From: Candidatus Woesearchaeota archaeon
GTDB taxonomy: Archaea > Nanobdellota > Nanobdellia > Woesearchaeales > JAZDKJ01
Direction of reading: 5' to 3'
DNA length: 64,000 nt
Assembly (NCBI GenBank): GCA_043803105.1
Contig: JAZDKJ010000006.1
Location: forward strand, 364,222-428,221
The notes beneath the pieces are model-generated. The model was given only the letters and a program-made list of their open reading frames with translations, was not told the DNA's origin and made no database searches. The translations under genes and the position numbers were made by a program. Shown here piece after piece: positions 1 through 64,000 of this stretch (positions are counted from its first letter, which is position 1; each line of letters begins with the position of its first letter).

Positions 1-738
1 CTCAAGAACTGTCCTTAGGTTTGTTCCTGCAGTGATTATTATGAACTCCGCACCCCTTTTTACTGGAAGCACCTGCCTTATGCCTTTTACTCCCTTGATA
101 TATGCCTCCTTTACCTTCTCTTTTATCTTGTATACCTCGTTCAGGTTCTCGTTCTTTTTCTTGGCTTTGACAATTATTCCGTCTTTTGCAGCCTTGACTG
201 TTCCTTCCTTTAGGCTTTTCTCAAGTACTTTTGTGACCATGCCAAGGTTTAGTCCAAGAATCGACATTTTTTCCTTGCTAAGTTTCACTTCTATTGTTGA
301 TTCTATGACATTGATTAGGAACTCCGATGCTATGTCCTTTAATTTTGTCTCTTTAAGTGAAAGCGCCAGCTCTCTTATGTCCTTGCCCTTGTTGTATGGT
401 GGTTTCAGATAGACTTCCATCATCGGCGTATCAAGCTCTTTTCTTCCGTCGAGAATCTCAATTATTCTTGGCAGGCCCATTGTGACGTTCATCTCTGCAA
501 CTCCAGCAAAGTGGAAGGTGTTGAGTGTCATCTGGGTTCCAGGTTCTCCAATCGACTCAGCCGCAATGATGCCCACGCATTCTCCTGCGTGAATCTTGGA
601 CTGCTCGTACTCCTGGTAAGTGCGCTCCACAATTTTCTTGATCCGTGCCTCGCTTGCGCCTCGCGGCATTTTCTCTTCCAGTTCCTGCAATATCTTTGGT
701 GGAAGTTTTCCGACATATCTTTTTAGTATTGGGTTCAT
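1..738 (-). CDS. rpoA2: DNA-directed RNA polymerase subunit A'' (5' part of gene; continues beyond window start)
   Basis: Not in the ORF track because it runs off the edge. Hand translation from the ATG (complement of 736-738), 3 nt after the rpoA1 stop, stays open to position 1: [100 protein letters not shown]... This is the conserved start of archaeal RpoA''. Confidence 0.9.
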
Positions 739-740
739 TT

Positions 741-3380
741 TCAGGTGTTGTCTATTATGCTCTGGACGTTTAACTTACCTCCCTCTGATTTTGATACGTC
801 CATGCTGTCTTCTCCGTAAAGGAATTGTATGATCTTTCCTGAAGCATCCCGCACAGTGTTGTCATACTCCACCTTCAGGTCCTGCATCGCGTTTGCCAGC
901 CTTCTATAGAGGTATCCTGATTTTGGGGTCCTCAATGCTGTGTCCATGAGTGAATCCCTTCCGGTCATTGAGCCGAAGAAGAATTCTGCTGGGCTTAGCC
1001 CTTTCTTGAATCCATCCCTGATAAATCCGTGCGCGCTTGATCCCAGATCTCCTTTCTTGAAGTGGCTGATAGTCCTTCCCTGGTAGCCCTTGTCAATCCT
1101 CTTTCCCCTCATTGCCTGCTGGCCTACGCATGCTGCCATCTGGGCAAGGTTTAGGGGCGTACCGCGTGCTCCTGATTCTGCCATGATTATCGTGTGAGTT
1201 TTCTTGTCAGCGAATTCTGCCACTATCTCTCCTGTCCTGTTCCTGGTCTTGTTGAGTAGCTCCAATATCTTCAATTCAAGCGTCTCTTTGAGAGTCCTCC
1301 CTGGGAATGTCTCCAGTTTTCCGTCGCGATAGAGCGCAATCAATTGATTTACGTCCTCATCTGCCTTGTTGAGTTCTTGCTCTATCATCTGCCTTGCGTT
1401 CTCTGGCAGGTCAGTATCTGATATTGCAGTTGTGAATCCTCGCTTTGAAAGGACTGCTATTCCAAGCCTGAAGATGTTTTCAAGGATCTTTATTGTCTCA
1501 TAAGGTCCATACTTCTTATGGAATTTCCTGAGCAAGAGTCCTGATCCCTCGCCAAGATTGCTTCTGTCCATCACTCCCTTTGTTAGCTGCCCTTTGCGTA
1601 TCGTAACAACGTTGCTTCCATCCAGGTCTTTGGACTTTGATTTTCCGTCAAAATCGAAGTCATCCGGTAAGAGCACTGAGAACATCTCTTTTCCTGTCAC
1701 CTTTTGCCTGCTTGGTAGCTTCGAGAGGTCTGAGATGCCAATTGAAATCATTAGCTCAACCGCTTGCGTTCTTGGCATTTCCATGAATTTTGTGAGTAGA
1801 TAATTGCCTGAGATTGAGTCCTGGATGCAGCCTATCACAGATAGCCCGTATCTTGGGCTTATGAGCTGGGTCGGGACTGACATAAGTATCTCTGCCTCAG
1901 CCCTTGCTTCCTCTGTCTGAGGTATGTGGAGGTTCATTTCGTCTCCGTCAAAGTCTGCGTTGTATGGATGGCACACTGCTGGATTCAGCCTAAGCGTCTT
2001 TCCAGGCAAGACCCTGACTTGATGGCACATCATGCTCATCCTGTGCAGGCTTGGCTGCCTGTTGAATATTGCGACGTCCCCATCAAGAAGATGCCTTTCA
2101 ACAGAATAACCTGGCTGAAGTTCTTCCAGGCTTGCTTCTTTTGTCTCGTCTGTAATTTTCTTTTTCTTGCCGTCAGGCCTTATGATATAGTTTGCTCCAG
2201 GATATGTTCCGGGGCCCCTCTCTACAAATTTCTTGAGGTAGGCCATATTCCAAGAGTTTACGATTTCAGGCACTGTGAGTTTCATTGCTATTTCCTTTGG
2301 CACCCCGACCTCGCTTAAGTTTAGCATTGGGTCTGGGCTGATCACTGTCCTTGCGCAGAAGTTTGTTCTCTTTCCTGCAAGGTTATGTCGTATCCTTCCT
2401 TCCTTGCTCTTGATTCGCTCAGTGATTGTCTTGAGCGGCTGTCCGCTTCGATGCCTTGCCGGTGGCAATTGTGCTATGTTATTGTCAAAGAATGTGGTGA
2501 CATGGTATTGAAGCAGGTCCCATAGGTCCTCGATAATTATTTCTGGTGCTCCTGCATTTATGTTTTCGAACAGTCTCTGATTGATTCTGACAATGTCTCC
2601 CAATTTGTGTGTGAGATCGTCTTCAGAGCGCTCTCCAGACTCCAGAGTGATTGAGGGTCTCATCGTGACTGGTGGTATTGGCAGGAGTGTTAGCACCATC
2701 CATTCTGGTCTTACAGCCTTGGGATTTATTCCGAAAAGGTCAGCATCATCATCGGGAATCCTCTCCAATCTTGTCCTTACCTCTATCGGATTCAGCCTTC
2801 GCTCGTTTTCCATGAAGGTTGTTGGTTTCTCGAGCAAAACCTTGTGTTGTCGTGCCTTGCAATAAGGGCACTTGTTTGCTGTCTTTAGGCTGTTCACAAT
2901 TTCTTTGATGGCCTTTCTGCGTCCCTCTACGCCAGATTCCTTTTCCACTTTCGCGAGCTGGTCTTGGTAGTATTCAATCTTGTTTTTTGGGATAAGAACT
3001 CTTCCGCAATCCCTGCATGTGCACTTGAGGAGCGTTAGAATCACTCCCACAAACTTCACGTGCATTATCGGCCTTGCAAGTTCTATATAACCGAAGTGTC
3101 CTATGCACTCCTTTAATTTTGATCCGCATGTCTTGCACTTGAGTCCTGGATCAATGACTCCTAGCCTGATATCCATTAGCCCACCGTCAACAGGATAACC
3201 CTCCTTGTCATAAAGCTCAGGCGTGACTATCTTTGCCGAGGCCATCTGCTTTACCATCTTTGGGCTTAGCACTCCAAATACTATGCTGCTTACCTGCTTG
3301 TAAATATATTGCACAGGCTCTTCAGCTAGTTCCACGACCTCTTTTGTTAGTTCAGCTGCTGCTGGTGTTTCGTCTGCCAT
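741..3380 (-). CDS. rpoA1: DNA-directed RNA polymerase subunit A'
   Basis: 879-aa ORF with N-terminal zinc motifs (CKTCG..C..H, CTCRDCG) and the catalytic [13 protein letters not shown] motif. Sits in canonical rpoB-rpoA order. Confidence 0.97.
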
Positions 3381-3384
3381 TTTC

Positions 3385-5187
3385 TCAATATTTGTTTTTC
3401 AATACAAGTTTAGGGTAGATGCATAGTGACTTGAATTCGTCGAGCATCAATTTGAACGCATAGCTCAATTCGATATTGTTTATCTCCACATTCTCTCCGC
3501 AGACAGGGCAGTACTTCTTGTCCTTGTATGCGTCGTATATTGCAATTATTCCGCAGTTCTCGCAGACTGGTACGACTGTCTTGTCTGAGTCGAACCTTTC
3601 TTTGAGGAGTAATGATGCTCCGTGAGCCACAAAGGTGTCCTTTTCCATTTCTCCAAGCCTTAGGCCTCCCTCTTTTGCTCTTCCCTCTGTTGGCTGTCTT
3701 GTGAGCAGTTGTATTGGTCCCCTTGCTCTCGAGTGTATCTTGTTTGCAACCATGTGCCTTAGCTTGAGATAATACATGTTACCGATGAATATCTTTGCCT
3801 CGAACCTCTCTCCAGTCTCCCCATTGTACATGGTCTCTGTCCCATTCTCCCTGAAGCCAAGCCCGAGCAACTCCTTTCTTATGTCTGACTCTTTTTCTGA
3901 GCTGAATGTTGTTCCGTCTACGTATCTTCCTGCCAGTGCTGCAGTTTTTCCTGCCACTAGCTCAAGCAGGTGCGCTATTGTCATTCTGCTCGGTATTCCG
4001 TGCGGTGAGAATAATAGGTCTGGCACTATTCCTGATGCGCTGAATGGCATGTCAGCATGAGGCACGATTAGTCCGATTACCCCCTTCTGTCCATGTCTTG
4101 ATGTGAACTTGTCGCCTATCTCGGGTATTCTCTGGTCTCTTACCCTTACCTGCATGAGTTTGTTTCCCTCTTCGTTTTCTGTTATCAATACAAAGTCCAC
4201 TATTCCCTGCTCACCGTGCTTTAACGCCACTGAGCTCTCCCTTCTTGTGTTTGACGCTAAGCTATACTCATCCATGCCTGAGAGGAATCTTGGTGGGCTG
4301 GTCTTTCCTATGACAACGTCCTCTTCCTTGACTGGCGCTTCAGGGTATACTATTCCGTCAGGCTCAAGGAGCCTATAATCTCTCTCGCTCTTATAGCCCT
4401 TTACATCTTTGTTTGGTATGCAGACATCGTCCATTAGTCCGCCCGAATACCTGAGCTCTTCCGTTATTGATGGTCGATAATATGTGCTTCTTCCCATGCC
4501 CCTGTCTATCGATCCCTTGTTGATTATAATCGCGTCTTCCATGTTATAGCCCTTGTAGCTCATAACCGCAACAACAAGGTTTTGTCCTGCAGGGTGCTTG
4601 TCGTAGTCAGATATTTCGTGGATTATTGATTGCACGAGTGGCATCTGTGGTGTGTGCAGGAGGCTCACGTCCATGTCCATCCTTATGTCAAAGTTGGCAG
4701 CGTACAACCCTATTGCCTGCTTTTGGTTCTTGCTTCCCATGTTCAGCCTTGCTCCCTGGGTAAAGTTACCGAAGGGCACAAGCGCAACTGTTAGTCCGCA
4801 CATTGCCAAGGGTGTTATCTCCAGGTGGGTGTGTTCTGCTGTTACGTCCTCTGGCGTGAAGGCAACAAGGGTGTTCTCTTCCTCCATTGCATCCAGGTAT
4901 TCTATTACTCCTTGCTCTACAAGTTCCTTCCAGCCTATCTCCCCTTTCTGCAGCTGCTTGATGTGTTTTTCAGTTATGAGCGCTACTCCGTCCTTTACCA
5001 CGATTAGCGGCCTTCTTACCCTGCCCCTAAGGCTTTCTATTCTTACCTCGTCGATTTTGTCATTGTAGTATACGTTTACTGAGTCTGAGAGGACTCCCTT
5101 TCTTCTCTCTGCCTTTACCTGCTTTACAAAGTCCTCAGGATTATCGATTGTTCCCACATATTTGCCATTCAAAAAAACTTCGCTCAT
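3385..5187 (-). CDS. rpoB1: DNA-directed RNA polymerase subunit B' (C-terminal half of B)
   Basis: 600-aa ORF with GDKFTSRHGQKGV and LRLGEMEKD motifs and a C-terminal Zn ribbon (CENCG..CPVCG). Overlaps rpoB2 by 4 nt. Confidence 0.97.
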   Translation of the reverse strand: MSEVFLNGKYVGTIDNPEDFVKQVKAERRKGVLSDSVNVYYNDKIDEVRIESLRGRVRRPLIVVKDGVALITEKHIKQLQKGEIGWKELVEQGVIEYLDAMEEENTLVAFTPEDVTAEHTHLEITPLAMCGLTVALVPFGNFTQGARLNMGSKNQKQAIGLYAANFDIRMDMDVSLLHTPQMPLVQSIIHEISDYDKHPAGQNLVVAVMSYKGYNMEDAIIINKGSIDRGMGRSTYYRPSITEELRYSGGLMDDVCIPNKDVKGYKSERDYRLLEPDGIVYPEAPVKEEDVVIGKTSPPRFLSGMDEYSLASNTRRESSVALKHGEQGIVDFVLITENEEGNKLMQVRVRDQRIPEIGDKFTSRHGQKGVIGLIVPHADMPFSASGIVPDLLFSPHGIPSRMTIAHLLELVAGKTAALAGRYVDGTTFSSEKESDIRKELLGLGFRENGTETMYNGETGERFEAKIFIGNMYYLKLRHMVANKIHSRARGPIQLLTRQPTEGRAKEGGLRLGEMEKDTFVAHGASLLLKERFDSDKTVVPVCENCGIIAIYDAYKDKKYCPVCGENVEINNIELSYAFKLMLDEFKSLCIYPKLVLKNKY

Positions 5188-6671
5188 TTGATTACCTTCA
5201 GCCCCAAGCCTTTGAGTGCCTTGAGCACCTCTTCCTCGTTTGTGTCTGCCGAGACGCTTGCGAGTAGCGCAAGGTTCTTTCTTAACCCTATATTTGTTCC
5301 TTCAGGTGTCTCGATAGGGCATAGCCTTCCAAGGTGGGTGCTGTGCAGCTCCCTTGCCGCAAAGTTCTCCTGCGAGGCTGAGAGCGGGCTCACCACCCTT
5401 TGCAGGTGCGAGACTGTCTCCAGGAAGTTTAGCCTCTGAATTCTTTGGCTGATTCCCTTCCTGCCGCCTACCCAGGCTCCTGTTGCCATCGAGCTGTATA
5501 TCCTCTGGGTTAATAGCTTGTCCCTGATTATCACTTTGATGCTTGGGAATTTTCCCCTCTTTACTATTCTCTGGAAATTGTATAGTAGGTCTCCGATCAG
5601 CACTTTAAGGTTTACCCTGAATAGGTCTGCCAATAGGTCTCCTGAGCACTTGAGCCTCTTGTTCTTGTAGTGGTCCTTGTCGTCTTCCTCTACCTCTCCG
5701 TTTGACACAAGGATATATTTCTTGAGCATCTTGCAAAGGTTGTATGCTTTGTATATTCTCTCTTCTTTTTTCATTCCGATATGGGGCATCAGGTAGCGGT
5801 CAATTATCTCGGTTGTTCTTTCGATCCTGATTTCCTTTGCTTGTGTTATGCCTATCCTTTTTGCTATGAAGTCTAATGCGTCTTCACTCGTCTTTATATC
5901 TGCGAAGCTGTATAGGTTCACGACCACCTCATCGAATTGCCTCTCCTTGGATACTGACTTCATTATATCTTCATCGTTCAGGAGGCCAAGTGATTTTATG
6001 ACGATTATTAACGGAATTCTCTTAACTCTTGTAAAGGACAAATAGAAGATTCCATCCTTCATCTTTTCCAGTGTATGAGGTATCTTGTAATACCCATGCT
6101 CTGAGAATAGCTTGCCTGTGTATTCCGAAACCCCAATGTTTTGCTTCTCCACCAAAAGTTGGTTTGATGCGAGGTCTTCGACATCGATTAGTACCTTTTC
6201 TGTTCCGTTGATTATGAAATATCCTCCTGGGTCATCAGGGTCTTCACCCTTTTCTATAATCTCGTCCCTTGACATGTTGTGCAGGTGGCAAAACTTGCTC
6301 CTCAGCATGATTGGTATTGAGCCAACCTGGGTTACAAATGATTCTCTCTGCACATCATTGATATGGGCGCTTACCTCGATGAAGCATGGGCTTGCATAAG
6401 TTATCTTTCTTAGTCTTGCTTCAACAGGGTATATTGCCCTCCTTGAGCCGTCTGCTTCTGTTATCTCCGGCTTTGTGAGCCATATCTTGTCAAGCCTTAT
6501 CTTGAACTTGTCGACATTGCTTGGGATTATTGTGGGCTCTATATCTTTGTTTTCTTCTATAATCTTCTGCAGCTCGTGCTCTATAAAATAATTGTAGGAC
6601 TCTATGTCTGACTTTATGAGGGAATAGCTTTCAAAATATTTTTGTATCAGCAATTTTGCAGTGTTAACCAT
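5184..6671 (-). CDS. rpoB2: DNA-directed RNA polymerase subunit B'' (N-terminal half of B)
   Basis: 495-aa ORF ending in ...CPIETPEGTNIGLRKNLA, the conserved region just before the archaeal B''/B' split point. Confidence 0.95.
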   Translation of the reverse strand: MVNTAKLLIQKYFESYSLIKSDIESYNYFIEHELQKIIEENKDIEPTIIPSNVDKFKIRLDKIWLTKPEITEADGSRRAIYPVEARLRKITYASPCFIEVSAHINDVQRESFVTQVGSIPIMLRSKFCHLHNMSRDEIIEKGEDPDDPGGYFIINGTEKVLIDVEDLASNQLLVEKQNIGVSEYTGKLFSEHGYYKIPHTLEKMKDGIFYLSFTRVKRIPLIIVIKSLGLLNDEDIMKSVSKERQFDEVVVNLYSFADIKTSEDALDFIAKRIGITQAKEIRIERTTEIIDRYLMPHIGMKKEERIYKAYNLCKMLKKYILVSNGEVEEDDKDHYKNKRLKCSGDLLADLFRVNLKVLIGDLLYNFQRIVKRGKFPSIKVIIRDKLLTQRIYSSMATGAWVGGRKGISQRIQRLNFLETVSHLQRVVSPLSASQENFAARELHSTHLGRLCPIETPEGTNIGLRKNLALLASVSADTNEEEVLKALKGLGLKVIK

Positions 6672-6906
6672 TTATCGCACATCTGTAATAGTATGATTCT
6701 CCTGCAGTGCTGCTCTTTCGCGTTATCTTGACGACATCTCTCGGCTTTAGCTTTAGATCAATTACCGCAGGATCCTTGATAAGTAGTTTTGGTAGTTCGT
6801 TCTCAGTAATGTGGAAATGCTCGAGCAGCTGTTTTTTTTCAGCCTCGCTAAGTTTTTTATGCTTAGGCACAAGAATGTGTTTGCTTATGTTGAATGATGG
6901 CTTCAT
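6664..6906 (-). CDS. rpoH: DNA-directed RNA polymerase subunit H (Rpb5 homolog)
   Basis: The ORF-track ORF is 6664..6960, but its first 18 codons overlap the tRNA-Lys 3' exon. Start placed at MKPSFNISKHILVPKHKKLSEAEKKQLLEHF... (ATG = complement of 6904-6906). First gene of the rpoH-B-A operon. Confidence 0.85.
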   Translation of the reverse strand: MKPSFNISKHILVPKHKKLSEAEKKQLLEHFHITENELPKLLIKDPAVIDLKLKPRDVVKITRKSSTAGESYYYRCAING

Positions 6907-6917
6907 TTTAGATTGAA

Positions 6918-7044
6918 TGGGCCGGACGAGATTTTCTTTGTTTTTTTTTCCAAGTTGCATTCGAACTCGCGACCACCTGATTGCTTTGCAGCTTAAAAGT
7001 CAGGTGCTCTATTGCCCTTATACTCCAGGCTGAGCTACCGGCCC
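6918..7044 (-). tRNA. tRNA-Lys: tRNA-Lys(UUU), 127 nt, three introns (D-loop, anticodon loop, T-loop)
   Basis: Hand parse: GGGCCGG TA GCTC AGCCTGG[AGTATAAGGGCAA]TA GAGC A CCTGA CTTTTA[AGCTGCAAAGCA]A TCAGG TGGTC GCGAG TTCGAAT[GCAACTTGGAAAAAAAAACAAAGAAAAT] CTCGT CCGGCCC A. Exact splice points are ambiguous by 1-2 nt. Confidence 0.8.
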
Positions 7045-7059
7045 ATCGTGATTGAAAAA

Positions 7060-7225
7060 CGCCCTGGTCGGGACTTCCAACAACAGACATGCCGTATGAC
7101 ATTTTCAGCTGATTTGAACCCGAGTCGAAGCCTTTTTGCGGTAGCAAACAGTAATTCAACCCTCCCTCTGGTTGAAAAGCCACCTCGACAGGGCTTCATG
7201 ATAGGCCAGACTACACTACCAGGGC
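7060..7225 (-). tRNA. tRNA-Asp: tRNA-Asp(GUC), 166 nt, two introns (anticodon loop about 52 nt, T-loop 39 nt)
   Basis: Hand parse: GCCCTGG TA GTGT AGTCTGGCCTA TCAT G AAGCC CTGTCGA[GGTGGC...CCGCAAAAA region] GGCTT CGAC TCGGG TTCAAAT[CAGCTGAAAATGTCATACGGCATGTCTGTTGTTGGAAGT] CCCGA CCAGGGC G. Confidence 0.8.
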
Positions 7226-7432
7226 TTTGACCTAGTTAAGCCTAATTTAAGCTTTCTAGCCACCAAGCAGTCCACATAGGTCTTCTTAAGCGCATAGAAA
7301 GATTGAATTGGCATGGCCCACCTATCTTCACACCTGTTTATAAAGCTTGTGGTTTTTTCCTGACTTATTCAGGTCTGCTTGAACTTTTGCTTGATTACTT
7401 TCAAATGTTCTGCTCGAATTAAAGCGAGAATA

Positions 7433-7559
7433 TCCCCGAGGCCGGAGTCGAACCAGCAACCTTTCGGTAACGGCTGAGTGTTTTTCACATTCTGCACTGA
7501 GTGCAATATCAAAACACTATCCCTACAGCCGAACGCTCTAGCCATTGAGCTACTCGGGG
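7433..7559 (-). tRNA. tRNA-Tyr: tRNA-Tyr(GUA), 127 nt, one canonical 54-nt anticodon-loop intron
   Basis: Hand parse: CCCCGAG TA GCTC AATGGCTA GAGC G TTCGG CTGTAG[54-nt intron]A CCGAA AGGTT GCTGG TTCGACT CCGGC CTCGGGG A. The C1-G72 pair is the archaeal/eukaryal Tyr identity pair. Confidence 0.85.
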
Positions 7560-7636
7560 AAGCTTTTTTCCTTAGGAAAAAACCTTGGAAAATATGTTTT
7601 TGCCAAGGCAAAAACGCTGCCTTTAAGGCAGCTAAA

Positions 7637-7679
7637 GTTGCGAGCTGACTTTTCAGCTCAGCTATTGAGCTACTCAGGG
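7637..7679 (-). ncRNA. Truncated degenerate copy of the tRNA-Tyr 5' end (nt 1-24), ending within and continued by a conserved 23-nt hairpin
   Basis: CCCTGAGTAGCTCAATAGCTGAGC compared with the genuine CCCCGAGTAGCTCAATGGCTAGAGC (the D-loop GG is reduced to AG). The hairpin GAGCTGAAAAGTCAGCTCGCAAC (7659-7637) starts at the copy's last GAGC. The same hairpin occurs at 29650-29672 and 41291-41313. Confidence 0.6.
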
Positions 7680-7707
7680 ATAATTCAATGAATAACAAAC
7701 AAGGGTC

Positions 7708-7717
7708 TTTTTATAAA
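7708..7717 (-). promoter_or_regulatory. TATA box (TTTATAAAAA) 28 nt upstream of the truncated tRNA-Tyr copy
   Basis: Read directly on the minus strand. No comparable TATA lies between the truncated copy and the full tRNA-Tyr. Confidence 0.5.
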
Positions 7718-7777
7718 CATTTCTTATCTCTGTGTGTGCTTCTTTCTTCGGAACGACTCAGAATTTTGCTATTGCTA

Positions 7778-8137
7778 TTAGTGTACAATTCTCATTTTTC
7801 CAGCCATGACTAAATTGTGCTCAATCTCTAGCTTGTTGAATCTTTTTTCCATCGCTAGGATCTTATCGACTTTTTGCTCTGTTTGCTCTACACCGTTCTT
7901 TATCTTACCTAATTTGTATGCTCCCCCGAGAATCGAAATGCCTCCTCCAAGATATGGTATCATCTCTACCCACACTGGAGAGCGCACAATTCCAAAAACC
8001 TTAAGCAGCGCCCACAGGAGTATTGCCAGTGCTCCTATGACAATCAGGGAATCCCAGAGGTCAAAACTTGCGTTGAAGAGTTTTTTTAGCTTTTGAATTG
8101 TCCTCATGCTGGCAGCAATAATAAAAAGGTCGTTCAT
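7778..8137 (-). CDS. small membrane protein, hypothetical
   Basis: 119-aa ORF with two hydrophobic helices and a C-terminal coiled-coil-like tail. Last gene of the 13050-7778 minus-strand cluster. Confidence 0.5.
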   Translation of the reverse strand: MNDLFIIAASMRTIQKLKKLFNASFDLWDSLIVIGALAILLWALLKVFGIVRSPVWVEMIPYLGGGISILGGAYKLGKIKNGVEQTEQKVDKILAMEKRFNKLEIEHNLVMAGKMRIVH

Positions 8138-8204
8138 AAACTTTTGTCTTCGATAAATCCAGATTGTATGAATGAGCCGTAAATCTTCCGAAAGTCACAA
8201 CATC

Positions 8205-10154
8205 TTATTTCTGCGGTTCGCTCGATGTCCAGTCCTGCTTGCACATGTTGTCGATTGCAGAGTATGCAAAGCTGCCCAGAGTATAGTCGAGAAGTTTCCA
8301 TGTCAAATCTCCTGCCAGGGCCTTGTTTGCCTGCTGTTGGGCTTCCCTCTCTGCTATTGCTTTTTGCTCGGCAGGGTCATTGTATGCTCCTGCAGTCTTC
8401 GCACTCAACACACTGGCGTATACTATTCCATCCGTACCGAGCACTGTTTTTTCCCCACTTAGTGCTATCCTTTCAGACCTGATTGGCCCACCCTCATCAA
8501 ATGTGTACTCTGTAACCATGGCCCCTGCTTGTGCAATATAGGTGCTTGATATTGCTCGTGTTGGAGGTGGAAAACTTTGTGGTGTACACACAGTGGGAGG
8601 AAATCCCTGCTTGACATATGCACCGTAAGGATACTCACTGTTAGGTTCTTGGTATTGGTAGTCCTGTTGTGCAAAATAGACTTGGGTGAGTGTAGGATCC
8701 TGCGCAGCTTGGCTGGCGCTTATGTCTATGATATTTATATCCGGATATATTGTGCTTTTCCAGCAGTTGCAGTTTGTATTGAAATGGTAAGAACCTTCTG
8801 ATGCTATGCTTGATATCTTCCCGTTATACCCGTTTTGGGTTAGGTCAGTTTGGAGTGTAAGATAGCTCATCCCTGATTTTAGGAGAGGGGTGTTGCCCCC
8901 AGCCACAATATAGTAACTGTATTTACCTTCCTTGTCAGTTGCAGATTGGCTATCAATTTTGCTTATTATTATCTGCCCCTTGTTCCCGTCAAAAACAACC
9001 CCTGCCTTCACATCATCAACCGTAACTGAAGGTTTGACTACCTGTCCGTTCTTCGCTACCCCATCATACATTTTGTCTCCATTCTTGTCAACCAATCTGT
9101 AATTATAGGGCACGGGTCTTCCAGACAACCTGTTCTTTATGTCCTCAAAGTGCAGGTCAGTGCATGTTGGTTCATTAAAGCTCGTTGACATCCAGTTCCA
9201 TGACTCTGTTACCTGTGATATCATTCCAGGAATGTTGGTGAGCTCCATCAATTTCAATACGCATTTTGGTATGGCTGCCTGCTTGATGATTTCTCCCAGC
9301 TGGCTTGCAAGGTATTTTGCCAGGATTGACATAAGTATCTTAGCCACAGTCTTTAGTATAGAACCTTTCCAGTACATGCACAGCGCTTCATCTAGTTGTT
9401 TCTCGCATGCCTCTGTTGATATTCCTGCGGTGCACGCCTGTTCGATGCAGCAATTATACACCTGGTAGATTGTCTTGAGCTTTCTTATGTTAAATAGTAT
9501 TGCAACTGGGCACAGGCAGTAAGTTGCAGTGTAGATGTTCTCATAAGGATTCAGGTGGAAATCTCCGATAGCCAGGTTTCCGTACCCTCCGCCTGTTGTT
9601 GTCTTTCCAACTCCAACCGTGTTGCTCAGGCTTTCAGAGTTCTGTCCTAGCACCGGCACGTTCTTCACTATTCCTCCGCATCCAAACTTTCCTGTGCACC
9701 AGCCGCAGCTTACAAGACAGCACAATCCCTGCACTACCGGCAATTTGTACACGCTAGACCATGCCTTAAACACTTTTTGCATTGCTATGCAAAGTTTGGT
9801 GCCAGTGAGTAGTCCAAGCAGGCAGCAGTCCCCTGCCTCGTCTCCTGAGAACCCTATTAAGCTTGATATTGCCGATAGCACGATGTCTATGGCGCTCATT
9901 ACAGTGCATATCATGAGCATTATTGACGCTACGCTCTCAAGCGTTCCTATTACTCCATTGTCAAGCGAGTCAGCTATGCCTGAGCTTTTCTTGTGCTTCT
10001 CAATGCACTGCTGTCCAGCCTCAAGGTCTGTTGTGCCAGTTTCCTCTGTTGCCTTACCAGTAACTGGATTTACCTCTGCAAATGCGATTGAAGTGCAAAA
10101 TGGGATGCTGATTATGAGAAAGATTAGGATTTTGGCTACTTGCTGTTTTATCAT
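8205..10154 (-). CDS. Cys-rich secreted/membrane protein, hypothetical
   Basis: 649-aa ORF with an N-terminal signal peptide (ILIFLIISIPFCTSIAFA-EV). Several hydrophobic helices and clustered Cys (DCCLLG, GLCCLVSCGWCTGKFGCGG, YNCCIEQAC). I recognise no family. Confidence 0.6.
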   Translation of the reverse strand: MIKQQVAKILIFLIISIPFCTSIAFAEVNPVTGKATEETGTTDLEAGQQCIEKHKKSSGIADSLDNGVIGTLESVASIMLMICTVMSAIDIVLSAISSLIGFSGDEAGDCCLLGLLTGTKLCIAMQKVFKAWSSVYKLPVVQGLCCLVSCGWCTGKFGCGGIVKNVPVLGQNSESLSNTVGVGKTTTGGGYGNLAIGDFHLNPYENIYTATYCLCPVAILFNIRKLKTIYQVYNCCIEQACTAGISTEACEKQLDEALCMYWKGSILKTVAKILMSILAKYLASQLGEIIKQAAIPKCVLKLMELTNIPGMISQVTESWNWMSTSFNEPTCTDLHFEDIKNRLSGRPVPYNYRLVDKNGDKMYDGVAKNGQVVKPSVTVDDVKAGVVFDGNKGQIIISKIDSQSATDKEGKYSYYIVAGGNTPLLKSGMSYLTLQTDLTQNGYNGKISSIASEGSYHFNTNCNCWKSTIYPDINIIDISASQAAQDPTLTQVYFAQQDYQYQEPNSEYPYGAYVKQGFPPTVCTPQSFPPPTRAISSTYIAQAGAMVTEYTFDEGGPIRSERIALSGEKTVLGTDGIVYASVLSAKTAGAYNDPAEQKAIAEREAQQQANKALAGDLTWKLLDYTLGSFAYSAIDNMCKQDWTSSEPQK

Positions 10155-10156
10155 TT

Positions 10157-12328
10157 CTAACTTACCTCTGGCGCAACAAACTGTGAATAATCGTTAACTG
10201 TGTAATCTACCTGTTTTGTCTTGCCGTCGCAGTTATCATCGACAGTGATCTTTCCGCTTAGCCTGCTGCCATCAATGACTGTCTCAGTGATGCTGTTTAC
10301 CTCAAGGTTCTGGTCTGAGAGGAAATCCACCATGCAGTAGAATTTTATTTTGCTGCCCCTTAGGCTGGTTGCTTTCCATCCAAAGTTCCCGTTGCCAATT
10401 ATCCAAGGTCCTTCGTAGTTGGAATGCGTCAAGGGATTGTTGTCAAAGTCCACTGTCACTGTGTTGTCTCCTTCTTTATAGGTTGAGGGCTTTATGACCA
10501 CGTTGCCTTTGGCCAGCATTCCCACCCGATAGTTTCCGCTTCCTATTATCATGCTCTTCATTGTTGGGTATAGGACAGTAGGGTTTGCAGACGCCCCGTT
10601 TATTGATATTGTTATCTCGTCTTTTGGCCTTGGCTGGTAGCGTGTTTCCTGCAACATTTCTTCAGGTGTTTTTCCGCAGCTGCTTCGTAAATATCCATTT
10701 GTCAGATAATAGTTCTCCAGGAATTTTCTTGCAAGCACAAGCTCCACTTCAATGCTGTAATTCTTCAGTTTCTCCAGTTTGTATTCGCTTTTTACAGCAT
10801 CAACAATCGTGCTGTAACCTGCCTTCTGCAACTTAAGCTGGAGCCCTGCGCATTTCGGCAGCTTTAAGGAGGCTCTGCCGCTGGAGGCTGTCTCTCCTGC
10901 ATCGCATTCGTTGATTGTGTTGTTGCATTGGAATCTGACACCAACTCCAGGCAATAATCCTGTTTCATTCGTTGTGACTACACTAGCCTGCGTGCTTACG
11001 TTGTTGCAGTCAAAGACACTTTTCATGGTCTCGCTTCCGAAAAATGCTGTCAGGTTCACTTCGCTATATGGATTCTGTCCAGTGCACTGCCTGTTCTGGT
11101 TTCCGCACAGGAAGAGTTGCATCGGGAAATAAAACGAGAAGCCCTGTTTTTCCTGCACCAAATTACCAATAATCTTGGCAGAATCGCTGTCTGTGATTTT
11201 TATCACCACAGGATGTGTCAAGAAGTACTTGAACCTGTAATCATAAATGCAGAAGCTTGGGAGGAATGGTATGCTTGTCTGCGATTCCTTGTCCGGGCTA
11301 ATCACGTTGCCGCTTGTGGGTTTGATGTCAAATTTGTTATCTGATTGTGCAGGGTAACTGAATTCTACGCTTATTGAGCTAAGATTTTCGAAATAATTCC
11401 TGATAAAGCTGTCATAAACTCCCTGGACTGAAGCGTCGTTTGAAATCACTCTTTCAAACTTTGTTCCGGCCATCTTTAGGTATGGAAAATTTTTTGAAAG
11501 TATGCCTTCAAGATTTTCCTTGACTTCATCTTTCGTCCATGTTACGTATTTGCAATCTGTGCTTGAGTCAGAGAAGCTGAACGGCGGAAGGTCTTTTGCT
11601 CCCTTTTCTGCCCCGGTATAGCTGTACAGAGAAATCAGTGACTTTGCGTGGTCTTCAAGATAAGTGTCTGCAAACTCTCTTGTGACTAATTCCATAGCTA
11701 TCTCATGGATCAGCGCCAGGTTTACATCCACCTGATAATTGTAGTTGTCCACTTCATACTGTTTTTCGTTCTGTGTGATCTGGATTGGCCAGTGAAGATC
11801 AATTGTTGCCTGTTTGCCGAACCTCACTGTGGTGTTTATTGTTCCAGTCTTGATAACATAACTTTTTTTTCTGAAGACCTCAAAGTCCGTGCATCTCGGC
11901 AGGTTTTCTGTGATGTATCTAGCTAGCTCATTTTGCATGTAATCTGTTGAAGGTACAGAAATCGAATCTTCGGTGATCCAGTAAGGGACCTTGTTCTTTC
12001 CTGTGGCGTCAATAACCTGAATCATGCTCCCAGTTTTAACCACAGTCCTATCGCCGCTTATGCCTGTTGTTTGTAGCTCGGTAGGAATGTATATGAACCC
12101 CGCCTGAAGCCCAAGGATTTCTATTCCTGAATTTGCATAATCACTTAGACACTGTTCCACATATGTCTTAACCTGTTGAGCAGGCTCTGCAAGTTGTAAT
12201 GCCCTTACCTGTTCGACCTGGATTGGCTGCTCTGTTGTTCTTGCCCAGCTAAAGTAGAAGATTGCCGCAGCTATCAGCATGATTATTCCGATGATTATGA
12301 ATATGGTTATCTGTCCTCTTTTTTCCAT
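10157..12328 (-). CDS. large extracellular protein with class III (type IV pilin-like) signal peptide
   Basis: 723-aa ORF. The N-terminus MEKRGQITIFIIIGIIMLIAAAIFYF matches the archaeal prepilin pattern: basic residues, G-Q cleavage site, then a hydrophobic helix. The rest is unrecognised. Confidence 0.6.
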   Translation of the reverse strand: MEKRGQITIFIIIGIIMLIAAAIFYFSWARTTEQPIQVEQVRALQLAEPAQQVKTYVEQCLSDYANSGIEILGLQAGFIYIPTELQTTGISGDRTVVKTGSMIQVIDATGKNKVPYWITEDSISVPSTDYMQNELARYITENLPRCTDFEVFRKKSYVIKTGTINTTVRFGKQATIDLHWPIQITQNEKQYEVDNYNYQVDVNLALIHEIAMELVTREFADTYLEDHAKSLISLYSYTGAEKGAKDLPPFSFSDSSTDCKYVTWTKDEVKENLEGILSKNFPYLKMAGTKFERVISNDASVQGVYDSFIRNYFENLSSISVEFSYPAQSDNKFDIKPTSGNVISPDKESQTSIPFLPSFCIYDYRFKYFLTHPVVIKITDSDSAKIIGNLVQEKQGFSFYFPMQLFLCGNQNRQCTGQNPYSEVNLTAFFGSETMKSVFDCNNVSTQASVVTTNETGLLPGVGVRFQCNNTINECDAGETASSGRASLKLPKCAGLQLKLQKAGYSTIVDAVKSEYKLEKLKNYSIEVELVLARKFLENYYLTNGYLRSSCGKTPEEMLQETRYQPRPKDEITISINGASANPTVLYPTMKSMIIGSGNYRVGMLAKGNVVIKPSTYKEGDNTVTVDFDNNPLTHSNYEGPWIIGNGNFGWKATSLRGSKIKFYCMVDFLSDQNLEVNSITETVIDGSRLSGKITVDDNCDGKTKQVDYTVNDYSQFVAPEVS

Positions 12329-13050
12329 ATGAACCTCTCTGTGTAATGAGCATAATAGTTTCGTGCCCAGCTGATTAGTGGCAGTGCTATCATAACCATC
12401 ACTAACAGCTTGAAGAACTGGTCTAATCTAGGGAGCACAAGAAATCGCAATATCACAACCATGAATCCTATCACCGCGTAGGGAACCACAAATTTATGGA
12501 ACCTGCATCCAGTCCAGAAAAGCGCCTTGATGGATTTTTTTATGCTCCGCGTTCTGGCATAAGAGAAAAGTATAATGGTGTTGAAGTGCAATGTAGCCAT
12601 CCCAATGATGACAAACAGGACATTATTATTCAGTTTGATTATTGAAAACAAGGCAATTACGATTGCGACACATAACAGGCCATAGTTGAGCAACGCCATT
12701 TGCCAGAAGTCTTTCAAGGAAAATCTCGTGCCAACCAGCCTGCTCCATATAATCCCTTTGAAGAGGCTAAACTCCGCTATTGCTGCCACAAAGAACAATC
12801 CTATCAAAATGAACAGCGTCGAAAGAAAACCTGCCAGCATATGTAACTGTTCCTGCGCATGGGCTGGGTCAATTGCTGCATTTAGGTTTACCGGCGTGGT
12901 TGCCCTGACTGTCAATGCCCACACAAGAAAGGTGCAGAATAGCGTAGCATAGAAAAGCAGGTCATAGCCATAGGCCACTAGAATCTTCTTGACTTCAAGA
13001 CTTTGCAGAAGAACCTTAAGTTCCTGCTTAAAATACCCTCTTTCAGTCAC
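12307..13050 (-). CDS. polytopic membrane protein, hypothetical
   Basis: 247-aa ORF with about 6 hydrophobic helices. Overlaps the next gene by 22 nt. Confidence 0.55.
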   Translation of the reverse strand: MTERGYFKQELKVLLQSLEVKKILVAYGYDLLFYATLFCTFLVWALTVRATTPVNLNAAIDPAHAQEQLHMLAGFLSTLFILIGLFFVAAIAEFSLFKGIIWSRLVGTRFSLKDFWQMALLNYGLLCVAIVIALFSIIKLNNNVLFVIIGMATLHFNTIILFSYARTRSIKKSIKALFWTGCRFHKFVVPYAVIGFMVVILRFLVLPRLDQFFKLLVMVMIALPLISWARNYYAHYTERFIWKKEDR

Positions 13051-13076
13051 AGATCTTTCTCAGACTGCAGCCCTAT

Positions 13077-13784
13077 TTATATCTTTTTATGGATGTCCTT
13101 TACCTTGCCGAAATCCAATATTTCTCCATCAGAGACCACATAGGCCTCAAAGTCCCGGATTTTATTGTATGGTCCTAACAAATCATCGCTTGTGATGTCA
13201 GTTCCGTAGCTGGCTGAGCTGAATGATGGCATCACTATCAAGTCTGCCTTGCCATATTTTCCCTTCAGAAAACACTTGTAAGTCTCTGCCCTGGCCCCTT
13301 CCCTGATGGTTATTGCAGGATGCATATGCCCGATTATTATTGTCTTTGCTTTCTTTGGAATCTTCTGCTCGACATGCCCATGCATGAGAAAGACATCATC
13401 TATCATTATGTTGTCCACTATCCGTACATTCTTTTTCTTTGCTATTGGTTCGAGTATGATGTCATGGTTGCCCTTGATTAGCGTGACTTTTGCTGACTTG
13501 CTTAAAAGATCAAGCACCTTCATTGTCTCTCTCCATTCCTGGCTAGACACCTCTCCAAATTCGTGCTTGACGTCGCCATTTATGATGATATGTTCTGGTT
13601 TTGTTTTTGCCATTATCTTTTCGAGTTGTTTCAATAATTCGCGGAGCTGAAACCTAGGTATGAAGAAGCCCTGCTTGTTCAATGCCTCCTCAAAGCCAAT
13701 GTGCAGGTCAGAAATGACCAGTGTCTTACATTTCTTAAGGTGCAAGGCAAGGTCGATTATCTCGATTCCAGGATGTATTTCCAT
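13077..13784 (-). CDS. metallophosphoesterase (archaeal SbcD-related/calcineurin-like)
   Basis: 235-aa ORF with the motifs ISDLHIG, INGDVKHEF, GNHD and MHGH. Confidence 0.8.
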   Translation of the reverse strand: MEIHPGIEIIDLALHLKKCKTLVISDLHIGFEEALNKQGFFIPRFQLRELLKQLEKIMAKTKPEHIIINGDVKHEFGEVSSQEWRETMKVLDLLSKSAKVTLIKGNHDIILEPIAKKKNVRIVDNIMIDDVFLMHGHVEQKIPKKAKTIIIGHMHPAITIREGARAETYKCFLKGKYGKADLIVMPSFSSASYGTDITSDDLLGPYNKIRDFEAYVVSDGEILDFGKVKDIHKKI

Positions 13785-13824
13785 GAGCTGTGCAAAACCA
13801 GGTGGCTATAAAAGCTTTAGTAAA

Positions 13825-13833
13825 AAATATAAA
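13825..13833 (+). promoter_or_regulatory. TATA box (AAATATAAA) 22 nt upstream of the MazG-like ATG
   Basis: Read directly. The spacing fits a leaderless start at 13856. Confidence 0.4.
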
Positions 13834-13855
13834 CCCTGATTGCCCGCCTTGTATT

Positions 13856-14212
13856 ATGAGAGAAACACAGGAGATAATAAAGAAATTCAATGATGAGCGG
13901 GCTTGGAGCACCCCACACAGCATCAAGGACCTGATGCTTAACATGAACGAGGAGATCGGCGAGTTCTGGACCTTGATAAAATAGGTTGACATCCCAACTC
14001 AGCAGAGGCTCATAAAAGAGAACAAAGCTGAGGTCGAGAATTTTGTTGGTGACATGATTTATCTCATCCTCAAGATAGCCTATCTTTGCGAAATAGATTC
14101 CAAAAAGGCCATTGATGATGTAATGCAGGAATATGAGATGCGCTTCCCAAAGGAGCAGACTAAGGGCAGGCACGGCAACAAGCTTGCAGGCGGCATCGAC
14201 CTTAAAGAATAA
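13856..14212 (+). pseudogene. MazG-like NTP pyrophosphohydrolase interrupted by one in-frame TAG (13982-13984)
   Basis: MRETQEIIKKFNDERAWSTPHSIKDLMLNMNEEIGEFWTLIK-TAG-VDIPTQQRLIKENKAEVENFVGDMIYLILKIAYLCEIDSKKAIDDVMQEYEMRFPKEQTKG... is one continuous frame. Both halves carry the EExGE and ExxD helices of the MazG fold. The total of 118 codons is the normal family size. Confidence 0.7.
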
Positions 14213-14214
14213 AT

Positions 14215-14346
14215 TTATTCCAGCACAAAGCCGCACTTCTTGCAGAACAATTCATCATTTTCAAAGACTACGCTGTCGCTTCCGCACTCAGGGCAGGTCT
14301 TCTCCTTGTCCTCGTTCTTCAAGTCATTAAGTGAGTGCTCATTCAT
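14215..14346 (-). CDS. stand-alone TFIIB/TFB-type zinc-ribbon protein (43 aa)
   Basis: Below the ORF-track size cutoff. Hand translation: MNEHSLNDLKNEDKEKTCPECGSDSVVFENDELFCKKCGFVLE. The start overlaps the upstream gene's stop (ATGA). Confidence 0.55.
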   Translation of the reverse strand: MNEHSLNDLKNEDKEKTCPECGSDSVVFENDELFCKKCGFVLE

Positions 14347-14516
14347 TGCTCTTCCTCTTCAAGCATTTTTTTAACCCTTCGTGCCTTTTCTTCGACTTTT
14401 TCCAGGAGCTCAAGGTCGCTGAAATTCTCTTTTGCACAGCTGTCGCAATAATAGTCAGAAGTGTCCTTTATCTGGAACTGGGCATCGGTGCCGCAGATGA
14501 TGCATTTCTTGGGCAT
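14343..14516 (-). CDS. small zinc-ribbon protein, hypothetical
   Basis: The ORF-track ORF is 14343..14612. The likely start is MPKKCIICGTDAQFQIKDTSDYYCDSCAKEN... at 14516, 22 nt downstream of a CTTTTTAAGC TATA box. Two CxxC pairs. Confidence 0.55.
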   Translation of the reverse strand: MPKKCIICGTDAQFQIKDTSDYYCDSCAKENFSDLELLEKVEEKARRVKKMLEEEEQ

Positions 14517-14586
14517 GAGATTCTTACAATGTTTGTGCTGCTTAAAAAGGTTTTGGTTTTGCTTTTGCGGTTTTAAGTCGACAGAA

Positions 14587-14862
14587 TCATTCAAGCCCAA
14601 AGGATTCGACAAACTCTGTGATCAGTTTGTACTTGTTCAGGTATTCGTATCCCTTTTCGGTTAGCGAGTAGGTTCTTCCGTCCTTTGTGGTGTGCTGTAC
14701 CATGAATCCTTTTCCCATGAGTTCAGTCAGGTACTCGTCCATCATGACATGGGAAAGGTTTGATTTGTAGAGTATGTGTGTGGGCTTTATTCTGCCGTCT
14801 CTCTCCCTTATGGCATTCAGGATGTCATGTATTACCTGAAGCCTGTCCCGCTTCTTGCTCAT
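14587..14862 (-). CDS. winged-helix DNA-binding protein
   Basis: 91-aa ORF: DRLQVIHDILNAI...KPTHILYKSNLSHVMMDEYLTELMGKGFMV...GRTYSLTEKG, a typical archaeal wHTH. Confidence 0.65.
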   Translation of the reverse strand: MSKKRDRLQVIHDILNAIRERDGRIKPTHILYKSNLSHVMMDEYLTELMGKGFMVQHTTKDGRTYSLTEKGYEYLNKYKLITEFVESFGLE

Positions 14863-15521
14863 TTTTTTACAATCAAAATAAGATCTATAAGTATCAAGAT
14901 ATATGCTATCATCTCAAGGCCGTGCGCGATGAAGTAAAAAACTGCGTGGTTGACCGAGAAAATAAAGTGTATGCTTCCAAACAGGAGGAATGTAAACGCA
15001 ACAAATACCATCAAGGTTTTTCCTTGCTTGTTTCCAAGAAAATTCATAAGGTAGTGTGATGTCACAAATATCAGAAGTATGCTTGAAATGATGTAGTATG
15101 CATACAGTTTGTTTGCACTGAGCAGAAGCGCAAAAAGGGAGAGCAGGAACACCAAATACCAGAGCTTCGGGCCTCTTGTTTTGAATGACATGTAGACAAG
15201 AGTGACAAGCGCTGTTATGAACAGTAGGATATGCGTGTAAATGCCCACAAAATTGAGAATTGCAACATTGTTCAGCTGTATGAGCCTTGAGATGCCTTCG
15301 TTTAGCTCGGTCATGACTGCGTAATTCATTGCAGATTGCACAAAATACGCAATTGAAAACAGCAAGAACGCTATTCCAAAAAGCCTGGATTGTTTTTGGT
15401 CGGAAAGCTTGTACACCTTAAAGGCAAAGATACTTACTGCCATGGTGATGATAGCAAAAGTGAACTGCAGCGCAACATCGTAACCAAGAAACCAGGCCGG
15501 TATTAGGTAAATATGAGGCAT
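14859..15521 (-). CDS. polytopic membrane protein, hypothetical
   Basis: 220-aa ORF with about 7 hydrophobic helices. 4-nt overlap with the wHTH gene. Confidence 0.55.
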   Translation of the reverse strand: MPHIYLIPAWFLGYDVALQFTFAIITMAVSIFAFKVYKLSDQKQSRLFGIAFLLFSIAYFVQSAMNYAVMTELNEGISRLIQLNNVAILNFVGIYTHILLFITALVTLVYMSFKTRGPKLWYLVFLLSLFALLLSANKLYAYYIISSILLIFVTSHYLMNFLGNKQGKTLMVFVAFTFLLFGSIHFIFSVNHAVFYFIAHGLEMIAYILILIDLILIVKK

Positions 15522-15658
15522 TTATCCTTGATAAACAGTCTGCCTTTTTTAAGGTTTATGGAACATTCTTTCAGAATAATCTTCAGTATAACTCTTTAAC
15601 AACGAATAAATAAAAGCCTTTGCTATTGATTTCTAACAGCTAAATGGAGGTGGGTGTA

Positions 15659-15778
15659 ATGAAAACCCGTCAAGACTATACGCATGAATTGAAGGCCAAG
15701 GAGGCAAGGATATCTGCATATGAGCCTGACTACATCAGGACAATTTATGACTTTGACTTTGAGGAGGTGCAAGCATGA
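15659..15778 (+). CDS. micro-ORF (39 aa), hypothetical
   Basis: GGAGGTG SD 6 nt upstream. MKTRQDYTHELKAKEARISAYEPDYIRTIYDFDFEEVQA. The stop overlaps the next ATG. Confidence 0.4.
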   Translation: MKTRQDYTHELKAKEARISAYEPDYIRTIYDFDFEEVQA

Positions 15779-15894
15779 GGGTCGAGGATTATGAGTTCCT
15801 GCTTGTGGGCGACATATACCATTGGCAGCTGGATGGGCAGGGCCGCATTATGATTATGGAGAACGTCAGCCAAAAGCCTGCTACGTCTTATTAA
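15775..15894 (+). CDS. micro-ORF (39 aa), hypothetical
   Basis: GAGGAGGTG SD upstream. MRVEDYEFLLVGDIYHWQLDGQGRIMIMENVSQKPATSY. Confidence 0.4.
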   Translation: MRVEDYEFLLVGDIYHWQLDGQGRIMIMENVSQKPATSY

Positions 15895-15964
15895 AATTTT
15901 ATTTTTATTGTTCAAACAAAGGCTTATCTATTTGATAAGGTCAAATTGTAGTTGAGGTGAAAAT

Positions 15965-16195
15965 ATGCCTATGATGTATGATTATGGTTACGGCCATGGA
16001 TGGGGATCCTTCGGAGCCTTTTGGATGATAGTCTTTTGGGCTGCATTGATTTGGTTTATTGTCTGGCTCGTAAGGAGGAGCGATTGGCACTCGATGCGCG
16101 GCACAGAATCCTTAGAGATTGTAAGGCAAAGATACGCAAAAGGAGATATAACCAAGAAGCAGTTTGATGAGATGAAAAAGGACCTTAATGGTTAA
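15965..16195 (+). CDS. SHOCT-domain small membrane protein
   Basis: 76-aa ORF with a Trp-rich TM helix followed by LEIVRQRYAKGDITKKQFDEMKKDL (SHOCT motif). GAGGTGA SD. Confidence 0.7.
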   Translation: MPMMYDYGYGHGWGSFGAFWMIVFWAALIWFIVWLVRRSDWHSMRGTESLEIVRQRYAKGDITKKQFDEMKKDLNG

Positions 16196-19049
16196 TTCTT
16201 TGCTTGACCAGTTCTGATAACTCTTTCGGCCATTTTTCAATCTCAGATTTTTTCTTTCTTAAGAATTCAATAAATCCATCTTTAACTTCCCTTCCTTCTA
16301 TCATTTCTGCCAATTGTTCCTTCTCTGTTATTGAAAGCCCCTCGATGTTCCATGCTTGCATCTTAAGGCTGTCGATTTTGTCTTCTTTTTCTGCCTCAAG
16401 TTTTTCTTCCTGCTCTATCCAAAGCTCTTCATAGCTCTTGATTTTGTTCTCTGGCTGCTTCTTTCCCTGTTTCAAAGATATTTTTGCCAGTACCATCTCG
16501 TGCATTCTTTTCAGGAACTCCATCCTGTCCTCGATTTTCAACAGGTCTGTGTAGCCCTGCACTATGAGGTTGAAGGCGAACGGGCTTGGCACTGTTGTTG
16601 CGTATTGCTGGATCTTTATCTTGCCATCTTCGATTTGCTTTAGCACAATGCTTGCGCTTTTTTCGTCCATCAGGTCTTCAAGCACCTCTCTTCGTGCCTC
16701 TTCGAGTATCGGAAATCTTGGGTTTATCCTCCTTACAGCGCTTATAAGTATTGTGGATGATACTTGCTGTCTCCCCACCCTTTGCGTCCTTCCCTTATAT
16801 TGCCTTAGTATCATTAATGCCCTTGTTGCGCAGTGCCTAAACCTTCTTTTCAGTACCTCGCTCGTTTCTATTGCGTTTCTTAACACCAGGTCCAGCTTTT
16901 CTGATTTCAATAGCTCAAAGGCCTTCATCACATTGACCTTCTGATTGGTCATCAGGTAGAATCCATTGTCGTTGATTCCTACTGAAACATCCCTGTGGCT
17001 AACCCTTGATACTGCAAATCCTACCGCCCTTGATAGTGCGTCGTTTACCCTTCTCCCAAACAGGCTGTGCAGCAGGTAGTATGTTTGCTTGCCGTCGTTG
17101 TAGGTTTCCATGATTATTGACTTGTCTGTTGGTATTTCCAGGTACTCTGCCTGTTCTTTGAAATAATTGTATAATGCTTTCGCTGCTTTGCTGTCCACGT
17201 AAAGGTACTGGTTGATGAAGCCCATAACCTCTTCCTCGTTCTGCCTGGCTGAAAATTTCTCTTTGATTAATCTCCTGAATCTGCCTATTTCTAAAGCAAG
17301 GTCAAAGCTTAATGGCAGCATCTCTGAGAACCATGATGGTATTGTTGGCGGCCTATACACTGATGTTCTCACGTACGCAACCATGCCCTTTGCGTACAGG
17401 AACTCATATTTTTCCCCTCCCAAGACAAATACGTCTCCCTTTTTTAGCCTTTCAAGGAAAGCCTCGTCTATCTGTCCTATTGCCTGCTCACCTATCTTCA
17501 CTGTTATGTACATCTCGTCTGGTATCGTTCCTATGTTTGTCATGTAGATTACCCTGCCGAGCCTTCCTTTTTTCCCTATCATATTGCTTTCAGGGTCATA
17601 CCATATCTTTGCGTAGATGTGCCTGTCTTCGAGCGATGTGAACTTTCCCGCAAGGTATTGGAGTATATCGATGTAGTCCTTTCTTTGCAGGTCTTTGAAC
17701 GGGTAGCTCTGCTTGATTATTTTGAAAAGCTCGTCAACATTCCATTTCTGCTCTAAGGCAAAACCATCTATCTGCTGTGCAAGCACGTCAAGGCAGTTTG
17801 TTGGCAGGTGTATCTTGTCAATCTTTTTCTCTATTGCGCACTTTAGCAATACTGAGCATTCCACCAGGTCGTCCCTGTCAAGCACTATTATCCTTGCCTT
17901 GACCTTGTCGTGCAGTTTGTGTCCTGACCTTCCTGCTCTCTGAAGAAATCTTGCTACTGACTTTGGCGAGCCAAGGCAGATTACAAGGTCTATGTATCCT
18001 ATGTCTATGCCAAGCTCCAGGGAGGTGCTTGACACAATGACCTTGAGCTCTCCATTTCTTAGTCTGGTTTCTATGTCATGCCTGAGTGTTTTCGACAATG
18101 ACCCATGGTGCGCTCCTATGTTTGAGGTGTACTTTTGCGGCCACCTGTCCTTGAGATGGTCGATTACTCTCTCTGTTGCCGACCTTGTGTTTGTAAATAT
18201 GAGTGTTGTCCTATGGCTTTGCACCAGGTTGTCTATGAGCTCATACATTTTCTGGTGCATTACGCTGTGAGGCGTGCTTATCAGGTCTTCAACTGGTGAC
18301 ATTACTTTCAGGTCCATTTCCTTTAGGAATTGCACGTCTGCTATTTTGCAGTCTCTTGGTTTATCATCCTTGAAGCCTACCAGGAACAATGCAATCTCTT
18401 CTAATGGTGCGATTGTTGCGGAGAGGCCTATCCTTGTCATGTGCGGAGATAAGTAGTCAAGCCTTTCCAAAGACAATGATAAATGAACACCCCTCTTGTT
18501 CTCCGCTAACGCATGTATTTCGTCTACTACACACCACTCCACTGCCTTGAGGTGGTCCCTAAACTTAGGTGAGGTCAGCATGATGGCAAGGCTTTCAGGT
18601 GTTGTGATCAATATGTGCGGCGGCTTCCTTAGCATCTTTTGCTTTTCCGCTGTCGTTGTGTCTCCTGTCCTGACCCCTACTCTTATCCCAAGCTTTTTTC
18701 CTGCAGCCTCTTCCATTTCTTTCAAAGGTTCCACAAGGTTGTGCTGGATGTCGTTTCCGAGTGCCTTTAGCGGGCTCACGTAAACGCAGTAGATTTTATC
18801 CTGCAAAATTTCCTTTTGGGAGGAGTCTATTAGCTCGTTCAGAATCGATAGAAATGCTGTAAGTGTCTTTGTCGCTCCTGTCGGAGCGCTGACTAGGATG
18901 TTTGCCCTGGAGTGTATCTCCATCACCCCAAAGAGCTGCGGCAGTGAGAACTTCTCGAATTTCTTGAAGAACCATTCCTTAACGATTGGATTGAGGATTT
19001 GTTTCAGTTCTTCTTCAGTATTGGCTTTAACCTTATGCTCTATCATCAA
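16185..19049 (-). CDS. lhr: Lhr-type DEAD/DEAH-box ATP-dependent helicase
   Basis: 954-aa ORF with SAPTGATKT (Walker A), VVDEIH, SSTSLELGIDIG and QRAGRSGH, plus the long C-terminal Lhr-associated region. Confidence 0.85.
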   Translation of the reverse strand: MMIEHKVKANTEEELKQILNPIVKEWFFKKFEKFSLPQLFGVMEIHSRANILVSAPTGATKTLTAFLSILNELIDSSQKEILQDKIYCVYVSPLKALGNDIQHNLVEPLKEMEEAAGKKLGIRVGVRTGDTTTAEKQKMLRKPPHILITTPESLAIMLTSPKFRDHLKAVEWCVVDEIHALAENKRGVHLSLSLERLDYLSPHMTRIGLSATIAPLEEIALFLVGFKDDKPRDCKIADVQFLKEMDLKVMSPVEDLISTPHSVMHQKMYELIDNLVQSHRTTLIFTNTRSATERVIDHLKDRWPQKYTSNIGAHHGSLSKTLRHDIETRLRNGELKVIVSSTSLELGIDIGYIDLVICLGSPKSVARFLQRAGRSGHKLHDKVKARIIVLDRDDLVECSVLLKCAIEKKIDKIHLPTNCLDVLAQQIDGFALEQKWNVDELFKIIKQSYPFKDLQRKDYIDILQYLAGKFTSLEDRHIYAKIWYDPESNMIGKKGRLGRVIYMTNIGTIPDEMYITVKIGEQAIGQIDEAFLERLKKGDVFVLGGEKYEFLYAKGMVAYVRTSVYRPPTIPSWFSEMLPLSFDLALEIGRFRRLIKEKFSARQNEEEVMGFINQYLYVDSKAAKALYNYFKEQAEYLEIPTDKSIIMETYNDGKQTYYLLHSLFGRRVNDALSRAVGFAVSRVSHRDVSVGINDNGFYLMTNQKVNVMKAFELLKSEKLDLVLRNAIETSEVLKRRFRHCATRALMILRQYKGRTQRVGRQQVSSTILISAVRRINPRFPILEEARREVLEDLMDEKSASIVLKQIEDGKIKIQQYATTVPSPFAFNLIVQGYTDLLKIEDRMEFLKRMHEMVLAKISLKQGKKQPENKIKSYEELWIEQEEKLEAEKEDKIDSLKMQAWNIEGLSITEKEQLAEMIEGREVKDGFIEFLRKKKSEIEKWPKELSELVKQRINH

Positions 19050-19158
19050 ATACTCAAGAAATTCTGTTGTTTAAAAAGGTTGGTTTCAATTGGTAATCCA
19101 CAAACTGACTCAAAGTTATGAAAACTTATATATACTGATCATTTGATATAACAAAACC

Positions 19159-19410
19159 ATGAAGAAGGCAATAATCATTTCAATAATGCTGTTGGTAATG
19201 CTGGTTGCCGGATGCAAAGAAAAAACATTAGAAACTGGACCTGAAACACCTTGCACAACTGACAATGACTGCTGGTGTAGGTCTTATACCGGCCTAGGTT
19301 TTATAGCAGGGAAGGGTCCAAGCAGATGTTGCACAGAAGAACTACAAGAAAATATGAACCAAAAAATCTGTCCTGCTGTCAACAAATGCAAGCGATGTTT
19401 ATATCAATAA
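19159..19410 (+). CDS. small Cys-rich lipoprotein, hypothetical
   Basis: 83-aa ORF with a lipobox-like LVAGC and 8 further Cys. Confidence 0.5.
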   Translation: MKKAIIISIMLLVMLVAGCKEKTLETGPETPCTTDNDCWCRSYTGLGFIAGKGPSRCCTEELQENMNQKICPAVNKCKRCLYQ

Positions 19411-19429
19411 TGCTCCTTGGCATCACTTT

Positions 19430-20392
19430 TCACACCAACTCACTTTGCAGTATATTTAACAGATACCCAGTAAAGATTATTGCCAGAGTTGTTATTCCAA
19501 AAAATATTCCTATCAATTTTAGATTCATAGCCCTTCTAAGCATGATTGCTTCAGGCAGGCTTAAGGCAGCTACCGCCATCATGAAAGCCAATGCAGTCCC
19601 CAAAGGGATTCCTTTTTGGAAGAGCACCACTGCAATCGGGACGATTGCTGCACAGCTGCCATACATTGGAACTCCTATCAACGTGGCTATTGGTACTGAA
19701 AAAATGCCTCCCTTGCTTATCAATCCTTGAATCAATTCAGAAGGCACATAGTTGTGGATTGCCGCTCCGACCCCTACTCCAACCAGCACCCATATCCATA
19801 ATTTCTTGGCAATTGATACGGATTCATTGAACCCGAATTGCACTCTTTTTTTGATAGAATCATAATTAATTTCTTTGATATGTTTAGAGTTTGTAGATAT
19901 AAGATCTTTAACAAGATGTTTGTCCAATTTCATGCCGCCAAGTATTAATCCGGATACAACTCCTATCAGAATGCCGCTTAATACATATGCCATAGTGATT
20001 TTCCATCCAAAGAACCCGAGCATTAGGACTACCAAATATTCGTTTATCAGTGGGGAAGTTATTAAGAAGGAAAAAGTCACTCCTAAAGGGATTCCTGCCT
20101 CAAGAAAACTTATGAAAATGGGAATTGAAGAGCATGAACAGAAAGGTGTTATAGCCCCAAACAATGAAGCCAGTACGTTTCCGATGCCTTTTTTCTTTCC
20201 GCTTAGCCATTGCTTGACTTTATTTTGGGGAATGTATGTTCTGATGAAGCCTATTGCAAGGATCATGAAGAACAGAAGGAAGAGTATTTTGATAGAATCA
20301 TAAACAAAATAATTAATGGATTGGATCAGCCTTGAAGAAGAATCAAGTCCTAAAAGGTTGTACAGGATCCAATCAACAATCACTTGCAGCAT
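19430..20392 (-). CDS. permease (COG0701-type predicted permease)
   Basis: 320-aa polytopic ORF with a conserved [14 protein letters not shown] motif. Lies downstream of the ArsR regulator. Confidence 0.7.
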
Positions 20393-20493
20393 GAGTCATC
20401 GCAGCAGCATTTTTTCTCTTTGGATTTCTTTTTGAGTTTCTTGTCCATTTTATCAATAATTTTTCCAATAAAATTCTTCTTCTTTTCGGTCAT
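20380..20493 (-). CDS. Lys- and Cys-rich micro-protein (37 aa)
   Basis: Below the ORF-track cutoff. [37 protein letters not shown]. Its end overlaps the permease start by 13 nt. Confidence 0.4.
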
Positions 20494-20502
20494 GTTTATC
20501 AC

Positions 20503-20790
20503 CTAGCATACAGTTTTCGTGGTTTTATTCTTGCCAATTCCCAGCAATTTGCAGATAGAGTATACCCTCTTGTCCTTAATTGAGTAGAAAATATTCCTGC
20601 CTTTTCTTCTGGATTTCAGGATATTTTCTTTTTCCAGGTCATTCAAGTGTGTTGAGACTGTTGATTGCGCTCTCCCTGTAACCGAAATAAACTCGCATGA
20701 GCACACTTCGCCCTTAAGGAGATGCCTTATTATCTTGAGTTTTGTCTCATCACCCAAGATTCTCAAGAATACAGCACTTTCCTTTAGCAT
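20503..20790 (-). CDS. ArsR/SmtB-family transcriptional regulator
   Basis: The ORF-track ORF is 20503..20838. The start is likely MLKESAVFLRILGDETKLKIIRHLLKGEVCSCEF...STVSTHLNDLEKENIL at 20790, just downstream of TTTATATA (20810-20817). Confidence 0.8.
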   Translation of the reverse strand: MLKESAVFLRILGDETKLKIIRHLLKGEVCSCEFISVTGRAQSTVSTHLNDLEKENILKSRRKGRNIFYSIKDKRVYSICKLLGIGKNKTTKTVC

Positions 20791-20939
20791 AAATATCGAT
20801 AAATGTAGATATATAAATAATTTTCGGATGGACAGCACTTATGTTCCCTCTCAGGTTCCTTTTATAAACTGAAGTCGCCCCGAATGTAAGAACGGACAGA
20901 ACAATAATCTTTATATATCACTTTAGAGTTACTATTGGA

Positions 20940-21191
20940 ATGCAGCACCAAGTTAACGTGTTTTATGATCCGAAAACAATGGATATAGGTTTGTTGCAGA
21001 AGTTTTACTCAGCGTACGGTCTCGCTTCCCCGTCAGAAGACGCGTTAAGATTTCCTCTGTTTCGCCGCAACGGCGATGGATTGGAAACAGCCCTGGCAAA
21101 ATATGAGTTCTTGACAAAGGCTCAAGCTATGGAATTGATAAGTGCTGTTAGTGATTTCAAGAATATCCAAACAGAGATGTCTGACCTTTAG
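20940..21191 (+). CDS. hypothetical protein
   Basis: 83-aa ORF with no recognised motif. Confidence 0.35.
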   Translation: MQHQVNVFYDPKTMDIGLLQKFYSAYGLASPSEDALRFPLFRRNGDGLETALAKYEFLTKAQAMELISAVSDFKNIQTEMSDL

Positions 21192-21272
21192 TGCTTCACC
21201 TAATTTTATATTGTAATTCTTCACCAATTTCTCATATAACTGTCTCTTGTATGAGCTTTATAGAATTCCAAC

Positions 21273-21818
21273 TTATTTCTTCCTTACCTTTTCCGGATTC
21301 AACTTCTTGTATCCCATCCATATAAGTATTGCCAGAGTCAAGCCTAAAATTATGACCCTGAGATAGTTTGAGGCATTGCTCCAGTACCTTATGATGCCAT
21401 ATATTATTGATATTACTCCTCCACCCATCAGCCCTGAGGAAACGCTCTCAAGCTTGAGGATAAATCCTCCTAAGGCCACTGCTATTAACCCTAATATTGT
21501 TGCTGCAATGAATACATTTTTTGTATAGCCTTTGTCTGCATCCTCGTATTGTTTTTGACATTTTGAATACATGTCGCAAAAACCCTGTGGGCACTCAATT
21601 ACTCCAGGTTCGCACTTCTGCTTACTTGGATATGGGTTCCAAACCCCTCCTGTTGCATTGCAGGCTGCCTCAGTCATTGTTGGTGGTGTTGCAACATTCT
21701 TGCAATAGTCATTATATTCTGGTCCTGGTTTGACAGCATGAATTGAGAATCCTACGAAAAGCGCAAGCACGATCGCTATCGCGACCCCAAGGATTGTTTG
21801 CTTGACTTTGGATACCAT
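21273..21818 (-). CDS. membrane protein with Cys-rich extracellular segment, hypothetical
   Basis: 181-aa ORF with an N-terminal TM helix, a Cys-rich middle and 3 C-terminal TM helices. Confidence 0.5.
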   Translation of the reverse strand: MVSKVKQTILGVAIAIVLALFVGFSIHAVKPGPEYNDYCKNVATPPTMTEAACNATGGVWNPYPSKQKCEPGVIECPQGFCDMYSKCQKQYEDADKGYTKNVFIAATILGLIAVALGGFILKLESVSSGLMGGGVISIIYGIIRYWSNASNYLRVIILGLTLAILIWMGYKKLNPEKVRKK

Positions 21819-21907
21819 ACATCTGCCTAAGGTTGCCTATTATTTAAATTTATTGATTTGAGGCAGTTATGTAGGTAATCAAAGAATCTTGTTTCCATGA
21901 ATTGCCC

Positions 21908-22654
21908 CTACCTTTTAGTCCTGTAAAAACATGCGTGGTCAAAATCCCCTGGCACGATCTTTGCTGTATGGTCAGTAGCCACTTGAAGAAAAAACATCTT
22001 CCTGAATGCGTCTGAATGACTGCCTTTTTCATTGTGTCTGCCGATTCTGACAGACCATTCCTGTTTGTTATCTTCATATTTGTGGTACAGCTGGTCAAGT
22101 TTTTCCATATAATGCAAGAATACTTGCTTAATCTCTTGACCGTTTTTGAAAGCCTTGAAGTCTTCTCTTGGGCGTATATCCCTTACCAGGTAGCGTCCTC
22201 CTTCAGTAAGGTTGGGCATGATCATAAAGGTTCCGTGAGTGCTCGGGTACCATTGGGCTTTACCCTCTTTGTTCTTTAAGCACCCAGAAATTGCGGGTAT
22301 ATCAAACCCAAATTCTTGATATAGGAAGGTCATCATATCGTGCTGCTTTGGCGTATAGTTCGGCGACAAGTGCATCACATAATATTTCTTGAACTTGAAA
22401 TGGTTGGCCGCTTTCGCCACCCAGCGATCATCAAGCTTGATAACCAACTGTCCCTCACCGCGATTTAAGTATCGCCTTGAGTCAGTGCGGAGGTAGAACT
22501 CATCGCTTAGAAAGTCTTCAATGAGGTCAGTTGTGTCGCACCCGCATGCCGCGCACCATTCTGCATGAAACTTTCTTCTGGCAGCAACTATTTCTTCAGT
22601 CCTGTTCTGCGCTATTATCTCTTCGAGTTTTCCTATTTGTTCTGTAAAGGGCAT
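21908..22654 (-). CDS. hypothetical protein
   Basis: 248-aa ORF with coding-like composition. No family recognised. Confidence 0.5.
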   Translation of the reverse strand: MPFTEQIGKLEEIIAQNRTEEIVAARRKFHAEWCAACGCDTTDLIEDFLSDEFYLRTDSRRYLNRGEGQLVIKLDDRWVAKAANHFKFKKYYVMHLSPNYTPKQHDMMTFLYQEFGFDIPAISGCLKNKEGKAQWYPSTHGTFMIMPNLTEGGRYLVRDIRPREDFKAFKNGQEIKQVFLHYMEKLDQLYHKYEDNKQEWSVRIGRHNEKGSHSDAFRKMFFLQVATDHTAKIVPGDFDHACFYRTKR

Positions 22655-22736
22655 TAGTAGGTGCAGTTGCTTCTGGATTCTTAAGATTAATGGCTGCTAG
22701 CGCCTCACTCCTGATCCATCTGAAAGGATTAAATAC

Positions 22737-23132
22737 TTGGAAAACAATCTGTGCCCTGTGAAACCATTCATTATCATCTTACTGATTATATTCTTGCCCA
22801 TTCTGGCCTGCTCTCAACAGCAAGGCATCATTCAAGGTAAGGTTAGCATCGGCCCTTTGTGCCCTGTTGAGAGAAATCCTCCTGACCCAAATTGTCAGCC
22901 TACTCTTGAGACCTTTCGCAATTGGCCTATTGGGGTTTATTCAGAAAACACAAAGGTAGGTGATATCATGCCTGATTCAAGCGGTACATACACTCTTGAT
23001 TTGAACCCTGGTGTCTACACAGTCAAGCTTGAGCTAAACCAGGGCATAGGTCGCAACCTGCCGATGGAAATTGTTGTGAAATCTGGCGAGACAACATCCC
23101 TTGATGTGAATATCGATACTGGCATCAGATGA
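22737..23132 (+). CDS. small secreted protein/lipoprotein, hypothetical
   Basis: 131-aa ORF with a signal/lipobox (LPILACSQQ) and a beta-rich body. Confidence 0.5.
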   Translation: MENNLCPVKPFIIILLIIFLPILACSQQQGIIQGKVSIGPLCPVERNPPDPNCQPTLETFRNWPIGVYSENTKVGDIMPDSSGTYTLDLNPGVYTVKLELNQGIGRNLPMEIVVKSGETTSLDVNIDTGIR

Positions 23133-23193
23133 ATTTACACTATTTCTTTTCCATATGGAAAACTATTTAAATGCCCGACCCTGACCAAACCAC

Positions 23194-23511
23194 ATGCCCC
23201 GAGGTCGTCCTGTTTATAGTGAAGTCCGCCAGAACATGGTTGAGATTCTTGCAGCCCTAAAAAAAGGGTGCGGTTATGACATCTATAGAGTGTACCGCAA
23301 TATCTATCCCAAGATTACTCTGCGCCTTGTTTACTACCATTTGAAGAAGGGCGTTGTTCTGGGTGAGTTCAAGGTCCACACTGTTGTATCTGAAAAGGGT
23401 GATTACAGCTGGGGTCCAGAAGCTCAGAAGATTTATTATTCGCTTGGGGAAAAAGCCACTCCTAAAGGAGATCCCAGAGTGACCAAATATATAGACAGAA
23501 AAACAAAGTAA
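23194..23511 (+). CDS. winged-helix DNA-binding protein
   Basis: 105-aa ORF: VEILAALKKGCGYDIYRVYRNIYPKITLRLVYYHLKKGVVLGEF. Confidence 0.55.
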   Translation: MPRGRPVYSEVRQNMVEILAALKKGCGYDIYRVYRNIYPKITLRLVYYHLKKGVVLGEFKVHTVVSEKGDYSWGPEAQKIYYSLGEKATPKGDPRVTKYIDRKTK

Positions 23512-23778
23512 CTATCTTTTCTTTGCGCTTAAAGAGGTTAGCTTATGCACAACCTGTTTCAGGCTCTCTATGTCCTTTCTCACTTCAACCAAGTCAAAGA
23601 ACTTGATGTATTTCAGGTAAGGAAGGAGCATTAAGACAAAGATTAAGCTGACCATGAAGAATGCGAACTTGTCTGTCTTCAGTGGCATAACATCAAATAC
23701 GTGAAGGATCATCAGAACATAAAGCGTGAAAACGAGCAAGATAAACGGCAGCGGGTTCTTGGCTATCTTGTCTTCCAT
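23512..23778 (-). CDS. small membrane protein, hypothetical
   Basis: 88-aa ORF with 2 TM helices. Confidence 0.4.
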   Translation of the reverse strand: MEDKIAKNPLPFILLVFTLYVLMILHVFDVMPLKTDKFAFFMVSLIFVLMLLPYLKYIKFFDLVEVRKDIESLKQVVHKLTSLSAKKR

Positions 23779-23813
23779 GGTATTGCCCCCTCTTTGGAAC
23801 TTTATAATTGTTT

Positions 23814-24050
23814 CTATTTGTGCATCCCTTCAATCATTTTCTTCTCAAGAAATCTTGACATGTTGATGTTCTTCTCTGTGCAATACGCCTTGAACCTTCT
23901 AAGTACATTCTCGTCAATCGTTATATTGAGCCTCTTCCTCCTGTAAAGTTTTGGAAGTTTTTTGGTTCTCTCATACTCCAGGAGACTCTCAAATACTTCG
24001 GGATATTTGCGTATTATTTCCAGTCCTTTTGCTACTTCCCGTTTTCCCAT
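23814..24050 (-). CDS. ribbon-helix-helix (CopG-like) protein
   Basis: 78-aa ORF. The C-terminal KRLNITIDENVLRRFKAYCTEKNINMSRFLEKKM is a typical RHH. Confidence 0.55.
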   Translation of the reverse strand: MGKREVAKGLEIIRKYPEVFESLLEYERTKKLPKLYRRKRLNITIDENVLRRFKAYCTEKNINMSRFLEKKMIEGMHK

Positions 24051-24106
24051 TTGACTGTTGGCTTCATACGTACATATACGTATAAATATTTAAGCCTTAT
24101 GATTTA

Positions 24107-24790
24107 TTATTTAATCCGCTTAAAGAACCCAAAGAGCGCAAAAGCCTCTCTTTTGGTTAGGAAGCTCTTATTAAGAATTCGTTTCCATACCTTTCTCTGT
24201 GTTTCCTTTTTTTCTTTTGTAGGGAATTTCATCTTGCCGAGCACCTTGTCCACAAGCTTTAGCAGCAAGTCCTTTTCTTTCTTTGTTGCCAGCACAAATT
24301 TTTCTTCAGTCTGCTTTTCTGATTCCGCCCTTCTTAGTTCATAAAGCAATATTGCCACTGCGTGGCTTATGTTTAGTGTCGGATGCTTAGAGGCAGTTGG
24401 TATGTGCACAATGAAATCACAGTCCTGCACTTCTTTGTTTGTCAGCCCTATTCCTTCTCTCCCGAACAGTAGCGCAATCCTTGTCTTGCGCGGAATTACG
24501 CTTGCGAGTTGTCTCGGTGTTATCGGGCTCCTTGGAAGGTTGTAGTCAGTACCCAATCGTGCAGTTGTTCCAATGATATAGTCATATTCCTTCAGAAGTC
24601 TCTTTTTCCCAATAATTGCGTTAGCCAATATCCTGTTTCCGAACTTTGAGCGCGCAATCGCCTCAGAACTTTTGATGTCGCACTTTGGGTCAATCAGAAC
24701 AAGTCTTCCATATCTAAAATTGTGTAAAACCCTTGCTATCGCTCCAACATTGCCTGCGTTCTCCGGCTGCATAAGCACAATGTCTATCAT
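24107..24790 (-). CDS. SpoU/TrmH-family RNA 2'-O-methyltransferase (TrmJ-like)
   Basis: The ORF-track ORF is 24107..24898. The start is likely MIDIVLMQPENAGNVGAIARVLHNF... at 24790. Also contains LLFGREGIGL and NISHAVAILLYE motifs. Confidence 0.8.
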   Translation of the reverse strand: MIDIVLMQPENAGNVGAIARVLHNFRYGRLVLIDPKCDIKSSEAIARSKFGNRILANAIIGKKRLLKEYDYIIGTTARLGTDYNLPRSPITPRQLASVIPRKTRIALLFGREGIGLTNKEVQDCDFIVHIPTASKHPTLNISHAVAILLYELRRAESEKQTEEKFVLATKKEKDLLLKLVDKVLGKMKFPTKEKKETQRKVWKRILNKSFLTKREAFALFGFFKRIK

Positions 24791-24828
24791 GCTAACAATG
24801 GATTGTATGGCGAATTTAAAGCTTTTTG

Positions 24829-26013
24829 TTATCTTGTGAATCCAAAGAAGACATTGACTAAGATAAGCGTAATGAAAAATGCGCTGATAAGCATCCAATA
24901 GAATCTTGCCTTTTTCTGGTCGAAGTATTTCTCAAGGGTTGTGAGCATCATTCTGCCTCCATCCACCGGTCCTAAAGGCAGCAGGTTGAACAGCCCTATT
25001 CCAACACTTAGAAGGTAAAGCCAATAAAGTAATCCTAGCAACCAGACTATTGCCTCAGGTAGGAACCCCCCTATAGAGTTCTGCACTCCTGGCTTCAGTA
25101 TGCTGTTCTGTCGGACGAATATCCCGAGGTATGGGGCGCTAAGGTTTGATGGGTTTGCTGCCAAGATCATATCATATCCTGTTTTATTGGTTGTGATATG
25201 CAGGTTCTCACCAGGTGTTTTCATCTTGAGTGCCTGCACAAAGCTTTCAATATCTGTGATGGAGTTATTATCAAGTCCTGTAACTATCTCCCCTGGCTTT
25301 ATCCCTGATGTCTCTGCAGGGAATTTGGCTGTTGAGTTGATGAAGCCAGTTACCTGAACCCCGTTGTATTGGTATAATGCCCCAGTTATCGGACCGGCAA
25401 ACGCGAAAAGCAGCAACAGCGCAATTGCCCCTAGTATAATGTTCGAAAATGGGCCTGCTGCAAAGACCGATAGTTGCTGCTTGACTTTTCTTTTTGACAC
25501 CTCTTTTTCATCTGGCTCAACAAAGGCCGCTGGTAGTATAGGAATAATAATTCCGAGAAATGCGATTCCGCTGGATTTTATCTTCATCTTGTATGCCCTG
25601 GCGATTAGCCCATGTGAGAATTCGTGCACTGCTGCGATGATCATGATTGAGATAATCCAGTAAAAGAACGGCACATAAAATGTTCCCGGTACCTTTACAG
25701 GAAGCACGAGCTGTACCCCAGGCAATGCGGTTGGGTTGGTCAGAAGTTTTACCAGGTTTTGCACCAGCGCAAACGCTATAAGTGCCATCCCAAGAAAACC
25801 GATAAAAATGCCTGCTGTTGCAAGCCATTTCAGCAGTTTTGGCAACCTGGATGCCCAGCTGTCCATTGCTTTTAAGCCTACTTTGGAACGGTACATCAGC
25901 ACGTACAGCACTGGGAAGAAGATTTTCTGCAACCTTAGCCTGTCTCTCCTTGCGTACAAGAAAACTCCCAAAAGAACAACAAAGAGAATGGCACTTGTTG
26001 TCTGGAAATCCAT
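24829..26013 (-). CDS. site-2 protease (M50 family) with PDZ domain
   Basis: 394-aa polytopic ORF with HEFSHG and FNLLPLGPVDGG motifs. Confidence 0.85.
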   Translation of the reverse strand: MDFQTTSAILFVVLLGVFLYARRDRLRLQKIFFPVLYVLMYRSKVGLKAMDSWASRLPKLLKWLATAGIFIGFLGMALIAFALVQNLVKLLTNPTALPGVQLVLPVKVPGTFYVPFFYWIISIMIIAAVHEFSHGLIARAYKMKIKSSGIAFLGIIIPILPAAFVEPDEKEVSKRKVKQQLSVFAAGPFSNIILGAIALLLLFAFAGPITGALYQYNGVQVTGFINSTAKFPAETSGIKPGEIVTGLDNNSITDIESFVQALKMKTPGENLHITTNKTGYDMILAANPSNLSAPYLGIFVRQNSILKPGVQNSIGGFLPEAIVWLLGLLYWLYLLSVGIGLFNLLPLGPVDGGRMMLTTLEKYFDQKKARFYWMLISAFFITLILVNVFFGFTR

Positions 26014-26015
26014 TT

Positions 26016-26177
26016 TTACTTCTTTCTAACAGGCCTAAGTGCTTTGCTCCCGCACTTTCTGCAGCTGATCCTTTTTTGGATCACTGCCATTGAAGGTGCT
26101 TTCACAACAGTCTTGCACTTTCTGCAGACAAAATGATTTTTGAACATTCGCGCTTCTGCTTCTGGGAATTTAACCAT
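26016..26177 (-). CDS. rpl40e: 50S ribosomal protein L40e
   Basis: Below the ORF-track cutoff. MVKFPEAEARMFKNHFVCRKCKTVVKAPSMAVIQKRISCRKCGSKALRPVRKK. Confidence 0.85.
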   Translation of the reverse strand: MVKFPEAEARMFKNHFVCRKCKTVVKAPSMAVIQKRISCRKCGSKALRPVRKK

Positions 26178-26186
26178 TTCTCACAC

Positions 26187-26588
26187 CTAATCAGGTTTAA
26201 TCTGTTTCATTATCTTGTCATTCAGCACTACCCAATACAAGATAATTTTTCCTTCCTTTAATTCTGCTTTCAATTCATCTGGAATCTTTAGGTCAAAGGT
26301 CTCGTATGTCTGGCTGTCCATCACGTTTGCCATTTCTCCGGTTATTGATAGCACTTGTGCGTCTCTTTTCTCGATTATGGGGACTTCCACAGTGTCGTGT
26401 CCTGGCATGACCACTTCCCTTTTCTTGTCATCGATCATGCCTATGCCCACAATCCTGACCTTTGCGTGTCCGTGCTTTCCAGGTCTTGATATTTGTAGGT
26501 CACTTACAACGCAAGCTGCTCCGTCCATTACTAGGTAGCTTCCTTTCTTGAGGGTACCTGCACTTGCGTTTTTTGTCTCTCCCATCAA
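26187..26588 (-). CDS. eif5a: translation initiation factor 5A (aIF5A)
   Basis: 133-aa ORF with the hypusination loop SRPGKHGHAK. Confidence 0.93.
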   Translation of the reverse strand: MMGETKNASAGTLKKGSYLVMDGAACVVSDLQISRPGKHGHAKVRIVGIGMIDDKKREVVMPGHDTVEVPIIEKRDAQVLSITGEMANVMDSQTYETFDLKIPDELKAELKEGKIILYWVVLNDKIMKQIKPD

Positions 26589-26672
26589 ATCACCGTGATT
26601 ATCAGAGACTATAGGCTATTTATAAAGGTTATGGTGGCATGCTGCCTTAGACAATTAGTTTTTTAAGGCGCA

Positions 26673-27659
26673 TTGTATTTGCAGCTGGGTATGGATGCGT
26701 CAAACGAATACTATGCTTTTGTTATCACTTCATGCCGTGGCAATCGCCTCAAGGAGTTTTGCCTGACACCTGCGAAGCGCCTTGTCACCTCACGCGTTTG
26801 TGTCAAAGCAAGCTTGGTTGACTACCAACATAAGCTTGCAGCTCGAGCTGTCTATAATTATAGGGTCGGAGATTCTGTTCTTGTACCGAGTGCAAGCATA
26901 GACAGTTTGACTGACGTTGTCAGCGAGTCCTGGGATGAATTCGTTGTGAATCTTGGGCCATGTTTGAAAAAGGGTGACCATGTCCAGGCGCCAGGGCATA
27001 AAACTTCTCGTGGTTACCATCAGAGCAATTCAGACATAAAGTCAGTTTTTCACACCTCGGTTTCGTTTGGTGGCCTTGATTTGTACTGCAGTCTTTTGCT
27101 CAAGAATACAAAGATTACAGAGGTCATCGAGACTAGGCAGCCCTTCGATTGCCGAGTTAAGAAAGTGGCTAAGTCAAAGAACATCGAGCACGGCACAGTT
27201 GTTGTTGCAGAGCCTGTTGACGAGAACCTCAAATACAAGGGCAATGAAGTTTTTGTCGCGAATATGGGAGGTTTTTTCGTGCGTGATGGCAAGGCTTATA
27301 ATGGCTTGGCGGAATCGCTGACTCCTACCTTTTTGCATATGAAATACCCTGCCCTTGAAAGAGTCAACACTTATGTTCTTGTTGATAAAGAAGATGACTC
27401 CGCATTCCATGCGGCAAAAGGGGTCTATATTCTTGAGAATTGTGGGGTCACAGTGCTCAAGGAAAATTTAAACGATGAGGAACTGAGATATTTTTTGCAT
27501 TTTTTGCAGGAGATGTTTACCTTGCACAAAGGAAGGGATCATCCGTTTGTTGTGGTGCGTAACTGTCCAGCATACAAGGAGCCTGAACATCTCTTGGAGC
27601 ATTTTGGTTTTGATGCAGTGCGGCTGAGCCCGACCAAGTATTCTGATGTGTTCTATTAG
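26673..27659 (+). CDS. hypothetical protein
   Basis: 328-aa ORF. The true start may be the ATG at 26691 (MDASNEYY). No family recognised. Confidence 0.5.
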   Translation: MYLQLGMDASNEYYAFVITSCRGNRLKEFCLTPAKRLVTSRVCVKASLVDYQHKLAARAVYNYRVGDSVLVPSASIDSLTDVVSESWDEFVVNLGPCLKKGDHVQAPGHKTSRGYHQSNSDIKSVFHTSVSFGGLDLYCSLLLKNTKITEVIETRQPFDCRVKKVAKSKNIEHGTVVVAEPVDENLKYKGNEVFVANMGGFFVRDGKAYNGLAESLTPTFLHMKYPALERVNTYVLVDKEDDSAFHAAKGVYILENCGVTVLKENLNDEELRYFLHFLQEMFTLHKGRDHPFVVVRNCPAYKEPEHLLEHFGFDAVRLSPTKYSDVFY

Positions 27660-27717
27660 CCAGTCAATTTGATGACTGGCTGCAGTGTATCGAATCCTGG
27701 GTTAAATTGTTGAATAA

Positions 27718-28371
27718 TCAACCGAAGAAATCTATAATGCTCTTGCGTGTTATCCTTCTTATCTTCCTTTCTATCTCCTCAGCATTTTCAAATTCCTTTT
27801 CCTTTTCCTTGAAAACCCTTGAGTGATAGAGGTTGCTCTTGGTGTTTGCCTTGTATTGCAGCTTCTTATGCAATAGTTCGTGATACATTACATAATCAAT
27901 TGCATCATCCCCGACCTTTCTCAGTATAGGACTTATGCTTATAGTGTTTGTGTGAAAGTTATAGCTACCCAATGTTCTCCTTGAGCCTTTTCCGAACAAG
28001 AGATTTGGTGCCTCCATCAATCCATAGAAATACTTTTTGTTAACCCGAAAGAAAGAATCAACCAATATTGGGTCCATCCGTGTTGCCGGAACCACTGTTC
28101 CAAGGTTTTTGATAAAGTGGTGATACAAGTCGATGTTAGTGCTTTTTGCAGGCTTTTTGAAAACCTTCACGAGCAGGCTCTGTACCAACCCTATCTGGAT
28201 GTCTTCGCTCACAGTCTTCCATTTCGAGCTCAATTGCATACTCAAGCTGCTTCTAGAAAATCTTACCCTTGCATTGTACGCCTTAAGCCGTCCGTATTCA
28301 AGCTTTGTTTCATAACCGGCAAGCTCTTTGTGATAGAGTCCTGAAAATGCTGCTTTGATTAGGTCGCTCAT
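27718..28371 (-). CDS. DUF45/YgjP-like metal-dependent hydrolase
   Basis: 217-aa ORF with a C-terminal IDYVMYHELLH (HExxH) followed by HSRVF, as in the family. Confidence 0.6.
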   Translation of the reverse strand: MSDLIKAAFSGLYHKELAGYETKLEYGRLKAYNARVRFSRSSLSMQLSSKWKTVSEDIQIGLVQSLLVKVFKKPAKSTNIDLYHHFIKNLGTVVPATRMDPILVDSFFRVNKKYFYGLMEAPNLLFGKGSRRTLGSYNFHTNTISISPILRKVGDDAIDYVMYHELLHKKLQYKANTKSNLYHSRVFKEKEKEFENAEEIERKIRRITRKSIIDFFG

Positions 28372-29468
28372 CCCTGCAATTCATACCTTAGGATTGCTGC
28401 CACTTTGCCAAGGTCTCGCAATTGTACCCCTTCTCTTGTCTCTGTGGAGATTATCTTTACTTCGCTTCCCATCTCCTGCGCCTTTTTGTCTAGTTCTGTC
28501 ACAGTGTTCTCGTCAAGCGCGTCTGACACAAGTAGTGTGTTTACCATCCCTATCTCCAGGGCATGGCGTACTTCCTTTAGCCCATAGGCGACCATTCCTT
28601 GCTTTGTTGCTAGTAATTCAAAGAACCTTGCCATTATCTTTTTCTCGTCAGCTATTTCCTCATTTGCTAGCACATCCTGGCTTTTGTCAAGAAGTTCCTG
28701 AAGCCCGAAATCCCCAGTATAGGATAAGTCCTTTATAGCGATTATCTTTTTCTTCACCTCGTTTGTGATAAAATCTCCGTCAACAAACTCATATTTTGTT
28801 GGCCCAGGCCCTCCCACAAGTATTCCCTTTATTTCGCTCTTCCCAAGGAATGCGTCTTTTGCCATCTCCCCAATCTTTTGGTAGAATTCCTTCGCTGAAT
28901 CCTCCCTTATCCTCATGAATCTTGCTGCTGATTGCCCTCCTGCCCTTGTCTTTCCAGGAACGTTTGATTTGGCAGAAGCGATTGGTATTATGCTTTTTCC
29001 TTTGAGCATTGCCACATCTCCATCGCGCCTATCCAAGACTATCATACCGAAAGCGTCCTTGATATCAGTCATGTCCCTCAGCAAGTCAAGCACGAATTCC
29101 TTGTCGCACCTGTAAATCCTTGTTTTAAGCGGCTCTGGGGGCTCAATGCTCCACACCCTGAAATCTTGCCCTCCCTCCCGTTCTGATACGTTTCCGGAAA
29201 AAACCGCCAATCCATCGGGAGGTGTTCTCTTGAAAAGCTTAAGGTGCTGTATCATTTTTTCCAGCGCATCCTGCACATTCTTGCGTGTTGCTGAAGACTT
29301 TATGTTTGACGCAGTGCCCTGCTCCTGAGAAAGATGGTTTATTATCTTGTTCAAGTCATAGTCTGCTGGCACGTAAACGCTCACAAGCTCAGTGTGCCTA
29401 CCCTTGTATTTTTCCAGTTCCTTCACAAACTTCTGAAGGTCATATCTTTGTTTTGCAGTTAATGTCAT
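28368..29468 (-). CDS. prf1: peptide chain release factor aRF1
   Basis: 366-aa ORF with TASNIKS and GGQSAARF motifs. Confidence 0.93.
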   Translation of the reverse strand: MTLTAKQRYDLQKFVKELEKYKGRHTELVSVYVPADYDLNKIINHLSQEQGTASNIKSSATRKNVQDALEKMIQHLKLFKRTPPDGLAVFSGNVSEREGGQDFRVWSIEPPEPLKTRIYRCDKEFVLDLLRDMTDIKDAFGMIVLDRRDGDVAMLKGKSIIPIASAKSNVPGKTRAGGQSAARFMRIREDSAKEFYQKIGEMAKDAFLGKSEIKGILVGGPGPTKYEFVDGDFITNEVKKKIIAIKDLSYTGDFGLQELLDKSQDVLANEEIADEKKIMARFFELLATKQGMVAYGLKEVRHALEIGMVNTLLVSDALDENTVTELDKKAQEMGSEVKIISTETREGVQLRDLGKVAAILRYELQG

Positions 29469-29572
29469 GATTCAAACTAACTTATCAGGGTATTTAAAAA
29501 TTGTGTTGTGTTCATGCCTGCAAAAAGCTGCCTTGCCAGTCAGATTGACAGGCTCAGGCAAAAAGCATTAAC

Positions 29573-29580
29573 TTTATAAA
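29573..29580 (+). promoter_or_regulatory. TATA box (TTTATAAA) upstream of the tRNA-Pro locus
   Basis: Read directly. Lies 57 nt before the truncated copy at 29638. Confidence 0.4.
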
Positions 29581-29637
29581 TCACTGGTCGGCTCTGTACA
29601 ATAATCAAGGAGCAGTACACTTGACCTTACAATCATT

Positions 29638-29672
29638 GGGGCTGCGGGGGAGCTGCGAAGTCAGCTCGCACC
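29638..29672 (+). ncRNA. Truncated degenerate copy of the tRNA-Pro 5' end plus conserved 23-nt hairpin
   Basis: GGGGCTGCGGGGG compared with the genuine GGGGCTGTGGGGT (U8 replaced by C). The hairpin is GAGCTGCGAAGTCAGCTCGCACC (29650-29672). The leader ACAATCATT matches ACAATCAAT before the real tRNA. Confidence 0.6.
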
Positions 29673-29710
29673 TTCGTGGGACATAAAGTCCCCCTGACAT
29701 CACAATCAAT

Positions 29711-29827
29711 GGGGCTGTGGGGTAGCTTGGTCTAGCCTATCTGGTTTGGGGCAATGCAAAAAACCAGATGACCCCGGTTCGAAAGTTTTATAAAAGGCTG
29801 ATTAACTCGAAAATCCGGGCAGCCCCA
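29711..29827 (+). tRNA. tRNA-Pro: tRNA-Pro(UGG), 117 nt, two introns (12-nt anticodon loop, 30-nt T-loop)
   Basis: Hand parse: GGGGCTG TG GGGT AGCTTGGTCTA GCCT A TCTGG TTTGGG[12 nt] CCAGA TGAC CCCGG TTCGAAA[GTTTTATAAAAGGCTGATTAACTCGAAAAT] CCGGG CAGCCCC A. The mature length is 75 nt. Confidence 0.85.
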
Positions 29828-29905
29828 CTCATGTTCGTGGTTGGTCTTCCCAATGGGAAGACGCACCCTTTAGGGTGCCGATGCAGTCAACAGGCATTTC
29901 TGTTG

Positions 29906-29921
29906 ATCCGGGCCGCCCCCA
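29906..29921 (+). other. Degenerate duplicate of the tRNA-Pro 3' end
   Basis: ATCCGGGCCGCCCCCA compared with the genuine ATCCGGGCAGCCCCA (29813-29827). Preceded by three hairpins (29828-29905). Confidence 0.45.
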
Positions 29922-29977
29922 CTCAGTTTTGTTGGCTAAAAACATGGGAAAACGCTGCACAAAGGGCAATTCGCAAA

Positions 29978-30286
29978 ATGGGAGAAAAACAATTCGGTTC
30001 AATCAAGAGGTTTGGAGCAAGGTACGGTCGTACTGTCAAACATAACCTCGCAAAGATAGAGGAAGGATTAAGGAATTTCCAGAAGTGCCCGTACTGTTTT
30101 GCAGTCAAGGTCAAGAGAGTATCTTCTGGAGTGTGGCATTGCCGCAAGTGCGATGCCAAGTTTACAGGCAAGGCATATATTGTTTCAGGCAAGCTAAAAC
30201 CTATTGTCCTTGCAAAACCTATCGAGGAAGTTGATGAGGAGATGTCTTTAGGGAAAAAGAAGGAAAAGGTTTCTGAGGAAGAATGA
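29978..30286 (+). CDS. rpl37ae: 50S ribosomal protein L37Ae (L43e)
   Basis: Internal Met of the ORF-track ORF 29768..30286: MGEKQFGSIKRFGARYGRTVKHNLAKIEE...CPYC...CRKC. The longer ORF overlaps the tRNA. Confidence 0.9.
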   Translation: MGEKQFGSIKRFGARYGRTVKHNLAKIEEGLRNFQKCPYCFAVKVKRVSSGVWHCRKCDAKFTGKAYIVSGKLKPIVLAKPIEEVDEEMSLGKKKEKVSEEE

Positions 30287-30420
30287 CAAAATACAAGTGT
30301 TTTAATTGCAATAAAAGGGTGAGCGAGGAGTATGTAGGCAAAAGGGTTAGATGCCCTTATTGCGGAAGCAAGATGCTGTTTAAGCCTCGCAGCGTGCTGA
30401 CCAAGGTCAAAGCCCGATAA
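30283..30420 (+). CDS. rpoP: DNA-directed RNA polymerase subunit P (Rpb12 homolog)
   Basis: Below the ORF-track cutoff. MTKYKCFNCNKRVSEEYVGKRVRCPYCGSKMLFKPRSVLTKVKAR. ATGA overlap with rpl37ae, which is the conserved gene order. Confidence 0.85.
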   Translation: MTKYKCFNCNKRVSEEYVGKRVRCPYCGSKMLFKPRSVLTKVKAR

Positions 30421-30767
30421 TGAAAATTGACAAGGATGTTGAGCAGAAGATTAAGCGCCTTCAGCTCTATGAACAAAACATGCAGGCGCTTGCTTCACAA
30501 AAGCAGCAGTTCCAAAACCAGCTTGTTGAGATTGAATCAGCATTGGCTGAGCTGGAAACCGCAGAAGTCTCGTACAAAATCATAGCAAATATCATGGTGA
30601 AGTCAGAGAAGCCCGCATTGAAGGCTGAGCTGGAGCAGAAAAAGGAGATGCTCGAGCTTCACATCAAGACCCTGGACAAACAAGAGTCCAGCATTCGCGA
30701 CAAGTCAAAGCAGATTCAGCAGGAAGTTCTAGGCACGATCAAAAATGAAGAAGACAAACCCAAGTGA
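30420..30767 (+). CDS. pfdB: prefoldin beta subunit
   Basis: 115-aa coiled-coil ORF in the conserved context after rpl37ae-rpoP. Confidence 0.8.
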   Translation: MKIDKDVEQKIKRLQLYEQNMQALASQKQQFQNQLVEIESALAELETAEVSYKIIANIMVKSEKPALKAELEQKKEMLELHIKTLDKQESSIRDKSKQIQQEVLGTIKNEEDKPK

Positions 30768-30999
30768 TCTGGAGCTCATTTTCTTAGCACTCCAAGAGTT
30801 GATTGATGATACAACTGTTCCCAGGAACGTTAAGTCAAAGGTTGAGGCAGTGCAAAAGATTTTGAAGGAAGAATGCGGGCTGTCCACCCGAGTAAACAAG
30901 GCCTTGAACGAGCTGGAGGAGATTGCTAACGACACGAACATGCAGGCTTACACAAGAACCCAGCTCTGGAATGTTGTCAGCCTTCTTGAAAAGCTTTAG
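30745..30999 (+). CDS. UPF0147-family protein
   Basis: 84-aa ORF (IDDTTVPRNVK...ANDTNMQAYTRTQLWNVVS). Usual neighbour of pfdB in archaea. Confidence 0.7.
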   Translation: MKKTNPSDLELIFLALQELIDDTTVPRNVKSKVEAVQKILKEECGLSTRVNKALNELEEIANDTNMQAYTRTQLWNVVSLLEKL

Positions 31000-31531
31000 A
31001 TAATGTAGCGTTCGGAACATAAATCTTATCTCCAGTTTCTGTTTCTATGAGTGTCTCTGTCATTCCTATGTGCTCAAGCCTTCCGTGCAATCCCTTGAGC
31101 CTTAGCCTTTTGCCTTTGGCTGGATATTTCTTCTTGAGTTTAAACCCTGCTACCAGGTTTGGAAAAAAACTTCTTAGTCCAAGGAATGTTGAGATGATTA
31201 AGATTATCAGGAGTGCTGAGGCGCTCAAGAACAATACCGGCCTTGTCAGGCCTAACTGGTTTAATGCTGCTATGATTGCAATGAAGTAAATGGTTAAGGT
31301 GCACAATGTTCCTATGAGAGCATCTGGCGCCACCTTCAGGTGCATTTTCTTCGACAATGTTTTCAGCTCTGCCTCTTTGAGTATCCTTTGTACAAGCCTT
31401 CCCACCACCTTGCCTACTATGATGCCTATAAGTATTATGAGCACAGCAAGGACCATTCGTGCTAAAATGCCCGAGAATATTCTTGTGACCCATGGAAACT
31501 GGGTTATTGCAAGGAGTTCAGCTTCTGCCAT
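30977..31531 (-). CDS. small mechanosensitive-channel-like membrane protein
   Basis: 184-aa ORF with 3 TM helices and a C-terminal beta domain (GRLEHIGMTETLIETETGDKIYVPNATL). Confidence 0.5.
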   Translation of the reverse strand: MAEAELLAITQFPWVTRIFSGILARMVLAVLIILIGIIVGKVVGRLVQRILKEAELKTLSKKMHLKVAPDALIGTLCTLTIYFIAIIAALNQLGLTRPVLFLSASALLIILIISTFLGLRSFFPNLVAGFKLKKKYPAKGKRLRLKGLHGRLEHIGMTETLIETETGDKIYVPNATLSKAFQEG

Positions 31532-31613
31532 GCCTGTTCAAAGCATTTCAAGATTATTTAAAACTTGTGTTGAGACCAAAACATTTTAATTCTTCGCTGT
31601 TAAACTGTGGCTA

Positions 31614-32708
31614 ATGGATGAAATCTCCAGGAATATCCTGCCTCAGAAGATAAAGGAGTTGGAAGACGAGCTCGCCAAGACCAAGTACAACAAGCGAACA
31701 CAGCATGCCATTGGGCTCCTCAAGGCAAAGATTGCCTTATTGAAGGAGAAGCATGAGCAAAAGTCAAAGAAGGGCGGCCCACTCTATGGCTTTGCTGTAA
31801 AGAAGACTGGCGACGCTACCGTAGTTTTTTTCGGCTATCCCTCTGTCGGCAAAAGCACTCTTCTCAATAGGTTGACAAACGCAAAGTCAGCTGTTGCAGG
31901 TTATGCCTTTACCACAGTATCAGTCATTCCAGGATTGATGGATTACAACAACACCAAGATCCAGCTTCTTGACATCCCGGGCATTATTGCTGGCGCTGCC
32001 ACAGGTTCTGGCCGCGGTAGGGAAGTTCTTGCCATTGTCAGGAATGCTGACCTTCTTGTCATTATTGTTGAAGCACTTCACACTGAGCAAATCAATATAC
32101 TAAAGGATGAGTTGTACAGGTCAGGCGTACGGATAAATCAAAAACCTCCTCAAGTGAAGATTACTAATACCATGCAAGGTGGTATAGTGGTGGATTCTAC
32201 AATCAAGCTCTCAAAGCTAGGTCGTGATACAATAAGGGATATATTGAGGGAATTCAGGATAATGAACGGACATGTGCTCATAAGGGAGGACATCTCTACT
32301 GACCAGTTGATTGATGTGCTTACAGCCAATTGCAAATATCTTCCCTGCATCGTTGTGGCAAACAAGAGCGACCTTCTCAGTCAAAAGCAGCACATCAAGG
32401 GTTGCGACCTCATGATTTCTGCAAAGCATGACCCTAGTCTGGAAGAGCTGCGCAAGCTGATTTTTCTAAGACTCGAACTTATTCGCGTTTTCTGCAAAGA
32501 GGCTGGCAAGCCTGCAGATATGCAGGTTCCGCTGATTCTGAAGAAAGGCAGCAATGTTGAGGATGTTTGCCTCAAGCTTCACAGGGATTTTGTGCCCAGG
32601 TTCAAGATTGCCAAGGTCTGGGGGAAGAGCGCTAAGTTCCCTGGCCAGCAGCTTGGTATAAATCATGTTGTGCAAGATATGGACATAGTTGAGCTTCATC
32701 TGCACTAG
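31614..32708 (+). CDS. DRG/Obg-family GTPase with TGS domain
   Basis: 364-aa ORF with GYPSVGKSTLLN, DIPGII and NKSD motifs, plus a C-terminal TGS-like segment. Confidence 0.88.
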   Translation: MDEISRNILPQKIKELEDELAKTKYNKRTQHAIGLLKAKIALLKEKHEQKSKKGGPLYGFAVKKTGDATVVFFGYPSVGKSTLLNRLTNAKSAVAGYAFTTVSVIPGLMDYNNTKIQLLDIPGIIAGAATGSGRGREVLAIVRNADLLVIIVEALHTEQINILKDELYRSGVRINQKPPQVKITNTMQGGIVVDSTIKLSKLGRDTIRDILREFRIMNGHVLIREDISTDQLIDVLTANCKYLPCIVVANKSDLLSQKQHIKGCDLMISAKHDPSLEELRKLIFLRLELIRVFCKEAGKPADMQVPLILKKGSNVEDVCLKLHRDFVPRFKIAKVWGKSAKFPGQQLGINHVVQDMDIVELHLH

Positions 32709-32738
32709 CTTTAAATACATCCTGCAAACTGCAAAGAC

Positions 32739-34040
32739 TTGATGAAACCAATAACCATAATTGCATTATTGTGCCTTTTCCTTGTTGCCTGCTCCGTCCA
32801 ACAGCCTGTACAATCTCCTACAGCCAAGGACCTTGGAGAAAGGCAAGTTAAGACCACCATTCCTGATAAGCAAACTATTCCCGAAAAGCAGACCATCGTT
32901 GCCCTTCCAAACACAAATTTCTCTCTTAGGCAAATTGAGTCTTTGATTTACTCTCTCTCAGCCGTGGACTATGAGTTCAGCCAAGACCTTACTGATGAGC
33001 CAATCGTTTCAGAACTAAGAAAAAAACAGCAATTCCTCGCAATGTCCGAAAATACAAACAAGTTTTTTGTTGTCCAACAGCTCAAGCAAGGCAAGCTACA
33101 GACACTCTCAGATTTCTATAACTTCGAGAAGAGTCCGGATTGGCAGCTTTGGCGTTATTATATTAATGAGACAAAGTGGCACTGGGCTTACAAGCCACTC
33201 AGCCAGAAAGAACTTGCTAGGTTGCTTCCAGGTTATTCCTATTTGTCTTATACTGCTCCCGACTCTGATTGGATTGATGTGGATATTTTCGAGCAGCCGG
33301 TCATGACAAGCCTTGGCCCGATCCTGGAGTACAGGATGTTCTTGACAAAGTATAACCAGTTTGGTTTTGCCCAGGATGAGTGGCAGCCTGCAGTGATTTT
33401 ATATAAGGTTCCGTGCTCAGAATCAACAGTCTTTTACCTGAGGCCAAAAAGAGGCCTTGACTTTGGTTATGCTGTGCAGCTTAACCAGAAAAAGTCTGAT
33501 TATCTTCACAACTGGGACAGGGAAATCTTAAAAAAACAGCCATTGATGATAAATTATAGTGAATCAATAATGCGTGCCTGCGGCTTAAACAGATCATCCT
33601 TCACCTCCGCAAATCCATCAACTTATGAGGACCATTTTAGTTTGGTAGTGAACAACAAGGTCTATTTCAAGAAGTTGTTCAATTTTTCAATGGATGCTAG
33701 GGTCTCGCTCAGGGAAAAGCCGCCTTATGATGCTTATCACATTGAAGACCTCAATCTGAGTTTTGTCTATTCAGACAAGTTCATGAGGATCACCGATTAT
33801 CATGTGAGCGTGAAGATTTTGATCAATGATTCAGGATGGATTAAGGACTATGCTGAGTACCAGATTGTTGGTGACCCTGTTCCTTTCGGTAGGCAGGTCC
33901 AGAGGAATTTCAGTGTCTTCAAGGACATCACTTTTGGCCCTAACGCAACCATTATACTGATTCCCTATCTTGGCACAGTGGACACTTTTGAGGCATGGCG
34001 CTATTATATTGGTGAGCCTATAGCCAGGAAGATAAGCTGA
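32739..34040 (+). CDS. lipoprotein, hypothetical
   Basis: 433-aa ORF with a signal/lipobox LFLVACS. Confidence 0.55.
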   Translation: MMKPITIIALLCLFLVACSVQQPVQSPTAKDLGERQVKTTIPDKQTIPEKQTIVALPNTNFSLRQIESLIYSLSAVDYEFSQDLTDEPIVSELRKKQQFLAMSENTNKFFVVQQLKQGKLQTLSDFYNFEKSPDWQLWRYYINETKWHWAYKPLSQKELARLLPGYSYLSYTAPDSDWIDVDIFEQPVMTSLGPILEYRMFLTKYNQFGFAQDEWQPAVILYKVPCSESTVFYLRPKRGLDFGYAVQLNQKKSDYLHNWDREILKKQPLMINYSESIMRACGLNRSSFTSANPSTYEDHFSLVVNNKVYFKKLFNFSMDARVSLREKPPYDAYHIEDLNLSFVYSDKFMRITDYHVSVKILINDSGWIKDYAEYQIVGDPVPFGRQVQRNFSVFKDITFGPNATIILIPYLGTVDTFEAWRYYIGEPIARKIS

Positions 34041-34088
34041 CGAAAGCATTAAATACGAACCAAGAAACAAGGTTCAAAGGTGAGATTT

Positions 34089-34316
34089 ATGGCAAAGAAG
34101 AATGAATCAAGCAATGACGAGCAAATCGGTTTTCACAAGGGTGCCCTTTCCACACTCGCAAAGGAGCGTGAGGAGATGGCAAAGATTCTGTCCATTGTCG
34201 AGCAGCTTATGCAGATGCACGTCAAGGCTCTAAAGGAACTTGGTGTTGACCTTGCTGCCCAGGCAAAGGAGTTTGAGGCAAAGCAGAAATCCAAGAAGAT
34301 TGATGATATGTTATGA
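34089..34316 (+). CDS. small coiled-coil protein, hypothetical
   Basis: The ORF-track ORF starts at 34080. The ATG at 34089 (MAKKNESS) has an AGGTGA SD 6 nt upstream. Confidence 0.45.
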   Translation: MAKKNESSNDEQIGFHKGALSTLAKEREEMAKILSIVEQLMQMHVKALKELGVDLAAQAKEFEAKQKSKKIDDML

Positions 34317-34702
34317 AGGTTTCTTTTTCTGCTTTTGGCCATCCCAACATCACTGCAACCCACAAGACCACTTTAGAGATAACAAGCGATTCTGAAGTCT
34401 CAGCTTCAGGAACGTGCATTATCGGAGTTAGGGCAAAGATTCCTGACCTGAGATGTTTTCTTGACAAGCCCTCGATTATCATATTGCTCAAGGTAGCTGG
34501 ACTGGAGGACAAGATAAGATGTGTGCCGAACCCCTCGTTTCAAAGTGATAAAGAGCTGGTTGTTAGGATGGGAGAATTCAAGTCACCAAGGACATTTGGG
34601 TTAAGGGCTGACAAGGCTTCAAGACACATTGACCGGAGGATTGCGCAATTGCTCAAGGATAGTTCAATGCGCCTTCAAATTGAGGTGACTGATGAGGCGT
34701 AA
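34313..34702 (+). CDS. DUF371-domain protein
   Basis: 129-aa ORF: FGHPNITATHKTTLEIT...GTCIIGV. Confidence 0.7.
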   Translation: MKVSFSAFGHPNITATHKTTLEITSDSEVSASGTCIIGVRAKIPDLRCFLDKPSIIILLKVAGLEDKIRCVPNPSFQSDKELVVRMGEFKSPRTFGLRADKASRHIDRRIAQLLKDSSMRLQIEVTDEA

Positions 34703-35150
34703 GCAGCTCAGTAAGGCAGAGATAAAGGAGTTCGCAGATAAGCTCTGTGCCCTATACCCTGGTTATCAGCTTTCAAAAAAAGACCAGGTCGAGTTGGTTG
34801 ACGAGAAGATCATTCTTATCAACAGGCAATCCTCTTTCTTCCTGCGTGAAGGCGTTCCTGTTCCAACTCTCAGGCTGCTTTTGAAGAATCAATTTCTTAA
34901 GACCTTAGTGGTTGATATGGGCGCTGTTGGGTTTGTTGCCGAAGGCGCTGATGTGATGCGGCCAGGAATAGTTGGTTTCGACAATGACATAACTGAAGGC
35001 GAGTTTGTTGCAGTCGTTGACTTGCAGAACCGAAAACCGCTTGCTGTTTGCCAGGCTGTTATGTCCTCAGAACAATTGAAGTCGACCGGCTCGGGCAAGT
35101 CGTGCAAGAACCTGCATCATGTAGGGGATGAGATCTGGTCCGTTACTTGA
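34692..35150 (+). CDS. PUA-domain RNA-binding protein (MCT-1/Tma20-like)
   Basis: 152-aa ORF with a pre-PUA plus PUA layout (GADVMRPGIV...GEFVAVVD). Confidence 0.7.
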   Translation: MRRKQLSKAEIKEFADKLCALYPGYQLSKKDQVELVDEKIILINRQSSFFLREGVPVPTLRLLLKNQFLKTLVVDMGAVGFVAEGADVMRPGIVGFDNDITEGEFVAVVDLQNRKPLAVCQAVMSSEQLKSTGSGKSCKNLHHVGDEIWSVT

Positions 35151-35586
35151 TGCGTCTTGTCTTTGGCACATAGTTCAATATCCTTCCCTGTCTTGCGCTT
35201 CCGCAGCCAAGATAATGTTCCTTATGTTTCACGATCACAAATCCGTCCTGGCATTCCTTTTCTAAGTCAAAGCCTTTCAGCCAGCTCATTTCTTCCTGTT
35301 CATTCACTTCAACAATATTTTTTGTTGCGCCTGGGCCTATGATTTGGCTTCCTTCCATTGACAGCCTAAGCCTTTCGTGTGTTATCTCTCCGAAATAAAG
35401 CCCTACAGAATTGATTCGTAGCGCCTTTAGCTCTATCAACCCAAAATCCCGAGTGGTTAGGAAAATCCTTGACTTGTTGTTCATCAGGAATACGTACTCA
35501 AGTTTTGCCTTGAATCCCCATTGGTCTTCAAGGAGCACAGCTATCTTCTTTATTTCATGGGTGTTTAATATACTAAGGTTGTCCAT
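35143..35586 (-). CDS. NIP7-like (UPF0113) PUA-domain protein
   Basis: 147-aa ORF with a C-terminal PUA-like GFVIVKHKEHYLGCG. Confidence 0.55.
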   Translation of the reverse strand: MDNLSILNTHEIKKIAVLLEDQWGFKAKLEYVFLMNNKSRIFLTTRDFGLIELKALRINSVGLYFGEITHERLRLSMEGSQIIGPGATKNIVEVNEQEEMSWLKGFDLEKECQDGFVIVKHKEHYLGCGSARQGRILNYVPKTRRIK

Positions 35587-35590
35587 AATT

Positions 35591-35791
35591 CTATGAGTTT
35601 AGCATTCCATCCATTGTGTCATGTACAACTTCCTTGAAAGTCCTGTACTCGTTAGGGTCTATAGCCTTCTGATAGAGCGCTTCAAGCACAGCACAACCCA
35701 CAGACATCCCATATTTAATGCTACCTGCTTCAGGAAGCGCTGCCAGCACAGCCACTGAGTTCACTATTGCTGCTTCAAGGTTTACATCCAT
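35591..35791 (-). CDS. hypothetical protein
   Basis: 66-aa ORF, co-directional and adjacent to the NIP7-like gene. Confidence 0.35.
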   Translation of the reverse strand: MDVNLEAAIVNSVAVLAALPEAGSIKYGMSVGCAVLEALYQKAIDPNEYRTFKEVVHDTMDGMLNS

Positions 35792-35877
35792 ACAAACCTT
35801 TCTCTCAGTGTGATATTTAAATATTTAGTTTCATTCAAACATAAAAGCTTAAATATCCATTTTAACAGTATATCCTT

Positions 35878-36495
35878 ATGAAGAAGCTGGTTGCCTTTGC
35901 CTTTCTCCTTGTCCTTTTGGCCTGCGTTGTGAAAGCTGCAGGAATCTCAGTCACTTATGCCTATATCGAGCTGAACGTGACTAATGAGCCTCCGAGCATT
36001 GTCTCTCTATCTGTTGGAGACCCTGTGGTGTACGAGGACTCGGAAATTGTCTGCAACGCCACGGCTTTAGACAGGGAAAATAATGATATCAATTATCATT
36101 ATTCTTGGTCTATAAACAATCAGCCTGTTGCAGAAACCGGCCGCGTGTTTCATACCGGAGCGTTAAAGCCAGGCGATTCTGTGAGTTGCATTGCTGTTCC
36201 TTTTGACATGTTTGCAAACGGCACTTCTGCTGTTGCCTCAACAACAATCCAAGACATGCCTGTCGCAGTGAGGGCAGTTAAGCAAGGTCTCTCCCTTGTT
36301 GGAGTTGACGCAAAAGCACAAGCAATCTCTGGAGCTACACAAAGAGGCCTGCTCGCCACAACCGGTTTTGTTGCTGGACAGGTTTCTTCAAGCACTGCCG
36401 GCTCTGTTGGTTTGCTCCTTGCCATTGTTGCTTTTCTTGTTTTCCTGAACCTTAACCTTGCCCTAAGGTTGAAAAAGAAGCTTTCTCGGGGTTAG
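35878..36495 (+). CDS. secreted protein with C-terminal membrane anchor, hypothetical
   Basis: 205-aa ORF with a signal peptide, a C-terminal TM helix and a basic tail. Confidence 0.5.
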   Translation: MKKLVAFAFLLVLLACVVKAAGISVTYAYIELNVTNEPPSIVSLSVGDPVVYEDSEIVCNATALDRENNDINYHYSWSINNQPVAETGRVFHTGALKPGDSVSCIAVPFDMFANGTSAVASTTIQDMPVAVRAVKQGLSLVGVDAKAQAISGATQRGLLATTGFVAGQVSSSTAGSVGLLLAIVAFLVFLNLNLALRLKKKLSRG

Positions 36496-36526
36496 CTTTA
36501 TAACAACAAGCGCACTGCCAAGATTC

Positions 36527-36874
36527 ATGGGTATCGATAATATTGCAAACGAGATTATGAAATCACACTTTACAGTTATTGACCTTGGCAAGGAAACTGA
36601 TATCTCAAAACTCTGGGAAACACTTCTTATCATAGCTGCTTCTAAAAAACCTGTTTATATCCTCAAAGAAGCAGGCTTTGAAGGAGCAATTCCAGGCGGC
36701 TTGCTTATCAAGCGCATGATTACCTATGAGGGTCCCGAAGACTCGGCATCACATAAAGAAGCTAGCAGGCAGCTCGAGTCATGGGCAAGGATAGAGACCA
36801 ATGCAGAACCTATCAGGGAATTGTTTGACCATTTCCCTGCATGCCTGTTGCACAAAAAGCTTATATACCATTAG
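36527..36874 (+). CDS. hypothetical protein
   Basis: 115-aa ORF. Confidence 0.4.
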   Translation: MGIDNIANEIMKSHFTVIDLGKETDISKLWETLLIIAASKKPVYILKEAGFEGAIPGGLLIKRMITYEGPEDSASHKEASRQLESWARIETNAEPIRELFDHFPACLLHKKLIYH

Positions 36875-36889
36875 GCTTTTTGTTCTGCC

Positions 36890-37201
36890 ATGGCGATTTC
36901 TTACAAGCAAAGATGCATGCGGTGCAAAAAGAATATGGTCATGGTGACTTCAAGGACTTTTTTCCCAGTCTGTTACGATTGTGAAAAGAATGATTTGCAT
37001 GGTCTGGTCAAGAACCCTAAGATGAAAAAGCTCTTTAATATTCCAGAATCCTTCTATGTAGAGAATACTTTCCTGCGCTCAATAAAGATCAATTACCTGA
37101 AGTTTGGCAGCCTCTCAGAAAAGCAGATTGCAAGCTTCAAGAAGACTGTGGAAGAGTTAAAGAAAAAACCCGTAAGCCTCATACCCCCCAGACAGGGTTA
37201 G
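36890..37201 (+). CDS. zinc-ribbon protein, hypothetical
   Basis: 103-aa ORF with CMRC...CYDC. Confidence 0.45.
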   Translation: MAISYKQRCMRCKKNMVMVTSRTFFPVCYDCEKNDLHGLVKNPKMKKLFNIPESFYVENTFLRSIKINYLKFGSLSEKQIASFKKTVEELKKKPVSLIPPRQG

Positions 37202-38942
37202 ATTTTCTCATTATTATGGCTATCTCTTTCAAGACCTCAGTCTCTTCACGGCCAAGAAGCTTCCTGTACTCCTTTAGTTTTCGGAAATCATCCTCAGGCA
37301 CCGAGCTGTAAAGTGTGTCTCCTTCTTTTATCTGTCTTCCAACAGTGAGGTGCTCAAGGCTCACCGCAACCTGCTTTCCCCGCTCAGCTTTCTCAAGGTT
37401 TTCCTGCTCTGCTTGTATGCTTTTTATCCTGCTAATCTCCTTGCCTTGCGCGTTCATTACAGGCATTCCTGTTCTTATTGTCCCTGCCTCCACCTCTACT
37501 CCTACTACTGCAGGATTGTTTTGCCTGAAAACATAGCCTTTCATGAGTTTGAATTTTGCCGGCCTGACCACCTTGTCCAGTTCTCCCAGCTCTTGTTTCT
37601 TTGACATCTCCTGTTTCCATGCCTCAAGGTCTTCCAGCAGTTTATAGATTATGTCGTGGACTATCACCTTCACATGGTCCAGGCACAACCCTGATTCGTC
37701 CTTGACATTGAACCCGAGCACCACTGCCATCAGCGGATCTTTTTCATAGTTGCTTTCCGCTTCCATAAGGTCTTTTCTCGTTATCGGCCCAACCCCTGCC
37801 TTTCTTATCTCGACTCCGCCGTCCTTCAGGAGCTTGACCATAGCCTCCATGCTGCCAAGCGTGTCTGCCTTTACTATTATTCCTTCCTTGTTTGTTTCAA
37901 TTAGTGCCTCGCTTATCTCGCGCATTATTTCTCTGCTGGTTTTCTCCAGGTTCTGCTGGCTTGTTGCCCTGATTGGCATTCCTGCTATCGCTGTCTCAAT
38001 GTCCGGTGCAGCAATCTTTACCCCTGTCGCTGCAACTGCTTTTCTGACCTTTGTGTATTTTGCCTTTTTGTCTCGCATCTCTTCAAGTGGCAATGGTTCA
38101 AGAAGAGCCTTAACTTTTGTTATGATGGGTTTCTCTATGCCCCCAATTACTATGATATCATTTACCTTGAGGATCCCATCGTATATGATCACATCGATTG
38201 TTGTACCAAAACCACGTTCCTCCTTCACCTCGAGGATTGTTCCCTTGGCTGGTCCGCTTGCATCAATTTTTAGGTTGGTTTCAAGGTATCTTTGAGCTAG
38301 GCCTGTTAGCATTACGAGGAGTTCTGGTATGCCCTCTCCTGTTTTTGCAGATACTGGGACGATGATTATTTGTTTTGTAAAGTCCTCTACTCTGTCATAT
38401 CTTTCAGAATTAAGGCCGAGCTTGCTTAATTCTCCCAGTATCTGATAGACTCTCTTGTCAAGCTGCTCTTGCACTGAACTGCTCTGCTTGCTTATGTTCT
38501 CCAGCAAATGCTCTGCCTTATGCTGCCAGCCTGCAATTAAGTCTATCTTGTTCGCAGCGACAATAAATGGTGTCTTGCTATGCTTGAGTATCTCTATTGC
38601 CTCGACTGTCTGTGGCTTGAATCCCTCGTTGACATCGATAACCACAATTGCGATGTCAGCTAGGCTGCCTCCTCTCTTTCTTAGGCTTGTGAATGCAGCA
38701 TGCCCTGGAGTGTCAATGAAAAGAAGGCCTGGTATCGTGAATTTTGTGTTGAGCGCTTCCAGCAATGGGCCGCATATCTTCTTTATGACTTCAAGCGGTA
38801 TTATTGAAGCGCCTATTGCCTGTGTTATCCTTCCCGCTTCTGTCTCAACTATGGCAGTGCCCCTGATCTTGTCTAGCAGGCTTGATTTTCCATGGTCCAC
38901 ATGCCCAAGCACTGTGCATATTGGGCTTCTTATCTCTGGCAT
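37179..38942 (-). CDS. infB: translation initiation factor aIF5B
   Basis: 587-aa ORF with GHVDHGKSSLLD, DTPGH and NKID motifs. A TATA box (CTTTAAATAC) lies about 22 nt upstream. Confidence 0.95.
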   Translation of the reverse strand: MPEIRSPICTVLGHVDHGKSSLLDKIRGTAIVETEAGRITQAIGASIIPLEVIKKICGPLLEALNTKFTIPGLLFIDTPGHAAFTSLRKRGGSLADIAIVVIDVNEGFKPQTVEAIEILKHSKTPFIVAANKIDLIAGWQHKAEHLLENISKQSSSVQEQLDKRVYQILGELSKLGLNSERYDRVEDFTKQIIIVPVSAKTGEGIPELLVMLTGLAQRYLETNLKIDASGPAKGTILEVKEERGFGTTIDVIIYDGILKVNDIIVIGGIEKPIITKVKALLEPLPLEEMRDKKAKYTKVRKAVAATGVKIAAPDIETAIAGMPIRATSQQNLEKTSREIMREISEALIETNKEGIIVKADTLGSMEAMVKLLKDGGVEIRKAGVGPITRKDLMEAESNYEKDPLMAVVLGFNVKDESGLCLDHVKVIVHDIIYKLLEDLEAWKQEMSKKQELGELDKVVRPAKFKLMKGYVFRQNNPAVVGVEVEAGTIRTGMPVMNAQGKEISRIKSIQAEQENLEKAERGKQVAVSLEHLTVGRQIKEGDTLYSSVPEDDFRKLKEYRKLLGREETEVLKEIAIIMRKSNPVWGV

Positions 38943-39088
38943 ATTCTCTGCATATTTTGGGCTGTATTTAAAGGTTTTCAGGATACAAGGAAAGTTAGGA
39001 TTTCATGTCCTTTTGTAATTTCTTCAGAAGGCAATCCACACCTTGTAATATATTATCTTCTTGAGGTTTTCAATATCGATAAATTTTG

Positions 39089-39242
39089 CGCCCGGTCAGG
39101 GATTTTCACTTGATGAGATTTGAACTGTCAGAAATTCACTGAATTTCTGAGCATGCTCGGAAACATAGTTTCCGACACCTGGAGACCTGTGATGGTCAAT
39201 TGCTTTTCAGGCAACCGCGATACCCGATTACGCTAGCCCGGC
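39089..39242 (-). tRNA. tRNA-Phe: tRNA-Phe(GAA)-like, multi-intron, imperfect acceptor stem
   Basis: GCCGGGC TA GCGT AATCGGGTA TCGC G GTTGC CTGAAAA GCAAT TGAC...[hairpin-rich insert]...G TTCAAAT[CTCATCAAGTGAAAAT] CCCTG ACCGGGC G. The acceptor pairs only 5/7 and the T-stem 5' strand needs a further intron. Confidence 0.4.
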
Positions 39243-39360
39243 CTCGCACATTTCTAAATTGACCTGAACCTTAATATGTTCAATTGAGAATTTTCCGTAA
39301 GTTCTGCGACAAAACCGAGCAAAATCTTATATACCAGAATGCTTACAAACTTTATGACCT

Positions 39361-39389
39361 GCGATTTAATTACCTGATTACGCGAGCCC
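39361..39389 (-). other. Partial duplicate of the tRNA-Phe-like acceptor 3' end plus D arm
   Basis: GGGCTCGCGTAATCAGGTA[ATTAAA]TCGC compared with GGGCTAGCGTAATCGGGTATCGC (17 of the first 19 nt identical). A TATATAAAAA box abuts it at 39390-39399. Confidence 0.5.
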
Positions 39390-39452
39390 TTTTTATATAG
39401 TATTTTCTGTAGATTTGACCAATGGCTCAAGTAGCCTTGGCCAGAAATAAAA

Positions 39453-39654
39453 TGGGGCTGCTGGGATTTCCATGCTTCTAGGACGGTCTTTTGGCATCAG
39501 CCAAAAGCCTTTTCCCAGGTTTTTGCATATTGCAAAAAGCTGTTTGGACCCAGATTAGGAGGTTTTCCGCTGAAAACCTTAGGTCAAATGCCCCGAACCT
39601 CCAGTGATAGTTTCTCGAAGAGTTTCTCTCTTCTCCAAGTTACACTACAGCCCC
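39453..39654 (-). tRNA. tRNA-Pro: tRNA-Pro(CGG), 202 nt, three introns (D-loop 25 nt, anticodon loop 28 nt, T-loop about 76 nt)
   Basis: GGGGCTG TA GTGT AACTTGG[AGAAGAGAGAAACTCTTCGAGAAAC]TA TCAC T GGAGG TTCGGG[28 nt] CCTCC TAAT CTGGG TCCAAAC[AGCTTTTTGC...GCATGGAAAT] CCCAG CAGCCCC A. Confidence 0.7.
39635..39654 (-). repeat. 20-nt perfect direct repeat, copy 1 (first 20 nt of tRNA-Pro(CGG))
   Basis: GGGGCTGTAGTGTAACTTGG, identical to 41164-41183. The flanking bases differ on both sides. Confidence 0.9.
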
Positions 39655-39809
39655 ATAGGTTGAACTGGAAAGCCACACTGTTGTATGACCTTCCTATAAC
39701 TGCTAAACAGCAGGGTGTTAAAAAGGTTGCGATGGAACGTAACGATGTGATATATTAGAATTTTATGTGCCTCTTACCCTTCAGCAATGTGCAGATTCTG
39801 CTAATTAAA

Positions 39810-39821
39810 TTTATATATAAA
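39810..39821 (+). promoter_or_regulatory. TATA box (TTTATATATAAA) upstream of tyrS
   Basis: Read directly. Ends 34 nt before the ATG at 39856. Confidence 0.45.
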
Positions 39822-39855
39822 GAACTGTTTTATTGTTGCAATCGCTTGCATCACT

Positions 39856-40989
39856 ATGGATAACAGAGCAAAATTTGAACTTATAACGAGAAATTTAGAA
39901 GAAGTACTAACACCTGCAGATTTAATGAAACTCATTGAAAATGATGAGCCTTTAAAGCATTATATTGGTTTTGAAATAAGTGGTAAGGTGCATCTTGGAA
40001 CTGGACTTATGTGTATGTCCAAAATTAAAGACTTCATGGATGCAGGTGCGGATGTTTCTGTGTTTCTTGCTGACTGGCATAGTTGGATTAATGATAAACT
40101 TGGTGGAGACAGAGAAGTTATCAAAAAAATTGCCGTCGGATATTTCAAAGAAGCGATGAAGGCTAGCCTTCTTTGTCTTGGTGGTAATCCTGAAAAAATA
40201 AGATTTGTACTTGGTACAGAACTTTATCACAATAATGACGATTATTGGGCAACCATGATTGATGTAAGTAAAAATACGACTCTAGGCAGGATGACTCGGA
40301 GCATTACAATCCTTGGAAGAAAAGAAGGGGAGGGAGTTGATTTTGCAAAATTGATCTATCCTGCAATGCAGGTTTCAGATATTTTTGTTCAGAAATTGAA
40401 CATACCTCATGCAGGAATTGATCAAAGGAAAGCGCAAGTTATTGCAAGAGAAGTTGCTTTAAAAATGAAAGTAAGTCAAATTACTGATAAAGAGGGTAAT
40501 AAAATTAAACCCGTTGCCCTGCATCATCATCTGTTACTAGGTCTTGGCAAACCCCCGGTATGGCCTGTTCCTCAAGATAAATTACAGGATTTATGGTCAT
40601 CAATGAAGATGAGCAAGTCCAAGCCGGACACTTGTGTTTTTGTTCACGATAGTCCTGATGAAATTAAAAGAAAGATTGCAAAGGCATTCTGCCCTGAAGG
40701 TGAAACTGTGTTCAATCCAGTACTTGATTGGGCTAAATATTTATTGTTCAGAGAGACGACTGATGAACTTATAGTAAAAAGGCCTGAAAAATTCGGTGGA
40801 ACTGTTATATATACAACTTACGAAAAACTTGAAAAAGATTTTGCAGACAAAAAAGTTCATCCAATGGACCTTAAAGATTCAGTTGCTGAAAGTTTAATTA
40901 AACTACTTGAACCTGCAAGAATCCATTTTGAAAAACCTGAAATCAAAAAGACGTTGGATCAGCTTAACAAGCTCATAACCACAAGGTGA
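39856..40989 (+). CDS. tyrS: tyrosyl-tRNA synthetase (archaeal type)
   Basis: 377-aa ORF, recalled as collinear with M. jannaschii TyrRS: IGFEISGKVHLGT, LADWHSWIN, IYPAMQVSD, KMSKS, RPEKFGG and HPMDLK. Markedly more A+T-rich than its neighbours. Confidence 0.9.
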   Translation: MDNRAKFELITRNLEEVLTPADLMKLIENDEPLKHYIGFEISGKVHLGTGLMCMSKIKDFMDAGADVSVFLADWHSWINDKLGGDREVIKKIAVGYFKEAMKASLLCLGGNPEKIRFVLGTELYHNNDDYWATMIDVSKNTTLGRMTRSITILGRKEGEGVDFAKLIYPAMQVSDIFVQKLNIPHAGIDQRKAQVIAREVALKMKVSQITDKEGNKIKPVALHHHLLLGLGKPPVWPVPQDKLQDLWSSMKMSKSKPDTCVFVHDSPDEIKRKIAKAFCPEGETVFNPVLDWAKYLLFRETTDELIVKRPEKFGGTVIYTTYEKLEKDFADKKVHPMDLKDSVAESLIKLLEPARIHFEKPEIKKTLDQLNKLITTR

Positions 40990-41074
40990 TTTTATTCCTT
41001 TTTGTATGTTTATTCTAGATAGTTAATATTAGAATACAAAATTTCAGGATTAGCCTAAAATGTTTTATGCTTCT

Positions 41075-41183
41075 TTTCGAATTCCGGTCGGACGCATTCT
41101 GGTTTCATCCTCAAGCGTAAGTGATAGTTGCTTCAGGCAACCGAGCGAACTGGTTGGCGCTGGCCAAGTTACACTACAGCCCC
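41075..41183 (-). pseudogene. Truncated tRNA: Pro-like body, anticodon GAG, no 3' acceptor strand nearby
   Basis: GGGGCTG TA GTGT AACTTGG[37-nt insert ending AAGCAAC]TA TCAC T TACGC TTGAGG[12 nt] GCGTC CGAC CGGAA TTCGAAA... No CAGCCCC follows before the tyrS stop. Confidence 0.5.
41164..41183 (-). repeat. 20-nt perfect direct repeat, copy 2
   Basis: GGGGCTGTAGTGTAACTTGG, identical to 39635-39654. Confidence 0.9.
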
Positions 41184-41290
41184 GTTGATTGTTATTGTTT
41201 CGCGAAGCTCACAAGAAACCTGATAGTTTCTTGGGAGTCCCAAAAAACTTCAAGTTTTTTGTGACGAAAGGCGACTGAAAGGAGTGTAAA

Positions 41291-41330
41291 GGTGCCAGCT
41301 GACTTCTCAGCTGAGTAGCACTACAGCCCC
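41291..41330 (-). ncRNA. Truncated tRNA 5' copy (GGGGCTGTAGTG...) plus conserved 23-nt hairpin
   Basis: GGGGCTGTAGTGCTACTCAGCTGAGAAGTCAGCTGGCACC. The hairpin CAGCTGAGAAGTCAGCTGGCACC (41313-41291) carries a compensatory C1/G18 change relative to the other two copies. Confidence 0.6.
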
Positions 41331-41358
41331 AATTACTCAAACCAATTCGGTCGATTGC

Positions 41359-41366
41359 TTAAAAAA
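41359..41366 (-). promoter_or_regulatory. TATA-like box (TTTTTTAA) 28 nt upstream of the truncated copy
   Basis: Read directly. The spacing is the same 28 nt seen at the tRNA-Tyr locus. Confidence 0.4.
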
Positions 41367-41374
41367 TTTGTGCT

Positions 41375-41920
41375 TTGCCAAGCTTTTTAAGGGTTTTAGA
41401 TACTCCGTCCTGCATGGAGAGGGCACCACAGCAAAAACCTAGCCGTGAGTTGTTGATAGAAAAATTCCTCCAGGACAACCAGTTTAATCTCGAAGATGTG
41501 ATATCCAAGGACGAGATTTTCCAAAGCGCGAATGACCTTGCTTCAGCTATATACAAGAAGAGACCATCATACATAACCTTCAAGGATTATAATTTAGGTA
41601 TAACAAGCAGGTTTCCACAGACACCAGAATTTGAGGTCATGATGCTTTACCAGGTCCACGAGACTGCTTTGAAGTTCAAGCAGCAAGGATACAACGAACT
41701 TAGCTGGAACCAGCTTAAATCAGCATACCTAAAAGTCCACTTACAATCAAGGCATGACGCTGCTGGACGCCATGCCAGGTACAACTCACATTTTCCAAAA
41801 GCCCCAAAAGAGTTTGTTAGAGGCAAACATCCTGTGCACAGCATGCTGCTTACCTTGGACAGCATGGCTGTAGATATACTCCTCCATTATGCCACTTTGC
41901 GAATATACAAGAAAAGATAG
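41375..41920 (+). CDS. hypothetical protein
   Basis: 181-aa ORF. The true start may be the ATG at 41414 (MERAPQQ). Confidence 0.45.
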   Translation: MPSFLRVLDTPSCMERAPQQKPSRELLIEKFLQDNQFNLEDVISKDEIFQSANDLASAIYKKRPSYITFKDYNLGITSRFPQTPEFEVMMLYQVHETALKFKQQGYNELSWNQLKSAYLKVHLQSRHDAAGRHARYNSHFPKAPKEFVRGKHPVHSMLLTLDSMAVDILLHYATLRIYKKR

Positions 41921-41926
41921 AAAATA

Positions 41927-42529
41927 TTGGTCTGGCAGAAAATATTAAATAGTTGCGTTTCAGGTTCATTGTTTATGGACAAGCTGGAACAGGCAGGTTT
42001 CTTCCAGGCAGCGCTTATCAATCTATTGCTTGGAAACTTTATACTTGGCGGGCTTCTGGCGTCGATTTTCTTTCTTTTCTTTGAAGCTATTATTGTGCAA
42101 TTTATTTGTATAGCATTAGTTGGCTTATACAGTGGTTGGCTGACAATCTCTGTGATGGCCGGCTTTGAAATGAACTCAAGCCAAAAAGTCCTTGCAGGAG
42201 CGCTTTGCCCTATTCCTGTTGTTTGCCTGTTATTTGTCGAGCAATTCATTTTCAGCAGGCTTGGAGCACAGCTTCAGATGCTTGGAGCCCCTGTGCAGAG
42301 CACTGCTGCATCAATTTCGAATATTTTTGGCCATCCCTCTCTGCAGGTCACCATTATCTTCATTTCTGTCTACTATCTTGCATTCAATTTCTTTGCGATA
42401 CGGGAGATTGACCGAGCAAAACAATTCAGTTCTTTAGGTTGGTACTCATTCGGCTTGATTTTGTTGACATTGATTGTTCTATTAGCAAGGTTCCTGGCTG
42501 CATCAGTCACCGGTGCCAAAGTGTCCTGA
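41927..42529 (+). CDS. polytopic membrane protein, hypothetical
   Basis: 200-aa ORF with about 5 TM helices. Confidence 0.5.
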   Translation: MVWQKILNSCVSGSLFMDKLEQAGFFQAALINLLLGNFILGGLLASIFFLFFEAIIVQFICIALVGLYSGWLTISVMAGFEMNSSQKVLAGALCPIPVVCLLFVEQFIFSRLGAQLQMLGAPVQSTAASISNIFGHPSLQVTIIFISVYYLAFNFFAIREIDRAKQFSSLGWYSFGLILLTLIVLLARFLAASVTGAKVS

Positions 42530-42569
42530 TTTGGCAACTTTTATATATTGAAGTTTGTGATAATGTGTT

Positions 42570-43121
42570 GTGCCAAGAAAAAAGAGGGTTGTTCAGCATA
42601 ATGTGCTTGAGTACCTATACATGATGATATTTATTGCCTCTGTTGCGCTGGTGGTATTTATCCTTTTTTCTGGAGGTCTTAGAGCAAAGTCAGAGGAGCT
42701 TCGCAGGCTTAAGGTGATTGATGATTTCAAGACCTCGCTTAACCTTGAGAGGCAGGCTTGCGGTTATAAGTGCGACACAGCCTGGTCTTCTGGCTGCGAA
42801 GAAGATTCTGTTGCCCAGTTCTGTTTAATTTCAGTAGAGCTCGATGTTGAGCACAATGGAAAGTTTGACTACAGTGAAAATATTATCCCGGGAACAGGCG
42901 TTTGCGAAGACAAGGTCTTTTGCTCCCAGCTTGTCAGTTGCGATTGTGTCCAAGGGATGAGAGAATGCATTGATTTCCTGTGCCATTACTGGAAGGAGAG
43001 AGACATGGACGGTTCCAAGGCATTGAACATGAACCTTGTTCCTGGCTCATGCGATTACCTTAACGAGCCTTTGCATTGGTACAATCAATTGAGAACCTCT
43101 GAAGGCTTGGCCTGCAGTTAA
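42570..43121 (+). CDS. membrane-anchored Cys-rich protein, hypothetical
   Basis: 183-aa ORF with an N-terminal TM helix followed by a Cys-rich ectodomain. Confidence 0.5.
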   Translation: MPRKKRVVQHNVLEYLYMMIFIASVALVVFILFSGGLRAKSEELRRLKVIDDFKTSLNLERQACGYKCDTAWSSGCEEDSVAQFCLISVELDVEHNGKFDYSENIIPGTGVCEDKVFCSQLVSCDCVQGMRECIDFLCHYWKERDMDGSKALNMNLVPGSCDYLNEPLHWYNQLRTSEGLACS

Positions 43122-43456
43122 CGCTTCTGTTCCCTTAAGAGCCGCACAGTGTCCCTTAGTGCTGCAGTAAGTTCGTCTTTTCCACTGGATTTATCGAACA
43201 CAACTGACTCTCTCATCTCTCTGATGATATCATTTCTTGCTGCCCTGATGGCATTTACTGCTTCTCCCTGCTGCCCTGTCTGCTGGAGTATGTTCGTAAC
43301 CTTCTCTTCAAAATCCTTCAGCGCCTTGAAGATGTAGCTGTGCTGGCTATGTATCAGCTGGTGAGTGCTATTTAGGTCAAGCTTGTCTATCTTGTGGTGC
43401 AATGCCTCTATGCTTCTAGAGAGGTTTGCGATTTGTTCCTCAACCGCTAATGGCAT
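43118..43456 (-). CDS. coiled-coil protein, hypothetical
   Basis: 112-aa ORF. Confidence 0.4.
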   Translation of the reverse strand: MPLAVEEQIANLSRSIEALHHKIDKLDLNSTHQLIHSQHSYIFKALKDFEEKVTNILQQTGQQGEAVNAIRAARNDIIREMRESVVFDKSSGKDELTAALRDTVRLLREQKR

Positions 43457-43503
43457 GTGCGCTCCTCCTGTTTGCGCTTATATAAACTTTTGTAATCACT
43501 TCT

Positions 43504-44031
43504 CTAAGGTATTCTTCTCAATTGCCTGACAAGGTAATTTTGCGAGTCATCAGGCAGCTTATGTCTTGCCTCTTCCTGCACAATTGGCTTTGCCTCTTCT
43601 TTTTTGGCGAACGGATTCTCTGCCAAGGGCTTGAGGATAAGTTCTACAGTTGACATTTCCTCTTCGCTTAGCTGTTTCGTCTTCCACTCAAGGTTAAGGC
43701 CGTCGTTCTCCATCCTTGGTATTATCTGGATCGTGAAATGTGCGTACATTTGTCCAGCAGCAACTCCATTGTTGACAAGGATATTTGTGCCGTGCATGCC
43801 CAGGCTTTCGAACACTGAGGTTGATATCTTGTTTGCCATAACAAAGAGTTTTTCGAGCTCGTCGTCCGGCACCTGTTCGAGTATTGTATAATGCTTTTTC
43901 GGGAAGAGAAGTACCTGGCCTGGAGTGCTCGGTTTGTCATGGAGCACCGCCTTCATCATGTCATCTTCATAGACAGTGAATTCTGCCCTGCCCAAGGCAA
44001 GGTTGCATATTGTACAATCTTCTTTGTTCAT
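43504..44031 (-). CDS. HIT-family protein with degenerate histidine triad
   Basis: 175-aa ORF with an N-terminal CTIC. The triad position reads AHFTIQIIPR instead of HxHxHxx. Confidence 0.7.
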   Translation of the reverse strand: MNKEDCTICNLALGRAEFTVYEDDMMKAVLHDKPSTPGQVLLFPKKHYTILEQVPDDELEKLFVMANKISTSVFESLGMHGTNILVNNGVAAGQMYAHFTIQIIPRMENDGLNLEWKTKQLSEEEMSTVELILKPLAENPFAKKEEAKPIVQEEARHKLPDDSQNYLVRQLRRIP

Positions 44032-44657
44032 TTGAATAGTCTGCTTATTGAGTCAAGGTCTGTTTGCCCGGCATCTGTTTTAGCAGGTTTTTCTGCAGGT
44101 TTTTTCTCTTCTACATGGCTCGTTTCTCTTTTTGCAGGCAGTTCCTCAGTTACCATATCCTTCACTCCCAAGATTTCATAGAGCCGCTTCTTTATCCTTT
44201 TCTGCACTTCATGCATGTCGTTTGCAGTCATCTGCTTTGCGGGAAGCTTGAACTCGATTCCATCGTCTGCCATTCTCGGTATGACATGCATCATGAAGTG
44301 CTGCGCCTTCTGGCCTGCCACTAATCCGTTGGCAATAAATACTGTGGTTCCTCCTGCCTTAAGGCCTTTCAAGATTGCGTTTGACAATCCCTTGGCTACT
44401 CTGGAGAGTTTTCCAGTAGTCTTGTCTGGGATCAAGGGCATTATTGCGTAATGCTCGTTTGGTAATAGCAAGATGTGTCCAGGATTTGCAGGATTGATGT
44501 CAAGGACTGCAGTGCAGTCATCGTCTGAGAAAAGCTTTCTTGATTGTACCTTGCTGGAAATTATTTGGCAGAAAATGCATTGCTTTTTTTGGAACTCCTT
44601 GAGCTCTTCTGGAGACATGTTCTTGATTTTTTCCTCATACTCCTGCTGCGGGTCCAT
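44028..44657 (-). CDS. HIT-family protein with partial histidine triad
   Basis: Internal start MDPQQEYEEK... (44657) of the ORF-track ORF 44028..45026. Contains CIFC and a triad position reading QHFMMHVIPR. Acidic/Lys-rich C-terminal tail. Confidence 0.7.
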   Translation of the reverse strand: MDPQQEYEEKIKNMSPEELKEFQKKQCIFCQIISSKVQSRKLFSDDDCTAVLDINPANPGHILLLPNEHYAIMPLIPDKTTGKLSRVAKGLSNAILKGLKAGGTTVFIANGLVAGQKAQHFMMHVIPRMADDGIEFKLPAKQMTANDMHEVQKRIKKRLYEILGVKDMVTEELPAKRETSHVEEKKPAEKPAKTDAGQTDLDSISRLFK

Positions 44658-44712
44658 TATTCTTTTGTCTTCCGAAGAAACTATAAAAATGTTTCCAGAA
44701 AGAATTAAATAG

Positions 44713-45504
44713 GTGGATTCCGATTTTCGGGTTATGGTTGAAATAAAGCTTGACCTGCGAAAATCGGTTGAAGAGAACGCTGGGCTACATTTTGAGAAAG
44801 CGAAAAAGCTAAAGAAAAAACTTGTTGGTGCAAAGGCAACAGTTGAGCGCGTCAGAAAAGAGCTTGATAGGTTTGAGAAAAAGGAGCTGGCTGCTGTTGA
44901 GCTGCCTAAGGTCGACAGGAGAAAACAATGGTTCGAAAAGTTCCGCTGGTTCTTGAGTTCAGAGGGTTTTCTTGTGGTTGGCGGCCGCGACGCAACTACC
45001 AACGAAATAATAATCAAGAAGCACACGGAGCCTGAAGACCTTGTTTTTCATACTGACATGTCAGGCTCTCCTTTTTTCGTTGTTAAGGCTGATGGAAAAC
45101 AACCTGGTGTCCAGACCTTAAGGGAGGCTGCAGACGCCACTTTTTCTTTTAGTCGCAGCTCAAAGACAGGTATGACCACTTCTCCTGTTTTTTACGTTAC
45201 GCCTGCTCAGGTCTCAAGGACTCCTAATCCTGGTGAGTCATTGCCTAAAGGCGCTTTCATCATTCGTGGCAAGACCAATTACATAGAAAACAAGTTTAAT
45301 GTTGCTGTCGGTATCTATAAGGGAGCTGTTATGGCTGGCCCGCTTGAAGCAGTGCAGAAGCATTGCGAAAAATATCTCCAATTGATTCCTGGGGAAAAAA
45401 AGCCTTCTGACATTGCAAAGATGGTTAGGAAGCTTATTGGTGGAGAGCTTGATGAGATAATTAGGGCTCTCCCCAGTGGCAACTGTGACCTGAAGAAACC
45501 TTAA
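44713..45504 (+). CDS. NFACT-R (DUF814) domain protein, short form
   Basis: 263-aa ORF with FEKFRWFLSSEGFLVVGGRDATTNEIIIKKH...DLVFHTDMSGSPFFVV. The start may be the ATG at 44734. Confidence 0.7.
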   Translation: MDSDFRVMVEIKLDLRKSVEENAGLHFEKAKKLKKKLVGAKATVERVRKELDRFEKKELAAVELPKVDRRKQWFEKFRWFLSSEGFLVVGGRDATTNEIIIKKHTEPEDLVFHTDMSGSPFFVVKADGKQPGVQTLREAADATFSFSRSSKTGMTTSPVFYVTPAQVSRTPNPGESLPKGAFIIRGKTNYIENKFNVAVGIYKGAVMAGPLEAVQKHCEKYLQLIPGEKKPSDIAKMVRKLIGGELDEIIRALPSGNCDLKKP

Positions 45505-46063
45505 CACTATCTCCTTTTCTTGCAATATAATGGTAGTTCACATAGAGTTCAACGTTCGTTGCATTCACACCGAGGCCGTTGTGCACCATGATTAATCCAC
45601 TCTTCTCGATTTCTCGCCTTAACGTTCTTGCTTGCCCAAGGTAGGAGGGAATATCAATTGCAAGCTTTAAGAGTCTTCCCCTTTCTCTGAATTCTCTCAT
45701 TGGTCTCATTGGAACGTCTCCGACAAGGTAGCCTCCCGGTTTCAGCACTCGTGCTGTCTCTGTAAAAAGCATGTTCCTGTCATGAACCAGGTCTGCAAGA
45801 TATCCCTGAACCACAACGTCGATGCACTCATCCCTAAAGGGGAGGCGCAGCGCATCTCCTGCAACCGCATCCTTTACAAGCAGTGGTTTTTGCTCTCTGT
45901 AGCAAAGGTCGAGTGCGATAGTCTGTCCTGATGAAGCCAAGTGAAGCGAGCTGTCCAAGGCAAAATATCCAGCTCCAAGGTCAAGCATGCTCTTTGATTC
46001 TAGTTCAGGCACAAATGCCAGAAGCGTCCTGTGGTCATACAAAATCATGCCATGTTGTTCCAT
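45461..46063 (-). CDS. class I SAM-dependent methyltransferase
   Basis: 200-aa ORF with LDLGAG and VLKPGGYLV motifs. Confidence 0.7.
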   Translation of the reverse strand: MEQHGMILYDHRTLLAFVPELESKSMLDLGAGYFALDSSLHLASSGQTIALDLCYREQKPLLVKDAVAGDALRLPFRDECIDVVVQGYLADLVHDRNMLFTETARVLKPGGYLVGDVPMRPMREFRERGRLLKLAIDIPSYLGQARTLRREIEKSGLIMVHNGLGVNATNVELYVNYHYIARKGDSVKVSSGHSCHWGEP

Positions 46064-46206
46064 ATATCACTTTTAAAGCTTGCTGCTGACATCTCGTGCC
46101 AGAGCAATATCATATATCAAAATGTTACTATTCCAGAATAGAAATGCTTTAATAAGGGGCGTCTAAGGTTCTTTGCAGGGTGTTTAGAGAAAAGCGAGGT
46201 GTCTAG

Positions 46207-47511
46207 ATGAAAGTCCTTATTGTAGGTTCAGGAGGTCGGGAGCATGCTCTGGCCTGGAAAATAGCCAAAAGTCCGCTGGTTTCTAAGGTATATTGTGCTC
46301 CAGGTAATGACGGAATTTTGCAGACGCCAAAGGCAGATTGTTTCTCAGAAATCAAGGCAACAGATATTGAAGGCCTTGTTTCCCTGGCGAAAAAGAAAGG
46401 TGTTGATTTCACTCTTTTTGGTCCTGAAGATTCTTTGGTCAACGGCGCCTATGACAGGTTCAGGAAAGAAGGCCGTCTTGCTTTAGGCCCTGATAGCTGG
46501 GGAGCTGATATTGAAGGCAGCAAAGCCTGGACAAAGGACTTGATGCAAAACTATGGTATACCTACTGCCTTTGGCCAGTCAACCTCAAGGATTTCACAAG
46601 CTAAGGATATTGCCAAGGAATTTGTGCAGCATTATGGTGGTGTAGTTGTCAAGGCAGATGGGCCTTGTGGCGGAAAGGGAGTTTTTGTATGCAGAACCTT
46701 GCTTGAAGCCATTTTAGCCATAGACCGGATTATGGTCAAGCGAGTCTTTGGCCCTGCTGGAAAGCGAGTTGTCTTGGAAGAACTGCTTGTTGGCGAGGAA
46801 GCATCATTCATGGCATTGGTAAACAGCGTCGAAGATTATATCTTGCCTTTTGCTTCATCGCAAGACCATAAGAGGCGTGATGATGGAGATAAAGGCCCAA
46901 TGACCGGCGGCATGGGTGCTTATTCGCCTGCGCCTGTAGTAACACCTGTAATTCATAAAATGATAATGAAAGACACCTTGTACCAGACTATGCGCGCTAT
47001 GGCTCAGGAAGGCAGGCCTTATGTTGGGGTCATGTATGCTGGCCTAATGATAGTTAAAGGAAAACCAAAGGTGCTGGAATTCAACTGCCGCTTCGGAGAC
47101 CCAGAGATCCAGCCAATACTAATGAGGATGAAACCTGACATTATGCCTTTGCTCATTGGCTGTGCAGAAGGCAACCTCAGAAAACAGACGGTTGAATGGT
47201 ACGACGACGCTGCGGTCTGCGTAGTTATGGCCTCAAAAGGTTATCCTGAATCAGAGCAATTGAGAGGCCAGCAGATTCACGGCCTTGAGGATGTTACACA
47301 CATGGAAAATGTCTATGCCTTCCATGCAGGCACTGCTTACAAGAATGGTGTTTGGACTAATAAGGGTGGCCGTGTCTTAGGTGTAACTGGCAGAGCGCCC
47401 ACCATAAAGGAGGCACAAGACCTTGCCTATGAAGCAGCCAAAATGATTACATTCAATGGTGCTCATTATCGCACTGACATAGGCAATAAAGCAATCCAGA
47501 AAACAGTCTAG
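46207..47511 (+). CDS. purD: phosphoribosylamine-glycine ligase
   Basis: 434-aa ORF: MKVLIVGSGGREHALAWK...NCRFGDPE. Confidence 0.93.
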   Translation: MKVLIVGSGGREHALAWKIAKSPLVSKVYCAPGNDGILQTPKADCFSEIKATDIEGLVSLAKKKGVDFTLFGPEDSLVNGAYDRFRKEGRLALGPDSWGADIEGSKAWTKDLMQNYGIPTAFGQSTSRISQAKDIAKEFVQHYGGVVVKADGPCGGKGVFVCRTLLEAILAIDRIMVKRVFGPAGKRVVLEELLVGEEASFMALVNSVEDYILPFASSQDHKRRDDGDKGPMTGGMGAYSPAPVVTPVIHKMIMKDTLYQTMRAMAQEGRPYVGVMYAGLMIVKGKPKVLEFNCRFGDPEIQPILMRMKPDIMPLLIGCAEGNLRKQTVEWYDDAAVCVVMASKGYPESEQLRGQQIHGLEDVTHMENVYAFHAGTAYKNGVWTNKGGRVLGVTGRAPTIKEAQDLAYEAAKMITFNGAHYRTDIGNKAIQKTV

Positions 47512-47550
47512 TATTGCGAATAACAGAAAAGCAAGTTAGAGGTATCTCAA

Positions 47551-48504
47551 GTGTCTGATAAACTGTTGCTGATTGGTATGGGTTCGCCTAGTGATTTGAA
47601 GCATTTTGAAAAGCCTTATGCAAGCCTTGACGGCACCATCCCGGAATATCTCTTAAAAAAGGGTGTGAGACTATATTTGAGCCCTGGCACAGGAAAGCCT
47701 CTTGTTACCTCAATACATCGCACCACTGATACAGCAATGAAATTTGCAGATTCTCTTGATAGCTTGGTTGCTATAGAAGGAAGAAATGACAGGTTTGTTG
47801 CCTTATTGTTTGGCGGGCTTGCTTTTCATCTTGGTGGGGCTTTTGCTGGAAAGAATCCTGCAATACCGACGATTGTAGCTGCGATGGATGAGCATGCCTT
47901 CATGAGCGCCTATGCTATGCCTAAAGGAACTCCGGTTGGATTGGTTGGAGTCAACCAGCTTGACAAGGCTGTGATGATGGCAACTAAGATTCTTGACTAT
48001 AACGATTCTAACCGAGCATGGATCATACACCATCATTTCACCAATCCTCCATCGACTGATAGGGAGCATCTCGTAAAGTCTTCATATGATGCTGCCACTC
48101 AGCTTCTGCAAAAGTGCAATGTTTTGTCTTGGGCAGTTGAATTTATTTTTGTCGCGCAGAAGAAATATAAAGGTGTTTCATTAAGCCTGCCAGCGCTGCC
48201 ACAAACCGCAATAGAAATGGACAAGAGGTTAATTTTGGGTTCTGTTTCGTTTGTCAATCCTGCTGCGTTAAGTCCTTGCACCACAGGTCAGTATCAGACC
48301 CTCATGGATGTTGCTGGTCAGCTCAAGAACTCTTTGCTGGTCCATGACCCTTACAACGCAGCCCTTTTTACAATCCAGGTTATCGCAAACAAGTATCCAG
48401 ACTTACGTCTTGGGCTTGACAGGATAAAGGAAGAATCGAGGCTGCCGACTGCGAAGGGTGGGTATTCTCAGTTTTTGCCAATAAAAAAGGATGATTTCAA
48501 GTGA
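47551..48504 (+). CDS. purE: PurE-like (AIR carboxylase/mutase fold) protein, double length
   Basis: 317-aa ORF with a GTG start after an SD. Contains IGMGSPSD, TSIHRTTD, GGLAFHLGG and AMPKGTPVG, which are collinear with E. coli PurE motifs as recalled. The C-terminal half resembles a second, weaker PurE-like repeat. Confidence 0.6.
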   Translation: MSDKLLLIGMGSPSDLKHFEKPYASLDGTIPEYLLKKGVRLYLSPGTGKPLVTSIHRTTDTAMKFADSLDSLVAIEGRNDRFVALLFGGLAFHLGGAFAGKNPAIPTIVAAMDEHAFMSAYAMPKGTPVGLVGVNQLDKAVMMATKILDYNDSNRAWIIHHHFTNPPSTDREHLVKSSYDAATQLLQKCNVLSWAVEFIFVAQKKYKGVSLSLPALPQTAIEMDKRLILGSVSFVNPAALSPCTTGQYQTLMDVAGQLKNSLLVHDPYNAALFTIQVIANKYPDLRLGLDRIKEESRLPTAKGGYSQFLPIKKDDFK

Positions 48505-48515
48505 GGTGAAATAAC

Positions 48516-49796
48516 GTGGGCAGTACAAAAGATTTGGTTACTACAGGAAAGCTTGGTGAGCAATGGTATGCGCCTCCAACCGCTGTCAAGTTTGGTTATG
48601 GACCAATGCAGGTAAAAGGAACCTTCTCTGTGGCAGACTTAAAGAAGCTTATTCCTGAGTCTATCATAAAAAACAAGGCAGAAGCCCTTGCCATGCAGCA
48701 GGCAGCATTTGCAGAGTATCTGCAATATAATCACCCTGAGATCCCAAATTCCTATTATGGTATATTGGACAAAGATTTCAAACGTACTGACGTTCAGCAC
48801 TTGTTGTCTAAGGGAGAAACATCGAGCATCGTAGTCATGAAGCTTGCCCACACGCCAGATAGCTTTTGCGAAGGTAACCTTGATAAATATCGGGCTGCCC
48901 TGCAATCAGGAGAATTACAGTGCGGCGTTGCAGACGTGGAGTCAATCTTCAGGCTGGGCTTTCCGCTCGGCAGCTCGACTTTCGAGGATATTTTCAAGGC
49001 TGTCAGGTTAGGAGAAAAGTACGAGCATTTAGCCACTTACAATGAGACTGCGGCCGAACTCGACAAAATCAGGGCTATGGTTTCCGAGCAAGGTCTTGAC
49101 ATCTTCGAAGGTTTGGAGGAATTGCTTCAAAAAAAAGGCCTGGGCACCACTATTCCGAATCCAGGATTTGTCCTCAAGCATTTTGTTTATGATACAACCA
49201 CAAAATTCGTGAGTTACGGCGACCTTAAGATATCTGAGGAAGATGCTGAGAAACTTAGCGGCCTAAGCCATGAGAGTTATCAGCTCTGGAAGAATGACAT
49301 GTTCCCGAAGATTGCTGCTGCGCAGATAAAATTTTGCATGGAAAGGAACATATTCAATATTGATGGCAAGAGTGAAATCGTGGCATACCATCGCATGCCA
49401 GTTGTTGCCGACTTCCAATGCACTGTTGACGAAAACAGGGAAATGATAGTTGTGGCGGTTGACGGGGTTGAATGGCTGATTCCCAGCAATAAGGAAATAC
49501 AGCGGGCGATTTTCAGAAAAGAGGGAGTTTATGCAGCAAAGGCTGAGGCTTTAAGGCGGTCAGTAAAAGACAAAGGAGTCTTTGACCATTGGAAGGAGTA
49601 TTTTCCGGCTGTCATCAAGGAGCGAAAGATTGATTTGGTGGGTGTTACAGAATTCTCGTGTGATTTGATGGCAAATGCAATCATGGAAGTTGCCAACCGG
49701 ACTCTCGGCCATAGGGTGTTTGATGCAAAGCCGCTTGACTCGTGGGTTAGAGACTTTGTTCCTTATGCTAGTAAGTTACAAAGGCAAGGTGATTAA
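48516..49796 (+). CDS. purC: SAICAR-synthetase-like protein (divergent, long)
   Basis: 426-aa ORF with an N-terminal GSTKDL...FSVADL and a later IDGKSEIV...VADFQCTVDENR that resemble PurC motifs. Operon context. Confidence 0.5.
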   Translation: MGSTKDLVTTGKLGEQWYAPPTAVKFGYGPMQVKGTFSVADLKKLIPESIIKNKAEALAMQQAAFAEYLQYNHPEIPNSYYGILDKDFKRTDVQHLLSKGETSSIVVMKLAHTPDSFCEGNLDKYRAALQSGELQCGVADVESIFRLGFPLGSSTFEDIFKAVRLGEKYEHLATYNETAAELDKIRAMVSEQGLDIFEGLEELLQKKGLGTTIPNPGFVLKHFVYDTTTKFVSYGDLKISEEDAEKLSGLSHESYQLWKNDMFPKIAAAQIKFCMERNIFNIDGKSEIVAYHRMPVVADFQCTVDENREMIVVAVDGVEWLIPSNKEIQRAIFRKEGVYAAKAEALRRSVKDKGVFDHWKEYFPAVIKERKIDLVGVTEFSCDLMANAIMEVANRTLGHRVFDAKPLDSWVRDFVPYASKLQRQGD

Positions 49797-49798
49797 GA

Positions 49799-51751
49799 AT
49801 GGGGCATGTTTTGTTCGGTCGTTATCCAAGCAAGGAGATGAAGGAAATCATCGGTCCTCAACCCAAGGATTACAGGACGCTTTGCTCTCCTGATATGGAA
49901 AATATTTTCTCCAAGGAGTCAAAACATAATGGTTGGGATGACGTTTGGTATGCCCATATGAAAGCACAAAAAGAAACAGGCCTGCCAATACCGCAGGAGC
50001 ATTTGGATGCCTTCCAAGTTATTCTACACAAGATTAATTATCAACGCATGGATGAGATTGAACGAATCCTGAAGCATGATGTTGATTCTGGCAGGAAGCA
50101 TCGTGCTGAAGAATTGGAGAAGGTGTTGGAAGGCTCTTCCGCATGGCTGCATGCTGGTGCAACTAGCTGCACGGTCACAGATAATCAGGAGCTTACTGCA
50201 ATGTATAACGGCTTGCAGCTCTTGGCAGACAAAGGATACAATCTCCTTAACAAGCTTGAGCGTTTTGATTCTGGTCTGATTGTTAACCAGCACAAGTCAG
50301 ATCTAGAATATGCCTTGAATATATTAGACAGCAGGATCAACAACTTCAAGATAAGAGGTGCAAAAGGCACCACAGGCACCCAGGCAAGCTATCTCGAGCT
50401 GTTTGATGGCAATGCAGAAAAGGTCAGCGCTTTCGAACAAGCCTTCATCCAAAGACTTGGGTTTGGTAGGGCATTCACGATAACCGGTCAGACCTATCCA
50501 CGGATTGCGGATTACCAGCTCGTATCAACCTTGGGCGTGCTTGCGACTGCGCTTTCAAACATTGCAGAGTACTCAGTCAGCTTTTCCGAAGAATTAGCTC
50601 ATCCTTTGTCTGATGTGAAGAGCTTTGCAAAAAGCGCTGCGCACATGGCATCCAAGCAGTGGTTGGAGCGAACACTAGATGACTCTGCCCAGAGACGGAT
50701 TATCATCGAAGATTCCTTCAAGGCAGTTGAGTATGTTCTGGATAGGCTGAACTCTGCAGAAATTAACCCGATAGAGATAAGGGACCCTGACTTTCAGCTA
50801 AGCCAGCCATTGTCAGAAACGCTTGAAGGCACTACAGGCAAGGCTCTTGAGCTGTTGCGTGACAAGACTGTGAATACAATTTTCAGAATTCACACATTTG
50901 CAGAGAAGTTCAAGGACCAGCCTTGCATGGCATACACTCATTATCAGGTTGCCCAGCCTACAACTGTAGGCAAGCGGCTTGACCTTTGGGCCTATAATTA
51001 TGTTTTGGCACTTCAGGACATTGAAGACTTTTTGGAGTCTGACAAGAACCTTGAAGTAAGCCAGAATATTGTTGAATATCGCATCGCCACACTGTTAACA
51101 CAGATTGCGGTTGCTGCCCATAAGCAAGCCGCAGATGTCAGGTTGTGCCAGCATGACGGGATAATGACTGAGCCTTTTGCAATTGGCCAAAAAGGTTCAA
51201 GTGCTATGCCTCATAAGCGCAATCCTATGAAGAATGAGCGCATCTGTTCTCTATCTACAGAGTTGATTCAGTATGCTGATTCCAATAATGCCAACCCTTA
51301 TAGCTTTTTGCTAGCTGACTCAGTCTTGAATCTTGCAATGGCTGTTTTTGTTGAGGATACTCCTAAACAAAAGGGCTTTACTGTTAACCCAGAGGTTATT
51401 GCAAAGAATTTCAGGGAATTTCTGCCATATATCTGCCTAGAGCAACTGGTTAACAAAGTGCTCAAGACAGGAAAATACAAGCGCGAGGAGCTGTATGACA
51501 TCGCTTACAATTGCTCAATACAGGCCCGAACCAATGTCGAGGTACACGGCAAGGCAAACAACACGCTTGAATTAGTGTGCGAATACCCTCAATTTGGGCT
51601 CACTCCAGAAATGATTCCTGCGATGCTTGATCCTATGCTCTATATCGGTCTAGCGTCAAAACAGGTAGAATTGTTTGGAAGGGTGCATGTGGACCCCTTG
51701 AAAGAGAAGTACAAATCTGTTCAGGCGTTAGAGTCTGACGTGAAAGTTTAA
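49799..51751 (+). CDS. purB: adenylosuccinate lyase (long form)
   Basis: 650-aa ORF with an N-terminal RYPSKEM and the fumarate-lyase signature GSSAMPHKRNP. Confidence 0.8.
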   Translation: MGHVLFGRYPSKEMKEIIGPQPKDYRTLCSPDMENIFSKESKHNGWDDVWYAHMKAQKETGLPIPQEHLDAFQVILHKINYQRMDEIERILKHDVDSGRKHRAEELEKVLEGSSAWLHAGATSCTVTDNQELTAMYNGLQLLADKGYNLLNKLERFDSGLIVNQHKSDLEYALNILDSRINNFKIRGAKGTTGTQASYLELFDGNAEKVSAFEQAFIQRLGFGRAFTITGQTYPRIADYQLVSTLGVLATALSNIAEYSVSFSEELAHPLSDVKSFAKSAAHMASKQWLERTLDDSAQRRIIIEDSFKAVEYVLDRLNSAEINPIEIRDPDFQLSQPLSETLEGTTGKALELLRDKTVNTIFRIHTFAEKFKDQPCMAYTHYQVAQPTTVGKRLDLWAYNYVLALQDIEDFLESDKNLEVSQNIVEYRIATLLTQIAVAAHKQAADVRLCQHDGIMTEPFAIGQKGSSAMPHKRNPMKNERICSLSTELIQYADSNNANPYSFLLADSVLNLAMAVFVEDTPKQKGFTVNPEVIAKNFREFLPYICLEQLVNKVLKTGKYKREELYDIAYNCSIQARTNVEVHGKANNTLELVCEYPQFGLTPEMIPAMLDPMLYIGLASKQVELFGRVHVDPLKEKYKSVQALESDVKV

Positions 51752-53220
51752 TGCGACCACTAAAAAACGAGCCTTCAAGGAGCTTGAAGGAGTACAGGCT
51801 TCTTACAGGCAGGACTACTGCTAAGACTGTTATGTCTTCTGTCAATCTCAGGACAAGACTCTGCACGAGTCCTAATGGCAAGGACTTTCTCTATCTGAAC
51901 ATTCCATTGATGAGCGCAGCAATGCAGGCTGTTTCAGGAACAAGGTTATCTGTTGCGCTTGCACAGTTTGGAGGCATTTCTGTTTTGCCGTGCTCTATTC
52001 CGGTTCAGGAGCAGGTTGCAATAATCAAGGAAGTGAAGCGCTTCAAGGCAGGCTTCCAGGAGGATGTGACAACCTTTTCCAAGGATGACCTGATTGCCGA
52101 TGCTGTTAAGGTAATGAGTACAAAAGGCTATCACACTTTTCCCATAACAGAAAATGGGAGATCGCACGGGAGGCTCCTTGGCATATTATCAGACAGGAAT
52201 TTTGACCCCAAAGAGCACGTAAAGAATAAGATCGAGAAACACATGGTGAAGAATGTTGTGACAGCAAGGGAGGGCATTTCATTGCCTGATGCAAACAAGG
52301 TGATGATAAAATACGGCAGGAGCATACTACCTATTGTTGACTCAAGGAAAAACCTACGATACGTTGTCTTCAAGAAAGACCTGGAAAAGCACAGGAACTT
52401 TCCTGATGAGCTCGTCGACCATAACAAGCGCTATATGATCGCTGCAGCAGTCTCGACCTTGCCTAGTGACCACTCAAGGATTGATGCCCTGATTAAGGCA
52501 GGAGTTGATGCCTTGATCATTGATTCCTCCGATGGTTTTTCTGATTTCCAAATTGAGACCTTGAGCTATATCCGTAATAAAACAAGGAAGATTCCGGTGA
52601 TTGGGGGAAATATAATCACTAAAGAAGGCTTTTTTCACTTGGCTGAAGCTGGTTTTGATGCAGTTAAGGTCGGAATGGGAATTGGTTCTGGCTGCACGAC
52701 ACAAGAGCAGAAAGGTGTTGGTCGAGGCCAGGCTTCTGCCTTGATTGATGTCTGCGCTGCTCGCGACGAGTTTTATTCAAACACCAACAGATATCTTCCA
52801 ATAATTTCTGATGGCAGCATTTCAAATCCTGGCCAGATTGTAATTGCCTTGGCTCTAGGCGCAGATTCTGTCATGATGGGTCGGTTCTTTGCCCAATTCT
52901 CCGAGTCTGAAGGCGGTGTGAGGAATCATCCTCAATACGGTCCATTGAAAGAATTCTGGATGGAAGCCTCTGCCAGGGCGAGGAGTTATGGCCGCTATGA
53001 AACCAAGCCAGAATTCTTTTTTGAGGAAGGTGTCGAAGGCTATGTTCCGCACATTGGATCAATCTATGATAATCTCGGCCAGACTTTGATCAAGATAAAG
53101 TCTGCCTTGTCCAATGCTGGCTGCAAGAATATAGATGAATTGCACAAGACTGCAGTGCTTGAATTGCAATCAATAGCATCATTGCAGGATGCTGCAGTGC
53201 ATGATATTATAACTAAGTGA
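51751..53220 (+). CDS. guaB: IMP dehydrogenase (with CBS pair)
   Basis: 489-aa ORF with IDSSDG, GIGSGCTTQ and ISDGSI motifs, plus a CBS insert. Confidence 0.85.
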   Translation: MRPLKNEPSRSLKEYRLLTGRTTAKTVMSSVNLRTRLCTSPNGKDFLYLNIPLMSAAMQAVSGTRLSVALAQFGGISVLPCSIPVQEQVAIIKEVKRFKAGFQEDVTTFSKDDLIADAVKVMSTKGYHTFPITENGRSHGRLLGILSDRNFDPKEHVKNKIEKHMVKNVVTAREGISLPDANKVMIKYGRSILPIVDSRKNLRYVVFKKDLEKHRNFPDELVDHNKRYMIAAAVSTLPSDHSRIDALIKAGVDALIIDSSDGFSDFQIETLSYIRNKTRKIPVIGGNIITKEGFFHLAEAGFDAVKVGMGIGSGCTTQEQKGVGRGQASALIDVCAARDEFYSNTNRYLPIISDGSISNPGQIVIALALGADSVMMGRFFAQFSESEGGVRNHPQYGPLKEFWMEASARARSYGRYETKPEFFFEEGVEGYVPHIGSIYDNLGQTLIKIKSALSNAGCKNIDELHKTAVLELQSIASLQDAAVHDIITK

Positions 53221-53230
53221 GGTGTCATAA

Positions 53231-54643
53231 ATGGGTTTTTCAGAATTGGTGTCAGGTAAGCAGACAATTGCTATTGTTTGCAATCAATGGGGTGATTCAG
53301 GCAAGGGAAAGTTTGTCCACTTGTTTAGCGAGTGGGCTGACATTATCGCACGTGGTACTGGAGGTCCGAATGCAGGTCATACTGTTGTAATAAACGACAA
53401 GACATACATCTTCCACACGATCCCTTCTGGAATTTTGTATGACTGCGCTGGAAAGACTAATGTGATGGGACCTGGAATGGTTATTGATTTGAAAGGCCTT
53501 GGTGAAGAGTTGGACACGCTTGACAAAGAGCGTGCCTCATATAATCACTTGGTTATCAGCAATGCAGCAAATGTGATTTTGCCCCAGCACAAGATTCGAG
53601 ATGGTGCTGCTTTCGCATCCATGGCCAAAGGGTCTGTTGGTTCAACCGGCCGAGGCATCGGCCCTTGCTATGCTGATGCGACTGCCAGAACAGGAATTAC
53701 CTTAGCAGATCTGTTTGACAAAGATATATTGGCAAAGAAATTGAGGGAAAACCTCAAGAACTATCCTGATTTGGTTGACAAGCTAGACGTGGACGAGATT
53801 ATTGAAGAGCAGCTCAAACATTTTGAAAGAATAAGACCTTTTGTCCGCGAAACGCATTATCTTATGAACGAGTCCCTTGCTGCAGGAAAGAAGATCCTCC
53901 TGGAAGGTGCACAGGGATTATTGCTGAGCATAATGTTTGGTACCACACGATATCAGACCAGCTCTGATTGCTCTATTATCGGAACAGCTCAAGGTGTAGG
54001 CCTGAATCCAGCAGTCGTTGACTTAACTCTTGGGATAGTCAAGGCACCTTATATGACTCGTGTTGGCAACGGCCCATTCCCTACTGAGTTTGGAGGAGTA
54101 CTGGCTGAAGAGTATTGTGCAGATGTGAGCCACAACAAGAAGGTTGAACTGGCAAATTACAATCTTGAAGCGCTTCTACGCTCTCCACGCGAGTTCGACC
54201 AGGGGTTATATGCGAGAATTAAAGGAAATGAGTATGGGGCCACCACTGGCCGTCCAAGGAGAACCGGATGGATTGACTTGGTTGCCCTTCGCTATGCTGC
54301 CATGATTAACAAGAGCGCAAAGGCGAAAAGGGCTGATGTTATCATAACAAAGCCCGATGTGATGGATGAGTTTGACAAGATAAAATTATGTGTTGGCTAC
54401 ACCCTTGGGGGTGTGATCACCACCAGGTTCCCGCACCGTTCTGAACTGCTTGAACAATGTGCACCTATTTACGTAACCATGGACGGGTGGAAGACCCCAA
54501 TAAGCGACTTCAGGGATTACAATGAAATAAAGAGGAAAGCGCCAAACCTTGCCAACATTCTGTTCTTCATTGAAGAATATGCTGGTGTTAATATCAGGAG
54601 CGTATCTGTTGGCGCTGATAATGACCAAACAATCTTTAGGTGA
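53231..54643 (+). CDS. purA: adenylosuccinate synthetase
   Basis: 470-aa ORF with QWGDSGKGKF, GPNAGHT, TGRGIGPCY and GATTGRPRR motifs. Confidence 0.92.
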   Translation: MGFSELVSGKQTIAIVCNQWGDSGKGKFVHLFSEWADIIARGTGGPNAGHTVVINDKTYIFHTIPSGILYDCAGKTNVMGPGMVIDLKGLGEELDTLDKERASYNHLVISNAANVILPQHKIRDGAAFASMAKGSVGSTGRGIGPCYADATARTGITLADLFDKDILAKKLRENLKNYPDLVDKLDVDEIIEEQLKHFERIRPFVRETHYLMNESLAAGKKILLEGAQGLLLSIMFGTTRYQTSSDCSIIGTAQGVGLNPAVVDLTLGIVKAPYMTRVGNGPFPTEFGGVLAEEYCADVSHNKKVELANYNLEALLRSPREFDQGLYARIKGNEYGATTGRPRRTGWIDLVALRYAAMINKSAKAKRADVIITKPDVMDEFDKIKLCVGYTLGGVITTRFPHRSELLEQCAPIYVTMDGWKTPISDFRDYNEIKRKAPNLANILFFIEEYAGVNIRSVSVGADNDQTIFR

Positions 54644-54652
54644 GGTGTAAAA

Positions 54653-55426
54653 ATGCAAAAAACTTTAATGGATGTTTTAAAAGATTTTCCCTATCTAGGG
54701 AGGTTTGTTCTTATAGGCGTTGACCTCACAGATACATTTAATTTTATAGCCTGTGGCATCCAGGGTCGAAGCCCGCCAAGTAGAGAAAGGTATTATGAAG
54801 AAAGCACTGACAGGAAGACTCTCTCTGTAAAACCTCTTGCGTATGACAAGATGGTCCGTGAATTCCAGGGAGGCAACCTTAGCGCCAATCCAGAACTTCT
54901 GTTATACAATGTGATAAAAGCTCACCTGACCGGCGTTGCAGTCAGCAACGGAAAACAGACTGATTCGATTGCTGACCTTATACAACCTGGCCAAAAGCCA
55001 AAATCCATTCTTGAAAGAGGCTTATCCAATTGGAGTTATGAATCTGATCCTCCAAATAACACTCCAAGAGTTAACGGGGTGGTGAATGATAATCAGGCAT
55101 GCTTGGCAATTCTGAAAAAGGACAAGGATGGATCACGATTGCCACTATATTTTAACGTCCCGATGACAAGAGGCAGAGGCATGTTACTCCCAACTTATAC
55201 AGGGGTTAATATGAATCCTCTTCCTTCGTTTCAAGGCGAGCCTCTGGAATTGGAGCTCACTGCCACAACCCCAACTGAGATGGTGCTTATGCTTTATGGT
55301 GCCTTAGTGCCACAGTCAGGAGATGATTTACGCGTTGCTGTCGGAGCAATGTTCCAGAACAGGATGGACTTTTCCACAATGCTCTACAGCAAGAGCCGTT
55401 ACGAAAAACCAGTCGAGGTGAAATAA
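54653..55426 (+). CDS. purO: IMP cyclohydrolase, archaeal PurO type
   Basis: 257-aa ORF with YLGRFVLIG...GRSPPSR...AVSNGKQTD...TPR, collinear with PurO as recalled. Confidence 0.7.
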   Translation: MQKTLMDVLKDFPYLGRFVLIGVDLTDTFNFIACGIQGRSPPSRERYYEESTDRKTLSVKPLAYDKMVREFQGGNLSANPELLLYNVIKAHLTGVAVSNGKQTDSIADLIQPGQKPKSILERGLSNWSYESDPPNNTPRVNGVVNDNQACLAILKKDKDGSRLPLYFNVPMTRGRGMLLPTYTGVNMNPLPSFQGEPLELELTATTPTEMVLMLYGALVPQSGDDLRVAVGAMFQNRMDFSTMLYSKSRYEKPVEVK

Positions 55427-55427
55427 G

Positions 55428-56891
55428 ATGGCAGCAATGCGAGAAGAGAAGCAGAAGTATTTCAACAGGATGCAGGATAATTTCCCGCAAGCACTCCTGG
55501 TTGGCTTCGCTGATTTGGATGCATCCAAAATACTGGCTGTCAACGTCTCACACCTCAACCAACATGGAGAAACCATAGAGACGACTCTCCAGCCATTAGC
55601 CTACCGCAAAGTGACTTGGACTCTTCCTAATGCAAAAGGTGAGTTGGAAGAGATGGGTTTGCGTTACGGAGACAATCCTGACCAAAAATCTGCTATGTTC
55701 AAATTAGTGGGAGGAAATCTTGCTCTTGCAGCCTGTAAGTTTGTTGGAGCAAATAACGGGCTTGTAAGTGCAATAACTGAGGCTGACATGATCCAAGCAG
55801 GTAAGCATCCAGGTAAAACAAACCTTACTGATGTGGATTCCGCGCTGAATATACTTAGGTATTTGGGTGAAAAACCGGCATGCGCTATAATGAAGCACAA
55901 CAATCCCTCCGGCTTAGCCTATGGAGGTTCTTCTGAAGTGACAGGTGCTGCCTTCGGGTCTGACGTCTCCGAAGCATACAGGAAGGCAAATGATGCTGAC
56001 AGGATAGCTGCTTTTGGTGGGGCTGCTGTTTTCAATAAGCCCATAGATACAGTCACAGCAGAAATGATTAATCGCAATTACCTGGAGGTGGTCTGTGCCC
56101 CGGACTTTGAAAGAGGTGCTGTTGAAATCCTTAAGGGTAGGAAGAACTTGAGAATAATTCGCTTGGACAATATCAATCGCCTAGAGAATTATTCAACCAC
56201 CCAGATTATTGATTTTAAGGCATTGATGGATGGTGGGTTCATAGTCCAGGAGTCCCAGGTGAATAAGGTTCGTTCATTGGCAGACCTGAAAAGAGCCAGT
56301 CACAAAGGTTATCAGACAGAACGGTGGCCCCCAGACCCCAACGAAGTTAGGGACATGATTTTTGGTGTGGCAGTAGAGTGTGGGGTTACATCAAACTCTG
56401 TCCTTTACGTTAAGGACGAAACAACAGTATCTGTTGGGACAGGTCAGCAGGACAGGCTTGATGTTACAGTCTATGCCATAGCTAAAGCGTATAGAAAGCG
56501 CCGTGACAGGGAATGTTTCAAAGAGTTTGGTATTCCCTATCCAGCGCTTGAAACAATGATATTTCACAAAGAGCAAGGCATAGACAGGGATTATGGAAGC
56601 ACTGCGGTCAATAACGCTAACCTGAACGGAGTTGGTATGCTAAGAGAGTGGAAAAAAGAGATAGATGCAAGAGTCAACAGTATACATGGTGGATTGATTG
56701 GCGCGACAAAGGTTTCAGACGCTTTCTTCCCTGAGCCTGACGCCATCGATTACTCGCTTATGGAATTCATTTCCGCAGTTGTGCATCCCGAAGGTTCGGA
56801 TAAGGATTGGGCTACCATTGATGCCTGCAATAAGGCTAAGCCGAGGCCAGTTATTGTGGCGCATACAACTCAGAGATTGTTCAAGCACTGA
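55428..56891 (+). CDS. purH: AICAR transformylase (PurH AICARFT domain only)
   Basis: 487-aa ORF with LRYGDNPDQ, MKHNNPSG and AAFGGAAVFN motifs. Confidence 0.85.
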   Translation: MAAMREEKQKYFNRMQDNFPQALLVGFADLDASKILAVNVSHLNQHGETIETTLQPLAYRKVTWTLPNAKGELEEMGLRYGDNPDQKSAMFKLVGGNLALAACKFVGANNGLVSAITEADMIQAGKHPGKTNLTDVDSALNILRYLGEKPACAIMKHNNPSGLAYGGSSEVTGAAFGSDVSEAYRKANDADRIAAFGGAAVFNKPIDTVTAEMINRNYLEVVCAPDFERGAVEILKGRKNLRIIRLDNINRLENYSTTQIIDFKALMDGGFIVQESQVNKVRSLADLKRASHKGYQTERWPPDPNEVRDMIFGVAVECGVTSNSVLYVKDETTVSVGTGQQDRLDVTVYAIAKAYRKRRDRECFKEFGIPYPALETMIFHKEQGIDRDYGSTAVNNANLNGVGMLREWKKEIDARVNSIHGGLIGATKVSDAFFPEPDAIDYSLMEFISAVVHPEGSDKDWATIDACNKAKPRPVIVAHTTQRLFKH

Positions 56892-56893
56892 GA

Positions 56894-57850
56894 ATGTTAA
56901 ACAACAAAACCCTCGAGTCAGCCCTGTCAATACTTGGCTCTCTTGGTCCAGGACCTGCCTGCCTTATCTATAATGATGGCATGCTCTCGAGTGCTGCATG
57001 CAGCATTTCTGCTGCTGACGCTTTCGAGAAGGCTCGTGATAGTTGCTGGACAGGAACCATTGCAGGCTCTGCATTCTTCAACAGGCCTCTGTGCTTGGAC
57101 ACAGCTAAAATGATTGAAGAGACTGATCTTCTTCAGGTGTACGCTCCTTCATTTGATGATAAGGCAGTGAAGGTTTTAGAGAAGAAGACGATGGTTCCAA
57201 TAAACCTCAATAAAGCGCCAAACACAATTCAACTAATTTGCTTGAATAAGCGGAATAGTCAGTTGCGCACTTCTTTTTCTGCTCAGCAAAATGATTTGTA
57301 CTTGGCCATTGCGTGCATGCAAGATACGCCATCCCGTGCCCTGGTATTAGCCAAGGAAAGCAAGACTGCCGCGATTGTTGCGTCTGAAACACTGGAGGAT
57401 TGTGCTTTGCTTGCGTTGAGGGACGCAGGGAGAAACTATAAGAACATGATTTGTTACAATGATTACCATCTCTCCTATGACTTTCTTGAAAGCAGCATCT
57501 CCTGCGTCGCCCTCAGAGTGATTACAGAGCCAGAGGCAATTGCCAAAATTGAGGATATACAAGCAAGGAGTAAGATCATTGGTGGTGCTGTTAAGGTAGA
57601 AAAGCTTAGTGTAATGGACACCATAAACAAGCTTGCCAATCAAGACAGGTCGGGTCTTAATTACGCTGTTGCAGTCACCAAATGCGAATTTGACATGGCC
57701 ACCCTTAGCTTTCTTGCTGACAAAGGCATAATTGCTGTGGCACAGCCAAGCCATAATCCTGAGATTGAAAAAGGATGCCGTAAATTAGACCTTACTTTGT
57801 TGCTCTATCACATTAATGAAAAGCCAAAATGCTGCGAGGTGCGAATATGA
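56894..57850 (+). CDS. AICARFT-like paralog lacking the KHxNPxG motif
   Basis: 318-aa ORF. AADAFEKARDSCWTGTIAGSAFFNRPLCLDTAKMIEE...VYAPSFDDKAVKVLEKK aligns with the PurH core, but the position of the KH.NP motif reads IYNDGML. Confidence 0.6.
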   Translation: MLNNKTLESALSILGSLGPGPACLIYNDGMLSSAACSISAADAFEKARDSCWTGTIAGSAFFNRPLCLDTAKMIEETDLLQVYAPSFDDKAVKVLEKKTMVPINLNKAPNTIQLICLNKRNSQLRTSFSAQQNDLYLAIACMQDTPSRALVLAKESKTAAIVASETLEDCALLALRDAGRNYKNMICYNDYHLSYDFLESSISCVALRVITEPEAIAKIEDIQARSKIIGGAVKVEKLSVMDTINKLANQDRSGLNYAVAVTKCEFDMATLSFLADKGIIAVAQPSHNPEIEKGCRKLDLTLLLYHINEKPKCCEVRI

Positions 57851-58884
57851 ATGATAAAAAAGAATTTATGACTTACAAAGGTTCAGGTGTGGATGTTGAA
57901 AAAGGTGAGGCTGTTGCAAAAAATCTGGAGGAAGAATTGGGCTCGACTCTTAACGACCATGTGGTTCCAGGAAAGTCTGGATTCAAGAGGTTTTGGAGGG
58001 ACGAAAATCATACTTATGTTGCAGGTGCTGACGGTGTTGGAACAAAGCTCAAGGTTGGATTCTTGCTAAAAAAGATTGACACTGTAGGCATAGACCTGGT
58101 TGCAATGTGCATTAACGATATTGTCAGGGTGGGTGCAGAGCCAATGTTCTTTCTTGATTATCTTGCTACCGGTAAATTGGATGAAGGTGACCATCTTAAG
58201 ATTGTCAGTGGAATCGTAGAAGGCTGCAGGCGTGCAGGGGTTCCTTTGCTGGGAGGCGAGACTGCTGAACTGCCAGGGTTCTACTCGCCTAAAGAATTTG
58301 ATCTTGCAGGTTTTGCAGTTGGCAGAGCGAAACACCAAGATCTGATTGACGGCACCAATATAAAGGTTGGGGCTGCGCTTTTAGGCATTGAGTCATCAGG
58401 CCTGCACAGCAATGGCTACTCTTTGGCGAGAAAGGTGCTTATGGAAAAGCTAGGCCTTGGAATGTTTGATTATGTGGCCAAGCTTAGGTGCACAGTTGGA
58501 CAAGAGCTGATAAGGTCAACCATCATCTACTCCAAGCCAGTTCTTGATCTACTGAGTCACTTTCCTGGCCAGGTTCAGGGAATGGCTCATGTTAGTGGAG
58601 GAGGTATGCCAAACAAGGTTCCAAAATGTTTTCCTGAAGGCTGCGGCGCAGTCATAAATGAGGGCAGCTGGCCTGTGCATCAGATTTTCTCGTACATTGC
58701 AGAGAACGGCCCAGTTGCACCTGAGGAAATGAGAAGGACCTTCAACATGGGTATTGGTATGGTTATGGTAATAAACGACAAGGGTGTGGTGCCAGAGATA
58801 TCTTCGCTTTTGTTGGAAAGCCACAAACTCAAGAGTTATGACATAGGCAACATTGTTGCTGGCAGAGGATTGCAGTATATCTAG
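57847..58884 (+). CDS. purM: phosphoribosylformylglycinamidine cyclo-ligase (AIR synthetase)
   Basis: ATG at 57847 after a GAGGTG SD, with an ATGA overlap with the previous gene. Contains YKGSGVDV, DGVGTKL and GGETAE motifs. Confidence 0.92.
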   Translation: MNDKKEFMTYKGSGVDVEKGEAVAKNLEEELGSTLNDHVVPGKSGFKRFWRDENHTYVAGADGVGTKLKVGFLLKKIDTVGIDLVAMCINDIVRVGAEPMFFLDYLATGKLDEGDHLKIVSGIVEGCRRAGVPLLGGETAELPGFYSPKEFDLAGFAVGRAKHQDLIDGTNIKVGAALLGIESSGLHSNGYSLARKVLMEKLGLGMFDYVAKLRCTVGQELIRSTIIYSKPVLDLLSHFPGQVQGMAHVSGGGMPNKVPKCFPEGCGAVINEGSWPVHQIFSYIAENGPVAPEEMRRTFNMGIGMVMVINDKGVVPEISSLLLESHKLKSYDIGNIVAGRGLQYI

Positions 58885-58905
58885 CACCAAACCTTTTTAA
58901 AGCAA

Positions 58906-59913
58906 GTGCCTTATCGGGCTTTTATGTTCTTAGACAGATTGGGCAAGGTTGAGCACTCCAAGTTCTATGTAGAGCTTGCTATAAGGCACGCTAATGCGCG
59001 ATGCAAGCTCTTGAAGCAGAAACTGCCTGTCAAGGAACGCCTGCTAAGGGAGAAAAAGGTTGGCTCTTACAGGCTGCAGATGATTGACAAGTATTTGGGA
59101 GCAGAGCTTAACAGGCTCATAGCCTGCTTTCCAGACTTTGAGTCTATTCCTGTCTTCTACCTTGAGCTTGTCAAGCTCACAACAGATTATGAGGCGACAA
59201 CGTCAGCATTAAAAAAGCTTGATTGGCTGAGAAGAAGCACGCGCTCATTGGCTAAGGCATATATTGACAGGATTTCAAAACGTAATGACATTAAATTTAT
59301 TCTCTCCAGCGAGAAAGCATTTTATGGCAGGCTTTTCGGCTTAGCAAGGAAGGTCGACCCTAGCTTAGAAGTCCTTGAGACGGTTAGGAAGGTCATGAGA
59401 GAATACCCTGTTGTAAAGACCTCGTTGTTCACTGTTGCTATTGCAGGCTTTCCAAATGTCGGCAAGACCACTCTGCTTTTCAAGCTGACAGGTTCACAGC
59501 CAGAGATAAAGAACTATGCCTTCACAACAAAAGGCATCAACACTGCTTACATGTCTTTTGAGTCAAGGAAGGTTCAGCTTCTTGACACCCCCGGCACTTT
59601 GGACAGGATTGAGAAGATGAACAATCTTGAAAAACAGTCTTTCCTTGCAATACAGCATCTTGCAAACTGCATAGTCTATGTTTTTGATGTTACAGAATCT
59701 TATCCTCTTGATGACCAGATAAAGCTTTACCTCAGGTTAAAGGAGCTTGACAAGCCGATGATTGTGTATGCCTCAAAGACTGACATTTCCAAGGATAACC
59801 TTGCACTGCTTTCAGATTATGAGCCGATCACTGACTTACAGATTCTTCAGGAAAAGTTGAAATCCTTGGCAGAAAAATCCGATATTCTGCCACCGCCATC
59901 TTCAGATTCTTAG
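58906..59913 (+). CDS. NOG1-type GTPase
   Basis: 335-aa ORF with an N-terminal NOG1-like helical domain, followed by GFPNVGKTTLL, DTPG and SKTD motifs. Confidence 0.8.
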   Translation: MPYRAFMFLDRLGKVEHSKFYVELAIRHANARCKLLKQKLPVKERLLREKKVGSYRLQMIDKYLGAELNRLIACFPDFESIPVFYLELVKLTTDYEATTSALKKLDWLRRSTRSLAKAYIDRISKRNDIKFILSSEKAFYGRLFGLARKVDPSLEVLETVRKVMREYPVVKTSLFTVAIAGFPNVGKTTLLFKLTGSQPEIKNYAFTTKGINTAYMSFESRKVQLLDTPGTLDRIEKMNNLEKQSFLAIQHLANCIVYVFDVTESYPLDDQIKLYLRLKELDKPMIVYASKTDISKDNLALLSDYEPITDLQILQEKLKSLAEKSDILPPPSSDS

Positions 59914-60966
59914 CCTCTCATCATCAATGTATATGGTTGGATTTCTGAAGACCTGGTCAAGGTGCGTGCTAGAATACACGCTTCCTCCGAACCATTCGTT
60001 GCTTCCTATGGCTATATGAGCAGTGCCTAATGTTTTCTCATTAATTAGGTTTGGCCCCATTATCTTTGCGTTTGGGTTTATGCCTATGCCAAGCTCCCCT
60101 ATCCTTCTTGTTCCTGCAGGATTTTTCTTTTCTGCAGCACAAAGTGTTTTTTCAAGAAGCTCTGCCTCTTCCCCGCCTTTGATGCTTGTTATCTCTCCCC
60201 TGCTCACGTCCAGCACTATCGGTTCTCTGACAAGGATTGTCTGGTCTTTGATCTTTGCGGAGCCGTCGATTACAACTCGCCCGTCAACTCCCTTTCCGTT
60301 TGGTGCTATGTAAACCTCTCCTGCAGGGATGTTCCCTCCCGATCTCGGCTCATCATAGTTTGCAGTATTGGCTACAGCATATTTCCTGCTTATGTCTATC
60401 GTCACGTCAGTTCCTGCAGGGCTTGTTACCCTTACTGTGTTCCCGTTGTCAAGCTTCTGCTTGATCAATGAGGCCCTCCTCTGCATTTCGCCGTAGTCAA
60501 CATCTATCGCTGCCACCAGGGCGCCAAACTGTTTTGTTGTCAGTTCCTGCAAGCTCACTGTTGTTGCGAATTTATGTGCCTGAGACTTAGCATATCTCCT
60601 GAAGCTTTTGCCCAGCACTTTGGCGCTGCTCAACTTGCCGCTAATCGCTATGGCAAGTGCATTGCACTCATTGAACTCTGACAATGCCTTTACAAGAGGA
60701 TCATCCTCTGTTGAGTGGATCTTTTTGGGCTCCTGTACAACAAGGCTGTACTTTAGCCCTAGTCTTTTTGCTGCCAGGAGATAGCATCCGGTCATGATGG
60801 CAGATGCTCGCCTGTCTTCATAGCCATAGTCTCCGATTATCAGGAGGTACTCCTTCCTTAGCCCAAGTGATTTTGTAAGAAGGGATTCAAATACAGGATA
60901 GTGCCGTTCTGCAACATGAAATAGGCTGTTTTCCTTTAGCCACTGCACAAATTCTTGGGGTGTCAT
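59902..60966 (-). CDS. M29-family aminopeptidase (aminopeptidase T-like)
   Basis: The ORF-track ORF runs to 61026. The start is likely MTPQEF at 60966, 26 nt downstream of TATAAAAA (60993-61000). C-terminal GTAHIAIGSN...STHLD. Confidence 0.75.
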   Translation of the reverse strand: MTPQEFVQWLKENSLFHVAERHYPVFESLLTKSLGLRKEYLLIIGDYGYEDRRASAIMTGCYLLAAKRLGLKYSLVVQEPKKIHSTEDDPLVKALSEFNECNALAIAISGKLSSAKVLGKSFRRYAKSQAHKFATTVSLQELTTKQFGALVAAIDVDYGEMQRRASLIKQKLDNGNTVRVTSPAGTDVTIDISRKYAVANTANYDEPRSGGNIPAGEVYIAPNGKGVDGRVVIDGSAKIKDQTILVREPIVLDVSRGEITSIKGGEEAELLEKTLCAAEKKNPAGTRRIGELGIGINPNAKIMGPNLINEKTLGTAHIAIGSNEWFGGSVYSSTHLDQVFRNPTIYIDDERLRI

Positions 60967-61045
60967 CTCTCTGCCTTTGTTCTGTGAGGGGGTTTTTATA
61001 CTTTTTCCCAAAATTACAGTACACAACGTGCCCCGATTACAAAGG

Positions 61046-61053
61046 TTTTTAAA
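61046..61053 (+). promoter_or_regulatory. TATA box (TTTTTAAA) 22 nt upstream of the rpl21e ATG
   Basis: Read directly. Leaderless spacing. Confidence 0.45.
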
Positions 61054-61075
61054 GACTCACAAATTTTTTTAACCT

Positions 61076-61366
61076 ATGACCAAGCGCATAGGCAAGGGCC
61101 GAAAAGGCACCAGGCACATCTACAGGAAAAAGCCTGCTTTGCGTGGAAAGGTTCCTATAAGAAAGTTCATGCAGAAATTTGCTGTAGGAGACAAAGTGAT
61201 GCTAAAGCTCGATCCTTTCTACCAGAAAGGTGTTTATTTCCCAAGGGTTCATTGTAAGGTCGGTGTAGTCAAAGGCAGCACAGGCAGGTGCTATCGAGTG
61301 GAGATTTCTGACAGGAAAAAACAAAAGATTTTTATTGTCAATCCAGTTCATCTGAAGAAGGTGTAA
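61076..61366 (+). CDS. rpl21e: 50S ribosomal protein L21e
   Basis: 96-aa ORF: GKGRKGTRHIYRKK...GDKV...GRCYRVEI. Confidence 0.92.
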   Translation: MTKRIGKGRKGTRHIYRKKPALRGKVPIRKFMQKFAVGDKVMLKLDPFYQKGVYFPRVHCKVGVVKGSTGRCYRVEISDRKKQKIFIVNPVHLKKV

Positions 61367-61368
61367 TT

Positions 61369-61719
61369 TTGGCAAGACTTGAAGTTTTCAGCGAAACTCC
61401 CATATCGTATTCTGTGCTAGCTTCTGAACTTAAGAGGATAAAGAAGCGCGACAAGGAATTGAGTTTTCGCGCCCTGAAGACTGAGGAATACCTTCAGCAA
61501 ATCATTGTTCTTGAAGAGGATAAGGCCAAGGAGTTATTGGAAAAGCTTAACAAGCTAAATGTCCCAAGGCTTAAGGAAAACCACATGATAAAGCTCATTG
61601 ACCTCCTGCCGACCTCACCCGAAGAGGTTAAGCTTATTCTCCAGGGATATACCATCACAGTCAATCAAGATAATCTGAAGAAGATTTCAAAGACATTTGA
61701 AGAGTTTATGGCCAAGTGA
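61369..61719 (+). CDS. rpoF: RNA polymerase subunit F (Rpb4 homolog)
   Basis: 116-aa ORF with a TTG start. Conserved rpl21e-rpoF-DUF655 gene order. Confidence 0.75.
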   Translation: MARLEVFSETPISYSVLASELKRIKKRDKELSFRALKTEEYLQQIIVLEEDKAKELLEKLNKLNVPRLKENHMIKLIDLLPTSPEEVKLILQGYTITVNQDNLKKISKTFEEFMAK

Positions 61720-61808
61720 ATACTGCCATAAGGGGTTTTCTTGCTAGCTTTTAGCATAAGGTTTATATAGTCAGCCGGTTGTGATTCCTTGCAATTAGGG
61801 GGATTGTA

Positions 61809-62372
61809 ATGGAAAAGCAGACGATTAGAGAAGAGACAGCTGTAGTGTTAGACTCCCTGCCGAACGGCTATCCCTTTGACACGCGCCCCAGCCACATCAA
61901 GACCCCTATAGTCCAGGCGCTTGGCAAGACTCATTTTTCCCTGCTCGAGCTTGTGCCCAAGAAGGGTGTTTCTATCAAGCCTAATGAGGATATTTACATC
62001 GGTGAGGGCAAGAGGGATAAGATACATCATATCCTCGGAAAGCTTCCATTTTCCAAGCTAACAAGTACCGCAAAGTCTGAGCTCGAGTTTGTTGTTGCAG
62101 ACATAGTCGCGAAGGATGAGCAGCATTTCGTTGACTTCTTTAATACTGCTCAGCCCCTAACAATGAGGATGCACCAGCTTGAGCTTCTGCCAGGTGTGGG
62201 GAAGAAGCACATGTGGGAGATCCTGGCAAAGCGGGACGAGTTGAAGTTCGCAAGCTTTGACGACATCAAGTATAGGGTAAAGCTGATGCCTGACCCAAAG
62301 AAGACAATCGTCAAAAGGATTATCATAGAAATTGAAGGCTCGGAAAAGCATCATATTTTCATAGACTCATAA
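61809..62372 (+). CDS. DUF655-family RNA-binding protein
   Basis: 187-aa ORF: AVVLDSLPNGYP...HHILGKL...LELLPGVGKKHMWEIL. Confidence 0.8.
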   Translation: MEKQTIREETAVVLDSLPNGYPFDTRPSHIKTPIVQALGKTHFSLLELVPKKGVSIKPNEDIYIGEGKRDKIHHILGKLPFSKLTSTAKSELEFVVADIVAKDEQHFVDFFNTAQPLTMRMHQLELLPGVGKKHMWEILAKRDELKFASFDDIKYRVKLMPDPKKTIVKRIIIEIEGSEKHHIFIDS

Positions 62373-62387
62373 AAAAAGAGGTGCAGT

Positions 62388-62777
62388 ATGGCAAATGAGA
62401 GTGTTGACGACTTGGAAGTTCCGCTCTTCCCACGTCCATCTGATAATATACCAAAACCTGGATTCTTTACAAAGCTTTTCAACAGACGCAAGACTGCAGA
62501 GCCTCAGCCAGAGCTGGCTGTGCCATCAGTAGTACCTCCTCAAGAGGAATCTAAAGCGCTTGAGGTAGTGCTCCCGCAGATTAAGATGCTTGAGATCAAC
62601 AGTCAGGCGTTGAAAAAAGAGGCAAAAAAGAAAGCTAAAAAGCAGGAGATAAAACCTCCGCTTGATGCAAAACAAGCTGCACTCCAGACCAAGATTAAGT
62701 CTTTTGATGAGGAGCTTTCCAGTATAAACACTGATATTGCAAAGCTTAACGATGAGCTGACAAAGACTAAGGTTTAA
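62388..62777 (+). CDS. coiled-coil protein, hypothetical
   Basis: 129-aa ORF with a GAGGTG SD. Confidence 0.45.
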   Translation: MANESVDDLEVPLFPRPSDNIPKPGFFTKLFNRRKTAEPQPELAVPSVVPPQEESKALEVVLPQIKMLEINSQALKKEAKKKAKKQEIKPPLDAKQAALQTKIKSFDEELSSINTDIAKLNDELTKTKV

Positions 62778-62841
62778 GGAAATAATATTGCATTATTGTA
62801 CCTTCACGATAAATTTCTTCTGCAATATCTGCATAAATCAA

Positions 62842-63465
62842 TTATGAGAACAGTAGCCCTTTAAGGGCTCTGACAGTGCTTGCCTCAAAATCAGCCTTCA
62901 CATTGTCAAACCTGTCCCACTTTGCAAGGACTGACTTAATCCTAAGCGTTTTGCAGGCAGTCACATCTTCTCTGCTATTGCCAATATAGCAGGTTGGCTT
63001 GCCGTATCTCGCAGTAAAACGCCTTAACAGGACTAGTTTTGAAGGTTTCTCGTGGAGTGGCTGCAGAAATACTATATCAAATAAGGCTCCAGATGCTTTC
63101 AACAAAGGTTTGACAACATCTTCTGGGGAAGTGGTCACTAAGGCTGTTCTGTATTTTTTCCTTAAGGTTTTCAGGAGTTGGGTCATATCCTTGACCAAAA
63201 TGTCATGTTCTTGTGCTTTGCCCAGGAGAATCAGCTGGTAAAGGTTCCTTGCAAGCTTGACAAGGACTACCTTGTCTTGAATTCCAGTATATCTCTTTGT
63301 TATTGTAATTACTGATCCCATAAAATCTTTTTTCCCTGCAAGCCTAACTACCTTAGGGTCTTTGAGGAGTATTGACATTATCCTGTACCAATCCTTGTGC
63401 GCCTCTTCGCTAATCGCCGACTTTATCGTTGTGCCGTCAAAGTCAAATGCTATTATTGGTTTCAT
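62842..63465 (-). CDS. HAD-superfamily hydrolase
   Basis: 207-aa ORF with an N-terminal FDFDGT, then VTTS and IGNSREDV. Confidence 0.75.
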   Translation of the reverse strand: MKPIIAFDFDGTTIKSAISEEAHKDWYRIMSILLKDPKVVRLAGKKDFMGSVITITKRYTGIQDKVVLVKLARNLYQLILLGKAQEHDILVKDMTQLLKTLRKKYRTALVTTSPEDVVKPLLKASGALFDIVFLQPLHEKPSKLVLLRRFTARYGKPTCYIGNSREDVTACKTLRIKSVLAKWDRFDNVKADFEASTVRALKGLLFS

Positions 63466-63842
63466 TGCTTCTTTGCTTTTTTCTTTTTTGGCTGTTCCTC
63501 TTGTGCCGGTTGCTCGATGCTTGTCTCATCTGCTTTTTGGTCTTTTTTTTCATGTTCTTTTTCAAGCTCTTCCACATAGTTCACCTGCAGCTGTGTAATC
63601 GCACCTGACAGCAGGCTTTCTTCTGCCCTTGAAAGGTTTCCCCTGGTCTTTTTCTGCAGCATTACAAGAACATCTATTGTCTGTTTTGCAGCAGCAAGAT
63701 TTTTTTCCTGTTTTCCCGTTATTGGATTGGCGATCTTTCCAAGAAGCATCCATGTGCTTCCTTGAAGCCCCATTACCAGCTGCATGAATTCTGATTCAAA
63801 ATTTTCATCCATCTTATCACCCCGGGATGATGGTCTTTGCAT
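63462..63842 (-). CDS. DUF1844-domain protein
   Basis: 126-aa ORF: FMQLVMGLQGSTWMLLGKIANPITGK...AKQTIDVLVMLQKKTRGNL. Confidence 0.7.
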   Translation of the reverse strand: MQRPSSRGDKMDENFESEFMQLVMGLQGSTWMLLGKIANPITGKQEKNLAAAKQTIDVLVMLQKKTRGNLSRAEESLLSGAITQLQVNYVEELEKEHEKKDQKADETSIEQPAQEEQPKKKKAKKQ

Positions 63843-63935
63843 TCATATTTAAGATTTGTTGCAAAAGTCAAGTTTTATAAACCATTCAAGAAACCTTGAC
63901 CTCGCTGAGTCATACTGGCTCGGGAGGTAACACCT

Positions 63936-64000
63936 ATGGCTGAATTCAAGCTTGTTTTGTCAACAAAGGATGGCAAGAGCCACCAACGTGATGTTAAAGA
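63936..64000 (+). CDS. rps6e: 30S ribosomal protein S6e (first 21 codons; continues past window end)
   Basis: A GGAGGT SD, then MAEFKLVLSTKDGKSHQRDVK..., the typical S6e N-terminus. Confidence 0.7.
   Translation, partial: MAEFKLVLSTKDGKSHQRDVK

Follow-up and report, generated by a model that had tools for sequence, protein, structure and literature searches.

A truncated and probably catalytically inactive AICARFT-domain paralogue in the purine operon of a Woesearchaeota archaeon

Gene organization of the locus

The DNA analysed here, referred to as the window, is a 64-kb stretch from a Woesearchaeota metagenome-assembled genome (MAG), and it carries a purine operon spanning nine steps: purD, purM, purE-like, purC-like, purB, purV and purO, together with purA and guaB. 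The purV gene belongs to a bacterial-type family, and several of the other pur enzymes are unusually divergent. The adjacency of purO and purV is also found in three other loci (L081, L085 and L087), and the purV/purO combination has been described as a known replacement for the bifunctional purH (PMC6486802). The window contains no purN, purT or purP; an ordinary purN is present in the pur clusters of the related archaea L082, L087, L088 and L089.

Over 99% of its length the purV product shares approximately 50% identity with a large family of short bacterial PurH proteins (421-430 aa), and the AICARFT domains of avian and human ATIC can be aligned with it from end to end. It contains the LRYGDNPDQ and MKHNNPSG motifs and retains 119 of 142 columns (84%) with a conservation of 95% or more in the short-PurH family, including K156-H157 and the C-terminal QRLFKH, and it is presumed to be the active paralogue and the source of the duplicate described below.

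Between purV and purM lies a 318-aa ORF, hereafter X318. A first-pass annotation had placed this frame directly after an AICARFT-only purH, and the coordinates and motifs of both genes were confirmed (Table 1). It had also reported that the stop of X318 overlaps the start of purM, and we observed the same arrangement: the TGA at 57848-57850 overlaps the in-frame ATG of purM at 57847 as ATGA. X318 thus lies within the operon, 2 nt behind purV and overlapping purM by 4 nt, and the NCBI protein for purM, of 345 aa, starts at this very ATG. An antisense ORF of 135 aa (57347-57754) and an overlapping one of 91 aa (56698-56973) gave no family match, and PADLOC returned no matches.

Table 1. Features of the purO-purM region, in window positions.
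Feature	Position	Strand	Basis or remark
purO, archaeal-type IMP cyclohydrolase	54653..55426	+	Directly 5' of purV; Pfam PF07826, 98.3 bits
purV, AICARFT-only PurH of 487 aa, intact	55428..56891	+	PF01808, 183 bits
purV-X318 junction	56889..56896	+	purV stop TGA 56889-56891, 2 nt, X318 ATG 56894-56896
X318, 318-aa ORF, N-terminally truncated AICARFT-domain paralogue, predicted to be catalytically dead	56894..57850	+	Homology, motif loss, coding signature
X318 residues 4-105, robustly homologous block	56903..57208	+	All significant HMM/BLAST signal lies here
CLIYNDGML segment of X318, opposite the catalytic motif	56960..56986	+	BLASTP, MAFFT, hhalign
X318 residues 106-318, strongly degenerate remainder	57209..57847	+	Colinear with the C-terminal half of purV
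GAGGTG Shine-Dalgarno of purM, inside the last X318 codons	57836..57841	+	Shine-Dalgarno scan
purM, AIR synthetase	57847..58884	+	TIGR00878, 346 bits; ATGA overlap with X318 stop

X318 has the signature of a coding sequence

The X318 frame is free of stops. The other two forward frames contain 16 and 34 of them, and the three reverse frames 8, 13 and 14. The in-frame codon-usage score of X318 is 0.179 (0.19-0.32 for the other genes of the operon), with negative scores off frame. Given these two properties, X318 is not a chance ORF. Its GC, GC3 and codon usage match those of the neighbouring genes, and the same ORF is called in the NCBI annotation (MFH0978502.1). An artefact, whether of assembly (a chimeric join) or of annotation (a mis-called ORF), could be entertained for a sequence seen on a single MAG contig with no second observation. 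We consider this extremely improbable, given the clean operon-like junctions on both sides, the neighbour-like base and codon composition, the matching NCBI call, and the fact that the ORF is homologous to the gene next to it and not to foreign DNA.

X318 is homologous to the AICARFT domain

The relationship between X318 and the adjacent AICARFT gene, proposed earlier as one of tandem paralogues, was evident at three levels of comparison. X318 matches the Pfam profile PF01808 with 30.9 bits (cut-off 25), with residues 10-161 aligned to profile positions 123-294 of 311; BLASTP against purV gives 25% identity with E=1e-14; and hhalign against a short-PurH family profile gives 97.9% probability (E=6.7e-13), pairing residues 4-303 with positions 117-430 of 441. 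Overall, X318 corresponds to purV residues ~131-487 with ~24% identity, and no similarity between the two genes is left at the DNA level. Pfam and NCBIfam scans of X318 returned AICARFT/PurH models only, with Formyl_trans_N, ATP-grasp and other families absent, and phmmer against PDB sequences reached only E=0.5. The scores fall short of the equivalog cut-offs for TIGR00355, NF002049 and NF005492 (35.9 vs 528, 26.4 vs 402 and 14.2 vs 415 bits, respectively).

Outside the robustly homologous N-terminal block, a Pfam scan of the C-terminal 216 residues alone gave no matches. Residues 106-318 submitted alone to hhalign gave P=0.003, colinear with profile positions 285-430; they follow the order of the purV C-terminal half, and both its long loop region and the ...AVAQP... 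strand are covered.

Loss of catalytic and ligand-binding motifs

The first-pass annotation stated that the KHxNP motif is replaced in X318 by CLIYNDGML, and this stands. Three independent alignments (BLASTP, MAFFT and hhalign) place CLIYNDGML opposite AIMKHNNPSG of purV, the segment being 2-4 residues shorter depending on the alignment; the Lys-His pair is absent rather than shifted, and no K-H occurs anywhere nearby. The central AFGG/AxNR-like segment that had been reported as kept was also confirmed, with FNRPL and APSFDDKAVKVLEKK retained and AAFGG changed to TIAGS.

The loss extends beyond KHxNP to the first ~135 residues of purV, which carry RYGxNPxQ and GKHPGK, and to all six other conserved motif blocks. 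RYGxNPxQ forms the AICAR phosphate site in ATIC structures. In addition to the change in AAFGG, SNS reads SRA, G-x-G-[EQ]-Q-x-R (GTGEQDR) reads VASETLE, SDAFFPF reads TKCEFDM, PGGSxRD reads QPSHNPE and the C-terminal R-x-F-x-H is replaced by ...EKPKCCEVRI. There is also a deletion of ~20-30 residues where the family reads DFKxLxDGGxxVQ. X318 keeps 38/142 (27%) of the family columns with a conservation of 95% or more and, despite its 13 Cys, its sequence displays no metal-binding Cys motif. Alignment with human and avian ATIC served to map K-H, R-x-F-x-H and RYGxNPxQ; the pair missing from X318 corresponds to human K266/H267, and the catalytic role of this Lys-His pair in AICARFT has been described (PMC9525906).

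Because the N-terminal part, the Lys-His pair and all other motif blocks are lost, X318 is, judged by its sequence, not an AICAR formyltransferase, and we regard it as close to certain that it represents a dead derivative of purV. Pseudo-enzyme, one of the descriptions offered beforehand, is the one that best suits a homologue of an enzyme family that has lost its catalytic residues.

Structure prediction

AF2 predictions made from the X318 sequence alone gave a pLDDT of 34. Guided by an alignment of real PurH sequences, by which the model is steered, AF2 reached a pLDDT of 74 and a pTM of 0.71; in this alignment-steered model the pLDDT is 70-95 in residues 1-110, below 50 at 112-128 and low at 130-240. 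A Foldseek search with the same steered model recovered only ATIC/PurH structures (E~1e-8), with query-normalised TM-scores of 0.53-0.62. Since ~135 N-terminal and ~20-30 internal residues are missing, X318 may not form a native-like dimer interface.

X318 is restricted to one lineage

A search of a set of 5.8 billion clusters retrieved only X318 itself, and an exhaustive search of 1.84 billion representative proteins likewise returned no homologues of its own beyond the query. A scan of JGI metagenomes with X318 and a scan of GTDB genomes with PurO both gave no matches.

The closest syntenic relative found is the locus L081, whose purV and purM are 57% and 67% identical to those of the window. 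Twelve window proteins (purA, purO, purV, purM and eight genes downstream of purM) have matches there with identities of 31-82%, and the nine housekeeping or enzyme genes among them range from 51 to 82%. In L081, the purV stop is followed by GGTGATTTAG and then by the ATG of purM, a spacer of 10 nt that holds the equivalent of the purM Shine-Dalgarno (GGTGA) and bears no trace of X318. X318 is also absent from L085, L087 and seven other loci with a related purM, and no second purV copy was found in any of 80 bacterial purV loci. Conservation of the purV-X318 pair in related genomes, which had been put forward as a check, was therefore not observed, neither in the closest relative nor in the other relatives nor in the bacterial loci. 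Absence from close relatives is an outcome that the first-pass annotation itself had named as counting against its interpretation. X318 is a singleton of one lineage and, being absent from relatives, is not a conserved component of the pathway.

Predicted translation of X318

A Shine-Dalgarno (SD) scan of the operon identified GAGGT(G)- or AGGTGAT-type motifs 5-7 nt upstream of purD, purE-like, purC-like, purB, purA, purO, purV and purM, the last being a GAGGTG located 5 nt upstream of the ATG. For guaB only a weak GTGA was detected, and X318 is the only gene of the operon that has no SD-like motif at all; none of its internal starts is convincingly preceded by one. X318 lacks a dedicated ribosome-binding site, so its translation would most likely depend on termination-reinitiation at the purV stop, which lies 2 nt before its ATG, and its level would probably be below that of the other operon genes. 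The missing SD argues against X318 being a stoichiometric subunit. Synthesis of a purV-X318 fusion by -1 frameshifting was also considered and rejected: it is unlikely because only 18 codons, overlapping the 3' end of purV, are open upstream and a slippery heptamer is absent, and purV ends at the natural C-terminus of its family.

Possible selection signals in X318

Neutral drift to 25% identity is expected to introduce ~15 stops, compared with none in the 318 codons of X318, and stop-free sequences were obtained in 0 of 300 simulations. Under drift that avoids stops, the summed content of K, E and D would be 12.8±1.5%; X318 has 19%, a value reached in 0/300 simulations, and the same holds for residues 106-318 alone. 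In its overall amino-acid make-up X318 resembles a soluble protein. The two parts of the protein display different patterns of retention. In residues 1-105, 16/25 conserved hydrophobic positions are kept and 1/18 polar ones (Fisher p=1e-4), and in residues 106-318 the corresponding figures are 7/28 and 8/35, so that core retention is not in excess there. The Cys content of X318 (4.1%) equals or exceeds the value expected from drift, and the window proteome has far less (1.3%); this hints at relaxed constraint. As far as a single MAG, which permits no dN/dS, can indicate, these patterns suggest that X318 is not neutral junk and that its product is still under selection at the protein level.

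Origin and possible function

On balance, we lean towards the view that X318 is a lineage-specific duplicate of purV that is non-catalytic but maintained. A partial tandem duplication covering purV residues ~131-487 would have been placed exactly where the nearest relative has its 10-nt purV-purM spacer, and the copy would then have diverged very fast, to about 24% identity. Loss of the N-terminal AICAR-phosphate-binding segment, of Lys-His and of every other conserved substrate or folate motif would have left it unable to formylate AICAR, and the product may persist as a remnant of the AICARFT fold, a pseudoenzyme with the hydrophobic core of its first ~105 residues. Comparisons bearing on the timing and the source of the duplication showed X318 to be equally similar (~60 bits each) to the purV of the window, to that of L081 and to a bacterial purV, with few derived states shared (1/10 clade-specific, 3/15 specific to the window purV and 0/11 specific to the L081 purV).

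The most likely mode of action for such a product would be association with the dimeric parent PurV as a modulating or stabilising partner, although that X318 binds PurV is a tentative proposal that we would not rate as probable. The residues that each partner subunit supplies across the AICARFT dimer are presumably missing from X318 as well. A PurV:X318 heterodimer without them would be expected to be catalytically poor, so that X318 would act, if at all, in a regulatory or structural way and would not add activity. It is unlikely, in our estimate, that X318 is a functional, newly born pseudoenzyme, either in a heteromer with PurV or another complex that adjusts the final folate-dependent step in making purines, or as a link between purine status and another process, like the PurH of Methanosarcina acetivorans with ribosomes. 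If it were, the locus would offer a snapshot of an obligate homodimeric enzyme gaining a regulatory paralogue without catalytic activity, in a DPANN archaeon with a reduced genome.

A less probable account, and still one with a substantial share of the likelihood, is that X318 is a functionless leftover, a partial duplicate heading for loss whose ORF stays open because it is translated within the operon. Under such circumstances a premature stop, or a product prone to aggregation, would carry a mild cost, for example by exposing untranslated mRNA, by yielding toxic fragments or by disturbing the expression of purM. The singleton status of X318, absent from its closest relative and from all other purV loci, its position as the sole operon gene without any SD-like motif, the disappearance of every functional motif and the truncated fold with its internal deletion are all what a decaying copy would display, and so are the equally poor retention of hydrophobic and polar conserved positions in the C-terminal 213 residues and a Cys content at the level of random sequence. 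Several observations, however, speak against decay: about 15 stops are expected from neutral drift at such divergence, and purM has a strong SD of its own and so weak need of an open frame upstream. Moreover, the composition is protein-like even in the degenerate part, at a level that none of the 300 drift simulations matched, and preservation in residues 1-105 is selective for the core (p=1e-4). DPANN genomes are also compact, and ~1 kb of junk is rarely retained in them.

Two further accounts assign X318 a new role. It may have acquired a non-catalytic role of the AICARFT fold that is independent of PurV, for instance in sensing a ligand, in scaffolding purine enzymes or as a factor linked to translation. 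This would accommodate protein-level constraint in the absence of catalytic residues and the predicted co-transcription with purine genes, and a precedent by analogy exists in the PurH of M. acetivorans found in a 50S dimer (PDB 9ou7 chain DA, which is among the fold matches; PMC12605026). In that case, however, it is the intact bifunctional PurH that acts, with dimerisation mediated by the N-terminal IMPCH domain that X318 does not have; the nucleotide- and folate-binding motifs of X318 are all lost, and a new conserved motif is not definable in a singleton, which together make such a role quite improbable. The other account, raised in the first-pass annotation, is an enzyme of altered chemistry that stands in for a missing formyl-transfer step, for example GAR transformylase (PurN/PurT). 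The location in a pur operon and the lack of purN, purT and purP in the window are in line with it, but a 64-kb window of a 542-kb contig says little about the absence of purN, which is an ordinary member of the pur clusters in four related loci, and the syntenic relative L081 manages without X318. The conserved polar, catalytic and ligand-binding blocks are all gone, with 1/18 polar positions kept in the best block, no new catalytic-looking motif is evident, and X318 resembles neither Formyl_trans_N nor ATP-grasp nor any other family besides AICARFT/PurH. We thus find the formyl-transfer proposal unsupported and very improbable, and we retain the maintained, non-catalytic duplicate as the preferred reading.

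Significance and comparison with known systems

At present X318 serves chiefly as a warning to annotators: a score above the PF01808 gathering threshold is not enough to call it a purH or "IMP cyclohydrolase", and a pathway reconstruction should list only one AICARFT at this locus. If functional, X318 would be the first AICARFT-fold paralogue without catalytic activity that we found described in a limited search of the literature, and would cleanly illustrate how a pseudoenzyme can be born when part of a gene for a dimeric enzyme is duplicated in tandem in a compact archaeal operon. The purine operon that surrounds it may prove more useful than X318 itself.

With the AICARFT-only PurH proteins ("PurV"; 390-430 aa, PF01808, NF005492, paired with PurO) X318 shares a predicted homologous fold, colinear with residues ~131-487, and a long loop between the GxGQxxR and SDAFFPF positions that is also common to eukaryotic ATIC. 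Its place in a pur operon beside purO and purV is likewise an arrangement already described (PMC6486802). It differs from this family by the absence of the first ~135 residues, of Lys-His and the other blocks and of a segment of ~20-30 residues, and by an identity of 24% and scores far below the equivalog cut-offs; on these features X318 would not be counted as a functional member of the PurV family.

The best structural matches of the alignment-steered X318 model are bifunctional PurH/ATIC enzymes (human 1P4R/1PKX, avian 1G8M, M. tuberculosis 3ZZM and T. maritima 1ZCZ). PurH/ATIC enzymes are obligate dimers whose active sites lie at the interface (PMC9525906), and the proposed PurV-X318 interaction is based on this. 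Compared with these enzymes, X318 has neither the IMPCH (MGS-like) domain nor the catalytic residues, and its transformylase domain is truncated. A non-catalytic use of an archaeal AICARFT-fold protein is known in M. acetivorans, whose methanogen ribosome dimerization factor consists of PurH2:aEF2_2 on the 50S subunit (PDB 9OU7; PMC12605026). The PurH of that factor is an intact and catalytically competent bifunctional protein that includes the N-terminal domain, and nothing links X318 to the ribosome.

Pseudoenzyme paralogues that arise by tandem duplication of oligomeric enzymes can persist as non-catalytic partners, and the established cases are conserved across taxa, with binding demonstrated. 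X318 departs from them as a singleton that has no ribosome-binding site and is absent in the closest relative. It resembles them in adjoining its active parent, in having lost the catalytic residues while keeping a predicted fold core, and in being presumably co-transcribed, with tight junctions on both sides.

Homology of X318 to the AICARFT domain

The 318-aa ORF X318, located directly downstream of the AICARFT-only purH gene (purV), scores 30.9 bits against the Pfam profile of the AICAR formyltransferase domain (AICARFT, PF01808; gathering score 25) over residues 10-161, shares 25% identity with the neighbouring PurV (E=1e-14) and can be aligned over residues 4-303 to a profile of the purV family (97.9% probability). 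It is colinear with PurV residues ~131-487, so that the first ~135 residues with the LRYGxNPxQ and GKHPGK motifs are missing; an internal segment of ~20-30 residues (DFKxLxDGGxxVQ) is missing too. Robust homology is confined to residues 4-105, and the C-terminal half, which has no Pfam match, reaches P=0.003 against the profile when taken alone, yet is colinear with the expected region. An AF2 model built from an alignment of real PurH sequences, which steers the prediction, reached a pLDDT of 74 and matches only ATIC/PurH structures; the single-sequence AF2 model failed. We regard the assignment of X318 as an AICARFT-domain derivative as firm.

The first-pass annotation had described a tandem AICARFT paralog without the KHxNPxG motif, whose stop overlaps the purM start, and all these sequence features are present; the overlap reads ATGA (purM ATG at 57847). 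Three alignment methods agree in placing CLIYNDGML opposite AIMKHNNPSG, so that the catalytic Lys-His pair is truly absent rather than shifted. The loss goes beyond that description and comprises the whole catalytic apparatus and the N-terminus, given that all other conserved blocks are also replaced in the alignment (AAFGG by TIAGS, SNS by SRA, GTGEQDR by VASETLE, SDAFFPF by TKCEFDM and PGGSxRD by QPSHNPE) and the C-terminal QRxFKH is absent. Only 38 of the 142 near-invariant family columns are kept. X318 belongs to the PF01808 superfamily by score and shows none of the functional sequence features expected of an AICAR formyltransferase, an activity that it firmly cannot have.

Parent gene and operon setting

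PurV is an ordinary representative of the AICARFT-only PurH proteins of 421-430 aa, a large family to which it is ~50% identical over 99% of its length. It keeps 84% of the near-invariant columns, and its alignment with the transformylase domain of ATIC, both avian and human, runs from end to end. The best 80 GTDB matches of the purV family are all bacterial (Nitrospirota and Desulfobacterota/Thermodesulfobacteriota, ≤53% identity), and the only sequence nearer to the window purV is that of L081, the closest syntenic archaeal relative (57%), which suggests an old bacteria-to-archaea transfer into the DPANN lineage of the window. With respect to the bacterial family and L081, the window purV carries three lineage-specific insertions: one of ~26 aa close to the N-terminus, one of 11 aa (GLAYGGSSEVT) directly after the catalytic KHNNPS, which X318 lacks, and one of ~20 aa within the long loop before SDAFFPE.

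The window contains archaeal markers (split RNA polymerase B'/B'' and A', aIF5B, aRF1, L21e, Rpo4 and DUF655), and the NCBI record for the X318 and purV proteins is a Candidatus Woesearchaeota MAG contig of 542,637 bp. Several other purine proteins of the operon are unusually divergent. The purE-like product scores 47.5 bits on AIRC and has a C-terminal extension of ~160 aa, the purC-like product has a faint PurC similarity (~30 bits against cut-offs >180), and PurB is ~200 aa above the usual size. L081 has counterparts in a 533-aa PurB and a 283-aa protein with a faint AIRC match, and the divergence looks like a trait of the lineage rather than decay.

Genes of the purine operon and other ORFs mentioned in the text (window coordinates)
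Feature	Position	Strand	Product or remark
Purine operon	46207 (purD) onwards	+	purD ... purM, then NOG1-type GTPase
purD	46207	+	
purE-like	47551-48504	+	317 aa
purC-like, very weak	48516-49796	+	426 aa
purB	49799-51751	+	650 aa
guaB	51751	+	
purA	53231	+	
purO	54653	+	
purV (AICARFT-only purH)	55428-56891	+	487 aa
X318	56894-57850	+	318 aa
purM	57847 (ATG)	+	followed by NOG1-type GTPase
ORF	8205-10154	-	649 aa
ORF	10157-12328	-	723 aa
Class I Trp/Tyr-tRNA synthetase	39856-40989		

Translation signals are very uniform across the operon. A scan for Shine-Dalgarno (SD) motifs in the start regions of the operon genes (46181-58905) found GAGGT(G)- or AGGTGAT-type motifs 5-7 nt before purD, the purE-like and purC-like genes, purB, purA, purO, purV and purM (for the latter GAGGTG, 5 nt upstream of the ATG), and a weak GTGA before guaB; X318, separated from the purV stop by 2 nt and with its TGA overlapping the in-frame purM ATG, is the sole gene of the operon with no SD-like motif whatever. 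No SD motif was found either for the first genes of the neighbouring units (NOG1 GTPase, L21e and DUF655), which would fit first cistrons that are leaderless or initiated in another way.

Elsewhere in the window, GC3 of the Trp/Tyr-tRNA synthetase gene is 0.27, against 0.40-0.54 in all other scored genes, a composition by which this gene may be foreign. The two large adjacent minus-strand ORFs have no Pfam match, and the 649-aa one, with 3.7% cysteine, ranks second in the window after X318 in this respect.

Distribution of X318

X318 is a singleton. No homologue other than itself was found among 5.8 billion clusters; an exhaustive HMMER search of 1.84 billion representatives returned X318 itself, generic PurH matches of ≤55 bits and two repeat proteins, and a JGI metagenome scan returned nothing. 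True relatives were found by a PurM search. The closest, L081, is a 17-kb contig from SRR12594517 with the order purA, purE-like, purB, purO, purV and purM on the plus strand; purQ and purL come next, on the minus strand, and after them the eight post-purM genes of the window (NOG1, M29 peptidase, L21e, Rpo4, DUF655, a small ORF, HAD and DUF1844). Protein identity is 31-82% over twelve common genes (67% for purM). The operon has been rearranged between both relatives: guaB-purA is inserted between purB and purO in the window (51751-54643) and purA heads the cluster in L081, where purQ-purL lies between purM and NOG1; purL/purQ is not beside purM in the window.

In L081 GGTGATTTAG separates the purV stop from the purM ATG, and comparison with the window junctions (CACTGAG/AATG... 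for purV-X318 and ...TGCGAG/GTGCGAATATG for X318-purM) places X318 exactly where L081 has its SD spacer. Searching L081 with X318 gave no match except purV itself, and an X318-like ORF is likewise absent from L085 (purO-purV-purB), L087 and seven further loci with a related purM; absence from close relatives is an outcome that the first-pass annotation had named as refuting its reading. A second AICARFT-like gene is found in none of 80 bacterial purV loci: L050 is a frameshift split, and the deltaproteobacterial MAG locus L058 has only a fragment (8334-8537). This fragment, ~1 kb downstream of an intact purV, matches the C-terminus of that protein over 39 residues (profile positions 391-429, 53 bits) and represents a small partial duplication of the same end of the gene. 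The most parsimonious history is one gain in the lineage of the window. X318 is a truncated purV duplicate that evolves fast and is specific to this lineage. Among database proteins, P0007 (455 aa, from a 2,345-bp Logan contig) is PurH-like and likewise has no catalytic pair, with PACVISNRGIPCGAA at the KHxNP position, although YGENRHQ is kept; it is a separate, independent instance of an AICARFT homologue that has no KH.

Selection or decay

The coding signature of X318 is real: its own frame is free of stops while each of the other five contains 8-34, and its codon score is 0.179 (0.19-0.32 in other operon genes) where off-frame scores are strongly negative. That it is a functionless leftover seems to us rather unlikely. 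A leftover would fit a singleton of truncated fold that alone in its operon is without an SD-like motif, its cysteine content of 4.1% (1.3% in the window proteome, ~3-4% in random sequence), and the equally poor retention of conserved hydrophobic (7/28) and polar (8/35) positions in residues 106-318. However, when the purV segment drifts neutrally to 25% identity, ~15 stops arise (minimum 6 in 300 runs), and selection for nothing more than translational read-through is hardly convincing, since purM has its own strong SD. Drift that avoids stops does not reproduce the composition either: K+E+D amounts to 18.9% in X318 against 12.8±1.5%, and R+S+H+W+P to 16.4% against 24.6±2.2%, neither value being reached in any of 300 simulations, and the contrast also holds for residues 106-318 alone. 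Moreover, in the unambiguous block 1-105 conserved positions are retained at 16 of 25 hydrophobic but at 1 of 18 polar sites (p=1e-4), and the hydrophobic-polar gap of the whole protein was reproduced by stop-avoiding drift in 0/400 runs. This pattern would be expected if selection acts on the production and folding of the protein, for its first subdomain at least, but has freed it from the chemistry of its parent or driven it away from it.

The pseudo-enzyme interpretation of the first-pass annotation is reasonable, and we give a somewhat better than even chance to X318 being a non-catalytic but maintained AICARFT remnant. Its other proposal, a changed chemistry by which X318 would substitute for a formyl-transfer enzyme, has essentially no support: X318 retains no catalytic-looking motif and resembles no other formyl-transfer family, an ordinary purN is present in related archaea, and L081 lives without X318.

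Possible role and comparison with known systems

The active sites of AICARFT, built from residues of both subunits, are situated at the dimer interface. The Lys-His pair is catalytic (PMC9525906), and activity requires dimerization (PMC10912719). If X318 is a maintained, non-catalytic protein, binding to PurV would be the leading candidate for its mode of action. Duplicates of dimeric enzymes with interface active sites commonly keep affinity for the parent, which makes PurV the most plausible partner. Missing from X318 are the "cis" residues (KH, RYG) as well as the C-terminal R-x-F-x-H, a motif that in ATIC structures contributes to the site of the neighbouring subunit, so that a PurV:X318 heterodimer would add no activity and its effect would be structural or regulatory. 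Given the missing SD, X318 is probably translated at a low level by reinitiation after the purV stop.

The pairing of purO and purV in place of a bifunctional PurH has already been described in archaea and bacteria (PMC6486802). A non-catalytic use of an archaeal PurH is found in M. acetivorans, where PurH together with aEF2 dimerizes 50S subunits (PDB 9OU7; PMC12605026). This precedent may serve X318 only as a lead, because the 50S dimer employs the intact bifunctional enzyme including the N-terminal domain, whereas X318 is devoid of that domain.
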